The notes under the pieces were generated by a model. That model was not told where the DNA came from. It did not search any database and saw only the letters and a program-made list of their open reading frames with translations. The translations under genes were made by a program, and so were the position numbers. DNA of 62,650 nt, the filler included, from Hausera hauseri (Eukaryota), in the NCBI GenBank assembly GCA_046269625.1. It is 10 parts of 10 records of this genome, joined end to end, with 100 filler letters (N's around TTAATTAATTAA, not from the genome) between each part and the next. Parts side by side here need not be neighbours in the genome. Positions count along the whole stretch, not along the records: positions 22,167 to 28,224 come from JBJURY010146979.1; positions 28,325 to 33,489 come from JBJURY010317495.1; 8 more parts are not named here. The stretch is one strand, 5' to 3'. Below, in pieces: positions 1 through 62,650 of the stretch. Numbering within the stretch: the stretch's first letter is position 1; the number at the start of each line of letters is the position of its first letter.

Positions 1-146
1 CTGTGTGCTGTTCGTCTGCTAAACAAGATATAGACCAAACGGTAACAAAGCGGGACAAAAATCGTTCCGGCCTAGCTTCGTCAAACGATGAATCTATTGC
101 CAGAAATGGAGGGCCATGTCCTAGACCGTGGCACTACAATCATGAG

Positions 147-1550
147 TTTGTGTTAATGCATCAAATGATTTAAAATATCGCGCGCGCCATTTTCAAATAG
201 GTTTTCGACCATGACGAATCGATTGGCAACATCCGATTCTTCGAATAATGCACACATCATCGAATATTCGAGTTTGAATAGCCAAGTATTCGAGTTCGAA
301 TATTCTTTTCAATCATCTTACTTTTTATTCCCATTCCCCACATATGCTTTCCTATATATGTACGCTTAAAGATTTATTGATTTCCGCTTCATTACTCTTC
401 AAATGTACATTTTGCTTTATTCGAAATATTGATTTTGTATTTATATAGTACATTTTCATGAAATAATTTTATGCTTCTGGGGGTTTTCGAATATGAGGAA
501 TCGTTTTCCACCATCAGATTTTTCGAATAGTTCAAACTTCGATTTTCGAGTTCGAAAATCTTCGAATATCGAGTTTTCGACTCAAGATTCGAGTTCATCA
601 TACTCGATTTCCTATCTGTCTCCGCTCAATGTTGGATCGAATTTTGCGTTACTACGCTTAAATAACACTTTGAATAAATAAACATTTTGCATTTCGATCG
701 ATATTAATCAATAACTAATCGATAAATTTAAATTCGAACTGCACATTCATATACTACATCATATTTGCTTCCGATTGCACCCGGTCATGGGCGCTAATAA
801 TCCATATTGGAAATATCGGAAATTCGATATTATTGATTTTTGAACACTTGCACACATGTTTTTGCACTGCACACCACCCATCAAGGTGTATCTCTATGTG
901 CTCTATCCATCTGCTCTTGACCCTGATCAATTTCATCAATCCTACGCTGCACAATTGCAAAAGTGCGTAAAGTGAAAAAGTGCTCCTGCACACCGATCAA
1001 TAATTACAACACACTTGATTTGTGCACCATTTGATACTACATCAAGTACTGCACACGCCTATGTATGTGCCATATTCATATCATTGATTTAAAATTTATA
1101 CCGGAAAGGCCTATGGCGGTTTGGACCCACTTGCGAATTATTCGAAAATCAATCAATCGATTTAAATTCTAACTGCACATTCACACACAACATCAAATGC
1201 ACTACCGATTGCACCAGGTCCCGAACTCTAATGATCGATTTTTGATTTTTCAAAAATCCAATATTATTGATTTTTGCACATTTGCACATGTGCTGCACAC
1301 TTGCACTGTGCACCAATCGATGCATCTCGATGTGCTCTATTAATTAGCACTTTGTCCCGATCGATTCGGTCAACAGTGCACTTGCGGCGATCGATAAGTA
1401 AAAAGTGCAGAAATGTGCTTAGCAACGGTGCCTCTAGGCACTTTTTGAATCGATAGTGCACAGTGTGCACTATTGATCGACACATGTGCAAAATCGATTT
1501 ATCGATTACCCCTCACCCTGGTGGGACCGAACCGCCATTTTCACACTACT
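147..1550 (-). repeat. ~1.4-kb Polinton/Maverick-type terminal inverted repeat; outer end ...CACACTACT at 1550
   Basis: Collinear reverse-complement similarity to 31802-33247 over its whole length. Similarity stops exactly at ACTACT (rc AGTAGT), the typical Polinton terminus. Confidence 0.7.
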
Positions 1551-1591
1551 TTATGACAACTACTACACGAAATTCGCGAGCCGTGTAGATT

Positions 1592-2430
1592 GTGGAGAAA
1601 GGTGCTAAGTTGCTGTCGTCACAAAGATTGTCAACAAATGGTGACGTCCTCCGTTGTCACGTCTATCATCATCAGGAAGAGCATCACGATGTGAAAGAAA
1701 GTATGCATCTTATCATTATTGAGATTCTTGGGATATATAAGAATGTTAGAATCCCAACACACCGAATCGCCTCCGCAGAAAGAAAACTCATAAAGTTGTA
1801 TGATGAATATCAGCTACTAAAGAAGAGCCGAAAAAAGTCATTGGAAAGCTACAGTGTTAAAGAACAATCATTCAGCGATGATCTCTGGAAACTATTTGAT
1901 ATCACAACTAAGAATATGATGGAGATAATGACTAATGATGAGGATAAGCACTTCCTCACCACGCAAAGGATGGACGATGCCAAATGCCTAATGGCAGGAG
2001 TAGATAGCAAACTGGTGCAGAAAGAAGCCAAAAGAAGAGCTCGTGAGGAAGCCAAAGACAGATGTAAGTTGAATGAGGCTGAAAGATCACAACATCTCGA
2101 AGCAAGTGATGACTTAGAAAAGGGACTAGGAGGCGCTTCAACTTTATATGAAGCAATGATATGAGCGATGATGACACGGACATGAACTTCGCAGTTTCAC
2201 TTCCATCATATTTGGATCAGTCAAAAAGAATAAGTACAGGAGTTTAGCCAAGAATATAATAGCAAGCCCAGAAGTTGTTGGTGCTTTAGACAGGGCCAAC
2301 TTGTCTGATCGTGGAGCTATGTTTGTGGTGACATCAGCAGCCGAGGATTTGGCGCATTCTCTTGACGATCTAGCACTGTCTCAGAGCACGACAAGAAGAT
2401 CTAGAATGGCCATACGCATACAGGTGGCTG
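1592..2430 (+). mobile_element. N-terminal fragment of a cut-and-paste DNA transposase (hATm-like invertebrate family), decayed
   Basis: ORFs 1592-2164 and 2301- contain RIPT..KLIKLYDEY..LFDI..EDKHFL..QR..MAGVD and LDRANLSDRGA..LALSQSTTRRSR. No catalytic core is present. Confidence 0.55.
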
Positions 2431-2547
2431 TGGTACCGCGGGTACATGCACGACCTCAACTTTCTACAAAACGGCAGTCGTCGACCACCGCCAAGCTGAC
2501 ACAGACTTTTAGTGTGACCACCGCCCTCCACAATTTGAAATTGTGGA

Positions 2548-2868
2548 TTGCATATATTGGCTCCCGATATTCAAGACTTGCACTCCTCGTTGAGACAACT
2601 TTCTCTTATTTGCAATCCGATCAGAGAATCGCCCAATTTTCTATGTTCATTTTCACTGTTGGACAATCTTACTCTTGACAATACTTTGATCTCCACACTG
2701 CCTGATGATGTTGGAAATTTAATATTATTGCGATATCTTTCAATCAAACATACAAAGTTATCCTCATTACCTGCTTCATTTTCAAATTTGAAGAATCTCG
2801 TTACACTTAAATTATCCGGGGTGTATCCACCGAGAATTTCTCAGAAATTTAAACAGCACTTTCACTAA
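2548..2868 (+). pseudogene. Leucine-rich repeat fragment
   Basis: LTLDNTLISTLPDDVGNLILLRYLSIKHTKLSSLPASFSNLKNLVTLKLSG fits the typical LRR consensus. Confidence 0.8.
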
Positions 2869-2879
2869 AGTGAACTGGA

Positions 2880-4200
2880 TTGCTTTCTGTAATAAAACTC
2901 AAGTCAACGGAGGGGTATTCAATGAAAATAAGTCTCTGCATGCTTTTAAACAATTTGTTGATAATGACAGAAATCTTACATGACTCAATTTTAGGAATTT
3001 CAAAGTTATTTATTCGATTTTTTCCGCGTTTTATCGAATTTCATGTGGAAATCTGTGGCTACATTTCGGAAATATTCGATCTTACATTTTCTGTGCCAGG
3101 AGCATTGTTCAATTATGTTCCTTGCTTGCTGCCAGTTGATGTTAAGGAATCAAATTTACTATACCAGTTCGAATATTTACCATCGGGTTTGTTCAATGGG
3201 GCTCAGTTTCGTCTTTCACAATACTCAGACAGCTTCGTAATTTGGCAACATGGGTCTTTGTTGCGGAAATATACTGATAAAGCTCTAATAACAAAATTAA
3301 ATGATTATGTTGTCAACATATGTGCAAGGGAATGTTGGCCGGATAACATCCTGTTCATTATTCACGATGTATCTGAATTATTCAGTGGAGTAATATATGA
3401 ATATCAATTAACGTGTAGAAAATGCATAACTTGGAGAGATCCTGAACCGCATTTATTTAGCAAGTGTCCTTACACGTACATCTCAAGCTAAAACGGTTTT
3501 TCCCCAATGCCACAGAAATTTCCATGAAATGTTGGCAGATATGGACCATTCGCAATTGTCTAATTTGAGTACAGAATTAGCCGAGGAAGTACGGCAGTTG
3601 AGACAAGAATCTGATGAGGCGCAATTACGTGCATTTCAGGCGAATATCTTGACGGCAGACAACGTGCCCGGCATTTAACATCGGGACTGAGTGGTCTATC
3701 ATCACATATGCACCGTAGTCACATATACACTTGTGTACCAGAATTTCAGCCATACTTCAATAAAGTGATACAAATTTGGAAATTCGCAGGACGAACGGTC
3801 TATGATAATTCAGGTGTAAAAGATTTCTGTCCGCACAAGAACAAAATCAGACTCAGCACAAAATCAACCTCCCAAATATCATCAAAGGCATATACAGTAC
3901 TATGTGTTATTACTTTGAAAATAAGCAAGCATTACTTACAAATTTGAGTAATAATCTGTTTTTTAATAATCCTACCATTATTTCTATGCTTTTCGCCCAT
4001 GAAGTCGGAGACTTACTTTCGGCAACGTCTGATGACGACAATTTTTTCAACGACAAAACAAAATTCTACATTGCCATACCAGTCACCACAAAACGTAATG
4101 AACGTTTAGCAACGGATGCGAACTAATGCATAAAAGAGGGATACACTGATCTTCTGTCTTGTAAAAGTATTTTGGTAATTGATATTTTATCACCTGTAGA
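2880..4200 (+). pseudogene. ROCO-family COR C-terminal region followed by possible TIR-like remnants; intronless and disrupted
   Basis: FDLTFSVP..VPCLLP, YLPSGLFN.AQFRL.QYSDS.VIWQHGSLL and PDNILFIIH..GVIYEYQLTC resemble COR-B of invertebrate ROCO proteins. Downstream fragments (e.g. LLSCKSILVID) are only weakly TIR-like. Confidence 0.55.
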
Positions 4201-4699
4201 AAGTCCAACAAATATATTTTTCCCATACAACGTTGTACGCTTTATTCAAAGAAACAGATATCGATACGGGGACTGAGATGAAATCTCAATTTTACAAAGA
4301 TACGATTAAAGTAAGAAGTCTAGGGAAATTAACATCCAAACACGCACCAACAATCAGCGAATGATTACATGAAAATATTCTGAAATGTACCTTACCGACG
4401 ATCGATACAACGCGGTAACTTTATTCCCGTTTACATAACAATTCTAAACATCCATCTCAAATATGTGTGGCAAAGTCATTCACCAAATCAAACATACCTG
4501 TTGATTCATTCAAATACAATGTTCATGAACATCAAGAAGGATTGCCAGAGTAACATTTATCAAATTATTATACATCTACATATTGGTATTCGTTTATTTA
4601 TAATGCTAAACAAAGCTGGTAGTTTACATGAGTGCCATATCTCAGAACTATTATAGCTCGGATCACGACAGAGCTATCAATGAAAGAGCTATTGATGAT

Positions 4700-7600
4700 T
4701 TGGGTGAGAAATCGAGCGTGACCGCCCCCGTTGCGCCGCGTCCTTTACTCCTGTTTATCTTCTTCAATAATACACACCTACATACCTTCTATGCGCCACA
4801 CACGGATACCCCTCATCACCTTCACGCACATCTATCCTCTCTCCTCAACTCGTCAGACTTTTATCTCTCATATCATGGTTCTATACTTAATGTTCATGAT
4901 CAACTTTCTACATTTTTCTTCAAAATTATCCACCTCACTTTTCACTTTCGCCTACGGGGTGGATCTGATCCCGATCCTCCTTATGTTGAAAACCCCACTA
5001 AGACCAGATGTGGTCGTCGTCCTCTGACCCCACACCAAGTACATCTCCAAATCTTCTCTGCACCGATTTTTTTCTCGACAAGACGAATTCGAGTCGTACC
5101 TGGTTACAACTCCCTTTGCAATGGCTTAAAGCCAATCATATCACAGATTCCTTCTTGCGGGTGAACAATTTTCTGCTACTACTTCCAGCTAATATCAAGC
5201 ACCAAATTAATAATCTGGCCGACATGCTAACCTCTTCAAATCCATATGATATGCTTTATGAATTAATTCTGCACATTACCGGTCCTTAAATTGACAGCAT
5301 AATTCAAAAACACTTTAATAAACATGCCATCGGAAGCCAAAAACCATCGGATTTTTTTAAAACTGCAATATCTCAACTGAGTTTCTTAGGCGCCACTCCT
5401 ATAAACAATGCCGATCTTCTTCGTCGGTATTTTCTTTCATCCTTGCGAACCTCTATCAGAGCGCTGCTCACTGTAGTAGACAACTCAACGGCCCTTGAGA
5501 AGCTCGTCTTATTGGCAGACAAAAGTTTTGACATTTTGCAATCTAAAAGTTCACAACCAGTAGCTACAGCAACCGCTCACACACCTTCACGCACAAATAA
5601 CACTTCATTTTCACAAAAATTGCAAATGATGCAGCAACAGTTTGACGAGTTACATCAGTCAATTTTGGCCATTAATACCCAACTAAATAATCTTAATGGG
5701 CCTCGATGAAGTGAAACCAAACCTTCAATGGAGAGAGTATTTCCAGATACTCTGCTCGATCCATTTCACCAGGCGGACGCATGACTTGCTTTTATCACAC
5801 GCGATTTAAAATAGATGCTAGAAAATGTTTTTTGGGTTATCGGTTCTACTGCAAACGGTACGCTGTGAACAACCCTATTTGCGTCTATCACAATAAGTTT
5901 CAGTCACGGGCTAGATCATGTGTGCCTGGTTGTAAACATTACAGCGATAAATCTCCTCGCTTTTCCTCCTCCTCTTCCTTTTTCCCAAAACCTTCAAAAA
6001 ACTAATAACGCCGCCAGATTTTACGGCACATTCTGTCTTAGACAATATCGCTCAAACTCCTGGTCGTTTCAACCCCGCCTCTGTGATCTTTTTGTTAAAA
6101 GCTGTACAGTTATGCAGAGATACTTCACATATTGACTTCCTCATATACTCAGGTGCTGCCTTTTCGCTCCTTCCATTGTCCTTCATTCCTACATCGACCA
6201 TGATTTCCTGTCCACCGCTTTTCACTGCCAGTGGTCAACCGTTGCATATTGCAGGAACCACGGAATTGACTTTCACATTTGCCAACTTTCCAGATAAGTT
6301 TGTCTGGAAGTTCCACGTGGCTAACATTAAATCTCCCATAATAAGCTCAGATTTTCTTGCTGCACATGATCTATTGATCGATTGCAAATACAGCTGTCTT
6401 TTGTGCAGGAACTCAATTGCAACTCCAAACATGTGTCTCGTAGACAATTTAGCGAGAAATTCGTTGCACTCATCTGTGAGCATGTTGAACGCTTCGTCAT
6501 CTATAAAAAAAATTTCCGATAAAGTTGGTAATATTTCAATTATGAACGACAATCATAAATCTATTTTAAAACAAAAATCCAAATTAGGCGTCGACAGCAG
6601 CGATGCCAGTTGCTTTCCATCAATCATTGGAGCTGTTCTCTCTAATGACATGACTCCTTCATTCTTGTCTCTAGACTCCAATCTTAAATCATACGTCACA
6701 ACGTCTTGCTTTCACATAGTTAAAAGGAACGTCAACTTCAAGCCTCCATTTACAACTTATTATCACATAGTAACAGAGCATCAGAGGCCGATCAAACAAA
6801 AGGTCAAACCTTTGTAGCCAAGCAGACGTAAAGCTGTAGAACTGGAATTTAATAAACTGGAAAGGTCTGGCAGCATTGGGAGATCAAATTTACCGTGAGC
6901 TTTTCCTCTTCATGCAGTTGTAAAAAAAGATGGTACCTATAGGCCATGTGGCGACTATCGAAAATTAAGCAATCTAACTATTACAGATGCCTATCCACTA
7001 CCACTCATTAAAGACATTTTTCATAGCCTTAACAACACCAATACCTATTATACCATTGATCTGCATAAAGCCTACCATCAAATTCCTGTTGCCCCTGATG
7101 ACATTCCAAAAACTGCTGTTATCACACCATTTGGTCTTTACGAATACATCTTCATGCCTTTCGGCCTTTGTAGCGCATCTCAGACTTTTCAGCGCCACAT
7201 TGACACCATTCTTTCTTGTCTTGATTTTGCTCACCCATACATATATGACATATTAGTCGCTTCCAGCTCCATCAAACAACATCATAAGCACCTTAGAATT
7301 ATTTGCCACAGATTGCATCAAAGCAACCTGCAAATTAATTTCGCCAAATGCAATTTCTCCCATAAACGCGTCAACTTCCTAGGCGACATAATTACTCCCT
7401 AAGGTCATTTACCTCAGCCTGATCGTTTACAACAATTGAAATATATGACATAATCAATTACTACTACCGACATGAGGAGCTTTCTAGGGATATTGCACTT
7501 CGTACACAAATACGTGCCACACCGCTGCAAACTAACTGCATCCTTCTCACACCTCTCATCCGGGAAGAAAAAACAACTAATCTATTAGACTCCCAATCTA

Positions 7601-9504
7601 GTTAATCAATTTGATCGCCTTCGTGATGGTCTGAAATCCGTTGAAATCCTGGCTTTTCCAAAACCGAACGCGGAACTAATATTAACTACCGATGCCTTAA
7701 CCACAGCCACTGGTGCGGTATTACGCCAAATACACAGTGGTGTGGATGAACCGTTAGAATTCTATTCCCGAAAGCTTACGCAACCAGAAAGCCAATACTC
7801 AACATTCGATCGTGAACTCCTGGCCATAGTTTTAGCGATAAAGCGTTTTAAGCATTTGCTCCTACCACGTCAGTTTGTCATATAAACCGACCATAAAAAT
7901 CTACTTCATATCATGACGTTAAAACAGCCATTACCCAGGCAAGAACGTAAGATATCATATCTGTTGACATTTAGTTTTCCCATGAAATATATTTCTGGCA
8001 CCGAAAACTTAGTAGCAGATTTTCTATCGCAGTCGGTGAACGCTATTACAGTTCAGCCAATTTCTTCCTCTGAAGTCCTGAGAAGTAATCAGCCATCACC
8101 TGGTATTCTCCAAGCCTTTCAATCGGTTGAGATCATTGATGGCATGGCCTGCGACACATCAAAGTCGACTAATAAGAAAATCATTCTTGCTCCATCGTTA
8201 CAAAAGACGCTTTTCATTGACTTTCACTCTCTTCATCATCAGAGTTCAAAAGCCACATTTCGTCCACTGCAACGCCACGTTATATGGCCAACTATGTACA
8301 GGTCTTGGCCAAGGGATATGTAGCATGTCAAGAATATAAGGTTCATAAACACCTTAAACCATTACTTTACCACTTTCCCTGCACATCTCGTTTTGATAAC
8401 CTTCATTTGGATTTTGTCGGTCCTTTGCCATCCGACAACCGCTATCAATATATCTTATCCTTGATGGATCGCGCTTTTCGCTGACCTAAAGCCGTTCCGC
8501 TTCGATTAATCAACACTAAGTCAGTAGCAGATGCATTTATCAAGATATGGGTCAGTCGCTTTGGATTACCACATCACATCATAACGGACCAGGATCCGCA
8601 ATTTCAAGCTGATCTTTTTAAATCATTAGCAAAGCACTTGGGGATAACCCATTTCCATACGACGCCGTACCATCCCCAGGCAAATGGTCTTTTGGAGAGA
8701 TTTCACCGCACCATGAAGATTTCCTTAAAAGTCCTGGCAAACAAAAATCGTAATTAGACCTAAATTTTTCCTGTTGTCCTACTCGGTTGGCGCAACACGC
8801 CGTTCCCTATCACAGGTTGTGTCCCGGCTGAATATCTCTTTGGGACACCAGTTCGGGCCCTGTTTCAGCTCTTCAATTTCGATGATAGTCCATCAAATGA
8901 AGTTATTCGTGCGGCACAGTCCCATTTTGTAGATGTAAACTCAAACGCCTTTTGCCGTCTTATAAACAAAGACAAATCTTACATTACAGAGGACTTATAC
9001 CCAGCCAAGTTTGTATGGCTGAAAAATCCGTCACCTGGTTTTCGGTCTCAATACGTTGGCTCTTACAAACTACTCAACCCTTCTAAACACATTGCTACTC
9101 TTTTACGCAAGGACAAACCTCAAAATATACGCATTTTTAATCTTAAGCCAGCATTCTTTGTTGACAATGACCAGGATAACAGCCTTGCTTCAAATCATAA
9201 TTTTAACTTCGCCCCCCTCGAGCTCCCATCCAATTTCCTCGATGATTTCGATCCGTCGCAGAAATCGCACTCGAGTTATCCTCACTTCCATCTACTGCTC
9301 CTTCACCACTTACTTCGCCGTCATCGCCTACACATCTACACACGCAGCCTGCAGTCATGTCACCTTTATCTTACGATTCGCTTCCATCTTTTGTTTCGTC
9401 CTTTTCGCGTGATCCTTTTCCCTCTTTAGCTTCTTCTCCACTTTCACCTCTTCATGAAGCATCCTCCCAAAACACCACAAAGTCCAGAGCATCTCGACTT
9501 CAAA
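4700..9504 (+). mobile_element. Ty3/Gypsy (CsRn1-like) LTR retrotransposon, family A copy 1, decayed: Ubl-gag-PR-RT-RH-IN
   Basis: Gag with two CxYHxxF...C motifs (5781-5935). PR IDFLI(Y)SGAAFSLLP. RT YRPCGDYR, MPFGL, PYI(Y)DILV. RH LTTDA, YSTFDRELLA. IN HLDFVGPLP, ITDQ, YHPQANGLLERFHRT. Many stops and frameshifts; no LTR visible. Confidence 0.92.
4740..4963 (+). CDS. Ubiquitin-like domain ending RLRGG, immediately N-terminal to gag
   Basis: ~73 aa with a ubiquitin-fold pattern (FYLSYHGSIL ~ QRLIFAGKQL) ending HFRLRGG at 4949-4963. Confidence 0.7.
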
Positions 9505-9604
9505 NNNNNNNNNNNNNNNNNNNNNNNNNNNNNNNNNNNNNNNNNNNNTTAATTAATTAANNNNNNNNNNNNNNNNNNNNNNNNNNNNNNNNNNNNNNNN
9601 NNNN
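9505..9604. other. Artificial contig spacer (N-run + TTAATTAATTAA). Same spacer at 16782-16881, 22067-22166, 28225-28324, 33490-33589, 38465-38564, 47634-47733, 51971-52070 and 56385-56484
   Basis: Identical 100-nt linkers with stops in all six frames. Confidence 0.99.
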
Positions 9605-9796
9605 AGGCTCGTGTTTCGATTTTTACTTTTTGGGATTTTGTTGATTGGGGAAATGATTGTTTCTCTCAAAGGTTTAAAATTCAAAAAGGTCAATTTGGAA
9701 TTCTGATCGATTTTTTGATTTTTTGATTCAGATTTTTGGGTAATTAAGAGATCCTAACATAATAAAAAATTTTGAACAACTGTTGTTTACTTTCCA

Positions 9797-10460
9797 ATGA
9801 GTAATTTCAAACGATCCAATTCTGATTCAGCAGACATACCAGAAGGCGGGTATTTTTCAACCCTACCCAAGCTGGGCGATGACATGGACGGAGTGGATGC
9901 GCACGCTGCCAACATGGCGACTTACGCCACAATGGACATCTTCGCGAATCAATTGTTGCCCAACATATTCGGGAAAGGTGACGACGTGGAGAAGTTTGCT
10001 AAAGTATGTGAAAAATTCTTTAAATATATGAACACCCCGGCGGCAAAGCGAGAGATCATGGTTGAATGCCTCTTGGAGGAAGATGCACTAGAAAGATCGA
10101 GACAGTAAATGCAAAAATAACGGGATATTAAAACAGACTATGGAAGGCTTTCGCCCGATCCTCAACGCTGTGCGAAGATCTGAAAGAAGCGCTCAAGTAC
10201 AGAATGAATGGAGCGGAACCGGAAGCTTACTTCAAGGCAATCGAGAAATTTCTGGATAAAGTCATGAAGCACAATCTTTCACGCGAGGCTCCGAAAGAAG
10301 AACTATTGTTCCAATATTGTAACAATAGACAGATTAGAAGAAAAATATGCCTCAGTGACAAACGAGACGCGGAAACAATAAAGGAGAAAATAAGGAAGAT
10401 ACACGAGGTAAAGATTAAGATAGAAGAAGTCAACACGGTTAAGGCGTATCCAAAAGACAA
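9797..10460 (+). mobile_element. Gag-like fragment of a different LTR retrotransposon, truncated
   Basis: LPNIFGKGDDVEKFAKVCEKFF and Y(R)MNGAEPEAYF resemble capsid/major-homology-type motifs. In-frame stop at 10106-10108. Confidence 0.5.
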
Positions 10461-10771
10461 AAATTTAAATTCATCAGGAAAGATTTATTTAGATTTAAAC
10501 AAAATTATTGAATAATTATTAAATGTAATTGTAAGTTGGGAGATTCTGTGAAAATTCCCCACATATAACGCAGTCATAGATTAATTTATCAATTTTACTT
10601 TTACGTTTAGCTATCAATTACAGCACTACAATCCTAAAAGTATATTTTCTTTAAAATGGGACGAATTTGGAATATGATTATTGTTTGTTATTTAATAAAC
10701 AAACACCAAACGAATAATGAAAAAGATTAAACATAAATCCAAACCAACATTTTATTAATTATCTTTTTAAA

Positions 10772-11560
10772 TTACAACAAATTTCTTTCCACATCTCTTT
10801 TTGCTACAAATCGACTCTTCAATACACTTATTCTAACATTCAACAATCGAACAATTTCACCACATTCATCCAATTCGTCTTCCACAGGTCTGTTGAAAAA
10901 TATTCTAATTTGTCTTTCAAAATCTGCACAATATTCATTCAACGAATCCAATATTTCCAGTAAAATTTCCCGTAAAATGCATTGAAACTGAAATTCTCGA
11001 ATTAGCTTTTGGCCTCTTTCCAACACAGGATAGGAGAAATTTTTGAATTCTTTTAAAACCTGTGAAATATTTGCATTAATCTGTGTTAATTTATCAATTG
11101 ATAACGTAATCCAATTTCTAAACTGACGAACAGTTTGTAACACGGATTTTTGTATTATCGGTAAATTTTGAGATTGTGAATCGCATAAAAATTTACGGGA
11201 TTCCTCAATACAGCGGAAAAGATTTTCTGACACACACTCGGAAAATTTTTCTAAATCATCAATTCTTATTTCAGGATTTTTCGATGGATCTTCTAATGAG
11301 AGTATCTGGAATTTTAATGTTTCAAGAGCAGCATTTATTAATTCTTCATAATGCATATGCATATCTATTACCTTTATCGCATTAGGTCCGTAACAGAGTA
11401 ATGTAGAACCTATTGCGGGTGTTGACAACAAACACCAATTATACACGATACTCTCATTGTTCATGCAGTTTTGGCACATGACAGTATTTGTGGGCTGATC
11501 GAATAAGTAGTAACCGTAAATATGGATTTGACAAATAGTGCAGAAATATTCCGAATACAT
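10772..11560 (-). CDS. Intact 262-aa hypothetical protein: N-terminal CxxC..CxxC zinc site plus coiled-coil region
   Basis: Uninterrupted ORF (CTIC...CQNC) with AATAAA on the minus strand just downstream (~10750). Confidence 0.55.
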   Translation of the reverse strand: MYSEYFCTICQIHIYGYYLFDQPTNTVMCQNCMNNESIVYNWCLLSTPAIGSTLLCYGPNAIKVIDMHMHYEELINAALETLKFQILSLEDPSKNPEIRIDDLEKFSECVSENLFRCIEESRKFLCDSQSQNLPIIQKSVLQTVRQFRNWITLSIDKLTQINANISQVLKEFKNFSYPVLERGQKLIREFQFQCILREILLEILDSLNEYCADFERQIRIFFNRPVEDELDECGEIVRLLNVRISVLKSRFVAKRDVERNLL

Positions 11561-11938
11561 TATTGATAAATATTTTCCCTTACATATACTTCAAATGGTA
11601 CGAAAAATTGTTAAAAATAATTTTATCGGGTATAATATTGGTGGAAAATGTATGGTTAAATATCATTTTTATTTTTGACAAATATTTTCGACTAATTCAA
11701 TATTTTTGTGTGATGGTGGTGGAATTAATTATCAACAGTAGATTTGATCACAACAACACTTTTAACTTTCGGTAATCCGATGTAATTTATGACTAACTAG
11801 AAAAACATAAGAATCTAAAAATATGACGAACCAAAATATAAAGTCAGACATATATTTAAGTTAATACAAATAAAATCTGGAATGAACTGCGTGTTTTCAG
11901 CTTTTTTGTTGTGTAGAATCAATAAACGTACAACAAAA

Positions 11939-12178
11939 TCATTTCTTCATCACTGAGTATACAATTTCTTCTGAATCATCCATAAGTGTTGGACTAAAGT
12001 GTGATTTCGATGCTGACTTTGAATAATAGTTGTCATCCGAAGGGTTTGATTCCAATTCAGTAGTCAAATCGACGGACATGCCATTGTCAATACTTTGTCG
12101 GAATTCTTGAGCAATAATTGCTGTTATATTCTCTTGCTTTTTTCATTTTGTGCGACGATTCTGAAACCAAATTTTTAC
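11939..12178 (-). pseudogene. Terminal exon of an NK-class (NK7/NK1-like) homeobox gene with a Trp-to-stop change
   Basis: Pyrimidine tract + CAG acceptor, then VKIWFQNRRTK*KKQENI. The frame stays open to TGA at 11939. Canonical Q|VKIW intron position. Confidence 0.8.
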
Positions 12179-12337
12179 CTGAATATAAAATAAAAGGTAT
12201 TTAACGAATCTTCTTATTGTAGTCAGTAGATTAATGTTGCATGTTTTTGTAAATGAAATGAAAAAAGAAAACTATTTCGGAAATATAAATTTGAACAGAT
12301 TGAAGGATGTACGATTGATACTACACAATAACTAAAT

Positions 12338-12641
12338 CAGTGGCCTGCCCAGGATTTTCCTAAAAGGGGTTTATGTAATACTTATTACTCAATCTTGCAT
12401 ATGTAGTTCCCTATAATTTTGATTCACTGCACTTTTTGCATAAATGGTTCCCAATGTGAAAATTTTGTCATTTTCAAATTTATTCACGTTGAAATGTTTA
12501 CAAAACGTGCAAGTATTTAAAATGTTAAACGTCACCAAAAATAAAATTTTTTAGGCTATAGATTCCATGAAAAAAATTGTAGTAAGATCGCATGGGGGTG
12601 GGGGAGTTAACGTACCACAACCCCCATTCGGCACGCCATTG
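12338..12641. mobile_element. hAT-type MITE, 304 bp
   Basis: TIRs CAGTGGCCTGCC / GGCACGCCATTG and a perfect 8-bp TSD AACTAAAT (12330-12337 and 12642-12649). Confidence 0.88.
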
Positions 12642-12798
12642 AACTAAATTTGCACTTCGTGAGGATATAATTAAGAACAGAAATTCTAAATTTAAATTAG
12701 ACAGATTTTTAAATTTAAATTAAAAGTTTGATTTAAAAGTAATATTAAAAGTCTGATTTAAATTTGGAAAATTTGTTTCCAAATAAATAATTTGGATA

Positions 12799-12955
12799 AT
12801 AATAAAAAATTTTCTACAACTTTTGTTTACTTTCCAATGAGTAATTTCAAACGATCCTATTCTGATTCATCAGACATGCCTGAGGGCGGGTATTTTCCAA
12901 CCCTACCCAAACTGGGCGATGACGTGGATGGCGTTGATGCGCACGCTGCCAACAT
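12799..12955 (+). repeat. Diverged direct copy of 9759-9915 (5' end of the gag-like ORF)
   Basis: aataaaaaatttt...tttactttccaatgagtaatttcaaacgatcc...gcgcacgctgccaacat is shared between the two sites. Confidence 0.9.
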
Positions 12956-12999
12956 AAATTATTAACATCGTTGATATATTTGATATCGAAACTAAATGT

Positions 13000-15900
13000 T
13001 GACAAATGCTATGTTTTTCGCTCTTGGTGTGTAGATGGGTGTTTCATAAACATAATATTGACTAAAGTCTTATGATCAGTTTGGATAACAAAACTGCGAG
13101 CTGTGAGAAGTGGGAGAAGTGTTTTAAGGCCAGAACTATCGCCAGTAGTTCTAGATCGAGTGTGGAATATCAATATTCTGGTGGTGATTATTTTCTAGAG
13201 AAAAATTCGAGTGGTTGGTTTTCGCCTTTGTATATCTGATGTAACACAACATCGACTGCGGTGGTTGAAGCGTCTGTGGTAAGAATAAGTTCAGCATCAG
13301 GTTTAGGAAATGCTAGAATTTCTACGGTTTTGAGACCTTTGCGCAGTTTATCAAACTTATCAACCAATTTAGGTTTCCATTGAATAGATTGATGCTTTTT
13401 TCTATTTCCTAAATGTGTGAAAGGTGCCGTGAGTTCCGAACAGTATGGAACATATTTGTGGACAAAGTGTAAAGTCCCTAAAAGCACCTCGTTTCTCTTG
13501 TGGTTCTTGGTAGTTGTGTGTTTTTAAGAGCTTCGACACGTTCTGACTGAGGAGAATGGTCATTTGCTGAAATGATGCGTCCGAGAAAGTTAATACAGTT
13601 TGGAAGAAGCTGCATTTTGCAAAATTAATCTGTAGATTATGGTGGTTAAGTCGTTGGAAAATAGAACAAACGTGTTCCTCGTGCTGCTTGGTTGAAGACG
13701 AAACGATTAAGATATCGTCAATGTATGGGTGTACGAAAGTGAAGTCTGAAAGAATAGAATCGATGTGACTTTGGAAGGTCTGCGCGGCGTTGCGTAAATT
13801 AAATGGCATATAAACGTATTCATACAGGCCGAAAGGTGTTGTAACAGCAGTTTCCTCGATGTCCTCAAGTGCTGCAGGAAGTTGATGATATGCCTTGGCT
13901 AAGTCTGTAGTTGAATATACCGTAGTAGGGTTGAGCCGGTGCAGGATATCCTTAATAAGTGGTAAAGGATATGCATCCATTATAGTTAAAGTGTTTAGCT
14001 GACGGTAATCACACCATGGTTGAAAAGATCCATCCTTTTTGAACAACGTGCAAAGGCAAAGACCACGATGGTACAGATCCGTGTACAATGCCGGAGCGTT
14101 CAAGGTCTACAAATTCCACTTCAACAGCATGTCTACGACGTGGTGACAATGGACGCACCTTTTGATGAATGGGTCTTTGGTGTTGCGTTATGATGTGGTG
14201 AAAAGTGCTGTTTGCAGGTGTGAAAGTTCGGTCCTTCTGGATTGAGCGAGGACATTAAGTGCGTATGTATTGCTGTAGACTTGCAGGCAATTGTGAGAGA
14301 CTGGGTGATGTTGGTGTTGAGTCAATATATGTAGTGACGAGTGATGTTTGCAAATTATTTGCTAGTATGAAATCAAGTGGAATTTTGTGTAAGATAGTAC
14401 CATTAAAAATAGTGTTTGAAGAGGTAATGTGGTCTAGTGAATTTACCGAACCAACAAATCGTAGCTGTCAAAACCATATCTCGACTGAATATTAATATTA
14501 TGATTAAAAAATTTACGGAACGAAAAATGATTGTTATAATATTTTGGGTTAGTTTTACGGTTTCTGAGTATAGACTTCCGTGTGAAGACCGTTTGCTTGT
14601 TAGCAGATATACTATTTATTTTCTTGTTAAAATATCCAGTGGTGTTACTTTTCAGACATCGTTGCTTGCAATTAACTAAAAGATTATAATGGGATAAGAA
14701 ATTGGAACCTAGGATTGCTGTGCGGACGTTAGCGATGGTAAGCGTCCAATGAAACGTTGAATCACATTTTTGTAAGGTGAACGATAATTTAGGTGTACTT
14801 GACATGTCAAGTGGTTGTCCTAAAGCTGTAAATAATGATTTAGTTTTGAATGGTGAATTTTGTACAGGGAACGTGAGTGGTAGAAAAGAAACCGCAGCTC
14901 CTGTGTCACTAAAAAAGTCTATGGATTGAGTTGTTGGTGTAGTTATCACAGACTTTAGTGTAAAGACTGCAAAAGAAGTGTGTCGGCAGTTAGTATTAGA
15001 GAAGTTGCCTTTGCCAGACTGCCGTGAGAACTGGGGGCGAAATTAGATTTTGGGATTGGTGAGTTCGAACGACTATTAATAGAGAAAATTGAACGTCTGT
15101 CGTTGGTGTGGTTAGTGTTGCTCTTATAGGTGCAACCTTAAAGATATTTCTGGGCGTGAAATACAAATTTAGCATGATAGATGCGAACAATATTGTCTGC
15201 ATGTAAATTTGGAGTGTAATATCTACACTCCAAAACGGCATTTATTAGCTTTATTATTAAATTTGCTATGATAATAGCACACAAAAGACCGTTCAGGCGA
15301 CGGTGACCGGTTTTTTGAAACAGAACGAACGCGGTTAAAATTAGGAACGCTTCGTCGCAGTAATGAAAGATCGTTCAACTTATTATTAATGTTATTTATC
15401 GTCTGTTGTAGGGCCGAATTTTCAGCGAGTATTTGGCTCAACTGTGGCTCTATTTTTGTATTGAGTTGATTGTCGCTTGTTGTGACTGCGGCCGATACGA
15501 TTGGTTGGGAATTCAACTGTAAAACTTCATGTGCATTATTAACCAATTCGCCTAATTTATCCAATACCGTGAATTCCTCAACAACGTTAAGAAGTGCCCT
15601 AATTTGCATAGACAACGAGTTTAAGAAATGTCGTCGCAGAATGTCTGAATTATGCTGCTTGGTTAAACCTAGTGTTTGCAAGTGGGTCAACGACGTGCGC
15701 AGGAATTCAGAAGGCTTTGCGTTCCCATTGCCTTATCGTTAAAGAAACGATGGATTATAGAGTCCATGGACGGCTCTGTAAGTTTTAAAACTGCATTGTA
15801 AAGCTGAGTATAATGATATTGATGGGATTGTGGATACAAGTTCTGATGTTGTTTGGCAGAAGGAATAGAAGATTATTAATCTTATCCAAAGAATCAGTAA

Positions 15901-16684
15901 TGTCACAGGATTGAAGCCATAGTTGGTGAAACTGCAACCATATTTTACTAGAATTTTGGTTATCAATAAAATATTCAGTACACTGAGAGGGATTAGACGG
16001 ATAAAAACCCGTTTGCTTTTGCAAAGGAGTCGAACAGAGGTTTTCAGGAGTTATCGACAGTTTAAGGCTAGAATGTTTGTTGAGGTAAATGATTGATTTA
16101 GGCTTAGCAGGATCGTCCGTAGTGTTAATGGTGGAAGAGAATTGCATTCCACCACGGATTCGAGAATTGATCTGAAAACAGAGGGAGAAAGGTGAAAAGG
16201 TGATGTCTTGAAAACTATTAAAAACGAAACCATTGTGAGTCAGATAGAAATCAAAGATATGGGTTATTATACGAATGTGGTCGTGTAAATGCGTTATATC
16301 TATATATTTTGTTATATTTAGAGTATGTATTAATTCATTATTTAAAAAACGGAAAATGTAAACTGGTGGTAGTAGGAAGCCGGGCAGAAAGTGTGGCATC
16401 CCCACGCATTGCTCGTCGTGCCATACGGCTGCCGGATGGACGGCCGGAGGCGTGGCCGTACCAAGACGTCGTCGAAATGTTGGAGTTGTAATGTGATGTC
16501 TGTCGGAGAATTCGACCGACGATGCTGCAGAAGAGATAGAAACATTGTCACATGGATCGATTACTCCAAAAGAAATTTGTAATCTATCAATAGTTTGATA
16601 AATGGGCTGTATGGAATTGAGATAGAAAATAAAATCCGTTGATAAAGTATAAAAGTAAATGTTCGGCACTGTAGTTTGTCTCAA
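13000..16684 (-). mobile_element. Ty3/Gypsy family A copy 2: Ubl-gag-PR-RT-partial RH, decayed
   Basis: Ubl ending SRIRGG (16148-16162). Gag homologous to copy 1. PR FFSDTGAAVSFLP. RT MPFNLRNAAQTFQ, PYIDDILI. RH LTTDAS. Truncated before the integrase. Confidence 0.92.
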
Positions 16685-16881
16685 TGATCGAATATTTTGA
16701 TGCTATTGTAGAACACTGGATGTACTTGAGACATATCTCACAACTTTCTGATTAATAAATTATGAAAATGTCATATCGTACNNNNNNNNNNNNNNNNNNN
16801 NNNNNNNNNNNNNNNNNNNNNNNNNTTAATTAATTAANNNNNNNNNNNNNNNNNNNNNNNNNNNNNNNNNNNNNNNNNNNN

Positions 16882-17880
16882 ATCATTTTATGATATAATT
16901 CCGTTATTCCGACTTGTCCTTTATAGTAGAAGTAATCGTCTTTATTTTTCAGGTAGTCCTCAATCCGAACATCCTGCGTTTCTAATTTGTAGGTTCTTGA
17001 GTTTATTTCCGTTTCGGCTACAAAGAACGCTTCGTAGTTTGCGGCGAACATTACCACATCGCAGCGAGTTATCATTTTTTTACAAATTTTAGTCCATATG
17101 GGTCAGAAATTAATATAGTAGTTGTAGGATGTTCCGATACATCTTCGCGTGTTCTTGAATTACTCTCCGATTTGTCTACATAACGTTTTCCCGTAGTTTC
17201 ATTAAACTTTAACTCTTTAATTTTGATAAAGTTACAGCTCCTTCCAGAGGGAGGTTCCCATATTATAACCGAACTTCTAAAAGAACAGGTTCCGTCTTGT
17301 AAATGACATTTCTGATTCTTAGTGTATAATTTAGTGACACTATGGAACATTACCTTTTGTGATCGCATTTCTGATTCATAGAAATCCATAACTACCACGT
17401 TTGATTCTAATCCTTTTCCGGTATCGTATTCTGCTCCATTACAATGTCCGGTACGCATATCCAGCCTTCCAGCTACTACTTTCTATGCTATGATTATTTT
17501 TCCTGGTTTCATTTCTAATTTCATACTGTCCCATTGTACTCTTCCGTTCTCTTTAGCTTGTTTACAGTGTTGGCGTTCTAAATTCATTGGAATCAGCGGA
17601 GTAGTTGGATTGATTATAGAGGAATGTCCATGTATTAGTCCACAGTGGAAGATACTACGCGATCATTTCAACATGCACTCCATTCCGTCTAATGATATCA
17701 ATTCTTGTTGTTGATACAGGAAGTAATTTTTTTCTCTTGTTTTCAATTTGTGTGGTCTGGCATCCTCGCATGTTTCCAGATCCATTAAAGAATATCTCTT
17801 TCCTAGTTTAAACTTATCGCAATCATAGACGGTTACCCCGATTATACGCTTGATTAGCATCATTAAGGTGAGCTAGCTAA
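16882..17880 (-). pseudogene. env: Chuvirus-like (class III, gB/G-type) envelope glycoprotein, N-terminal part
   Basis: Hydrophobic signal followed by VTVYDC..YSLMDLETC, CGLIHGHSSII and CHLQDGTC..SVIIW..CNF. Confidence 0.72.
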
Positions 17881-20800
17881 TTAGCCAATTCGACTCATTT
17901 TTCCGACCTCCCACGTCTGACGTCGTCAGGTTACGTAACATGTCGTCGAATTTATTGTTATTTCGTTTGTCTTCTTCCTTGTCAAACAGTCTCGCCCAAT
18001 TTACTTCGCAAGGCATTCTTCTTGCTGTTCTCCGTGCTAAGCTTATAGACCTATTAATTTCATTTTCTCGATTAGGATTTTGATAGCTAAGTATAGTAAC
18101 ACCTTTCTCAATTCTTTATTCGTGTTTTCTACCATGATCTTTTTGATTACTGATTCATCAGTTAGATTGCTTTTCGATAGTTTAAAACTCGAACTTCGCA
18201 TCATTTTGGCTGCATCGAAAATTATCTTTTCTTTATCATCTAACACCTCCCCTCGAAAACTAGAGTAATTCACAATTCGTATTAGATTTTTCATTAACTC
18301 GCCTAATTCCTCGTTATCTGGGCTAAGAGCCGGAATCGACATCTGTCTCAATTCTCTCATTAATTCTCCATTGTAATCCACTTCTTACTGCAGTATTCTG
18401 AGTCTGCCTACTGGGCGTTTCGGTCTTGGACCCTTAGTGATTGTTTCACTCAATGGTACTAAATTTATGTCGTACTGTTCCTTATATTCGTCCGTTTGTA
18501 AATACTCAAAATATAATGAGGCGTCTCGGACTCCCATGATTTGTCATACGCATTTTTACGTTTTGGCTTTGCGTGTAGCTTTATCTTTTGTCTGTTCGTT
18601 AGCTATTACTACCACTATCCGATTTCTTTCGTCAGGAATGATCCCGACGTCTATCAGTTGTTTGAGAGTATTTTACCTCTAAAATAAAATCTGTAATTTA
18701 AATCGTTCGTTCCACCATTGTTTATTAACCATTCTCTTACATCTTTTACGTAGGAATATGTAATCAACTCGAATTCCTTTTCGTCCATCCATTCGGAAGA
18801 CTTTAGCGTACATCCTTATCAAAAGTTTCGGCACCGTACTATAAATCGTGTTTTCGCTAGATAATTTAGTTAAAGTTGGAATAAGTTGTCGTAGTTTATT
18901 CTCGGTAATATTTACGTTAATTAATTCAATCAAATCCTTTTCAGCTAGCGATGAATCCAGTAGCATTTCCACATTAAATCTCCTGTCTTGAAGGTATGTT
19001 TATATTTCGTTTAGTTGTACTGGAGTCATAGGTTTTCCGGCAAATATTTCGTAGAAGTATGCATCCCATTCGGGTTCGTTTCCGACATATGGAAGTCGGT
19101 AGTCCACAAAGACCATATTGGCTCTTTAGATGTTCTCCCGAATTTCCTTTAATTTAGGTTGTATTTCTTTCATTTTCGAAGTTCGGAAACCTACTCCATT
19201 TCCGCAGGCGTACTGAATCATCTTCAATAATTCACCGAATTCGTTAGAGTCAATCAGTTCTTTTTGGTGATAATCTGTTAATTCAAAATCACGTCCTTTT
19301 GCCATCTTTGTACAAATTCTCGTTTATTATTAATCTCGGATTCGGTAAAAGCGTATCTGTTTCGATAGACTCCGAGCTCTTTTGTTATTTCGTCTAACCC
19401 CGTCTCTCTTTGTTTTGTCTTGATACATGTTTCTTCTACTTTTTGTATCTTGTGCATCAATTGCCTCATCTGCTTATTGCTGATTTCTGCCATTTCCACT
19501 AATAAATAGGCTAACTCATACAGTTCATTTATAATCTTTGAATCAGGGTCCATTGCATCCGATAATTTCTTTACGAACTTGTGTTCCAGGAAACTAAAAT
19601 GTGGGTCGTTTTTTATTTCTATCAACTTGGTATGGAAATTCTGGTCTGAACCGGCCATCCATTCTTGAGGTCTGTGCAAAAATTTTATCGCATCCGTTAG
19701 CGTATCTTGATGCCCCGGACAAATGTTCAGGATTTCAATGTCTTGTGCAGAAATTTCTTCGATTGGTTTTCCGGTTAAGTATTGAATCCTTTCTAGTCGG
19801 ACGATCCTTAACTTTGAATTTATATCATAAATCATACTCCGTTTCTCCGTGAAGTTCGTTTATTCAATTAATTTGTAGATTTTCTCCATCGTCGACGCTA
19901 GTCGTTCCTGTTCCATAAATTTTAGTTGTCGTAGCGCTTCGAATTGAGTTTGGATGTCTATTTCTATTCGCAACGTGGCTAAATTGTATGCACTTTTCCC
20001 TAGTTGCTTTTTCACCGTTGGGTTACTTTGCGGAAATTCTGTTTTACTGTCTTCTACCAATTTTGTCAGCCGCGTTACTAATTCGGACCATTCCGACAGT
20101 TGATTCGCGATTACTGGTTTTGCCATTGTAGCCTTATCTAGCATCTTATATGCATCTTCTAACTCATCATCTGGTCCTCTTAGGAAATTCATAATCCGGC
20201 CGATTTAACTAAACTCGTCTTTATACTCCTCCAATTCTACGATACAAGCCTTAATTACATTTTGGGTCTCCTCGTTGTTTGGGAACATAATTCGATTTTT
20301 CAGACCATAAATCTGTGCTCGTATTTCATTTTCTATTTTAATTCCATTTTCTAAATTCGTATATCGTCTAGGTAAGCAAAGGTAAGTTTAATCATCTCCA
20401 TTAAAGGGGAAATATCTACTATGTCTATACCCAATATTTCTATGTCGATATTACTTCGATTACTAACCGGTTTTTCTTTGAGCCGGTGAATCATTGCTAG
20501 GCAAACTTCATCCATCATACGTTCTAAATTACGGACTACTCTCTTCAATTTTGGGTTTTCTTCCAAAGTTGATAATAGCGTTTGAGCCTTGGTAATTTTT
20601 GCATCGACACTGTGTTCATTTTTACTCCATCCTTCCGAAAATTCTACCCCGCTTTTAATCCACGCTTCCAATTCCTGCTTCCACTTTAACAACGTTTCGG
20701 TCGATACCTCTTCGGGTTGTTTTATGTCAATTGCTTCCGCAAACTTTCCTTCGCTACGCAGTTTCAAACTTTTATATAACTTCTCAGCGAATTGTTGTTC

Positions 20801-22066
20801 TTTTCCGGATGTCTACTTGTTCGCAAATCTGTTTAAGCCTTTTTAAGTCAAACTGTAATATTTCCGGCCCATCACGTTTGTTTCTCAGTCTCCTTAGTTC
20901 ATTGGCATTTTTCCATAAATGTCGGACTTTCCACTTCTTGGGATCGAAATCGTCAATATTCGCTGTTTTTACCTCACTAATGGGAAGTGGGCAGATCTTG
21001 TTAATTTCGTTAATTGACTCTACCGACTCTGCTTTTCCGACGGTTGTAGGTGAACCAATTTCTGGTGTACTCAAATTAGGACCCGTGTCGCCTCCTACGA
21101 CGTTCGGGTTTTCCGTTTCTTCAGTTTTCTCTCTGGTTATTTTGGAACGTGAACGACTTCTTCGCTTCGTTTTTAGAGAAGGGCTACGACCTCTACTTTT
21201 CGTAATTTTAAGTATTAATGGCTCCATAAATTCCTTTTCTGCTGTATCTGCTGTATCATCCTCAGTGAGCTTAGCTACTTTTTCGACTGTAAACTCAGGC
21301 TCTGCGTCTAACTCGACTGCTGTCGATGGGCCTGGTTTTTTAGGTGGTTTATTGCTTATCGGAACACTCTTTTTCTGTGTCATATCACTTCCTTTAGGTG
21401 GTATCGCGTGTTCATATTTAGTTTCTGGTTCTGCTAAGCCATGGTACACTTCTAGTAATCTCAGCTTATCCCCGTATTCTCTTCTAGCCATCAGAATTTG
21501 TAGGTTAGTGGTATTCGGTTGAGCATCTAGGAATTTTCTCAAATTCTGTATATCGATGATAGTGCCTGTATCTCCACGAATGCCATACTTTGCTTCTGAA
21601 TTCTCATTGATTCTAATCGTACTAGTCTTATTTGGCTCAGTAAATGAGACACTACGTGCGTTTGGGCATGACTTTGAAATGTATCCTTCTTTGCCACAAG
21701 TAAAACAAACCAAATTACCATTTCTGCCGACTCTCTATCGACCGTCTTCGCTCATTGGTGACTTAGATTTATTTGCACTCTTATTATACTGTTTTGGCAA
21801 ACTTTGCATATTATCGGCAGTTCGTTTGTTATCATTATTTCGATTATAACCGTTTTGATTCTAGTAGTTTGGACCCTTATAATTTCCTTTATTTCTATCT
21901 TAGTCTGATCTGTTCGTATTCCCATAATTATTACCTCTGCTATTTCTGTAACCGCCATTATTATTTCTATTCCCATAATTTCTGTTACCTGTAAATCGTC
22001 TGTCGTCTCTTCCACAGTTATCATTGCGATTTTTATCATTGTGGTCATTCCGATCATTATTTCTGT
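16882..22066 (-). mobile_element. Env-bearing Gypsy family B copy 1 (partial): gag C-terminus, long ORF-X, glycoprotein N-terminal half
   Basis: N/R/G-rich gag tail and CFTCGKEG(Y)ISKSC knuckle. Collinear homology with 42600-47633. Confidence 0.85.
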
Positions 22067-22750
22067 NNNNNNNNNNNNNNNNNNNNNNNNNNNNNNNNNN
22101 NNNNNNNNNNTTAATTAATTAANNNNNNNNNNNNNNNNNNNNNNNNNNNNNNNNNNNNNNNNNNNNTCAGAGGTTCTTAATCGTCAATAAAAATTTTCTA
22201 GAGTTTTATATTTTTGTGGGTGGTTTTTTGTTAGTTACTACTGGTTTATATACCAGTTCCTCCTGTCAATTACCAAATTATTTCTCATAATTTTTAAATC
22301 GAAACTTATGTACAGATGCCACTTAATGAATTAATTTTCCAATTTTCAATTTATGTTTCAGAATTTTTTATATCAAAACTTATGTGTAAATGTCACTCAA
22401 AGGATTAATTTTTCGATTTCCAATTTCTACAATTATCGGTCTTTCAATTGTTAATGATTTTCGAATTTACTAACGTTTTTTCATTATTTTACTTATTTCC
22501 AACACGCAATCTGCTACTCAAATTTTTAGATCTGATTGACATATTTTCAATTTTCAAGCCATTCTATCAATCTAACCCTTAAAGTGAATGGCATATGTAA
22601 GTATACTCAAATCCTTAAACTGCTGGTCTCTGATTGCCATGTGTCTTAATCATTTCCCATTTTATTTTCGTCTCTCATTTATATTTCCAATTAAATTTCT
22701 AAATTATGCCTTATATTTCTTTATGTTCTCATTTATAAAATATGTTTTTA

Positions 22751-23051
22751 TGTTACATACTTATCACGGCCGCGAAATGTTTTGGCTAACAACGCAAATA
22801 CAATTAGCAGCAATAACAATAGGACACCCATCACAGGGGTTCAACAAAACAAAAAGTTGACAGAAAGTTTATTTATTTATACAATAATAAAATAACAATA
22901 TTTACAATTAATAATGTATTCTCTATCAGAGTTTCGGCAAGAGTTTGTATACACGATGTGTTCTCAATCAAAGTTTCGGCAAAAGTCTATATGCACGATC
23001 AAAGTTTTAACAAAGTTGAATATAGTAAAGAGGGCATAAGAAACCCTAACA
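22751..23051 (-). repeat. 3' LTR (301 bp) with TGTTA...TAACA ends
   Basis: On the minus strand it starts TGTTAGGG right after a PPT and ends TGTAACA. It contains TATAAATAAATAAA and a ~41-bp tandem duplication (22920-23000). Confidence 0.72.
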
Positions 23052-23065
23052 TTTCTCCCCCCTTT
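23052..23065 (-). promoter_or_regulatory. Polypurine tract AAAGGGGGGAGAAA
   Basis: All-purine run abutting the TG of the putative LTR. Confidence 0.75.
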
Positions 23066-23192
23066 GAAAAAGGATTCGGTCCTCCGGTCACTCTGAGTAC
23101 TGACATCGATAAAACTGAGATTTCTGGGTTTGATTGTCAGGGTAGCGTCATTCACCGGATTCATCCAGTGGCATAGTCTCTGAGTTCGGTTG

Positions 23193-25385
23193 TTATAGGT
23201 GTAGGAAAAGTGATAGTAGACGGATGGTTGATGGCAGTATGGGCATGAAATACCATTTTGGAAAAGTCATTCGAAGTGCATCGTTTGGGTCAATGGACTG
23301 AAGGAATTGGGAGCGAAGCTTATTGAAACATGTTGCACATAAACTGCGGTTGCATTGGAATTGGACCACTGTTATTCTTTCAGTGAGATATAGTACATTC
23401 ATAATTTGGGAGTTGGTCATAGAAAAAATTTTGTAGTGTTTCCCATAGATCAGGCGGGGCTAGGTCGGAAATGAGGTCAATTGGGAATTTATTCAAAGCC
23501 GAAAACCACTATTCTTGCAGGGATGATGGTAATTGAGGACTGTGAGAAATAGTTGGCGTAGGTGTTATTGAGGGTGTAGGTATCGGTAATTCAGGCAATG
23601 GTCTGATGATCTGCTCAGGTTGATAACGTGGGTGTGGTATTGAAGATAGTTGTCGTAGAAGAGACACAACATTTATATGGGGTAAAGGTACTTGAAAAGT
23701 AATTGGTGGTGGTCTAATTATTGTAGAAGGGCTAAATCTATGAATTGGAAATTCAATTCTAGCTGACGATTGCTGCTCTAGTCGGAAGTATCTCGTCGGA
23801 AGTAATTGAGGAATTGGCGTATTAATAACGGTGAGTAAAGCTCTTCTGGGATGATGGAAGTAGGAAGAAATGAATTGAGGACAGAAATAACATATACTAC
23901 AGATTAGATGACGATGATTGGATTCTAGTTGATAGCAATGAGAGCAGTACTCAGCATTACAACAACTAAATTGGTAGGCAGTTTTATTGGGCTTTTGACA
24001 TAAGCAACAGTTATGGAGTTGAAAATATGAGATGGCAAAAGGATTTGATACATCCCAAGTATAGTAAAAAGTGGCATGATCCGTAGGTTCAATGACGTCA
24101 AAGGTTTGGGCATCGAGTAATAATTGATCAGCGTCGGATGGGTATGCATCATGCCGAATGCAGTATTTGATCTCATGTACAAACAGGGCAATAGGGTGTA
24201 GGATGGGCTTGTGTTCGAATTTGATCTATACAAAATGAACAAACCATATGTAGACATGGCGTTAATCTGTACACTTCGCTGAGAATTACTCTGCAGAACA
24301 TGCATTCTGGAAGATCTAAAAATAAGTAGAAATAACTAAGATTTAACTCAATGACATTATGATTTACATTGTCAACATCTTCAATATACAGTGAATTTGA
24401 CAAAAGATTATAAAATTGTCTAAGTAAATGGGCTTGTACTAATGATGAAGTATATGTAGGGATAATGGTGGTATGTAGTAATTGTTCACTTAAACGAATT
24501 ATTAGCATTGGATCTGTTGAAACGTTTGCAGCGATAGGGTGGCGACTAAGATTGAAGAAACCATTAGTAATGGTAGCGGGTAATTTCAGTTAGCATAATA
24601 ATAAATCTAGTTGTGTTGTTATAATATATTTATGCTTTAACATATCTTGTATGAGAGGTAAGAAATCTTCATTGTCTATTTTATTCAGGGTTACATCATC
24701 TGTTATACCTGTAAAAGGTGTTCTCCAATCGATGACTTTATGTCGGAGGTACATTTGTTGCTGTAATAATATTTCGCCTTTGTAGTCTAATATGGCGATA
24801 TCTATAATATTTTGGTTGATGGTTGTCAAATTAGGTTGAGTGGAAACGTAATTAAATGCTACAAAGGTGAATAAAGGTTCTAAATCTGGTAGAGATATTC
24901 CTTTTGGTATTGAAGAGTATCCATTTACTGGTACAAGTGGTTTAGGTATATGAATTAATTGGTCATAGTCCTCATTACGGGTGTATATGTATTGGGCTTC
25001 GGTTACTTGAAGAAGAAACGGTGAAAAATAACAATTCAATAGGGGGAATTGTGATAATCACACTAAAATTATCAAGTAGTTCATAATTAATGTCAAAAAC
25101 AGGATCATTAAAATTGACATTGACATTTAACTTGCCACTGATAAGATGAATGGCAATAATATCACATTTTTCTGGTTGATCAGTAAGAATTAATTGAGAT
25201 AATGAATTGGTAACGCTAGTTAATGTTTGCTGTATACACATCTGTCTGGAATGAAGCTGCAATTTCTCAGATTTTAAATCATTTGGGATAGCTGTCTGAT
25301 TGGGAAACATATGATACAGTTGGTCTACACTCAGGCAGGACGCCACTGCGTCATAAAAATGTTGTGAATCAATATAAGGCTCCAT
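23193..25385 (-). pseudogene. Degenerate DEDDh (REX4/ISG20-like) exonuclease fold + RING-HC finger + Pro-rich tail, disrupted
   Basis: IAILDYKGEIL..KVIDWRTPFTGITDD, then in the same frame past one stop CMFC..LTPCLHMVCSFCI..CPVC. The Exo I DxE motif is absent. Confidence 0.65.
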
Positions 25386-25625
25386 TTTTAGTCTTAATAC
25401 AAAGCATGATGATAAAAATTTATTAACATTAGATGGATATGAACAAAACAGAATAACAATATAACTTTAAATGTAAACTATATACAGTGATTACACGACA
25501 TAGAATGTTAGAAGTCATATATATCAGAACAAATCAGTAAGCAGATGACAGAGATATTCAGAAACAAGGGTCATAACAAAATATTTACACACGAATAGAG
25601 GGTTAGTAAGGTATTCAATGTATGT

Positions 25626-28193
25626 TTATAACACGATTTTGCGGCGCATTATGGCCAACAGTCGTTCGCGTTCGAAGGAGCTGGTCATAGGATCGTGCAT
25701 CAGGATATCACTAATGGTCAAATTTCAATAATTATGTGTCTCTGGTCGAATATCTGGTCGTCGCATCAGGATGGAGACTGCCCCATAGGTTCGAGTTAAA
25801 AGCGCAGTTATAAGGGGAGTCTCTTCGTAGGATCCATGAGCATAGTTTACGTCAAATAAGTAGGTTCCATTATCAAATTTTTTATTTAGGAAGGTTTCTA
25901 ATAAGAGGAATCGTTTGAAAACTATTGCATGATGCAATGGTGTACTACGTAATTGAGCTTGGAAAATAGCTTGAAATACTTTGTTGTCGTAGGCATAATC
26001 GAATATCAGGATTGCTAAATTATGTCGACCGTGTCGTATAGCAAGTAGCAAAGGAATATCCCCGTCGATGTTAGGTATATGTAATGGTGCTTGTGATTGG
26101 ATAAGCATAAGTATGAAAAAATCGTGGCACTCACTCATGATGGCTAAGTGAATGATGGTATTTCCATTTGTGTCTTGGAATTTCAATGTTTCAGCAGCTT
26201 TATCGCCTAATTGGGTTATAGCATCCCTAGCTCTTTCTTCGTTTCCGAATGCTACCGCTAGCATTAATGGAGTTGTTCCGGCTTTATTGACTGTTGTATA
26301 TTCTACTGTATCTGTTGGTTCATCCGTACATCCCAACATATACCGTTCTGCTCTTGGAAGAATTTGTTCCTCATGAGTTTCAACATAGGGGTAATATTCT
26401 TCTTCTTTAATGGTCGATAACCATTTTTCGTTACCATAAATTTCAAGATCGTAATCTAGGTTGGTCAGGGGAATTTCGAATGGTCTAGTATAATTGAGTG
26501 TTGGTTCGCGATGGAATATGTTTCTTCTTCCACGTCTACGTTTATACATACATATAGTGATAATCGCCGCCACAATAAGTACAATACTAGTGGGTAACAC
26601 AATTACTATTAATAAGAGTTTATTGTAACTTGACTGGAGTCGTTGTAATGGTTCGATTGATGGTAACATAATATTCAATATTCCATTGTCCTTAGGAGAG
26701 TCAGTAGGTATTCTAAAAACAAATTTTCCTCTTTTCATTATCTCGTTGAGTGTAGGAAATTTGAATAATGAATTTACTCCCTTTCTGAGTGTAGTGACTT
26801 CGAATAGAGCAACTGTTTTTAGTTTTCGTAATGGGTCATAATGAAGCAACTGAATATGAGCTAAATAGGGATAACCTGATATCAATTGAGCACACTCAAC
26901 ATGTGTGTTAGTAATTAGAAAACAGGCGTCATTTGTATTTTCCAATGTAACAATGAAATCAGGGTTTGGCAAACTGAACATTATACGGTCAGATCTTACT
27001 TGTACATAAATGTCTAATGGTTTGAGAGGAATAATCTGGATGCGTTCTGGGGTTTGTCTTATTCCTGCTATTACGTAGGGAATTTGATTATGAACCGAAT
27101 AATGAAAACTGCTCAACCAAAAGGTATTTGGACAAGATGACTGTAGTTGTAGTGTAAGAAGTATCTGTCGATTATCTTGTTTCGTGCATGATATTGGAGG
27201 TCGGGGGCTTGTGACCTCTAAGGTATATAGTTCGTCAATATATCGTTTCGCAGCACATGATAAGGCGTAGCTGACTCGGCTGATTTGAGGTGCTACCACT
27301 AAAATTCCTTTTTCGTTAAATATCTTTGCTCCGATTCGTTTATTATCTTCGATTGAAGGAGCACATGGTATCATTGATGCTTTTCTTTCTATTCCGGTTA
27401 CTGTACGTCGCCATAAACCATTTACGACACGAAACATGGAGAATATTAATGAATATTCTTGGTCAGGTCGTGTAAATATGCAAGTCGATTGATTATGTTC
27501 TCGGGAATAGTGAATATTATTTTGTCCGAGAGTTGTATCAGCATATCGCGTGGTTATTTGCATTACTCTACCTTTTGGAATCTTCCTATCCCATTCGATT
27601 GGTAAACATGGTCGTTTATAGTCGGGTTGCCCTATAAACACTCTTTCTTCTAAGAACGATCTATCAATTTTGGTTAGCTCTTTCTGTTCGGGTGAATGGT
27701 CTGTTAAAGATAATGTAACCGTTTTTGGTCTTAACGGTATCATTATTTTGAATGTTCGATCTTCATGGAGGGGTGAATTCTTATCTTTCGACATGTGTAT
27801 CTGTACTGAATAGACGGTTCCGGGCATAACTTTACAACAATTCTCCCCATACGTGGATGTAGACGTACATAACATTTTTTCTTCCCTATATAGTGTTAAC
27901 GTACTCCAATTTTCGTTCACAGTTTTATTGTTATTTATCCCAATTCGAGGGGTGAATAATTTCAGCGATAAACACCTTCTCGTATGATTATATTGGATAT
28001 ACAGGTTTCCTGGGATAGTTTCTTGAATATCCCATGGTTCTATTTTTGGAATTCTTTTAAAATACTTCATGAAATCTGAAAATGTGTTTAGTGATGTCTG
28101 GTTAAGTAGATTTATTGTTTTTGGCACATTTGCGGCTGGCTGTGTAGATGAATCTGGTATACAACAAACCAATATACTCATTGGTAATAGCAT
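25626..28193 (-). CDS. Type I membrane protein: FN3-like ectodomain, TM helix, cytoplasmic ankyrin repeats (Notch-like architecture); intronless
   Basis: TM LLLIVIVLPTSIVLIVAAIITICM followed by KRRRGRR. About 5-6 ANK repeats (GTTPLMLAV, GNTIIHLAI, GDIPLLLAI, STPLHHAI, ETPLITAL). The frame is open to the contig edge, and after the TGA at 25725 it continues 33 codons to 25626. Confidence 0.8.
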
Positions 28194-28427
28194 TCGATGA
28201 GGTTTTAAATCATGTTTGATTCGTNNNNNNNNNNNNNNNNNNNNNNNNNNNNNNNNNNNNNNNNNNNNTTAATTAATTAANNNNNNNNNNNNNNNNNNNN
28301 NNNNNNNNNNNNNNNNNNNNNNNNAAAAGAAAAGCAACAGCAGCATCATCAGGAGCAGCAATAGCAAAAGGAACAGATACAACAGGAACCCGACATTAAT
28401 GTCAAGTATGATCTGAACAGATCGTAC

Positions 28428-31400
28428 GTGGATATAAAAGCAAACATGTCGGTGGCAAAAACAACAACGCAATTGAGCGATGTTCCGCATAATGTGCGCA
28501 ACTGGTTGGAATCAGAAGTGGAGAAATTCCAACACCACCAACACTACTGCAAAGTGCAATATTATGTACTTGCAGAATTTGAAAACGTTGAAGGTGACAG
28601 AAAACAATGGTACCTGTCACATCGAGCTGTACCATATGCAAATGATTTTATTGCCGACTTAGGCGAAAAGTTTGAGGAGAAAACCGCCAACTACACGGAA
28701 AAACGTAGTGGATGGCGATTTATACGAATTGTCACCCTCGGCTATATCATAACAAAGTCGAGTGACATAATATATTTGTCCGGGCGATCATTCATACCGA
28801 CACATGCAGCTCTGAAGCAGTCACTGGCGGTAGTGAATGTAAAAAATACTAACGATGAATGCTGTTTTCTTTACAGTATTCTGGCGGTATTAAAATATGA
28901 CGAAGTAGACAGACATAATGCATCTCGTCCAAAACAGTATCAGAAATATTTTTCCGAATTGGATTTCGATAAAATCTGGATGCCGATGAAACTGAAATCC
29001 ATTCCGGCTTTTGAACGGCGCAATCCGACACTGGAAATCAACGTGTTTCGGTACAGCACAATCGTAGAAATACCGGAGGATGAAGAAATTTACAAAAGTC
29101 CTCATGTGGATATAATCATTCGTAGTCAAAACCCAAATTGCCGTTCAGTAAATTTGTTGCTACTGGAACGAAAAGAAAAATACCATTACGTTGCAGTGAC
29201 AAATCTGGAAAGATTAATGAACACGAAGTATGACCATTTCCTCCAAAAACGGATACAGTGTAAATTGTGTCCTGTATGTCTTCATGGATTCAGGTCGGAA
29301 ACATGGGCGAAACATGTGACTTTGCGCAGACAAAATTCGTCAGAAACCAAAATGTATGTCATGCCCAAAAAACAGGAACTCAGGTTCACTGATGGGTCAA
29401 AAACAGACAATCCGGCATATGTAGTATATGCCGATATTGAAGCCGATCTACCACTGCACAACATATATGACTAAAAACATGTTCCAATCGCCGTCGGTAT
29501 GTTGGTTGTCCCAATAAAAGCCGCAGGTCAACTTCAATATTATGTTTTCCACGGATGGAATTGTGTAGGCGATTTCTTGCAGCAATTGGAAAAGATAGTG
29601 GAAATGGAAATCGCACTCTGGTACACTAGAAATAGCAATAAACCCTTGATGTTGACAGATGAAGATGAACGCCTGACGTTTGTAGTCACAGATGAATGTT
29701 TCCTGTGTCACAAAATATTACCATTAGGCAAAATGGAACGGCCTGTACCGGATCATGATCACTTTACTGGTCGATATCTCGGAGCAATATGTAATTCATG
29801 CAATTTGGCAAGGCGTATACGGCCATTCTTACGGGTGGTATTTTATAACTTCTGGGGTTATGATTAACACCATATTTTAAATTGGGCAATAAACGGATTT
29901 CCGCACTGGGAACTATCCATAATTTCGACTACGGCGGAGAAATATTTGTCACTGTCTGCTCGTATAAACCGTTTCCAGGTACGCTTCCCTGATTCATTGC
30001 AATTTTTCAATGAATCATTGGCAAAGCTGGCAAATGCCTTGCCAGATGTACCGTTAGCACTGATGCAGTTTCCCGCACATATTGCACGCATCAAAGGCAT
30101 ATTTCCATATGACTTTGCAACATCGTATGAGCTTCTCCGGACAGCAGAGGAACTACCGCCGCGATGGACAGGTATCGCAGAGGATGAATACCGAAAAGCA
30201 CAGAGGTGTTGGACAGAACTCGGTTGTAGAAACATGTTGGATTACATGCTCCAGTATCTTAAACTGGACATGTACTTATTAGCCGATGTGTTCCAAGCAT
30301 TTCGAGAGAAAGCGTTGGCTAATGATAGTATGGAGCCACTCAACTTTTATTCCATACCGGGGATGAGTTGGGCGTCAGCTCTAATGTCACTGGATCAAGA
30401 CATTGAGCTGCTTTAAGGCCCGGAAATTTACCGGCTGTTTGATGTTGGTATTGGCGGTGGCATGCATTTGTCAGCAATCATCACTTCAGTGCTACCGATA
30501 CCACATCACTGCTATATATTGATATTATTAACCTGTATGGTTGGGCGCTTTGCACCCCTTGCCGTACAGTTTATTCGAATGGGTTGTCGACAGACAAGAT
30601 CTGGAAGACATAATGGTTAACCTACCATGAGCAAACATGGCAAGCTCACTCGGATACCTGATGGAGGTCGATCTCGTGGTACCAAATAAGCTGAATGAGG
30701 TTTTGAATGATTTAACAGTCGCACCAATTAACCAATGTCCGCTAGGCTCAAAAGTGAAAAAACTGCTCATGACGCATGAACCGAAGCTGAATTACGTGGT
30801 CCATTGGCGTCTGCAGCACCTCTGTGTTCGCGTCACACAGCTGCATCGTTCAATCCAATTTGCTCAGGCTACCATATTCAAGGCGTACATAGATGGAAAT
30901 TCGGAGGAACGATCTGCAGCTTTCACAAAGTTCGAAAACGACTACTACAAGCTGAAAAACAATTCTCTGTACGGAGAATCTGAAAAGCGGCTCAATGTAA
31001 GCCTATGCAATAGCGAAAAGCGGTTGGTCACGTACATTAGCAAGGCACAGTTTAGGTGGTCAATGCACATTGCCGATGGATTAGTTGCGGTGCTGTTAAA
31101 CACAGAAGAAGTCGTTCTGGACAGGCCAAGTTACATCGGACAAGTGGTATTGGACCTGAGGAAGTTTCGGATGTATGAGCTACAATATCGCTATTTGGCA
31201 CGTTACCGGCAAATGTTTGACGGCTGTGACATTAGTATAATTGCCAGTTACACAGACAGTTTTTTACTGCGGCTGAAAAAAGTCAATCGCGAACAGCTAC
31301 TACAGCTAATGTCCAACTATCCACCGGATCATCCGTTGTACAGCCACGCGATCACTAACAAAATCGGCTGCTTCAAGGATGAAAGTGAAGGCAGGGTTCA

Positions 31401-31709
31401 GAATGCTAATGGATATTCCTACGCCCAAAGTGCTACACTCCTCTGAGGGAGTGTGGACCAAAAATGTGGGCAAAAGGAGTCCAGCTGAGTCAGACGGAAA
31501 TCGACCACTGTGATTATCGCCGTATATATGAAGAAGCGAGAGAAGAAGGACAATCAGTGGATGTTGTACCTCAAACAATCATCCGATCAATTGAACACCA
31601 TCTGTACGTGATAAGTAGTGCGAAAGTCGCTTTGTCATGTAACAATGATACGCGAAAGTGGATGGTGCAAAATAAGAGTTGGGCGTATGGACATTGGCGT
31701 CTGAAATAA
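28428..31709 (+). mobile_element. polB: Polinton/Maverick protein-primed family-B DNA polymerase, fragmented
   Basis: SGW..GRSFIP..VVNVKN..CFLYS; YADIEA; endonuclease VII insert DHDHFTG..CNSCN; KGIFPYD; YIDI.NLYGWA; KLKNNSLYG; (Y)TDS; YGHWRL end. Confidence 0.92.
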
Positions 31710-31801
31710 AAGCACGTCCAAACAATCAGTGCTCTGTCGGTTCAGAAAAATTAGTTCAGTTCAGTTCAGTTACTGACAATCATTGACAATTATCCGATGT
31801 A

Positions 31802-33247
31802 AGTAGTGTGAATATGGCGGTTCTATACCACTTCCGAAGAGAATGTCCATTCGGTCCCATCCGGGGGAGGGAATAATCAATAAATATGTTTTGCACATGT
31901 GCAGATCAATAATGCACACTGTGCACTATTAATCCAAAAAGTGCCTAGTAACGGTGTCGTTAGGCACCGCTGCTATGCACATTTTTGCACGTTCACACAT
32001 CGATCGCTGCACAGTGCAGTATTGATCGAATCGATCTGCACTTTGTGCTAATCGATAATGCACATCAATGCACATCGACTGGTGCAAGTGAAGTGTGCAG
32101 CACATGTGCAAGTGTGCAAAAATCAATAATATTGGATTTCCGATGTTTCAAAAAGTGCTGATTAGCACTCGGCAGCGGGTGAATTCGGTAGTGCACACGA
32201 CGGGCTATGTGAATGTGCAGTTAAAATTTAAATCGATTGATTGGTTTTTGAATAATTCCAATTGGTGTCGAACCGCCAGAGGCCTTTCCGCTATAAATTT
32301 TAAATCAATGATATGAATATGGCACATATACTGGCGTATGCAGTACCTGATGTAGTATCGAATAATGCACAAAACGAGATTGGTGTGTTTATTTATCGGT
32401 GTGCAGGAGCACTTTTTCACTTTGCGCACTTTTCCATTTGGTCAGCGTAGGATTGATGGAATTGATCAGGGTCAAGTGTAGTTAGATAGAGAACATCAAG
32501 ATGCACCTTCACGGGCGGGCTGCAGTGCAAAAATATGTGTGGAAGTGTGCAAAAATCAATAATATCGAATTTCCGATATTTCCAATATGAATGATTAGCA
32601 CTCGGGACCGGGTGCATTCGAACACAAACATTATGTTGTATATGAATGTGCAGTTAGAATTGAAATTTATTGATTACATATTGATTAATATTGATCGAAA
32701 GTACAAACTGGCTATATTTTCAACACGTTTCTTAAGCCTAGGGAAGCAAAATTCGATCCAACATGAACAAAGACAGATAGGAAATAGAGTATGGAGAACT
32801 CGAATCTCGAGTTGAAAGTTCGAAATTCGAAGATTTTCGAACTTGAATATCGAAGTTCAAACTATTCGAAAAATCTAACGACAGAAATCGATTCCCAATA
32901 TTCGAAAACCCTCATGTACATAAAAATTATATCATGGAAAATGTACTATATAGATACAAAAGCAATATTTCGAATTAATCAAAATGTGCATTTAGAGCGC
33001 AGTGAAGCGGAAATCAATAAATCTAATAGCGAGGCGGGATAAAAAGCCATGTATGCCGATTGCGAATGTGATATTAGATATTCGAATTCGAGCTTACAAG
33101 TCGAATACTTGACTATTCGAACTCGAAAACTCGGTTAAGCGTGCATTATTCAAAGAATGTGATAGCGTCCATCGATTGGGCATATATGAAAACCTATTCA
33201 AATCTGGCGCGCGTGATATTTTAAATCACTTGATGCATTAAAACAAA
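31802..33247 (+). repeat. Second copy of the Polinton-type terminal repeat, starting AGTAGTGTG
   Basis: Inverted homolog of 147-1550 with the same TGCACA-rich and TTCGAA-rich subdomains. Confidence 0.7.
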
Positions 33248-35152
33248 CAAGCGATAAGTGCGTGATAAGTTCATTCATTTGATGCATTAAGACAAATGTA
33301 CATTATGTTGATAATACAACAAATTGGCAAAAACATGCAGTGCCAAATGTACCCCGCCATTAAAATTATTTCCTTACATGTGTTTTTGTTTTACTGCATC
33401 AAAAAATTATTTCCACACGTGTTTTTTTTTGTTTTGCTGCATCAATTATTAAAATTAGACGGTGCGTGCTGACAGCTATATTTTTCATTNNNNNNNNNNN
33501 NNNNNNNNNNNNNNNNNNNNNNNNNNNNNNNNNTTAATTAATTAANNNNNNNNNNNNNNNNNNNNNNNNNNNNNNNNNNNNNNNNNNNNTATATATATAG
33601 AACTTATTGAAGAAAATGTCGAGTCTCATGTTGCAATCGATTGTCGGAACGAATGTTTAGGAAATGACCATTAAAATTTTTTCCAAATTCAAGAAAACGT
33701 ATTCATATAATTCACTTGTATATTATTAATAAGCATAAAATTTCGTATTTGTGTATAACTAATTTTCATGAAAGCATGTCAAGCGGTAAAGGCCCTTTTG
33801 ATGTTAGGAACTTTTTAACCTTGTAAAATTATAGATATGGGATTGCTGTCTGATTAGCATCATCTTCACCATTAAAAGCCACTCATTGGCCTAGTGAACC
33901 TCTTTTCTCTACATTTAATTGTGTCACCATTCTATTGCTTTCAAATATTCAACATTCCAAATTTGGTTGATAGTATAATTGCTTTAATATGAACCAGAAG
34001 AATCAATGTTTACGCAAAACATAATCCACAATTTCTCATGATACGCCCAAAATTATATTGCAAGTTCTCTCACATTTATTCTTTATTCTAAACTGTTCAA
34101 AACATCATAAGAATCGTATATAAGAACCTCAGTTTGTCAAATACCTTTTCATCACTCTTAATAAAACTTTTAGATTTATAATTTGATATTTTTGACCTCT
34201 TTTTAATAGACTATACAAATTAATTATTCTTATAGAAACACGCCCTTTGAGAAAATCGAGATAATTCAATACACGAGCTTAATAGAAACGAAAAATATAT
34301 TGATAGTCAAATTAATAAATGATGATGAATAATTTTAAAGATAAAATAAAAACTATAAAACAATATGATTATATAAAATTCATTGAAAAAAGTTAAAGTT
34401 CTTGATACCACTTATGTTTGGGTTCAGCGCACAAACGAATTTAAACACTGAATACTCCAAACAAACCATATGGAACAAAATAACAGGGGAAACACACAAA
34501 TATCACCACAAGTGGACAAATATTTACTCATTATTAATTTCAGCACTTAATCAGCACTTAAATGTAATGTTGAACTAATGAAAGGTACATATTAACATTT
34601 TATAAAGGCACTAATTTTTGCATTAATATTTTATTATTAAATTATTTTTTAACAAGCTTAAAAGTCCTTAGATGTTAGTGAATAACCCCTTACAAGGAAA
34701 CGAATTTACTGAAATTTTTGGTTTTTATAATTAATCAGAGAGACGTGCAAAATATAATGCTGATTAATAATATGAAAAAAATTTCATCGAGGAAGACAAA
34801 ATAACGCATATGGAGCTTTTAAATGTGACGGCATTTTGCACTTGTTCCAATCTCCCCTATATGTTGATGGATTGTGAACTTGAACAAAATTGTCATTACT
34901 TTTCTCGAACTATTATTCTTTTAACATTCTGTTTATCATGTTTTTTTGATTTTCTGCGGAAATAAAAAAATAATCACCGAGTAGAGTCTGTGGTCAAGCA
35001 TGTCAATATCCAAAATGTATACACGGGAGTAGGGGGAAGGGAGGACATGAAGACAATATAAATTTCCTATCTCGAGACCCCCAGGATTGGAAATCAATAA
35101 TCAATATTTTTATATGGGAAAAATTTTGAAATCGATATTTTTTTGTGATCAA

Positions 35153-35293
35153 TTGGCCTCATCGGGGTTTCACTATTCCTACCCATTCCAAAAATCAATA
35201 CAGTATATAGGGAAAATTGACCTTATCGTGGTTTCACTATTCCCACCCCAAAAAATTAATTGGCCTCGTCGTGGTTGCACTATTCCCACCCCC
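35153..35293. repeat. Three ~32-bp imperfect direct repeats (TTGGCCTCATCGTGGTTTCACTATTCCCACCC-like)
   Basis: Copies at ~35153, ~35217 and ~35260 with unequal spacing. Confidence 0.7.
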
Positions 35294-36416
35294 ACTTTGT
35301 TTAAATTTTGCAAAGTTGATATAAATACGTCTGTGTAACTTGTGAAAAAATTTGTCACTATGACAAACATAAGACAAAGAAGTCTGTACAAATATTTATT
35401 AATATAACATATGCAAGCAATCAAATAATTACACATTTGTACAATAATGTCCATATGCGACACTTTTGTTTTTTGATATCTATTGTCGTTTGTCGTCAAA
35501 TGGATCTAGCGCTTTCTTTTTGGTACTGATTGTCATCAGTTGATGATTCTTTGTCCCAATCCGTTCTTGATCAACAAGTGCCCCACATAGAAGTTAAACT
35601 CAAGACAAAAGAAACTAATGATACTAAAGAAGTGAGGAAGTTGAAAGAAGAAAGATGGGGGATGGAAGGAGAAATCAAAGCGTTGAAGTTACAGAACGCA
35701 CATTTCAGTTACGTATAGAAGCGCAGGCCAAAGAAATATATAGTATATTAAGAATGCAAATCGTTTGAGGATAGATGCTGAATGTCAGACGGAAAGGAAA
35801 GTATCAATATCGTCTTTTGTTAGTATTTCGAAATTGGTCGAAGTAAGAAATAAGGATGTGTGTGTAAACAATAATTTTTTTCCCATATTGTGGAGGTAGA
35901 AATGAGTTCAGTGTTCAGACAGATAAGGTGTGTGTAAATGACAAATGGAATCAAGCAGGTTCATGCATTTCAAAGGAGATGGGTGTTGAAACAGAAGGAA
36001 TTACCAACAAATCAAAGGAGATGGGGATTTAAACAGAAGAAATGAAGATGAAATCCAAGGGCAATGTGTATAATAAATGTAAATTTATAATAAAAAATTA
36101 TTATAATTAGATTTATTTTGTATATAGTATTGTTAATAAAGCTTTTTATGTTGTTCTGTATTTTCTTTAGTGTATCAAAATTATTTAGTTTCGTGAGTTA
36201 TAATGAAGTTAAAGTAAAGTATGTAGGTCTATAGAATAATACGCTGTAATAATATCCCTACTCAGTAGCTATTACTTAAACCAAAAATCAGCCCAAAATG
36301 TTGTTTGCATGCAGAGATATTCATGATTTGTGTGTTATAACATAAAATCCCTATTTCTGATTGAAAATAACAACAAATGAAGACATAATTTCATAACAAA
36401 ACACATTTGTACAACA

Positions 36417-36759
36417 TTACATATATTGGCTTATAAGCCATTCTATACAGTAATTTCCACACAACTTAGTCAATGGATTTTGATACATAATGTTATTATA
36501 TAACACTGGAGTAGACATTAGTTCTATTTTCGACACCAAAGCAGCAGGGTAGTACATTCCCAGCGGGTCGAAGACACGAATAATATCTGATCTGACATCG
36601 ATAGCTATCCAATATTCACCTGGCAGATTCTCAGTATGAGTATTTACAACATATTCACCTTCTTTAAGAAAATCTGGCAACTGCTCCAACGAATAAAAAC
36701 CTCTAAATCGGTTTCCCAACTGTCTTTTCAGCTCACTATGTATCTAAAATGTACTACAT
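36417..36759 (-). CDS. Polinton adenain-like (C5) maturation protease; catalytic His replaced by Tyr
   Basis: YVVNT..PGE(Y)WIAI..FDPLG..YQNP..LCGNYC. Confidence 0.85.
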
Positions 36760-36833
36760 TAATTACGATATTATGATCAAAACAATAAATTACTTTATTT
36801 CACTGCCACAACCACTGCTGTATCTATAGTTGT

Positions 36834-38051
36834 TTATATGAATACTTGACCGATTTTACTTATTTGAATTTCCGAATCAAATAAGCCGTATGCAATTAAA
36901 GTTATTGGAACATCAGGGGCTTTGCTAAATCGTATATCTAGCTTCAAATTCCCTGTTTTTGGTAATTGTGGTTGTTCAATACAGAAATCCGGTGAAATGG
37001 ATATCGCGAATTAAAATCGCTGAGTGTTATACCATTATTTTGATTCGAATTTAGAAATCCTAAGTTTCGTATAATTGACTGCACACATGCTTCCGTGTAA
37101 TCATTCTTCTCAAAATCCGTAGTGTATGTTTCACGATAATCCATATTTCGTGTTAATGTTATAGATTTTACATTTTTGTGAACAAAAGCCGAACAATACT
37201 TCGAGTAATCACCATTGATTTGTAATGTTTCCATGAATGCTACCAGGACAAATTTCGGAAGTCTTTCATCGGAGAACAGATTGACCTTATATTCATACAC
37301 CGAGCCCTTTCCGACTGAATATGTGACAACTCTGGATTTCCGAATTGGGTGAGTTGCATTTTGCTTTTCAAGCCCTAATCGATGACCCACTAAAACTGAC
37401 TGTTCAACCTTTACACGTCGAACTATTAACTTGATTTCTTGTAAATATATTTCAAGGTTAATCTTTCTTATAGCAGGTTCCACATATTTTAGAATTACAT
37501 TACTTGGATTTCTTGTTAATTTTATATTAACATTAACACCAGGAATCAAATACTTTGGCTGATTAAAGAAATCAAAATTTAATGGACCACAGAGAAATAA
37601 TACTGGTTTTCTCAGTCCATTTCTTTCCATCTGCTTCTTTTCCCCATCCAATACACTGCAAAAATGTTGACTCTGTATCAGCACTGAAATTCAAACAACT
37701 TTCAATTACAGCTTTTACAGTATATTTATCATTTCTATCTTCCACCTTTATATTATTTAATGATAACACTGCCTCTTTGAATAATGTATACAGCAAGTAA
37801 TTACTTGATGTTACATCAATTCCTTCCGCTATATCTGTTCCATCAGCTTTTGTCACTTTGATTTTTACACACAGTAAAATATCATTTAAGTCCTAGTATT
37901 CTGTTTCCGGACCATTTATGTTAAATTCAATTGTATTAATATTGGAAATTGAATCTTTTGGATAAAATGTTTCAAATGTAGATGCATCTACAACAACTTG
38001 TGGTACTGCATGATCAAAAATGCACAGTTCCGATTTTGCACTAAATGCCAT
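36834..38051 (-). pseudogene. Polinton double-jelly-roll major capsid protein (PY), with stop and frameshifts
   Basis: MAFSAKSELCIF..FYP..IEFNI..EY*DL; L.FDFFNQPKYLIPGVNVNIKLTR; RLPKFVLVAF; GNLKLDIRF..LIAYG.FDSEIQI. Confidence 0.88.
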
Positions 38052-38464
38052 TATTCATCAAAAATGGTTACTTTATGGCATTTGTTTATAGTTGTTTCTT
38101 TCTTACGTTTATGTCCGCCAGAAGACCTGCTTAAATTAAACCTGATTAATCTACGCATGATTGGACTGGGACTGGGACTGCTTGATCGACTACTGCTTGA
38201 TAAACTACTGCTTATAGTAGGTCTATTTAAACTATGAAATCTAGACATATGACTTCCAGCAACACCAATTTGGTTCCTACGCCTTCTTCTAACACCACCA
38301 CCACCTTGATTATCAACAATCTCTTTCATTGTGTCAATAGCATGTTTCTTTATATCAGGTACTGTACTTAACATATTTTCTTTTATTGCTTCTTTTATAG
38401 GTTTCTTGTTAAATAATGCATCCTTTGCAGTTCGCATCGCAGCTGAACCTAAACTTTTAGCTAC
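38051..38464 (-). CDS. Polinton basic core/pVII-like protein, 5'-truncated
   Basis: NQGGGG followed by an Arg/Ser-rich tail. Lies directly upstream of MCP with a TAATG stop-start overlap. Confidence 0.6.
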   Translation of the reverse strand, partial: VAKSLGSAAMRTAKDALFNKKPIKEAIKENMLSTVPDIKKHAIDTMKEIVDNQGGGGVRRRRRNQIGVAGSHMSRFHSLNRPTISSSLSSSSRSSSPSPSPIMRRLIRFNLSRSSGGHKRKKETTINKCHKVTIFDE

Positions 38465-38564
38465 NNNNNNNNNNNNNNNNNNNNNNNNNNNNNNNNNNNN
38501 NNNNNNNNTTAATTAATTAANNNNNNNNNNNNNNNNNNNNNNNNNNNNNNNNNNNNNNNNNNNN

Positions 38565-41500
38565 TCTTGTGGGTCGTAGGCAAATGTCCTACAATATCCA
38601 TAGACATTGCTTGCATTTGTCTATCGGGCACGTCGATAGGCGTAAGGTCGGCGATGTAGCTTTTCACCTTTCTTTGTTTGGTTGCACATACTTCGCAAGC
38701 GTTTACCCAATTTCTCACGTCGATACAAATGCTCGGCCAATAGTACTTATTTAATATCCTTTCCAATGTCTTTTTCCACGACATATGCCCAGCTAAGTAT
38801 AAATCATGCTCTGCCATTAGTACTTCTGTACTCAATCCTTTTGGTATGACTACCAGTTTTCGTCTTTTTCGTTCATAGTATAACACATTTTCCTGAATCC
38901 AATCTCCACCGACTCAGTATTTGTGACCACATCGTCGTAGGTGTTTCCGTAACTGATGACATCTTGGTGCCTTACTGATATTAACGAATTCAACAATTTG
39001 TTGTATAACGTTGTCTTTTCTATTTTGAACAGCAATCTTTAATGCCTTATCTAGTGTGAGAGTCCTTTGTCTTTCTACTAAATCTTTTAAGAATGTATTC
39101 CTCATTACTGTAACTGCGCTTGTTTTGATTTTAAGTCTCCATAATGCATCTGCATTGATGTGTTTATTTCCGGGCTTGTATTGGAATTCGATGTTGTAAC
39201 ATGAAATCTCTTCAATTCATCTGTTAAGTCTACAAGTTGGGTTATTCGCCCTACCTTTTAGGGTTGTAACTGCCTTGTGATCGGTAACGATTACAATCTT
39301 TTGTCGGGCGCTCCAACTCTTCATCTTCTTGTTTTTGGGCTAGTTCATATCCGATACCTTCTTTTCTGGCGTCCGTTTTGATTATGAACGGTAGGTTGAA
39401 GTCGGGATATTTTAAGACGGGTTCTTTTTCATTTCATCAAAAGCTTTTTGTTTGACATCGGTCATTTCCATTTGATCCCCTTTTTAAGCAAACAATACAG
39501 AGGTGCGTTTATTTTCGCATTGTCTGGCACGTAAGTAGCATAATACCCGCACAACCCTAACCAGTGTCTTAATTCTTTCTGATTTTGAGGCTCACACAAT
39601 CTGATATCTTACTCAATAATGATTTATCCGGCTTAGACCTTCCTTCTCCAAGTATACGTCCAAGGTATGATATAGCATTTTGAGCCCATTTGCACTTTTG
39701 GGATTCAGTTTCAATCCCTCTTACTCCAATCTCATGAGTGTACCTTCAATGTCCTTTAAATGATCCTCTTCCGTTTTCGACGCAATCATAATGTCGTCCA
39801 AGTAGGCGAACGCGTGTTCCAATCCCATTAGCATGTTATTCATCATGCGCGTAAAAATGGCTGGTCCGGGAGTTATTCCAAATGGCATAACATTAAATTC
39901 ATATATACCGTTGTGTGTCTTAAATGCCGCTTTGTAACGATCTTCCTCTTCTGTCTCTACCTGTCAATATCCAGATTGTAAATCAAGCGTGGTAAACCAT
40001 TTAGCACCCGAAATTCTGTCCAAAGCTTCCTTTATCGACGGTAATGAAAAAGAGTCCTTTATCATAAGTGTATTTAATGCTCTATAGTCGATACAAAATC
40101 TGTGCTTACTGGTACCTTTTTTTTAACCATGAGTCTCGGGGAATACCAAGATCTGTAGCTCAGTCTAATTATGTCGTCCTTTAGCATTCGTTCAACTTCT
40201 TTGGTTATCTCTGGCCTTAATGAGTGTGGAGGAGGATACCATTTCTGCATTTTATGATCCTCTAAGTCTATTTCGTCATTGGATCCAGGCTTTTTCTTAA
40301 GTGAAATTGTAAGTCTTAAAGTTTTAGCTCGGCCAATATCTTTTTCATCTCTTGTAATAATCGAACTATAACGACAAAGTAATTCGTAAAATCGACAATA
40401 TGATTCTGGTAAGAACTTAGTCTCCACGTGGGGCGGAAATTCGGCACCCTTATATGGTTTCTCCTCAATATTGATTGATGATACTCTATACGTGTGTACT
40501 AGAGTGGTATTGGCGTATAGTTTAATCGGAGTCGGTGCGTTATTTGCTATTCTGATTGGCACGCGGCCTGTTGATACTCTTGCCAAAACATTGCTGAGCA
40601 CGAGGTTTGGATCGAGCGATTCCTTTGGTTCAAAATGTATTGGCTGATCGTCATCCTGACGTATCTGAGCACATATAAGTATTACCGTTCTAGACGGTAT
40701 GTTTTCATCTACTGGGATCCACACTTCTCCAAATTTTCTGTCTTTAGTGGTTTTAACTCCTTTTATTGGGCCAAGTTCTATCAACTTGCTTGCAGTGATA
40801 TCGATTGCTATATTAGGTAGTTGTCTCAATAAGTCGCATCCTAATACCACATCATCCGTTAGTTGCTTCATTACTGAAAATTCATTGTGAAAAGATTGTC
40901 CCATTATGTGAATTTCTGGTTTCCATCGAAATTTACTCTTCGAGGATTGTCCGAAAGCTCCAATGTTTTCTAGGTCTGCCGTAGGAGGTGGATATAATTG
41001 TTTCCGTAAGAATTGTGGTATCAAATCATATTTTATCAGTGATATTTCAGATCCTGTATCTATTAGTGCATAAACCTCCCAATCGTCCAACTAAATCTTT
41101 GCGAAGGGCCTGCCTTCGATTACTGTACCGTAATAGCTTGGCGCTATCTTGGGTTGTCGTATCTTAGACACTTTGTAGCCGTTGATGGTAACGTCAGTGG
41201 TTTCAACTGGCTGATCGATTAACTGTCTTAGCTCTCCTATTGGGTATAGTTCGTTATTCGTACCATTCGCGTTTTCTACTCCTTGGTTTCTAACTGGCGG
41301 CTGAACATCTTGGTTTCGGAGATTGCGTGTCTCACAATTTCTCGTAAATAGTGACTGCGTTTCATTTGGTCTAGGTGCTCTAGGTGAATATATTATACCG
41401 TGATCGTCGACTGCTGAGCGACGGTGTGGGATAATCGTTCTCTCTGTTTCGTGGATCTTGCGCAATATCCCGTAGCGTTTTTTTCCTTCATATGGATTTT

Positions 41501-44500
41501 CTATGTTAAATGGCTTCCGATAGACGTCTGTCTGACACGAGCTCATAAATTGTTTCTCTCCATCTCCATATATAGGTGCCGTTGGTGGCAATATTGGTAA
41601 TGGTAATTTCATATCAAAGTAGTTTTTGTGCATACTCGGCCTGGTGATGATGTCGCCTCCCTTAGGCTCGTCATCATCCGAATTATTTTTTCGTGTCTTA
41701 GCATTTATGAATTTTTGCCTGTAGTCAAATATATTTCTTTTCCGCTTTCGATTATGGTAGCCAACATGTCTTTCTACATTCGTTTTCCATTTACTCTCTT
41801 CGTAAGCCCTTAAGAATTTGCCAAAGAGAGTAATAATAGCCGCTAAAATTTTGCACGAAAATCCTGTCAAGGTAAATATCTTGTATCCATTTATGATTGC
41901 TTGAATTATAGCTTCTACCAGTTGAATTAACAAGTATATCGCTAGAAATCCTCACGCGATATGTCCGAATATCATGAATCTTTCCCAGATTTTATACAAT
42001 ATCTCTGTAGTTACTTTTTATAATAGCCAACACCAAGTAGTGACTCCCATTTTGCCTGGTAACGCGAATCCTCCAATATTGTATGCATTACTCTGTTTAA
42101 TTCATGTGTGCGTTGACGGGGAAAAGCAAGAAACTGTCTGAACGACTGTGCTTCTTTTGGTCGGTAAATTCCCTTCGCGGCTGTATCCTGAAACTTATCA
42201 TTGGTTATTCCTTTTATTAAGTTTGTTCCTGTCAGTTTTGTAGGTGGTGCGATAATACCACCGTTCGGTAAACTTACCCAGTCGGTTTCGCTACGTCTGA
42301 ACATAGGCTCTCCTAAGCTGGTTTTACAGTCTCTTAAAATTGTCGGTTGAGTGGCATTAGCCAACAACACTCTGGTAATTGGTGTTACTAACCTCGGTAC
42401 GTCCTGATATATCACTAGAAGTTCTTGTATACACCTCTGCTCTTCCACATTAATCGGTACGTCTTTCTTCTCGCACTCATACATCAATAGAACCCCTCCG
42501 GTTACTCGTCCAAAAACACCTTCCTTCATCGGAATTATTGGTGATGCCAACTCGGGATTTGCATATATTAAAGATAGTTTAGTTCTCATGATTTCCAAAT
42601 CCAACTTGCAGTCGTTTGTTATCATCTTGTGGTACAATTCGGCTATTCCGGCTTGTCTTTTATAGGAAAAATAGTCGTCTCTGTTCTTCAGATAGTCTTC
42701 AATCCGGATGTCCTGAGTTTCGAGTTTGAACGTTCTGGCGTTTATTTCTGTCGCGGCTACGAAAAATGCTTTATAGTTGGTGGCATACATTACGACGTCG
42801 CATCTGGTGAGCACAGCTTTCTTTACGAATTTTAATCCATGAGTATCAGATATCAGTATCGTAGGTGTAGACTGTTCAGCTACATCTCTTGTTTAGAGTT
42901 AGTTTTTGTGCTACTTATGTATCGTTTTCCTTTCGTCTAGTTGAATTTAAGTTCTTTAATTCTGATAAAGTTGCAATCGGTCCTGGCTGGGGGTTTCCAA
43001 ATTACTACGGAACTTTGAAACGAGCATGTGCCATCCTGAATGTGGCACTTGTGGTTCTCGTTGTAAAATTTAGTAACAATATGAAACATTACTTTCTGTA
43101 CACGCATTTGGGTTTCGTAAAAATCCACTACCACGACGTTTGACTCTAATTCTTTTCCGGTATCGTATTCTGTACCTTGACAATGTCCGGTGTGCATATC
43201 TAGCCTTCCTGCTGCTACTTTATACACTCTGATTATTTTCCCTTGCTGCATTTCCAGTTCCATAACACCCCATTTTATTCTTTGCATTTCTCTAGCTTGC
43301 TTACAATTCTGATGTTCTAAATTCATCGGAATTATTTGGGTTGTTGGCTTGATTATTGACGAGTGCCTATGTATCAGTCCACAATGGAAGATGCTGCGAG
43401 ATCGCCGCAATATACATTCTACTCCATCCAAGGTAATTAGTTCGCCTTGTTGATATAGCACATAATTTTTCTCCTTCGTTTCTAATTTATGTGTCCTCGC
43501 GTCTTTGCACATTTCCAAGTCCATTAACGAATATTTTTGGCCAAGTCTAAACTTATCTCAGTCATATACTGTAACTGCGCACATTTGTTTTATCAACATC
43601 ATCATGGTCACAAAGTTTATTAACCAGTTCGATTCGTTTCATCTGCGATTTCCAGTTATATCTCGTAGCAGATCTCCCAATCTGTTGTTATTAAAGAAGA
43701 ATCTATTGTGATGCTCTTCTTATTTCTTAAATAGCTTCGTCCAGTCCACTTCTCGGGGTAGTTTCCTGGCAGCCTTTATTGCCAAATTAGTAGCCTTGTT
43801 AAATTCATTTTCTCGATTTGGGTTAGCTTTGATGGCCAGATATAGCAGTACTTTTCTTAATTCTTCTATGGTATTCTCCACCATAATTTTCGCAATTATC
43901 ATTTAATCGCTTAAGGTACTTCTGGATAATTTACACCGAAGGCTTTTTATAGCCTTTGCGGCGTTCGCTATGGCTTTCTCTTTCTCATGTAATACATCAC
44001 CGCCGAGACTAGAGTGGTTTACTATTCGTAGAAAGTTTTTCATAAGTTCGTTCAATTCCTCGTTATTCCCATTGAAGGTTGGTATGGACATCTGCCTCAA
44101 TTCCCTAATTAAGTCTCCATTATACTCGATTTCTTCCCATGTCTTCAGTGGTCTTCCGACAGGACGCTTCTGTTTTGTTACAACAGGTATACTGATATCG
44201 ATCGGTACTAAATTTTTATCGTATTGCTCATTATCTCCATCCGTTTGTAGGTACTCAAAATATACTGCTGCATCTCGGACTCCTATTATTCGCCCTACTG
44301 CTGTTCTGCTTTAGACTTCCTTATAGCCTCCTCCTTTGTTTCGTCGATAGTGGTGGTTACCACTAACCGGTTTACCTCACCTGGAATAATTCCAACTTCT
44401 ATTAATAGTTCCGACTCATATAGTATCCTTAATCTAAAATAAAGTCTATAACTCAGCTAATGGGCGTATCCATTGTCCTTTATCCACAGTAATACATCCT

Positions 44501-47500
44501 TTACAAAGGAGCGCGTAGTAAATTCTTGTTCTTTCTCGTCTATCCAGTCCGATACTATCTTTACTTGGATAATTTCCTCTGGCTTTGCCTTTAAGATTTT
44601 AGCATATTCCTTAAGTAAAAGCTTGGGTACCGAACTAGAAATAGTACCTTCGTTAGATAATTTAGTTAAAGTGGGAACTAAATGCCTTAATTGATTTTCA
44701 GTGAGGTTCACTTCAGTTAATTGAATTAAATCTTTTTTGGTTTGCACCGGGTCCAGAAGCATTTCTACGTTGAACCTTTGGTCCGGAAAATATACCTCCA
44801 TTTCATCCAATCGTAGTGGGGTTTTCGAATTCTCGGCAATCATTGCGTCTAAATATTCCTCCCAATCTGGTTCGTTTTCATCCTTTGGCGGTTTATAACT
44901 CTTCAACAAGGTATCGGTTGGCCTGCCCGCAACTGTGGGCTATGTAGTTTTTCTGAGTTCTTGTAGTTTCTGTTGCATTTGGACCATTTATGTCGTTCGG
45001 AAGCATCGTCCATTAGCGGACGTTTGGTGTATCAGTGTTAAAAACGAACATAATTTTTCGGGGGAAATTAGCCCTTTTTCTTGATATTTCGTTAGCTCGG
45101 ACGTGACATCTCTGTTCCATCTTTGAATGAATTGTGACTTGTCAGCTTTTTCGGTTTTTGTAAGGGCATATTTGCTTTTATAGACTTCGAGTTCTCTAGT
45201 TAGTTCGTCTAATCTCATCGCTCTCTGCTTCGTCTTAATGTAAGTTTCTTCGACTTGCTGTATCTGCTGTAACAATTGTCTTAGTTTCTCGTAGCTAACT
45301 TTTGCCATTTCTGCCATCAATAGTGCTAATTCGTACATCTCGTTAATACTCTTTGAATCCGGATCTACCGCATCTATTAATTTTTTTACAAACTTGATCT
45401 CTTCGAAGCTAAGGAGGTGGTCAGTCTTTCTTTTAATCAGTTAAGTATGAAGTCTCTAATTCGTGCCGTCCATCCATCCTTGCGGGTGTTGTAAGAATTT
45501 TACCGTTTCTTCCACGATCACCCGATATTCGAGACAAAAGTCCAATGTTTTAAGATCTCGTATTGAGATTTCATCGATAGGCTTGGCCATCAAATATTGT
45601 ATCCATTCAAGCGGACATCTCTCAATCGCGGATAGAAATCGCAAGTCGCATTCCATTTCCGCATGAAAAATGTTTCTTCAATCATTTTATATATATCCTC
45701 TAGTATCAGCATCTCTTGTTTCTTTTCCATAAAATCTAATTGACGTAGTGCCCCGAATTTGGTTCGAATGTCAATCTCTGCTTTCATCGTATTTAGATTT
45801 CGGGCGTCTTCTTCCAGTTGCTTATTAACTGTAGGTTCACTTTCCGGAAATTTCTCTTTCAATCGGCTACTAATTTACTCAGCCTAGTTATTACTTAGGA
45901 CCATTCTTTCAACTGATTAGCGATTTATGGCTTTGCCAGTATTGCTTTGCTCAACAATTTCCGAGCGTCTTCTAGCTCGTCATCTGGACCTTTAGTAAAA
46001 TCGATAATCTGGCAGGCATAGTCAAACTCATCATTAGATTTATCGAATTCGAGAATGCAAGTCAGAATTATTTTCTGTGTTTCATTATCAGCTGGGCGCA
46101 TAATCCTATTCCTTAGACTATATATCTGCGACCGTTTTTAGACTTCAATCTTAATAGGATTTTCCAGGCTGGTATATTGTCTTGTCGCAGTAGAAGCGAT
46201 TTTTATCATTTTCATTAAGGGTGGAATATCTATCGGATCTATGCCCAACATCTCTAAGTCGTTTACATCTTGTTCTTTGACCGGCTTCTTTTTTAGTTGC
46301 TCGACTATGATGAATCTAATTTGGTCCATGACACGCTCTAAGTTACGCACTACTCCGTTTAATTTCGGGTTAACTTCCAAGGTATTTAATAACGACTGAG
46401 CTTGAGTGATTCTAGTTTCAATGTCTTGGGTAGTTTTATCCCACGTCTCCGGAAATTTCGTCTTACGTTTGATCCACCGTTCTAATTCACGTTTCCACTG
46501 AACTAGCGCTTCTTTTGCCACTTCTTCGGGCTGATCGAAGTCTATAGCTTCACTTAGTTTCCCTTCACTACATAATTTCATATTTTTATATAGTCTCTCT
46601 ACGAACTGCTGTTCCTTACTAGAAATATCCATTTGTTCGCTCATTGCTTTAAGCTTCTCTAGGTTCTGTCGTAATACGTCTAAATTGCGACAATTCATCC
46701 TCATTCTTTTTAACTCCTCTGCATTTTTCAACGAATGTCTGATTTTTCACTTTTTAGGATTGAGTCTCTCCTCCTGTTCTGTTCCTTCATCGCTAGTGGG
46801 TAAAGGACATATATCATTTATTTCTTTTACAAATTCTGTTAATTCACTCATTTCCCCGGGCGTAACTAATTTAATTTCTGGAATGTCTAAGGCGAATTCT
46901 GTATCATTTCCCAAAGTGATTTCGGTCTCTCTCGCTATCTTTGATTTCTCTTTGATCATTGGGGATCTCGAACGGTCTTTACGTTTCCGTCTCAGTGATG
47001 GGCTACTGCCTCTATTCTTGGTAATTTTAAGTATAAGTGGTTTGCGAAATTCTTCTTTTTTGTCGACCTCTGCCTCCTTAGTTACCGTTTTTATAGTATA
47101 TTTGGGTTCTACATCCAAATCTGCTTCGCCAGGGATCTCAGGCTTTTCTATTTCATCTAACTTTTTATTTATTGCAGGAACGTTCTTTTTCCGTGCCATA
47201 TCACCCAGCCTTGGTGGGGCAATGTAACGTTCATATTCCGTTTTTGGTTGGCTCAGATCATGGTAAACTTCCATTAGTCGTAATTTGTACTCATATTTGT
47301 TTCTAGCCACTAAAACTTTGGAGTCCTTGGTTTCAGGCTGGGCTTTCAAAAAACGTCGTAAATCCTGTATCTCTATAATCATTCCTGTGTCTTTACAAAC
47401 ACCGTAAATTGCTTCTAAATTTTTATTTTTAATTACGTTAGTCTTACCAGGTTCCACAAACGAGACATTTCGCGGATTCAGACAGGACCTTGCTATGTGT

Positions 47501-47633
47501 CCTTCTTGTCCACATGTGAAACAGACTAAATTGCCATTTCTTCTAACTCTTTGTCAGCCATCTTCATTTAATGGAGATTTAGATCTACTCGGATTTTTAT
47601 TGTAGGTTTGCTGCGGTGGAGCCTGTCTTGGGT
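38565..47633 (-). mobile_element. Env-bearing Gypsy family B copy 2: gag(CCHC)-ORF-X-env-PR-RT-RH-IN, decayed and cut by contig ends
   Basis: CFTCGQEGHIARSC (~47480-47525); glycoprotein 43620-41800; PR ALIDTGSEISLI; RT TLDLQSGY, VMPFG, AYLDD (~39795); RH end YKPGNKHINADAL; IN H..AGH..YYWP..CEVC, SMDIVGHLP. Confidence 0.92.
41800..43620 (-). pseudogene. env: Near-complete chuvirus-like class III envelope glycoprotein with C-terminal TM
   Basis: YD(C)..YSLMDLEMC; NDCKLDLEIMRTKLSL; GVFGRVTGGVLLMYEC..RCIQEL.V..VTPITRVL; TM FMIFGHI..FLAIYLLIQLVEAIIQAIING. Confidence 0.78.
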
Positions 47634-47733
47634 NNNNNNNNNNNNNNNNNNNNNNNNNNNNNNNNNNNNNNNNNNNNTTAATTAATTAANNNNNNNNNNN
47701 NNNNNNNNNNNNNNNNNNNNNNNNNNNNNNNNN

Positions 47734-47881
47734 TTTGATCCACTTGAGATGTATTACCCATCATCGCTGGTGACAAAATTGGAAAGTATGCGGCAAACCG
47801 TTACCTACAATGATATTACGCACCAAAATCCATTGACATGGGAATTATTGTGTGTACTGGTTTAGACGCCAATGTACATGA
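47734..47881 (+). pseudogene. C-terminal fragment of a second adenain-like protease
   Basis: FDPLEMYYPSSLVTKLE..TYND..QNPL..GNYC, homologous to 36417-36719. Confidence 0.75.
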
Positions 47882-47927
47882 AATTGTTATAAACGTTGTT
47901 GTGTTAATAAATATTATTGTTGAAATA

Positions 47928-48413
47928 ATGCTTGCCTTATTTATTGACTTGGAGGGATTTATAGATAATAATAATGAATACCTGATAAAAGAGCTCTGTA
48001 TAATGCCAGTGGATAATATGTTTCATCTACTACATCATGTATTTGCGTAAGTGAATTTTAGTATAGTGCATGTTATGTGTGCTAGTTTTAGATCTACAAT
48101 GCATTGTTGTACAAACAAGGCTCAAGCAGCAAATGCTTATTTGGCACAACATTGTCATAAACTGACTTGAAAAGAATATAATATCCTGTTTTGGAAATAT
48201 TGCCTTATGCGAGATATTGGGAATATATGTGATATAAATGAATCCATGTTCTATATCGAAGATCATGCTGATGGGAGAAAGAAGATATTTAATAAAACAT
48301 TTTCAGAATTGCGAATTTGTGCTTATGAATGTAGCAAATTGGTAGCTATAGCAAAGAACATTACATGTATTTATCCTGTACATGGTTCGCATTGTGCTTA
48401 TAAAACTGTTTAG
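47928..48413 (+). pseudogene. DEDD-family exonuclease-like Polinton accessory gene, disrupted
   Basis: LFIDLEGF..YLIKELC at the N-terminus and C..H..HCA near the C-terminus. Confidence 0.6.
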
Positions 48414-48479
48414 CGTTATATCAAAGTTATATTGTTACTGAATAAATGTGTTATGAAAAATAGTTGATTTTATAAAACT

Positions 48480-48800
48480 TAAAGTATATTGAAAAGCATG
48501 TATTGAGCAACAATCTCAATAATAGTATCAGCACTGTCACTGTCAATGTCAGGTTCTGTATCTGGTAAGAATTCATGTAGGGTTTTTATCAGGCACCCTA
48601 CCCACGTTACATACAAGCACTTGTCTTCAGCATCCTGGGCTATCACATACTCGCACTTTATTCTGCATATGGGACAAAAATTTTACTGCTTAGCCATTTC
48701 TGCATATAGCATATAGAGAAAGTATGTATATCGCATGTCTCCAATCTTATTGTTATATCCGACATCTGCTCCCAACAAATGGGACAAGTTTTCGAAACTG
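48480..48800 (-). pseudogene. Small RING-finger gene, frameshifted
   Basis: CPICWEQM..LETCDIHTF..C.MQKWLSSK/FCPICR. Confidence 0.6.
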
Positions 48801-49043
48801 AAATAATGCAGGATTAATGCAAGTAAATGTCGCACTGTATTGATGATTCAAATTTCAAATTTATTGATTTTATTGATCTAAGTTTTACATAGTCTTATCC
48901 TATATAGTAGTTACTTAGTTTTACTTGGCCTTATCTTATATCCCACATTACTTGATCAAAAACTCGAGACAATTATTATAACAAACATTTATTGGTATAA
49001 AAAATACAACTCATATCTAATAATACAACAACAATGTTCGTAT

Positions 49044-51970
49044 TTACATTAGTGTAGCATGTCCCTGAGGCAATGTGCTGATTCCGGCTTCACGAATGTG
49101 CCTTTTTTCATAGAACCAATCGAGGCTATTTGTCTGCAGCGCAACAATGACATTCTTATGTTCCCGGGACTGTATCCTCTTCACCTCGCTGACTATGTGA
49201 GTTTGTTCCCGCAACACTCTCTCAAAATCTGCAAAGCTTGTGTTTTTAGCTAATGTGGCCCTTTGAACTCCCTTGGCTCGATTCTTTACCTGACCACTTA
49301 TTTCGAGGGCGTACATTTTTGATCTCAACTTCGTCTTTAAACTTCCCGAGGACCTTCTTGTTGGCGATTGAATAATTTGGATGATCCTTCGGATAGTCCG
49401 AGGTATCCATATACTGCGCCAATTTTTAAAGACATATTCTGTGTGGATCTGGTACATGAAACTGTCCGAGTCCACATACATTAATTGGAACTCCTTAATT
49501 GTGGGGAACATGATGTTGTAATGAAAGTCATACATCAAGGTCTTGGATAGATCCTATATGGACATGCTTACATATATAGGCTTGTTGAACTCAAGTGATG
49601 TCTTGAGCATGTGGATACTTACCGGGTTCTTCGTGCAGATTGTGATGCTGTTGAAGTTGGGCTTAGCGATGAGATTCTTTGCCGTCTTCCAGTCACATAC
49701 CAGCTCGATGTTTATCGAGTTCCGGATGTTTTCCATAGTTTTGCTAAATACCGAGTTGTTATTCAGCTTGAATTGGTCCTTTTCAAACTCGTTTTTGGCA
49801 TTGATCCTCAACTGGGTATTGAGGTTTATGTATGCATTCAACCATTTGGACTGGCTAAACTGCAGGGCCCGATGAATCCTATTTACTAGGAGTCTATTTT
49901 TGATGGCCTGTTGGCGGTTTATGTAGTGGACTACATACCTCTCCTTGTTTTCGAGGTGTCCCAGCAACTTCTTATGCTTGCCATTCGGCGGACTCTTGCT
50001 CTCCGGCAAAAAAGGCAGCTGCTCATGCCTTGTGTGGATGCTATATAAGTATTCCACGTCCACTTCCAGTATATAAACCGTATTTCCATTGGGATCTATA
50101 CTTTCAATATCCAAGACTTGCGGCTGCTCCATACATTGAAAGTTATTATGGGACAATGGGTTGCTCATTGCCCATCCATACATGTTTTTGGCATCCAGGT
50201 ATGTTATATAACTAGGTGCCTTGGATGGGTCATAATCTGCCATGTATTTGTTGTTGGCCTCACTGTAACTATGAATGACCTGGCAGATTCCGCCCCTGTT
50301 GCCTCTCTCAACCACGAGGATCATATTGTAATTTTTCAAGATCTGGAGTCTTATGCCGGTATAGCACACATTGCCGCCCAGCTTATTTCTGGAGCTGTAA
50401 AGAAATGGGCTGGGTCTAACTTGTGGATCTTAAGGGTCACAGCCTGAAAGCTGTCGAAGATATTTTTAAGCAACAGCACATTTGTGAGGAAATAGATATC
50501 ATTGTATTCCCCTATTGTCCTGCACTGGAAGGTCTGCAATACTCTTTGGGTATTCTCATAGTCAGCATCGCTAATATGACTGTATGACAACTGACTACAA
50601 AAGTTCTTCTTGGCCGGTAATGTTTCTTCATCCAGTGCTTTCCATGACGTTATATAGTCATAGGGTAATACTCCTTTCCGCTTCACCAGGTCAAATGTAT
50701 CCGGGAAGAATCTCTTCGTCTCCTTGAGCTCATCAGCTGGAAGTTTCTTCACGATGCTGTCCAGTGACGAGCTTATGAAGCGGAAGCTATCAATAAAGCG
50801 AAATGTAATGCAGCCCACATGCTTTGTGAAGGTGATGTACTTCTCCTCACTATTTGGATTTACATCAATGTTCCTCTCAATATTACCCAATTTTCGAATA
50901 ATAAAGTAAAATCGTATCCACTAAGATTGTGGAATACCACGGAAAATATGTATATGTGTTGCAGCGTAAGTTGCAATTGTTGCACGCTGCGCCTTGGTAT
51001 ATGCTTGTAAAATGGCAGTGACCGCTGACTTTGTGATTGTCTCATGTGAATGGCTTCTTGCATAGGTTGCAATTTTCTGCTTTCTGCCATTCATATTTTC
51101 CTTGTTGCGACATGACCATGTAGCCCTTATCCTGCTGCAATATGTCTTCAAGTTTGTGAGCATACTGTTCCGTACGCTGCATAAAATGTGCAGCTGCATT
51201 TAGACCCCTGAATAGGTAGGGTCCTTTGCCCCGTCCTTTTACATACATGCAGTATAATGATAACTCATGGTACTAGTATGCTGTAGTACTGCTTTGTTGC
51301 AGATTGGGGCTTTAGCTGTGAACTGGGCAGAGGATGGCTTCAAAGTCAGAAAATATGACAATTGACACCTTCTGCATCTTCTCGAACTCCTTGAATTCCA
51401 TGTAATCCTTCTTGGGGAATTTTACTCGGATGCAATAATTTGTATTGCAGTAGGTCGTGTGATCCTCCAGCTTTTTTGCGGCTGTGTTTCCACTAAAATG
51501 AGTAAAGCATTTTTTGCATATTTCCAGCCTTGATTTATGCTTCAATATTTGGGATCCTACGAGGCGCTTAAAATTCTGAATCCAGATGAAATGCCTCTTT
51601 TTCCATCATCAAGCAGGAGCAGATCCTTATGATACTCCAATTCCTTCCTGCACATATGTAAGGGATAAATTTGTCTTCCTTCAATCCGAAGATGTTGATG
51701 GAGATGTTGTTCATACTTTCAAATTTCGCGACTTCATCTTGGCTTGGCGGGAAGGAAATACAGCTGAAATCGTATGTGTGCTGCACTTTGTTATATGTGC
51801 AAACTCGGGAAGCATTATGTTCATCCTGGACTAGTTTTGACAAAATAGAATATATGAAACACATGCTGTCCTCATTATGGACATTGATGTATGCCTTTTT
51901 CTTAACTATCCATTCAGGAAGCGGTATGTAGGAGCTGCCTCTCATGGGAGAATACTTGTGCACATGCACA
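49044..51970 (-). mobile_element. polB: Polinton protein-primed PolB, fragmented, 5'-truncated
   Basis: GSSYIPLP, FSDFEA, FHNLSGYD, FIDSFRF, RKGVLPYDY, YLDAKNMYGWAM, FKLNNNSVF, YVDSDSF, TLPQGH. Confidence 0.92.
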
Positions 51971-52739
51971 NNNNNNNNNNNNNNNNNNNNNNNNNNNNNN
52001 NNNNNNNNNNNNNNTTAATTAATTAANNNNNNNNNNNNNNNNNNNNNNNNNNNNNNNNNNNNNNNNNNNNATGCTGAGAAATGAGGTCTGTCATAGTTCG
52101 ACCCACGGATTTAAATTGAAATATTGTAAAGGATTTGAACCATTATAAATGTTCTAGGTGTGCTCATATTAAAGACAGAAGTCCCTCTTATGAATGTAAA
52201 TTGAGGTTTTGAGAATTTCACCCGACCTCAAATTATAACTAGTACTCAGATTTGCACAAAATTAAAATTTCATACCAGGATGATTGTTTGGATTTGGTGT
52301 ATTTTGTATGATTACTAAAGACGCGATAAAGAGCCATTAACATTAAATTTGAAGTAGTTTAGAATCTATATACTAATGTGAACTTAGAGTTCAAGAATGT
52401 TACTAAAGTGCAGAAGAAATAATAGTGTTATCCAAGACGGGACTGGACTCAAGCGTGAGGTACCATGTGATGTGTAATTATTGCATATTCGATTCTTTCT
52501 AGAGATGAGAGAAATGCCGTGCGTGCACATATTACAGATATGCATAACCGTAAGGTTCGCTTAACTTCATATCACACTTCAAATAACCAAAGGCGTGGTA
52601 TTTCGTATACCGAACCGCCCTCGGACTCCCCCTTCAGGTATTTATTTAAGGATCTTTATATGTTGCCCCAAATGACGAAGTACTTGAATGAATATATATG
52701 ATTTCATCTTAACATAACCTGACCAAACCAACGAAGGTG

Positions 52740-53235
52740 CAACAAATGCGTTTAAAGCGTAACGTCGTAAGAGATCGTAATTATTTTGTTTGGTAACGCC
52801 GAATGTTTGCGGTTGAGTGAGAGAGGTTCTGAGAAAATCTGATGGTTTTTGTTACCCATAGCGTTATTATAAAGATGGGTGTACGGGTCGCATTGTTGAA
52901 AGATGTCTAAAATATCGTGAAGAGAAGTCTTTACTGAGTTTGATAAGAGGCGAAGTAAGCTATGAGCTTTGGCTGAGGGATCAGTAATGTTGTTTGACTA
53001 CAGCCAAAGTTTGTGAAAGTTAAGACAGGTTTTGCTGGACTTTTCATGGTCAATAAAGTATTTTGTGCACAGAGAAGTGTGTTTGGACGGCAGGGTGGAA
53101 GATGTATAAGTGGCGAAAGTAGATAGCGTGGTGGACATCGTTGATTTTTGGTGAAAAGTGAAAGGTGATGGTTTATAGTTAGTTTTGTCACTAGTGTCAA
53201 TGGTGGGTGAAGAATCCATGCCACGGGCAGTCGGT
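52740..53235 (-). mobile_element. Gypsy family A copy 3, gag N-terminal fragment preceded by RLP(G)G
   Basis: MDSSPTIDT..CTKYFIDHEKSSKTCLNFHKLWL and KPSDFL match the gag of copies 1 and 2. Confidence 0.75.
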
Positions 53236-53845
53236 CACGCTGTGATGTAACCGAAACAACATCTTTGTTACGCGTACTGTGAAGAATCTCTTCCAACAAA
53301 TCTGCATAATCTCTAATATTTGAATCACTTTTAGGGGTCGGAACAATATCAAATATTGTAACAAATATACTTATTCCCATAAAGTGAGAAATTACCTTAA
53401 GGCCTGCTGTCTTTATTTCATTTTCTCTTAAATCAAATGTGAGGCACTGTAATGTTTCAGCAAGGTAGTCAGCAATTGCTGTGCCGCCTTTGAATGTTGG
53501 TTTGCAACATGGCAGACACGGCCTTAGTAATGAACGATTAGTCACAAAACCTGCACGAAGTGAATGGATAGTATCGCTAGAAATCAGGTGGTTGTCGATA
53601 TTGAGGAACGGTAAACGTTGTGCAACCTGTACTATATTGGCCAACGCTAGAATTCCATTGCAATGTATGAAGTTGCATCGGGTGCTGAGACTAGCCAAAC
53701 CGTTTCCTGGCCTTTCATTTTCGGTTCCATCGTGTGGATTTATGGGCTGATCACAAATACCATCGGCGGTGTGGCCTGACCCGACGTTCCATAGGGAAAT
53801 ATGTTTGACATTCAACAACTCCAAATGACGAATGACATTGAGCAA
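53236..53845 (-). pseudogene. RI-like leucine-rich-repeat ORF running into the family A gag junction
   Basis: LPFLNIDNHLIS, GGTAIADYLAETLQCLTFDLRENEIKTAGLKVIS. Confidence 0.5.
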
Positions 53846-54372
53846 AGAACCAAATCGGATACCGGTGGACTAAAACATACGAAGAAGTGTCAAATATAAA
53901 TCGCACAAATAAAGATTCAATATCAGGGCTGATGAAAGTATTATTGGGTTATATGAACAAAAATCGTAAGTCTCTAAGTAAATGGGTATTAAATGACAAC
54001 CTCAAAGTAGGGCAATATTTAAAAAGGGTGATGTTGCATCAAGAGCAGACATGTTATAAACAAAAACATAAGAGGAAAACAAGAAATAGGAATCGTTAAT
54101 AAAACATTAAAAAATGTGTGCCAGACGAATAGTACACAATGATAAATCTTACTCCATCGTGCACTAGTTTCTCCGCGGTTGGCAGTATCGTTTTGCACTG
54201 TGGGAACAGCAAATCGACTTTCTTACGTCGTGTCGTTCGACGAGCGACCTGCGTACTCAACGGCTCTGAACAAACCCACCACTTCGTTATATATGGTCTG
54301 GTTTTCATCGAATCTTTTCTGCTTGGCACCTTTTGACAGACGTCTGTAATCGATATTTTCACTCGCTCCACT

Positions 54373-56260
54373 CTACAGTCTAGTATGGATAACCTCACCA
54401 GTCGACAGCAGCTGTTGTTGCTGTTGCAGCTGCTGTTTCATCTGCGATGATGCCAGAAGCCCTTTATTACAGACTTTGATGGCGATGAAATGATTCGACG
54501 ATTCAGCATGGTGACTGAGTCGATTCTTAAACGATGGGCACCGATCAGATGGATCAAAGTCCATATAGCCCTTTGTAAAAGGAGTCTCCAGTAACATTTT
54601 CGAACCGATTTTTCCGCCTTCCACACAAATTGCGCAGGTATAATGAGTCTTATATTTGCAGTGAAACCACGGATACAACTGCGTAATGGCCGAGCGAATC
54701 TTCAGTGGCATGAAAACCGGTATGACAAAAACATCCAGCGGATACAGCTCCTCAGTACTTTCGATCTTCGTATCCCCATCAGATAATTGCCTACTGGTAG
54801 TCCTTAGGTTCTGCCTACAAGCCGGTTTGGCGAAAGCCATAAGCAACTCCACTCCACTCGAATGATTTTTAGTACTCTCATGACGTGCCATTCGTCCTCG
54901 TGCCCGATCATGCGGCACTGTTCGCCAATTTGTGTCATCCGCCAATTCTGGACATGCCCAAAAAGTGGCATGTAGTTTATAACTGAATCGGACGAACGCT
55001 TCTTCACAATAGAAACAATGGTAAACTCCATTTTTGAAATACAGCCACGGAAATGTTTCTTTGAATTCACTCCATTCGGATTCCGATACGAAATTTGGCT
55101 GAATCTGACGATTCGGAGTCTTCATGTCGAATTTCCCCAATTACATCAATACCACCGACTGTGCACGACGAGAATTGCAATTCATGGTCATCGGTTTCGT
55201 CATATAAATTGATTATTATCAGCTGTGTTTCATTCAATTTGGAAACTTTCGATGGTTGACCACGTTTCATATTAATGGTTACTGCAGATGTCTTCTGGAG
55301 TTTATGTGTATCACTAACCGTCTTTGACCTTTCTCGGCTCTCCTCGGTTGCATTTGACAATGATTCCCGATATTTCCATGATGGCCGACCGCGACGTTTC
55401 GCTCATTACTACTGGTCGGTCTTCATCTACATCTCTGTATTCCGTTAACTCCTCAATTTCTTTACCATCAACTGACGTGTCATTAAGATTAACAATTTCA
55501 AGGTTGCCGTGAAATACGTTTTGCGTTCTTTGTCGTTTATCCTTGCCGTCATTTCCACCGGACAATAGTCGATTCGGTGTTAAATTAGCAGGCAATTCGT
55601 CGTTGGTCTGTGATAACAAATACGGCGTATCGACTTCTTCTTTTGATTCTATAAGTTCAATAATCGACTCAATGGTGATATCATATTCTTTGGCTAAAAA
55701 TGCCGAACTGCGAGTTGTAACATTCGGTTTAGAAAATACTGGTTTACGTGGACTTTTAACCAACTGGAGTGTTGATGGTAAATCCGATTGTTCCATTACA
55801 ACGACTGGTTCAATTCTATTGTTAAGATGGCTACTGGCAGTAATGTGATTGTTAGAATTTTGATGTTCAGTAAAAAATGATTCGGTTAACGGGTCGTCGA
55901 AAGACAGAGCGGTTTCTGTAATGGGTGATGATCAATATTTTAGGATAATCCGATCACTGTTCATTTCATACGCAATTTCACAAGAGACAACGATAACTGT
56001 CTTGTTCACCACATAGCCACGAGTATTTCTTCAACATTTCTATACGTAATTCATCACTTCTAGTTTCATTTTCCTCGACACAACTATGTAAAATATTATC
56101 CCTTTTATCGTTACCTATTAAATCGTCACCAATGGAGCTTAATTTTCTCTTTTTACCCATACCTACTCGCAATTTTTCTAATCGCTCGTCAGCGTCATTT
56201 AAATTTTGAATTGTCAACTTTCTCGAAACGAAGAAACGAATGTTTTTTCGAAATCACGAA
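54373..56260 (-). pseudogene. Gene with three TTF-type (hAT-related) zinc fingers; split by frameshifts or short introns
   Basis: KYSWL..YRCLL(C)..H..SNNH; FPWLYF..YHCFYC..RHESTKNH; YPWF..CAIC..FTKG..HHAESSNH. Confidence 0.65.
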
Positions 56261-56484
56261 AATCCGGCTGGTTTGTTGATTAAATAAAATTCTTTCGTTT
56301 CAGCAACGATGTTATTGAATAGAATAGTACATGAATCATGGTACAATTCAACTTTTTTATTTAATTGACAGAAGAGACGAGTTTNNNNNNNNNNNNNNNN
56401 NNNNNNNNNNNNNNNNNNNNNNNNNNNNTTAATTAATTAANNNNNNNNNNNNNNNNNNNNNNNNNNNNNNNNNNNNNNNNNNNN

Positions 56485-59030
56485 GGATAGATCCAATATG
56501 GACATGCCCACATATATAGGCTTGTTGAACTCAAGTGATGTCTTGAGCATATGGATGCTCAGAAGGTTCCCCGTGTAGATTGTGCTGCTGTGGAAGTTGG
56601 GCTTAGCGATGAGTTTCTTTGCCCTCTTCCAGTCACATACCAGCTAGATGTTTATTCGGTTCCGTATGTTCTCTATAGTTTTGCCAAATACCGAGTTGAT
56701 ATACACCTTGGATTGGTCCTTTTGAAACTCGTTCTTGACATTGGCCCTCAATTGGGTATTGAGGTCTATGTATGGATTCAACCATTTGAACTGGCTGAAC
56801 TTCAGGGCCCGAAGAATTCTGGTAACTCGGGGTCCACTTTGGATGGCCTGCTGGAGATTTGTGTAGTGGGCTACATACTTTTCTCTGTTTTCAAGGTGAC
56901 AGAGCAGCTTCTTATGCTTATCATTTGGCGGCCTCTTTCTCTCTGAAAAAAAGGTAGCTGCTCATGCCTTGTGTGGATGCTATGTGCGTGTTCCACGACC
57001 ACATCCAGTATGTAGCCTGTATCTCTATTGGTATCCATACCTTCAATATCCAGGACTTGCGGTTGCTGCACCCACTGAAAGTTATCATAGGGCAATGGAT
57101 TTCTAATTGCCAATCCATACAGATTGTTGGCATCCAGGTATGATATATATATGTATATATGAGGATTCCTTGGACGGATCATAATCTGCCGGATCATAAT
57201 TGGCCTCACTGTACCTCTAAATGACCTGGAAAATTCCGCCCCTGATGCCTCTCCCAACCATGAGGACAATATTGTATTCCTTCAAGATCTGCAGCCTTAT
57301 GCCCGTATCGCATAGCATAGCTGCCCAACTCATTCCTGGAGCTGTATAGAAATGGGATGGATCTAACTTGCGGCTATTAAGGGTCACATCCCGGAAGCTT
57401 TCGAAGACATCAGTAAGCAACAGCACATCTGTGAGGAGATAGATATCACTGTATTCCCTATTTTCCTGCACTGGAAGGTCTGCCATACTCTTTGGATGTG
57501 CTCATAGTCAGCATCGCTATATGTCTGTATGACAACTGACTATAAAAATCCTCCTCGGCCGGTAATGCATCTTCATTTAGTGTTTTTCATTACGTTATAT
57601 AGTATTACGGGAACACTTCCTTCCTTTTAACCAGGTTGAATGTATCAGGGACGAACCTCTTCGTCTCCTTGAGTTCTTCTGTAGGGAGATTTGTCACGAG
57701 GCAGACCAGTGATGAGCTCATGAAGCGGAAGCTCTATTAATTGAAGTCTAATGGGGCCAACATGCTTCGTGAACGTGATATACTTCTCCTCACTATTAGC
57801 GATCACATCACTGTTTCCCTCAATATTACCCCATTCTCGAATAATGAAGTAGGAATCGTATCCACTATGATTGTGGAATACCACGGGAACATATGTACAT
57901 GTCTTGTAGCGTAAGTTGCAATTGTTGCACGCTGCGCCTCGATATGTACCTGTAAAATGGTGATGATCCCTGACTTTGTGATTTTCCAGTGTGAATGGCT
58001 TTCTGCATAAGTAGCACGTTGATGCTTTGCGCTATACATCTTCTTGCTGCTTCGACAAGCTCATGTTATCCTTATTCTGCTAAAGCATGTTTTCAAGCCT
58101 ATGAGCCATGTCTTCAATTCGTTTCATAAAATATGCTGCTGCATTTAGACCCCTGTATAGGCAGGGTTCTTTGTCCAGTCTTCTTGCATACATGCAGTAT
58201 GATGATAACACATGGTACTGGTATGCTGTAGTACTGCTTTGCTGTAAATTAGGACTGCAGCTGTGAAATCGGCTGAGGATGGCCTCAAAGTCACAATGTG
58301 ACAATTGGTACCTTCTAAATCTTCTCAAACTCCTTGAATTCCAGGTAATCCTCCTTGGGGAATTCTGCTCGGATGCATTAGTTTGTATTGCAGTAGGTCT
58401 TTTTCTCCTCCAGCTTTTCTGCGCCTGTCCCCATTAAAATTGGTAAAGCATCTTTTGCATATTTCCAGCCTTGATTTGTGCTTGAATATTTGGGATCCTA
58501 CGAGGCGCTCAAAATTCTTCATCCAGATGAAATACCTCCTTTCGCCATAACTTACCAGAAGCAGATCCCTATGATCCTCCAATTCCTCCTTGCACGCATG
58601 TAAGGGATAAAATTTGTCCTCCTTCAAACAGATGATGTTGATGTAGATGTTGTTCACGCTTTCAAATTTCACGACTTCATATGGGCTCGGAGGGAATGAA
58701 ATACAGCTAAAGTCGTATGTGTGCTGCATTTTGTCATATATGCAAACTCGGGAAGCATTATGTTGATCATGGATTAGTTTTGACAAAATAGAATACATGA
58801 AGCACATGCTCTCCTCATTATTGACATTGATGCGTGCTTTTTCTTAACTGTCCATTGAGAAAGCCGTATGTAGGAGCTGCCTCTCATGGGAGAATACTTG
58901 TGCACATGCATAAATAACCCCTTTATTGTTGCGAAAGTCCAACCGCTCTTCTTGTCCTGGCTTTCTTCGGCTTCGCGGATGAGCCTTGCATAGTCCTCTG
59001 TAATGAAATCCTTAATGTTAGAGGATTTCA
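56485..59030 (-). mobile_element. polB: Polinton PolB, close relative of 49044-51970, fragmented
   Basis: SGWTF..YSPMRGSSYI, CFMYSILSKL, FHNHSGYD, YLLTDVLLLTDVFESFR, YLDANNLYG. Clear nucleotide similarity to the contig 8 copy. Confidence 0.92.
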
Positions 59031-59260
59031 TTAGTAGTTGTTGTATAACTTCTTTTTCGGCATCTGTATGCGTTTCGATTTTTTCTGTAATATAGTCATT
59101 ATGATATTTTAGATCTATTTGATCAAATAAACCATTGGCGATTAGATTATTGATCAGAGATTTCCACTGTAAGTTCCACGTTTCATTTGTACAGGTTTTA
59201 ATTAGACTTTCATGAATGTTGACAATAGCGTCCATGATTGATTCTGCAGTCTTTGAGAAC

Positions 59261-61204
59261 TCAATTCAGCCCGTATATCTGTGGTAATTTGGTGAGACAT
59301 TGCTTAATTCCTTGTTCATTGAAACGACTGATTGAATTTTGAATTACGAAAAGATCTATTATCCCGTGTAAAATGTCCAGTGATATTCGTAATGATTGTA
59401 ATATTGCGACCGTATTGACACTAATGACAGTGTATCCGAACAAATATTTAACGATTTCGGCTCGGACTATTTCCTCATCTGTTGATTGACTTATGATGGG
59501 TAAACTGAGCCCATGATAGTGCTCGTTTGAATTATCAATCTTCGTTCTTGGATTAATAAATTCGCGATAAGTTATCAGTCCATTTGAATCTGCAGTTATG
59601 ACTTCGACAGGTAGTGGTTGTCCTCTTGTTGAGTAGGATAAAGACGTGCTCAAATATCGGTAATTGTTGGTTCTGGTTAACTGAAAATTCTGTTGTATTT
59701 CTTTGGGCGGTTTTTGAGCAAACATTGGTGGATTCAGACCAAAATAATCGTCCATAGCTTGACATATTTCCATGGCTAACACAACTGGGGTAATTAATGG
59801 TCGGAAATAAATTGGAGTTTGGAATGCTCCTGCTTTGATTTCTAATGTAGTTCTTGAGGTCAGATTAGCTTTCTTAGGATCTACACCACTATAGGTTTCT
59901 TGTTCAGATCGAAGTTGGATTTTGCCTTGAGCTATATGTAAAAATACATATTTGAATGGTAATTTTAACCCAAAGATGGTACTTATGTTAACATCATATA
60001 ATGGTTTGTCTATACGGATAATTTGGAACGTACGATCATTCGTCGTCATTGTTTTTAGATTGTTTGGTAGAAATTTTGCCTCAGGGAAGAATACATCATC
60101 TGTAGATTTGACAGTTTCTAATATTGTGTTGTAGAATTTTGGTGGAAAGATATTTTTTGGATCCTGGTGATACTTGACGAATTTCTGAGATAATTCTGTC
60201 CATGTCCTGTTTAGTATCTCATCTTGTTTGCATTCTTCCATATTTCGGATTATCGTTTCTCGCAACTTGAGATATTTCTTTGGTGGGAGATCTTCGATTT
60301 GTACTCCTTTTCGTCTTATCTCTATTGTTGACTTTATTCTTGGAACATTTGTGGAAACTGGTTTTGAGGTAGGTATCGATAGTATACCTCTTGTCATTGG
60401 TAGTTGGGTCGGATTATTGAAGGAAAACTCTGGTGATATCGATTGCGATGGTAGCACAACCCTTCTTTTAGGATTTGCTATAACTGATACGATTGATTGA
60501 TCTGAGTCTGATGAAACATCGAGGTCAACGTCTGTTTCCATGCTTATTGAAAGACCATCCCTTTTTTTAGAGATGTTATCTGCAGATGTTATTGATCGTA
60601 GGTTATCCATATTTGGTTTTGAAAAAGCTGTTGAAATAAAATAAAGTTTTTTTATAATGTCTGTAATAGAGTAGGTGGTTACTCTACAGGTTTTTTGTTG
60701 ATTGTATTCTATTGGTCTTTTAGACCTTGTGTAAAATATTGTGCTTTGGTTGGCACATTTGTTTGTTGGCATGTAGAATTTACTTATTTTATGTGTGTGT
60801 ATAAGTTTAGATTTATGTATAGTATTAGATTTTTTAATTTCCGAAACGTCAACTGCCCACTCCACACCGAAATCTGATCCAGTAATTGCTAAGCATATTA
60901 AGCTAGTTGTTAAAAGTAGAGTCTTGTTCATAATAGCTCGTTTCTTAGAAACTCTTTTTAGTTCCATTATTATAAAGGGTGTAGATATGGACAGTAAGAG
61001 AATTATTATTATTATAAAGGGTACCATGATTTTTAAAATATTGGTTTGAGTGCTAGGACTAGTCACAAACTGTATTGGGGTATAAATTGGATATTCTTCA
61101 TGCTCTAGGTATCTTTTAGTTTTTGTTAACGTCCTTACCGTTCGATGTCTTGTTACTGCATGGTTTTGGGTGAAAACTATTAGGTATTCTTTGTCAGGCT
61201 GAAG
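59261..61204 (-). CDS. Large hypothetical protein: FN3-like motif, TM segment, low-complexity linker, C-terminal degenerate DEDDh-like domain
   Basis: The 601-aa ORF extends in frame upstream to LQPDKEYLIVF. TM IMVPFIIIIILLLSI. C-terminus EVITADSNGLITYREFINPRTKI..YHGL. Confidence 0.5.
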   Translation of the reverse strand, partial: LQPDKEYLIVFTQNHAVTRHRTVRTLTKTKRYLEHEEYPIYTPIQFVTSPSTQTNILKIMVPFIIIIILLLSISTPFIIMELKRVSKKRAIMNKTLLLTTSLICLAITGSDFGVEWAVDVSEIKKSNTIHKSKLIHTHKISKFYMPTNKCANQSTIFYTRSKRPIEYNQQKTCRVTTYSITDIIKKLYFISTAFSKPNMDNLRSITSADNISKKRDGLSISMETDVDLDVSSDSDQSIVSVIANPKRRVVLPSQSISPEFSFNNPTQLPMTRGILSIPTSKPVSTNVPRIKSTIEIRRKGVQIEDLPPKKYLKLRETIIRNMEECKQDEILNRTWTELSQKFVKYHQDPKNIFPPKFYNTILETVKSTDDVFFPEAKFLPNNLKTMTTNDRTFQIIRIDKPLYDVNISTIFGLKLPFKYVFLHIAQGKIQLRSEQETYSGVDPKKANLTSRTTLEIKAGAFQTPIYFRPLITPVVLAMEICQAMDDYFGLNPPMFAQKPPKEIQQNFQLTRTNNYRYLSTSLSYSTRGQPLPVEVITADSNGLITYREFINPRTKIDNSNEHYHGLSLPIISQSTDEEIVRAEIVKYLFGYTVISVNTVAILQSLRISLDILHGIIDLFVIQNSISRFNEQGIKQCLTKLPQIYGLN

Positions 61205-61857
61205 TCAGACCTTCAGATTTAACCAGTGAGCAACTTGGAAATGATCACATTTATAGAATATTCTATTTAATGCATTGCTTTATGATTGAGCCCTGGGTCA
61301 CTTGTGCAATCATGAAATCGCAAGAGCTCTGTTTCAGACGTTGAGCACCGAGTCTGCATGATTATGTAAAAATGGGGTTCGCTTGACACATCACCTAGAA
61401 GGGTTCAGCCCTAATTTTCCACGATTGTGGAGCACCTTTGTTCACATTTTAACATTTGACATTTATTTCTGACAGGTGAAAAAGAAGAACCAGAAAAGGA
61501 AACCCCACTAACCGAATCCTGTACGTAAACAGTGTCAGCAAACTTTAAAAGTAAAATAAAAAATACAATTTTCTACATTTTACTGCACTACTGGTTCTAT
61601 ATAACCTGGGGCTAAAATGTGTTTTTATATAAAGAGAACAACAAAGAAGTCCATCAACACTTGGGTCCTCCTCATGAGCGACTCTGTCTGCACGTGCTCA
61701 AAACGCAGAAGCTTGTCCCTGAACATGTGGAGACCAGGACACTTTACAGCACCTATCAGCCAAATATATCCCAGGTTGGACGTCACACTCAACTGTCTTC
61801 ATATCCACTCAAGTACTCTGCTCTTATTTTGTGTAAAACTTGAAATATTTGTTTTAG

Positions 61858-61947
<90 letters not shown>

Positions 61948-62650
61948 TAAACCTTCATCTCCCTCCATCTGAGATAGTAAAATGTTTCTGAGCCAAAACA
62001 CTGCATTATAGTTTCTGATTCGTATAAAGGATATTTTAATCTTGAGGAATATGATCTTTACGTTTTATCATTTTCAAGCTCTCGTACCCTTTTTTTTTGG
62101 GCCTCAAAAAACTGTTAATTAACCCCCTTTCTACTTTTAAACTCATCTATGCCACTTACACTTTTCTCAATGTCTGTAGCCTACCCATGTTTTTAACATA
62201 TGTCGTCTGGGGCTTTTTATCATCTCTTTTCTACCCAACATATGATAGGCACCTGGTAATACTGAAGTTTAAAGCACCAACATAAAAAGTGATAAAGTGG
62301 AGCTGGTGACAGCCGTAAACGAGAACGTAGTAAATTAAGATAAAGAATTAGAGACAAATGTCCATACGTCCAATGCTACAATTGGAAGTGAAGAATGGGA
62401 AAGGTGCCAAAAGGTGGGTAGAGGTCTGATTACAGGCCAATAACCCTGCTACTGTGGTAAAGCGTCGTCTATGAGTCGCTGCCTGCACGCATATCACATG
62501 TGGACACCATTATATGTCAATTAATTGTAAGGAAACTGCAGTAAGAATATGCGTGGTAGTTGTTCTACCTCCTCATCACCGAGTGTCAGCTCTTCTGGAT
62601 GAGCCCCGAGAAGTGCAGTTGCAATCCTAAGAAGGGTTATGGATGAGTGT

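Follow-up and report, generated by a model that had tools for sequence, protein, structure and literature searches.

The question raised by this locus is why a ubiquitin-like (Ubl) domain with a Gly-Gly (GG) tail lies in front of the Gag of a Ty3/Gypsy retrotransposon, and whether a host deubiquitinase (DUB) separates the two proteins. The window, the whole stretch of 62,650 nt of Hausera hauseri DNA that was analysed, is composed of 10 contigs joined by N44-TTAATTAATTAA-N44 linkers (9505–9604 and eight more), so element copies in different segments are not genomic neighbours. The G+C content of these contigs ranges from 31 to 45%. Three copies of the element were identified. Copy 1, a decayed Ty3/Gypsy element with the Ubl domain at its front, is located in segment 1 (1–9504). 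Copy 2, also decayed, is located on the minus strand of segment 2 and shares 65% DNA identity with copy 1 in the reverse transcriptase (RT) region. Copy 3, absent from the earlier note, is a Gag remnant in segment 9. The features of these copies are listed in Table 1.

Table 1. Features of the three element copies and of nearby host-derived pieces, in positions of the window.
Feature	Position	Strand	Evidence
Copy 1 ORF, stop-to-stop, first ATG at 4628: short leader, Ubl, RLRGG and linker, then out of register with Gag	4610..5164	+	
Copy 1 Ubl (beta-grasp) domain, ~75 aa	4736..4963	+	PDB profile matches, AF2 model, Foldseek, leave-one-out 68 bits (0/300 shuffles)
Copy 1 RLRGG tail; predicted DUB cut after the second Gly	4949..4963	+	GG in 11/11 aligned domains
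Copy 1 linker, 95 nt, from GG to capsid; holds the frame break of this copy	4964..5058	+	Alignment of relative P0142
Copy 1 Gag remnant: DUF7041-type capsid and C-terminal Cys/His fingers; one stop, one frame change	5059..5933	+	Family via relatives P0124, P0125, P0127
Copy 1 Pol remnant: protease, RT, RNase H, integrase; 9 in-frame stops, one frame change	6011..9264	+	
Copy 2 Ubl ending RIRGG (16162–16148), then Met; in frame with Gag N-terminus	16148..16372	-	
Copy 2 ORF: leader of 110 open codons, Ubl, linker, capsid N-terminus	15785..16702	-	
Copy 2 remaining Gag and Pol, several frames, truncated after RNase H	12955..15812	-	
Copy 3 Gag remnant; no Ubl detectable ahead of Gag	52744..53222	-	
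Copy 3 RI-type leucine-rich-repeat (LRR) host piece just upstream of the Gag remnant	53378..53701	-	Best E 0.011; 12/13 PDB matches overlap, mostly LRR proteins
Fragments of a host Roco-type gene (LRR and COR-B) ahead of copy 1, possibly cargo taken up by the element	2539..3491	+	

The order of Gag followed by Pol, with protease, RT, RNase H and integrase in succession, is that of Ty3/Gypsy elements. The intact relative P0142 aligns to copy 1 at 4730–5038 in the Ubl frame and at 5050–5706 in the Gag frame, indicating that copy 1 is broken in the linker. Since its Gag core lies in another frame, copy 1 as it stands encodes no Ubl-Gag fusion. The domain and the RLRGG tail that the earlier note described in copy 1 are thus present, but the direct fusion to Gag is not, as Gag follows in the other frame behind the linker. 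An ATG in the Gag frame is found at 5008. A programmed frameshift in copy 1 was considered and rejected, because all intact relatives are in frame and copy 1 is broken elsewhere too. In copy 2, a single frame runs from the leader through the Ubl domain into the capsid N-terminus and the breaks come later, which agrees with the in-frame RIRGG-Met junction reported previously. For the window copies, which are truncated, paired LTRs, a primer site and a polypurine tract were not located using common primer motifs. No LTR head or primer site common to the upstream regions of the three copies was found either, the best score being 35 where shuffles reached at most 33, and no tRNA genes were found. 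A word-index search with copy 2 gave zero finds among 129 candidates.

Ahead of Gag in copy 3, the Ubl profile scores about 0 bits in all three frames. The motif KPTFKGG was considered as a Ubl tail in this copy and rejected, as it sits within the LRR match. In copy 3 (52744–53869, minus strand), Gag lies directly behind the RI-type LRR piece, and a tail-like remnant straddles the frame break between them. About 1.2 kb ahead of copy 1, the LRR and COR-B matches follow each other at short distance and no Roc match separates them; this region looks like a compressed host Roco fragment. Neither the LRR and COR-B pieces near copy 1 nor the LRR piece of copy 3 was seen in frame with a Ubl domain.

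Several other features were observed in the window. Two copies of a different Gypsy-type element (16882–22066 and 38565–47633) share 65% DNA identity; the latter encodes a zinc-knuckle Gag and carries a Monjiviricetes-type fusion glycoprotein between Gag and protease (PF24664, best E 1e-22). An 847-aa ankyrin-repeat ORF, with a C3HC4 RING finger ORF downstream, is located at 24173–28268 on the minus strand. The region 29868–31446 matches DNA polymerase B of the organellar or viral type, and 47734–51970 and 56485–62650 have 2.4 kb in common at 83% identity; these three regions are possibly Polinton-like remains. A 1.4-kb repeat with an internal 434-nt duplication is shared in opposite orientation by 146–1542 and 31839–33248 (80% identity), and its segment 1 copy is followed by transposase-like ORFs (1589–2678). 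A piece resembling the exon of a homeobox third helix (KIWFQNRR), followed by a stop, is found at 12150–12200 on the minus strand.

The Ubl domains of copies 1 and 2 align end to end and share 32–33% amino acid identity (E 1e-8), as expected from the homology claimed for them in the earlier note. The copy 1 domain alone matched ISG15 in the PDB end to end but weakly (9/10 matches, E 0.76 or worse). With a profile built from the two window domains only, all 19 matches were Ubl proteins, the best being ISG15 (E 0.0036); without the tail, all six matches were to FUBI, weak (E 0.8 or worse) and restricted to the first half. With relatives included in the profile, 59 of the 60 matches listed were ubiquitin or Ubl proteins, SDE2 among them (E 0.012). 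The 11-sequence profile, whose alignment includes P0126 from another Gag lineage, matched single ubiquitin at E 9.4e-7. In a leave-one-out analysis, each of the 11 Ubl domains scored 19–68 bits against the profile of the other ten and beat all 300 tail-keeping shuffles. The domains share 18–48% pairwise identity; GG alone is invariant, and F, Y and R are almost so. The Pfam cut-off is reached by no single Ubl domain, which may be why the domain has been missed so far. A protein atlas search with P0124 95–185 returned no usable match.

The fold was predicted with AF2. The lone copy 1 sequence gave an all-helix model (pTM 0.39), which was set aside as uninformative. When the 11-row alignment was supplied, AF2 predicted a beta-beta-alpha-beta-beta arrangement (pLDDT 81, pTM 0.65), with strands at 4–11 and 14–21, a helix at 26–37 and strands at 42–46 and 68–71. 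Foldseek with this alignment-based model placed ISG15 first (E 1.8e-6, TM 0.80). Region 4736–4963 of the window is a real Ubl domain with a predicted beta-grasp fold, in line with the ubiquitin fold proposed earlier.

The tails of these domains were then compared. R[LI]RGG is found at two places across the six reading frames of the window, whereas 100 shuffles gave 0.11 on average and never more than 1. The GG on which the earlier proposal depended is present in all 11 distinct Ubl domains, P5 is Arg in ten and Lys in one, P4 is L, I or V in 10 of the 11, and P8 is hydrophobic throughout (11/11), while P3 is free (R, C, L, Y, H, K). The residue following GG (P1') is Ser in six domains, Met in three, Gly in one and Asn in one, and is never Pro. 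DUBs are not known to cut ahead of Pro, and at an N-terminus Ser, Met and Gly count as stabilising residues. This GG is the sole GG run in P0123, P0142, P0124, P0125, P0127 and P0144 as well as in L001, L002, L004 and L031, whereas P0126 and L070 have one extra GG upstream; the Ubl-Gag proteins are mostly Gly-poor. The elements therefore carry the RxxGG tail with DUB-recognition residues and the non-Pro P1' of a cleavable Ubl fusion, and the in-frame join to a downstream protein is found in copy 2 and nine relatives but not in the decayed copy 1. In the available text on human SDE2, alanine at GG, R73 (P5) or L70 (P8) blocks cleavage, alanine at L74 (P4) halves it, and residues past the site are irrelevant (PMC13572447). 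At the sequence level, the conserved tail positions in these elements are those needed for SDE2 cleavage, and the match is exact in kind.

To retrieve relatives, a Ubl+Gag profile was searched against 1.84 billion representatives using HMMER, and five proteins were returned. All five encode a Ubl domain and xxGG directly ahead of Gag in one ORF, with the sites RLCGG/S, RLLGG/M, KAYGG/N, RLLGG/G and RLRGG/M. Among the relatives, P0125 and P0127 owe their match to Gag and were thus not picked for their Ubl. A follow-up profile search added five proteins that all lack a Ubl, namely three DUF7041 Gags of the ordinary kind, a fragment and a chimera, and four scans of viral contigs gave no locus. 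The relatives score 16–22 bits against DUF7041 (PF23055; E 2e-4 to 0.012), below the Pfam cut-off of 28 bits, and the window pieces gave no match. The Gag-family profile still finds true DUF7041 Gags, suggesting that the Gag of these elements is a diverged DUF7041 relative.

Metagenome contigs were also scanned with a Pol alignment, which was meant to avoid selection for the Ubl. At least 589 pattern rows were obtained and 213 were confirmed, and the best 80 of the 213 yielded a Pol-selected sample of 79 loci. In 44 of these 79 loci (best 80 of 213), the contig covers the start of the capsid together with the frame ahead of it. Five of the 44 (L001, L002, L004, L031 and L070, of which L001 and L002 are nearly identical; best 80 of 213) encode a Ubl, R[IV][RKH]GG/S and Gag in one ORF. 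The remaining 39 of the 44 (best 80 of 213) have ordinary Gags without a Ubl, and the Ubl profile gives their ORFs ≤0.8 bits. An RT tree of 106 rows was constructed from 76 of the 79 loci, 28 hand-chosen Pol hits out of 120 and both window copies; L011, L046 and L070 contain too little RT and were left out. In this quick, midpoint-rooted tree, the window copies, their closest Pol relatives (72–81% identity), L001–L004 and L031 form one 25-row clade (SH-aLRT 99). The label of P0013 in the tree was borrowed from P0142, solely on the ground that the two contigs have the same length. The Pol piece of L070 shares 74% identity with that in L031. A label-clustering test on the tree was not significant (6 changes, 65/500 shuffles), with the 18 unlabelled Pol-only rows of the clade counted as Ubl-lacking. 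The Ubl is kept across elements whose Pol proteins share only about 45% identity. As judged from these sequences, the Ubl-GG unit is restricted to one RT clade and is clade-wide there. P0126 (760 aa) has a leader of 225 aa and a Ubl ending RLRGG/M before a different type of Gag (weak Retrotrans_gag match, E 0.046), and represents a possible independent origin of the same Ubl-GG device.

Polypurine-tract-, LTR- and primer-site-like signals were identified in L031, L070 and L001/L002, each of which has one LTR on a circular or tandem contig. The LTR start of L031, L070 and L002 is recognisable by a polypurine tract and TGT, and the primer-site motif, presumably a tRNA-Leu site, lies ~300–340 nt further on. 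In three relatives, the first ORF is already open within the LTR and stays so across the primer site. The crossing lies at codon 91 of both L031 and L070 and has another phase in L001, so that two phases occur. The three leaders comprise 192, 154 and 136 open codons at 73–77% AT, with a chance of staying open of 2e-7 to 6e-6, and their other two frames contain 5–18 stops. The leader proteins have no common sequence beyond the primer site. In L031 (5417–6002) and L070 (2489–2950), the primer-site motif at codon 91 encodes the same short peptide and the rest of the leader is unconserved. The only Mets before the capsid in L031 are codons 37 and 50, both within the LTR, and neither L031 nor L004 has a Met between the Ubl and the capsid. 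A Met stands right after GG in 3 of the 11 domains and shortly before the Ubl in copy 2, P0125 and L001/L002, indicating that some members can do without a long leader. In copy 1, the leader has just 42 open codons (P 0.08).

In P0123 and P0142, ~630 aa of host-derived sequence precede Ubl-Gag in frame. This cargo consists of an N-terminal part of DIS3L (residues 44–361, E 4e-25) and a CNOT1 domain piece (439–550, E 5e-19), a fusion observed in two contigs of one protein cluster from metagenome assemblies, where chimeras occur; P0145, for example, is a bacterial domain joined to half a Gag. The leader or cargo protein that the earlier note placed ahead of the Ubl thus has direct sequence support in relatives, in the form of long open leaders and an in-frame host-gene mosaic. 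In run X1, the summed contig depth is 47–92 over 3500–4681, 1050–1500 over the Ubl and 3000–20000 over Gag and Pol. The jump from ~90 to 1050 at the Ubl suggests that the Ubl belongs to the repeat and that the upstream part is far less shared.

These observations are probably explained by a decayed Ty3/Gypsy lineage whose first frame encodes a leader, a Ubl, GG and Gag, and in which a host DUB likely cuts after GG, freeing Gag from a disposable leader. We infer both the cut and the nature of the enzyme from the motif and the fold. Ribosomes would begin ahead of the Ubl, in many cases within the LTR or at a start codon supplied by host mRNA sequence that the element had captured, and would pass through the primer site into Ubl-Gag. 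The Ubl would then fold and be cut after GG by a host DUB, as in SDE2, FUBI-eS30 or pestivirus ubiquitin, and Gag would be released with an identical, defined N-terminus regardless of the upstream sequence. Because the Gag N-terminus would be fixed by this cut, the 5' end may vary or take up host sequence while the capsid is left unspoiled, which would be the benefit to the element.

A first alternative accepts the cleavage but places its purpose in the released piece, with the leader-Ubl and its free GG acting as a modifier, a DUB decoy or a carrier of captured host domains. Retention of the entire beta-grasp fold, beyond the tail, in 11/11 domains would suit such a product, as would the length and stop-free state of the host pieces in P0142 and the several ubiquitination-related domains described for Burro elements in the available text of PMC6431247. 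Conjugated modifiers, however, do not diverge in this way, with 18–48% identity and little beyond GG held constant. The leaders also have no protein sequence in common, and the cargo consists of truncated parts of DIS3L and CNOT1. We therefore consider a functional released product improbable.

The Ubl may instead stay attached to Gag, where it would assist folding, hold Gag levels down by targeting the protein to the proteasome or serve as a domain of the particle surface. Uncleaved Ubl domains, e.g., those of the Rad23/Dsk2 type, do target proteins to the proteasome, and copy 3 points to possible loss of the domain. An integral Ubl, however, has no reason to keep GG (11/11), Arg at P5 (10/11) and a non-Pro P1' (11/11), and a foreign leader of 630 aa on every capsid subunit, as in P0142, would be hard to assemble. 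A permanently attached Ubl is accordingly quite improbable in our view.

It is very unlikely that the Ubl is just a relic left by the capture of a host gene, or an upstream ORF in its own right, with Gag starting at its own downstream Met. The out-of-frame state of copy 1 with its Gag-frame ATG, and the Met following GG in 3/11 domains, would fit such a start, but the nine relatives with Ubl and Gag in one ORF already largely refute it. The missing Met between Ubl and capsid in L031 and L004, the persistence of the Ubl despite the divergence of Pol, and the rise in depth at the Ubl, which travels with the repeat, also argue against a relic. Finally, cleavage by the element's own aspartic protease rather than a host DUB is hardly credible, because retropepsins, although they do process Gag polyproteins, usually cut hydrophobic-hydrophobic or aromatic-Pro sites and not RxxGG, and would have no need for a conserved ubiquitin fold.

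If release of Gag by a host DUB is true, this retrotransposon lineage delegates the first maturation step of Gag to the host ubiquitin system rather than to its own protease or start codon, and depends on a host enzyme that could control it. It would also offer a mechanism for tolerating host-gene capture at the 5' end, and thereby a route for exon shuffling and gene transduction. More tentatively, Ubl-GG could act as an inbuilt "cut here" adaptor, making Gag independent of whatever lies upstream. The LTR and leader would then form a swappable slot, where host promoters, start codons and coding pieces may be taken up and expressed as freed, GG-tailed proteins while a normal capsid is still built, and unrelated Gag lineages such as that of P0126 may have hit on the device independently.

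The main text of the eLife paper PMC13524379 does not contain the word "ubiquitin". No description of Ubl-GG before a retrotransposon Gag was found among the papers listed by full-text literature searches, as judged by titles and abstract starts; subscription journals, Repbase and supplements may mention the domain. The elements resemble ordinary Ty3/Gypsy elements with a DUF7041 (PF23055) Gag in the PR-RT-RH-IN order of Pol, the separate Gag and Pol frames, the DUF7041-type capsid and the C-terminal Cys/His finger. In those ordinary elements, which we take to be CsRN1-like, a few dozen codons lie between the Gag start and the capsid, and a Ubl is absent (39/39 loci; best 80 of 213).

In ubiquitin-ribosomal protein and FUBI-eS30 fusions, a Ubl is joined head-to-tail with a structural, RNA-binding protein and is removed after GG. 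The elements share this arrangement of a Ubl and GG ahead of a structural, RNA-binding protein, whereas those fusions are cellular housekeeping genes without an upstream leader or cargo. Burro/GYPSM1, a planarian giant Gypsy element, also has a Ub/SUMO-like domain in its polyprotein; in the available text, its 4,900-aa Gag-Env-Pol has an N-terminal Gag and carries this domain downstream, between MATH and BCL-2, with no cleavage role proposed (PMC6431247). The elements studied here, in contrast, are ~5 kb where the whole unit is in view (L031), have no env and carry the Ubl before Gag, and thus do not qualify as Burro elements. Ginger and Helitron elements encode OTU or Ulp1 proteases and not a Ubl-Gag fusion, according to the accessible part of PMC2836005.

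In cytopathogenic pestiviruses (BVDV CP Rit, Osloss and CP1), an inserted ubiquitin is cut by cellular hydrolases, freeing NS3, as described in the available part of PMC8310069. As in the viruses of that account, a ubiquitin unit within a polyprotein would give the next protein its proper N-terminus, the cut being predicted for the elements here, and host sequence may sit ahead of the ubiquitin (an S27a piece in the viruses). The viral insertions were acquired recently, in single strains and before NS3, and their ubiquitin is almost unchanged, whereas the Ubl of these elements is highly diverged, fixed and clade-wide in a retrotransposon, and located before the capsid. SDE2 carries a diverged N-terminal Ubl that is cut after GG by the DUB USP5, according to the available text of PMC13572447, and the hydrophobic P8, P5 Arg, P4 Leu and GG required there are matched in sequence by the elements, in which the cut is predicted. 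In SDE2, which is a cellular gene, the Ubl forms the extreme N-terminus and GG precedes Lys, whereas in the elements a variable leader comes before the Ubl, making it internal, and the residue after GG is Ser, Met, Gly or Asn. Cleavage of a Ubl after GG is thus a known processing principle, and these comparisons point to its probable use in a new setting. The Ubl-GG unit before Gag is itself a real and clade-wide feature, seen here in dead copies.

Follow-up and report, generated by a model that had tools for sequence, protein, structure and literature searches.

We analysed a stretch of 62,650 nucleotides from Hausera hauseri, here called the window, which is made up of ten contigs with linkers between them. 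What is described here is confined to one 6-kb contig (sense strand 6,058 nt), whose end at 28224 is an assembly linker and no biological end. By their ORF layout the genes of this contig are intronless, tightly packed and on the same strand, and they are followed by a purine tract, a putative long terminal repeat (LTR) and an AT-rich flank:

25626..28223, minus strand: ORF-A, gene of a type-I membrane protein; the contig edge cuts off its 5' part, and the first ATG is at 28193
26616..28223, minus strand: ORF-A ectodomain, at least 536 aa, with 14 Cys and 5 N-glycosylation sequons
26547..26615, minus strand: single transmembrane (TM) helix; a basic stop-transfer run and a linker rich in Tyr come next
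25728..26297, minus strand: cytoplasmic ankyrin-repeat domain (Pfam Ank_2, E 1.5e-11)
24332..25385, minus strand: ORF-B, small beta-domain plus DEDDh-type pseudo-exonuclease, with the relatives P0002-P0004
24316..24340, minus strand: splice-acceptor-like pyrimidine tract plus AG, between the ORF-B family end and the first RING Cys
23066..24315, minus strand: ORF-C region, with a RING, further Cys clusters and a Pro-rich stretch
23052..23065, minus strand: polypurine tract of 14 nt directly before TG, with high summed depth in run X1
22751..23051, minus strand: putative 3' LTR, 301 bp, TG..CA; inverted termini of 5 bp and a tandem repeat of 2 x 42 bp
22167..22750, no strand: AT-rich flank of about single-copy depth (7-28 in X1, 0 in X2)

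The contig holds a degenerate copy of a repeat that is very abundant, and ORF-A, ORF-B and ORF-C are all broken in it. Where two intronless minus-strand genes had been predicted, the membrane-ankyrin ORF is indeed intronless, but the second "gene" is made up of pieces in three frames with stops. ORF-A is open from the contig edge (28223-25728) and ends at a premature stop at 25727, while the family end lies at about 25626; the frame after this stop (25629-25724) still matches the family profile (E 2.2e-8). In ORF-B the frame changes near 25002-25042 and a stop codon lies at 24592; ORF-C is broken at 24175, 23511 and further positions. Intact relatives show 56-80% identity with conserved starts and ends, which implies selection on these genes.

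The TM segment of ORF-A (aa 537-555, Kyte-Doolittle 3.13) is the only strong one in this protein. Its region gives weak matches to single-pass TM families, and the linker behind it holds 9 Tyr in aa 556-649. The ectodomain has no match in Pfam or PHROG, none among 1.84 billion representatives and no relative in a set of 4,705 candidates with lengths of 452-1,439 aa; in the PDB a single non-significant match was obtained (E 2.2). By its sequence it is an orphan that possibly consists of fibronectin-III-like beta-sandwich repeats. Its features in the atlas suggest FN3/cytokine-receptor clusters (0.81-0.83), which we treat as a lead only, and three FN3-like Tyr motifs (aa 134, 253 and 447) follow a pattern defined post hoc. 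Comparisons for internal repeats were negative in 10 of 10 pairs, and AlphaFold gave no usable model of ORF-A (pLDDT 30).

The original prediction described ORF-A as a Notch-like receptor. What stands of this is the topology, as in Notch receptors: a single TM pass and a basic stop-transfer run, followed by cytoplasmic ankyrins. The Notch identity itself we reject. Unlike Notch, the ectodomain up to the contig edge has no Pfam match to EGF or LNR and carries its 14 Cys in 536 aa without a CxC. The WxP motif of the RAM region, a Notch feature, is absent from ORF-A, and so is a long C-terminal tail: the relative P0001 (80% identity over 203 aa) continues for 33 aa past the ORF-A stop and ends there. 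Notch1 chains do fill 5 of the first 11 PDB rows obtained with a two-sequence profile, but the ankyrin matches are generic: NOMPC leads, and the scores of Notch, EHMT1, MIB1 and FAP120 lie within about 2 bits of one another. The final ankyrin repeats match TRPC, not Notch.

ORF-B, intact in P0002-P0004 with 349-357 aa, resembles DEDD-type exonucleases in its predicted fold. The atlas assigns RNase_T at 0.93, with 177 shared features and RNase_T in 20 of 30 matches; Pfam RNase_T stays under the cut-off (E 0.0048), and all four PDB profile matches are DEDD exonucleases, although weak (E 0.028-0.18). In the PDB alignment, which covers ExoI and ExoII, the ExoI Asp and Glu and the ExoII Asp are aligned to non-acidic residues, and the ExoI replacement is common to all four family sequences. 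Judged from these alignments, ORF-B is a DEDDh-like protein without catalytic acids in four of four family members, and an active exonuclease is rejected. Structure modelling added little: the model is poor (pLDDT 37.7), Foldseek returned nothing for it at E<=0.001, and VIA-align gave cupin-like matches for aa 68-139 (Z<=6.1, rmsd 2.9 over 60 residues) that are below a trustworthy level.

The predicted exonuclease-RING gene was not borne out either, since in three of three intact relatives the exonuclease-like ORF stops before the RING, which also rejects such a fusion as the state of the family. Instead, the pseudonuclease is followed by a separate multi-RING gene that is probably expressed by splicing. 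There is no in-frame ATG from the ORF-B family stop to the first RING Cys, and acceptor-like sites such as the one in between number only 3 on the 6,058-nt sense strand, at a threshold set after seeing the site. The C3HC4 RING at 24304-24179 (PF00097, 24.5 bits, cut-off 21) aligns to the BRCA1 RING (E 0.077) and is the only one to pass Pfam; a second RING-like Cys cluster lies at 24009-23890 and a third, scattered one at 23339 and 23245.

The predicted junction of a polypurine tract and a 301-bp TG..CA segment is real. On the minus strand, 23065-23052 is the window's only run of at least 14 purines followed by TG (both strands checked), a combination that 11 of 1000 shuffled versions of the contig also contain, and the segment has 5-bp inverted ends. 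Its CA end is weak when taken alone, as the same pentamer occurs again 603 and 823 nt from the tract. The tandem repeats that had been noted are two 42-bp units at 22914-22999, and the AT-rich flank is likewise present. The claimed TATA and polyadenylation signals do not survive as independent evidence: the single TATAAA overlaps a pair of AATAAA motifs (22881-22873), and shuffles produce AATAAA alone in 329 of 2000 cases and both motifs together in 76 of 2000.

The read-run data place a sharp boundary at this tract. Contig pieces matching the gene region at 80-100% likeness number 19,407 in run X1, which may be the source sample, and 2,084 in X2. Depth in X1 steps from 7-28 in the flank to 1,421-36,953 in the interior, a median ratio of about 580, where contig depth is not equal to copy number, as the tool itself warns, and measures depth rather than dispersal. 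Summed X1 depth reaches 60,642-74,646 at 23057 and 23067, in and beside the polypurine tract, and falls from 60,642 at 23057 to 23.5 at 23018, so that the copy-number boundary lies at the tract, with a collapse within 33 bp. At the other end the element continues past the contig edge, with a last-bin depth of 6,241 and 31 overhanging records. These data support the cargo region as a high-copy mobile repeat with its edge at the purine tract. The copy number of the ankyrin gene, a measurement suggested by the original prediction, is very high (hundreds-fold flank depth), and a single-copy host gene is rejected for this region.

We consider it likely that the contig is the 3' end of an LTR element. 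More specifically, and with somewhat less assurance, we favour an invertebrate element of the Ty3/gypsy type, probably from a flatworm, of which the contig would hold the 3' LTR and the accessory region before it, with three extra genes whose predicted role is to modulate the host cell. Of the large cargo-bearing retroelement proposed earlier, a high-copy repeat with its copy-number boundary at a polypurine tract stands, while the Notch identity and the exonuclease-RING fusion fall away. Two observations count against an LTR element. LTRs are expected to be at least as abundant as the element interior, but the putative LTR has an X1 depth of only 23.5-66, about 1-3 times the flank, as opposed to a hundreds-fold interior; in addition, no contig joins the cargo region to pol or a primer-binding site (PBS). 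No second copy of the putative LTR lies within the window. In favour of an LTR element, X1 contains a second LTR-like contig with two short insertions, and X2 holds part of the putative LTR without the flank.

In line with what had been stated before, gag and pol gave no match in the six ORFs scanned on this contig; tRNA genes were not found. Tentatively, the partner could be a Burro-like element, in which env is placed between gag and pol. Two other contigs of the window (16882-22066 and 38565-47633) carry GAG-ENV-POL elements that include a Monjiviricetes-type fusion gene, and this gene order is known from Platyhelminthes, Nematoda and Bryozoa (in the accessible text of PMC13524379) and, with env between gag and pol, from Burro (likewise for PMC6431247). 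Sense-strand 3-mer composition counts against such a partner, as the correlation is better with the small gypsy elements of contigs 1-2 (0.79-0.84) than with the GAG-ENV-POL contigs (0.62-0.68).

A non-autonomous cargo element, in which an LTR unit with accessory genes only has lost gag and pol and is mobilised in trans, would agree with the 5.2 kb seen without these genes and with the locus scans, which found no locus with a partner for the cargo region. We regard it as unlikely, because the element extends past the contig edge and the conserved intact ORFs of the relatives are easier to explain if it is autonomous. Next in rank, and also improbable, is a cassette of a DNA-type element or endogenous virus (Polinton-like), for which the purine tract would be coincidental and the 301-bp piece not its LTR. 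The collapse in copy number within 33 bp of the tract fits this reading, as does a distant ORF-B homologue that adjoins a Polinton polymerase (pPolB fragment) on contig 10 and shows that genes of this kind also occur outside LTR elements. Large DNA viruses commonly carry RING genes. The same holds for ankyrin genes (accessible text of PMC6211748). Against a DNA-type element speak the rarity of a polypurine tract abutting TG, the second LTR-like copy in X1 and a composition unlike that of the window's PolB genes (3-mer correlation 0.54-0.63). An amplified host gene cluster, for instance a receptor family, beside an unrelated solo LTR would account for the near-flank LTR depth and the receptor-like topology, but is very improbable given three unrelated intronless genes whose common hundreds-fold depth breaks off sharply at the tract, and an ectodomain without a host-type homologue among the representatives searched. 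Equally improbable is a degenerate captured Notch serving as a Notch mimic next to an active exonuclease fused to an E3 RING, as its topology and Notch1 matches are outweighed by the missing Notch features, the tied scores and the three relatives that stop before the RING and lack catalytic acids.

Giant cargo-bearing LTR elements are already known. Closest to the LTR element favoured here are the planarian Burro elements, whose cargo includes ankyrin and RING domains, and rotifer LTR elements whose ORF3 is of the DEDDy type. As far as the accessible text of PMC6431247 goes, Burro/GYPSM1 giant gypsy elements share thousands of copies, ankyrin plus RING cargo, a host-signalling and ubiquitin theme and the env position seen on the two GAG-ENV-POL contigs; their domains are mostly part of one polyprotein, in contrast to the three separate 3' ORFs found here, and a membrane-anchored ankyrin protein and a pseudonuclease are not named there. 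BIR, BCL2 and MATH domains of Burro have no Pfam match in the 5 kb scanned, which are only part of the element. Errantiviruses with a gB-type ENV share their gene order with the two GAG-ENV-POL contigs of the window and are a possible partner, but the main text of PMC13524379 does not mention ankyrin (0 matches). Juno/Vesta elements of bdelloid rotifers, with a DEDDy or TM ORF3, likewise have an ORF for a DEDD-type exonuclease among their 3' accessory genes, shared by element types that are unrelated; the part of PMC5408684 available to us describes their catalytic residues as kept, while these are lost in all four ORF-B members, and ORF-B resembles REX4/ISG20/PolC-type DEDDh proteins with an extra N-terminal beta-domain. 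A flatworm precedent for a decoy role of ORF-A comes from the planarian nidovirus PSCNV, whose ankyrin domain is a proposed IkB mimic and is predicted to lie on the same cleavage product as a TM segment (accessible text of PMC6211748); this is an RNA virus polyprotein, likened to ORF-A by description.

For the favoured element, we suggest with reserve that ORF-A may be inserted in the membrane of the host cell and serve there as decoy or adaptor. Its ectodomain, possibly a beta-sandwich, would bind a ligand or receptor of the host, while the ankyrins could hold a host signalling factor, such as a Rel/NF-kB-type or Notch-pathway partner, at the membrane. ORF-B might bind RNA or RNA 3' ends without cutting and thereby shield the element RNA, and ORF-C, translated from spliced RNA, could be an E3 ligase directed against host restriction factors. 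A bolder version, which we consider doubtful, is that an env-bearing LTR family encodes a signalling receptor (a cytokine-receptor-like ectodomain with ankyrins that sense or intercept a host cue), a dead-nuclease RNA shield and spliced multi-RING ligases as a kit in the style of complex retroviruses, with a cargo pool shared with Polinton-type elements and with hypervariable LTRs.

The decay of the present copy limits the value of the finding. A non-Env surface protein with an ankyrin tail on an LTR element did not surface in the accessible literature, where supplementary element tables could list such cargo. For one planarian element, a protective effect of the cargo on stem cells has been reported (Lee et al. 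2026, as cited in the accessible text of PMC13465017). Two of the genes, the pseudonuclease with its conservation and the RING gene with its probable splicing, offer testable handles on how invertebrate retroelements counter host RNA and protein defences. Together, the three extra genes are predicted to let the element tamper with host signalling, and a dedicated surface protein with an ankyrin tail would, if true, extend the retroelement toolkit from the cell interior to the cell surface.

On the contig at 22167-28224, the original prediction read 22751-28224, with genes on the minus strand, as the 3' end of an LTR element carrying a Notch-like receptor and an exonuclease-RING gene; its observation is confirmed in part and its interpretation supported in part. 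The proposed junction is borne out by the sequence: a purine tract (PPT) of 14 nt (23065-23052, minus strand) directly abuts a TG, an arrangement that is the sole one of its kind in the window and that shuffling the contig reproduces in 11 of 1000 trials. The 301-bp putative LTR behind it (23051-22751) ends in 5-bp inverted repeats and contains a tandem repeat of 2 x 42 bp. The TATA and polyA signals and the CA end are present as motifs but weak as independent evidence, with AATAAA also arising in 329 of 2000 shuffles and the terminal pentamer of the CA end found twice more downstream. The flank (22167-22750) contains an imperfect duplication at 22267-22426 (73-bp period, 78%), possibly part of another repeat.

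Contig pieces from two public sequencing runs, X1 and X2, were placed on this contig, 19,407 of them in X1 (1,446 at ≥99% identity, 3,618 at 95-99%, 7,663 at 90-95% and 6,680 below 90%). Summed contig depth, which by the tool's own caveat does not equal copy number and which in X1 is qualified by this run possibly being the source sample, was 1,421-36,953 over the genes versus 7-28 over the flank (median ratio about 580). X2, with 2,084 pieces, has a depth profile of the same shape and lacks the flank. This step excludes the reading of the ankyrin gene as a single-copy host gene. In X1 it lies between 23019 and 23056, with depths of 60,642 at 23057, 23.5 at 23018 and 66 at 22899. The depth of 23.5-66 implies only about 1-3 copies of the putative LTR in X1, which counts against the LTR-element reading. 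One X1 contig carries the putative LTR with two short insertions, and X2 contains part of it without the flank; it thus appears to be repeated, though at a much lower level than the interior. The drop would most likely stem from LTR bodies that diverge by over 20% from copy to copy, and so steep a fall across 40 bp where the PPT meets the LTR may reflect hypervariable bodies behind a short shared head.

ORF-B, the DEDDh-like gene, has three intact relatives among 271 candidates (349-357 aa, 56-66% identity to the window piece). Their start methionine matches 25385, and all three end at the column matching 24335, ahead of the RING, while the window frame, itself broken near 25002-25042 and at 24592, continues past this point. 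In the following codon, the depth differing from the window is 3,617.7 of 3,631.2 in X1 and 118.1 of 118.1 in X2. Since the relatives stop before the RING and nearly all of the depth differs in the next codon, the exonuclease-RING fusion appears private to the decayed window copy. Over its C-terminal 180 aa, ORF-B resembles the DEDDh type (Atlas 0.93; RNase_T in 20 of 30 hits), and all four PDB profile hits, each of them weak, are DEDD-type (PolC exonuclease, ISG20L2, ISG20 and SDN1). In the alignment, non-acidic residues stand opposite the Asp and Glu of ExoI and the Asp of ExoII; the ExoI replacement is common to all four sequences. The proposed exonuclease-RING gene therefore does not stand; judged by its residues, ORF-B is predicted to be a conserved pseudonuclease, with a predicted small beta-domain in its N-terminal part.

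The RING region behind it, ORF-C, encodes a C3HC4 RING that passes Pfam. Further along, in other frames, lie another RING-like cluster, a proline-rich stretch and additional scattered CxxC pairs; the region is broken at 24175, at 23511 and beyond. From the ORF-B family stop to the first cysteine of the RING there is no in-frame ATG. A pyrimidine tract with AG ends at 24316; the sense strand has three such sites in all at a threshold set after the fact, and splicing would be the simplest route to ORF-C expression; stop-codon readthrough is the alternative.

The reading frame of ORF-A extends uninterrupted over 832 codons, starting at the contig edge. It encodes at least 536 aa of ectodomain and a single TM helix, after which come a basic stop-transfer run, a linker rich in Tyr and the ankyrin repeats. 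Its sole relative found, P0001 (80% identity over 203 aa), extends 33 aa beyond the end of ORF-A, and these residues match the window frame beyond the stop at 25727, so the window copy is prematurely terminated there. The ectodomain had no relative among the candidates covered by sequence searches of protein collections and the PDB. Language-model features place it with FN3 and cytokine-receptor clusters (0.81-0.83), a likeness we treat as a lead only; three FN3-like tyrosine motifs (aa 134, 253 and 447) reach a count seen in 0 of 2000 shuffles, with a pattern adjusted post hoc. The membrane-ankyrin architecture holds. Notch identity was rejected: the ectodomain, with only 14 Cys, gives no EGF or LNR hit, and ORF-A lacks both a WxP motif and a long tail. 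In the PDB, Notch chains take five of the first 11 rows for the ankyrin profile, tied with EHMT1, MIB1 and FAP120 and behind NOMPC.

The window joins ten contigs through N-linkers, and apart from the one described it consists largely of animal mobile DNA in a decayed state (gypsy elements, Polinton-like genes and two related gag/pol elements):

38565-47633, minus strand: decayed Ty3/gypsy element with CCHC knuckle, Monjiviricetes-type fusion glycoprotein gene, then protease, RT and integrase
16882-22066, minus strand: decayed Ty3/gypsy element related to the preceding one (74-80% in three stretches)
4610-5161, plus strand, and 15788-16702, minus strand: small gypsy elements; ORF before gag with, by eye, a ubiquitin-like RGG end (no Pfam hit)
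28365-31443, 36420-38464, 49047-51970 and 56485-59265: decayed genes (no Pfam hit) that we take to be Polinton/adintovirus-like (PolB, probable capsid, protease); the last two PolB copies are 76-95% alike
59264-61204, minus strand: 647-aa ORF; FN3-like motif and hydrophobic segment close to its start
2539-3488, plus strand: fragments of a ROCO-type gene (LRR and COR-B), lying between repeats

Locus scans found no partner element for the cargo, whose accessory region alone spans at least 5.2 kb. The 38565-47633 element has env between gag and pol, as reported for Burro (PMC6431247), and since GAG-ENV-POL order is also reported in flatworms, nematodes and bryozoans (PMC13524379), such contigs are attractive partners. 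The neighbouring contigs would also point to a flatworm host. Strand composition better fits the small gypsy elements of the first two contigs (correlation 0.79-0.84 versus 0.62-0.68 for the GAG-ENV-POL contigs), whose C-rich sense strand resembles that of the cargo. That the cassette belongs instead to a DNA element is kept alive by the tenth contig, where the 647-aa ORF holds a distant co-linear ORF-B homologue (24% over 239 columns; local scores 67-96 versus 45-48 in shuffles, equalled by 0-1 of 300) and, after one frame change, enters a Polinton-type pPolB N-terminal motif (58777-59265, minus strand). This is either shared cargo or a chimeric junction. The homologue beside a Polinton polymerase recalls the DEDDy pool shared among rotifer retroelements (PMC5408684).

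Ankyrin, RING and DEDD cargo is known on invertebrate LTR elements; in the portion of the literature searched, we found no stand-alone gene for a single-pass, receptor-like protein with an orphan ectodomain together with a family-wide pseudonuclease. ORF-A could act as a decoy or adaptor tethered to the membrane, where its ankyrins would hold a host signalling factor; a precedent is the ankyrin of a planarian nidovirus, which has been proposed to mimic IkB (PMC6211748). ORF-B may bind RNA without cutting it; Maelstrom and EXD1, both inactive derivatives of the DEDD type, retain RNA binding (PMC5408684). ORF-C would provide E3 activity, a role to which the RING-BIR cargo of Burro1, cited in PMC13465017, points.

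Follow-up and report, generated by a model that had tools for sequence, protein, structure and literature searches.

The locus examined here raises the question of whether a retroelement can carry a viral fusion glycoprotein between gag and pol as part of a single giant polyprotein. It lies in a window of 62,650 nucleotides from Hausera hauseri, which consists of ten separate contigs joined by 100-nt spacers; the element is one whole contig (38565..47633). Its visible part runs from within Gag to within integrase (IN); the capsid, the LTRs, the target-site duplication and the bulk of the integrase core fall beyond the contig. The element is best read, with a probability of about 0.85, as a decayed member of a high-copy Ty3/gypsy family that follows the known GAG-ENV-POL (Burro-like) design and that, when intact, very likely encoded one polyprotein. 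From one public run, 16,922 contigs map to the element stretch and cover all 30 of its bins. A second copy in another contig of the window, copy 1, shares 65–67% nucleotide identity with the element (65% over 5,062 alignment columns), and is a distant subfamily rather than a sibling copy. Among the copies of the element's family that were seen, none is intact.

Pfam matches on the minus strand run in the order zf-CCHC, an unmatched stretch (ORF-X), PF24664 Monjiviricetes_fusion, RVP, RVT_1, RT_RNaseH_2 and Integrase_H2C2 (Table 1), the order of modules given in the preliminary description. The succession of protease (PR), reverse transcriptase (RT), RNase H (RH) and IN, together with a gypsy-type RT, places pol in Ty3/gypsy (Metaviridae), and the Pfam position of env between gag and pol is that of gB-type GAG-ENV-POL errantiviruses. 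The capsid is expected past the contig end at 47633. ORF-X is long, as had been described; its size was put too low at some 1,200 aa, and it is itself broken. A DTG just behind the knuckle, considered as a second protease, was dropped by eye as its flanking residues are wrong.

Table 1. Features of the element and of copy 1, in window coordinates
Feature	Position	Strand	Evidence and remarks
Copy 1 (other contig)	16882..22066	-	Runs from R/N-rich Gag tail and knuckle across ORF-X to inside env
CCHC zinc knuckle, nucleocapsid end of Gag	47482..47523	-	Pfam zf-CCHC, E 1e-5; knuckle also in copy 1
ORF-X, about 1,280 codons, hydrophilic, E/K/L-rich	43660..47481	-	Stops and three frame switches; no membrane segment
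Likely ubiquitin-like domain in ORF-X (non-significant)	44355..44570	-	Two-copy profile against PDB
AT-hook-like motif KRPVGRP	44143..44169	-	Motif scan; retained in copy 1
Conserved helical domain directly before signal sequence	43720..44130	-	64% and 52% identity between copies
Predicted internal signal sequence	43567..43626	-	Hydropathy peak in both copies
Putative gB-like (class III-type) glycoprotein ectodomain, PF24664	41997..43575	-	Stops and two frameshifts
Env membrane anchor region	41823..41996	-	Hydrophobic segments 41948-41892 and 41879-41823, then basic cluster; PF24664 profile 538-607
Env tail / linker	41115..41822	-	Stop-free, same frame as protease
Retropepsin	40818..41114	-	Pfam RVP, E 7e-6; DTG at 41060; TAG 41093-41091
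Ty3/gypsy reverse transcriptase, YLDD, decayed	39690..40122	-	RVT_1, E 2e-29
RNase H, decayed and frameshifted	39305..39427	-	RT_RNaseH_2, E 1e-9
Integrase zinc finger and start of core, cut at contig end	38565..38847	-	Integrase_H2C2, E 8e-18

The knuckle and both ends of ORF-X share one reading frame with the env N-terminus, and a single TAG is all that interrupts the frame common to the env tail and PR; translation agrees with the preliminary description on each of these joins. The coding path has 26 stops over its 3,014 codons and the two off-frames have 224 and 280, a difference beyond chance. The frame switches lie near 45852, 45611 and 44309 in ORF-X and near 42893 and 42010 in env, with about five more in pol; contigs of one public run carry indels at three of the element's frameshift sites. 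In the region shared with copy 1, 15 of the element's 16 stops face a sense codon and the remaining one falls in a gap, while 11 of 13 copy 1 stops face a sense codon in the element (the other two are outside the alignment). The two copies have four and seven frame switches, none of which coincide. At the ORF-X/env junction the element has stops at 43722, 43641 and 43560, all said earlier to be sense codons in copy 1. This holds for two of them; 43641 lies in an alignment gap, where the translation of copy 1 has no stop. The copy 1 TAG at 17875 faces a sense codon in the element, as had been noted. Stops and frame switches are thus private to each copy, and the proposal that the copies decayed independently is borne out.

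Over the 4.9 kb that the copies share, mismatches fall mostly at third positions, apart from windows that cross frame switches, with dN of 0.15–0.32 and dS ranging from 2 to saturated. As two copies saturated at synonymous sites nevertheless have no stop or frameshift in common, a single ancestral ORF is well supported. No stop or frameshift between the modules is conserved in both copies, and the protease TAG is not family-wide. Because the breaks are private and relatives are open, the intact family very likely had one giant ORF in which env stood in frame, with gag ahead of it and pol behind. Private breaks, coding constraint and open relatives likewise support the original proposal of an ancestral polyprotein that exceeded 3,000 aa and held a class III-type glycoprotein between gag and pol.

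Even with one long ORF, the chief source of Env (or Pol) might be a message that is spliced or started internally, the giant polyprotein being minor or never made whole. Equal output of Gag, Env and Pol (1:1:1) is unusual, and env comes from a spliced message in other retroelements; in addition, there are in-frame methionines in the signal sequence region of the element. However, copy 1 has fewer methionines in that region, and continuous coding constraint and the stop-free junctions of relatives fit read-through translation better, so that this route is considered unlikely.

Programmed recoding between modules, by read-through of the protease TAG or by a conserved frameshift setting the Gag:Env:Pol ratio, is suggested by the lone in-frame TAG just before the catalytic DTG, since retroviruses such as MLV use read-through near PR. 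At position 41093, however, 5765 of 5827 summed depth (44 contigs) has another base, so that 99% of the depth from other copies lacks the TAG. The stop density is about 0.9 per 100 codons, at which a domain of 99 codons has a better than even chance of holding a stop, and no stable RNA structure lies behind the TAG (z +1.14). There is no frameshift common to both copies, and relatives are open at the env–PR junction. Across the tail–PR junction, single contigs of one public run span the join and no indel is listed. Copy 1 ends inside env and is uninformative here; coverage of the env–PR junction thus comes from one copy and short contigs of one run, possibly the source sample. Within the contig, from the knuckle onwards, recoding is largely refuted and is regarded as highly improbable. 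A nested insertion of env, alone or together with ORF-X, into an ordinary gypsy element, or an assembly chimera to the same effect, is more improbable still: the window does join short contigs and the ends of the element are not visible, but copy 1, which is saturated at synonymous sites, has the same ORF-X/env junction, single contigs cross the tail–PR junction, and env and RT indicate the same relatives, which keep the same order. The check for nesting therefore came out against it, as the junctions are conserved across copies and relatives, save for an insertion older than the entire clade, which would amount to gene capture and not nesting.

The single-ORF layout recurs in the nearest env relatives. 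Thirteen of the 14 best env matches were scanned; in nine of them a stop-free ORF continues from env into PR or RT, in a tenth such a match is weak, and three end in env. Of 14 long relatives, 5 carry a knuckle ahead of env, and P0002 and P0026 span knuckle to integrase. P0002, an env-before-pol protein, is both the second-best env match and the best RT match among 127 RTs. The named RT matches of the element are gypsy-type pols, and BEL/Pao proteins among the env matches are weak only (P0072, P0079). In a quick RT tree (128 columns) the element stands on a long branch within no starred set, and its nearest rows are env-before-pol proteins, without support. A word-based env search and scans of viral and metagenome contigs, which are weak negatives covering up to 2,000 aa, gave no match.

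The glycoprotein matches PF24664 above the cut-off in three frame pieces (E 2e-14, 1e-22 and 9e-12; profile positions 37-227, 265-509 and 538-607 of 653). Against PDB, all 39 matches of the env family profile are herpesvirus gB, the best with E 1.5e-4, over one 74-residue stretch. Judged by sequence, the env ectodomain is class III-type and gB-like, in line with the class of fold expected in the preliminary description. An RxK/RR furin motif was not found in the ectodomain. By hydropathy only, the ectodomain is flanked by a predicted signal peptide and a TM; in gB-type GAG-ENV-POL errantiviruses the flanks are a signal peptide and a TM, or two TMs. The signal segment is the only hydrophobic segment between the knuckle and the env TM, and 8 of the 14 long relatives show a hydrophobic peak directly ahead of env.

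That an internal signal peptide and a TM anchor thread the chain through the ER is plausible on this hydropathy prediction. Gag and ORF-X would be made in the cytosol, after which the internal hydrophobic segment would direct the chain into the ER, with cleavage just before env. The ectodomain would fold in the lumen as a gB-like trimer, and one TM would bring the chain back to the cytosol, with the second hydrophobic segment running parallel to the membrane. Host signal peptidase and the element's own protease are predicted to cut the polyprotein; the retropepsin would separate the env tail from PR, RT/RH and IN and set these free. ORF-X may be accessory cargo freed from Gag, comparable to the Burro cargo between gag and env. 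Of the two hydrophobic segments behind the ectodomain, it may be noted that two true TM passes would place PR in the lumen.

The suggestion of an undescribed lineage was not upheld, as Burro (PMC6431247) and gB-type GAG-ENV-POL elements (PMC13524379) are already published. The planarian Burro / GYPSM1 elements, described in 2019, are giant gypsy-like LTR retrotransposons of more than 25 kb with long LTRs; in a Burro ORF of 4,873 aa, env stands in frame with gag before it and pol after it, and the giant ORFs (4,873 and 5,140 aa) encode Gag, CCHC knuckles, long cargo, env and PR-RT-RH-IN (PMC6431247). The same source describes Burro as high in copy number, with a ubiquitin/SUMO-like motif ahead of an env that matches mononegavirus fusion glycoproteins. 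The element resembles these in its very likely giant ORF, long cargo, env in frame ahead of PR-RT-RH-IN and high copy number. One knuckle is seen in it where these have two or three. The ORF-X pieces that were scanned gave no Pfam match for Bcl-2, MATH, BIR or ankyrin; whatever follows IN lies outside the contig. The Burro env is likened in PMC6431247 to gypsy, baculovirus and paramyxovirus Env, whereas that of the element is gB-like, a comparison made by description only. Chary and Hayashi (PMC13524379) report gB-type GAG-ENV-POL Ty3/gypsy 'ancient errantiviruses' in Platyhelminthes, Bryozoa and Nematoda, which share with the element a Ty3/gypsy pol, a gB-type env and the position of env between gag and pol. 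By eye, the N-terminal half of env in the element and its nearest relatives is far closer to six Schmidtea 'Platyhelminthes_C1a' rows of that source than to its nematode and bryozoan rows; by this likeness of env a flatworm host is likely. In contrast to those elements the present copy is decayed; the terms polyprotein and single ORF do not occur in the main text of PMC13524379, and its available text mentions no ORF-X-like cargo. Nematode endogenous retroviruses are cited there as Metavirus that has captured an RNA-virus glycoprotein and carries env ahead of pol, and the nematode env rows of that source are by eye unlike the env of the element.

The BEL/Pao element Anakin, with a chuvirus-like G, has the glycoprotein family PF24664 in common with the element; it has a BEL/Pao pol with env downstream, whereas the element has a gypsy-type RT with env 5' of PR and does not belong to BEL/Pao. 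The non-canonical nematode endogenous retroviruses of Sacco et al. 2022 reportedly have a continuous gag-env-pro-pol ORF and are not known to carry ORF-X-sized cargo. The element thus adds a high-copy family with unusually long cargo to a published, little-studied class of enveloped retroelements. How a single ORF yields usable capsid, fusogen and enzyme ratios, and whether particles are infectious, is not addressed in the available text of PMC6431247 and PMC13524379. A decayed, truncated copy is a poor handle on this question; intact natural relatives are already public, namely P0002, P0026 and elements in supplement 1 of PMC13524379.

Newness is limited to ORF-X, for which no homologue was found; absence from print is not claimed. 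Between the two copies it has a third-position mismatch pattern and dN of 0.24–0.32 against dS above 2, and it is under purifying selection. Hydropathy gave no hydrophobic peak within it. Comparing 11 ORF-X frame pieces with 153 env-search proteins, phmmer gave nothing better than E 0.2, and pairwise comparison of ORF-X domains with P0021, P0011, P0010, P0001 and P0002 was non-significant (best E 0.055). In the ESM Atlas, 46138-46746 had only a weak dynein-tail-like helical match, with recognition below threshold. The two-copy profile has five PDB matches, three of which are to ubiquilin-type UBL domains (E 0.77–1.1), two covering positions 84-155; a ubiquitin-like domain is likely on these non-significant matches, and a low-confidence AlphaFold model of the region (pLDDT 55) did not yield a ubiquitin fold. 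Fold searches with two low-confidence ORF-X domain models gave nothing clear, with no Bcl-2 or ubiquitin among the rows listed.

The helical domain before the signal sequence stands where Burro and three relatives carry a Bcl-2-like domain. In the element, domain, profile, pairwise and fold searches with this domain found no Bcl-2 match (AlphaFold model pLDDT 43), and a word-based search, a weak negative covering up to 2,000 aa, gave no match. A Bcl-xL match of a mixed alignment, at E of about 0.2 only, was set aside as carried by a BH2-like motif of the relatives. It is doubtful that ORF-X is a new conserved accessory block of 1,280 residues (long helical stalk, ubiquitin-like domain, AT-hook and highly diverged Bcl-2-like bundle), tethered to the ER through the cleaved signal sequence as a matrix-like capsid–Env bridge or host-control protein, in a lineage distinct from Burro with an RNA-virus-style membrane-threaded polyprotein. 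Weak Bcl-2 matches occur in relatives P0010, P0001 and P0021 (E 0.001, 0.007 and 0.07), and a similar AT-hook-like motif lies ahead of env in 5 of 14 long relatives.

The decayed GAG-ENV-POL Ty3/gypsy retroelement fills one entire contig of the window (38565–47633, minus strand), and Pfam bears out the module order proposed for it in the preliminary description: CCHC knuckle, an ORF-X gap, the PF24664 glycoprotein (env), retropepsin (PR), RT, RNase H (RH) and the integrase (IN) zinc finger. ORF-X, about 1,280 codons between knuckle and env, has no credible Pfam match. The contig begins about 35 codons ahead of the knuckle and breaks off near the start of the integrase core, which leaves capsid, LTRs and any target-site duplication out of view; contigs on either side of a spacer (N44-TTAATTAATTAA-N44, 100 nt each, between the window's ten contigs) are not genomic neighbours.

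Features of the element and of other contigs in the window
Feature	Position	Strand	Evidence
CCHC knuckle		minus	Pfam E 1e-5
Monjiviricetes fusion glycoprotein PF24664, three frame pieces		minus	Pfam E 2e-14, 1e-22, 9e-12
AT-hook-like motif, ORF-X	44169		common to both copies
Ubiquitin-like candidate, ORF-X	about 44590–44360		two-copy profile
Hydrophobic segment ahead of env	43623–43567		hydropathy
Decayed gypsy-type element	1–9504, RT 6899–7399	+	
Decayed gypsy-type element	9605–16781, RT 13405–14106	-	
COR-B (Roc-COR) match	2874–3488		

The intact element very probably encoded a single polyprotein (probability about 0.85). Copy 1, on another contig (16882–22066), is 65–67% identical to the element, with mismatches concentrated at each third base throughout the shared 4.9 kb; the coding frame is therefore set without recourse to stops. 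Each of the seven stretches measured, among them those of ORF-X, shows a dN within 0.15–0.32 and a dS between 2 and saturation, which indicates that the copies are distant subfamilies, that knuckle, ORF-X and env were selected in both, and that decay came later. Stops number 26 per 3,014 codons on the element's coding path, a few of which may reflect imprecise frame boundaries, versus 224 and 280 off frame. Within the shared region, 15 of the element's 16 stops lie opposite a sense codon and one in a gap; 11 of copy 1's 13 stops face a sense codon in the element, the other two being beyond the alignment. None of the element's four frame switches there coincides with any of copy 1's seven. With no stop or switch in common, and with the junctions open in relatives, both the one-polyprotein ancestor and the independent decay of the copies that had been proposed hold up. 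A stop stands about ten codons ahead of the knuckle in both copies (47556 in the element, 21737 in copy 1), one codon apart; the codon aligned with either stop is a sense codon, and the pair is read as a coincidence of decay.

Env or Pol could instead be supplied by splicing or internal starts. The single open frame is met again among relatives of the element. With the middle env piece as phmmer query, 1.84 billion representatives yielded 236 matches at E up to 0.001, the top ones being long proteins. Domains were scanned in 13 of the 14 best matches (a 203-aa fragment was omitted): PR or RT lies downstream of env in the same ORF in nine, and weakly in P0007, while three stop within env. The knuckle precedes env in 5/14 long relatives, P0002 (2,627 aa) and P0026 (2,146 aa) run from knuckle through integrase with no stop, and P0153 has an additional weak retrotransposon-gag match. 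P0002 is also the top match among 127 RT matches, those with names being gypsy-type; a quick tree gave no supported position for the element's RT. Since env and RT lead to the same relatives, a nested insertion of env is disfavoured. The NCBI entry for P0002, a knuckle-env-pol polyprotein, stands under a Flavobacteriaceae MAG and is most likely an animal contig mis-binned into it. The element has one protease, whereas in several intact relatives (P0001, P0003, P0004, P0011, P0013 and P0151) env is followed by protease-like DTG/DSG motifs, two to six in number. Further hydrophobic segments follow integrase in P0002, P0004, P0014 and P0151; this part of the element is missing from the contig.

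The protease TAG is decay. One public run, which may be the source sample, contains the element (share of words 0.26), and 16,922 of its contigs align to the stretch at 85% or more, filling 30/30 bins; the family is therefore highly repeated. Some of these contigs have indels at three of the element's frameshift sites, and no indel is listed across the tail–protease junction. A read-through site is rejected, as the first base of the TAG is another base in 5765/5827 of summed depth (44 contigs of that run) and the RNA downstream folds no better than shuffles.

Matched against the PDB, an env profile of 41 sequences drew 39 hits with E no higher than 1. Every one is herpesvirus gB, over one 74-residue stretch, the best E being 1.5e-4. 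This supports, at the level of sequence, the earlier assignment of env as a class III-type fusogen. No furin motif was found in the element's env. Chary and Hayashi (PMC13524379), who cite Sacco et al. 2022, describe gB-type GAG-ENV-POL Ty3/gypsy elements of nematodes, bryozoans and flatworms. The element's env is most like their six Schmidtea rows, judged by eye, from which a flatworm host may be guessed. The claim of an undescribed design thus fails: the element is genuine, though decayed, and belongs to a kind already in print. Its family may be Burro proper or form a separate branch.

ORF-X is hydrophilic and rich in E, K and L, and no search tried returned a homologue. AT-hook-like motifs ahead of env also occur in 5/14 relatives. 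The ubiquitin-like candidate was named ahead of the profile test, in which the two-copy ORF-X profile drew five PDB matches at E up to 10; three were related ubiquilin-type UBL domains on the candidate span, at a non-significant E of 0.77–1.1. A low-confidence model of this domain lacks the ubiquitin-like fold, and the assignment is at most suggestive. Relatives have UBL-like parts as well, to which the candidate may be akin. Immediately ahead of env, three relatives match Bcl-2 weakly and show a BH2-like motif; the corresponding domain of the element gave no Bcl-2 signal.

A route for the polyprotein through the ER is plausible as a prediction from hydropathy. The hydrophobic segment ahead of env is the only one from knuckle to env anchor, is kept in copy 1 and in 8/14 long relatives, and may serve as an internal signal sequence, cut ahead of env. 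Two hydrophobic segments end the ectodomain; in 13/14 relatives a single above-threshold segment follows it, then a basic cluster, so one TM with a membrane-lying helix is likelier. The env tail, PR, RT, RH and IN would then stay cytosolic, where retropepsin would release the four pol domains.

The two other gypsy-type elements are about 65% alike across 1.1 kb, and the COR-B match lies upstream of the first. Contigs 47734–51970 and 56485–62650 have 2.4 kb in common at 83% identity; their long ORFs (647 aa at 59264–61204) have no Pfam match. Contig 22167–28224 carries, on the minus strand, an open frame of 832 aa that contains ankyrin repeats, then a RING finger ORF. Contig 28325–33489 holds pieces of a type B DNA polymerase and an endonuclease VII match, a combination we take to be that of Polinton/adintovirus-like elements, and has a 1.4-kb repeat in common with 146–1542, inverted.
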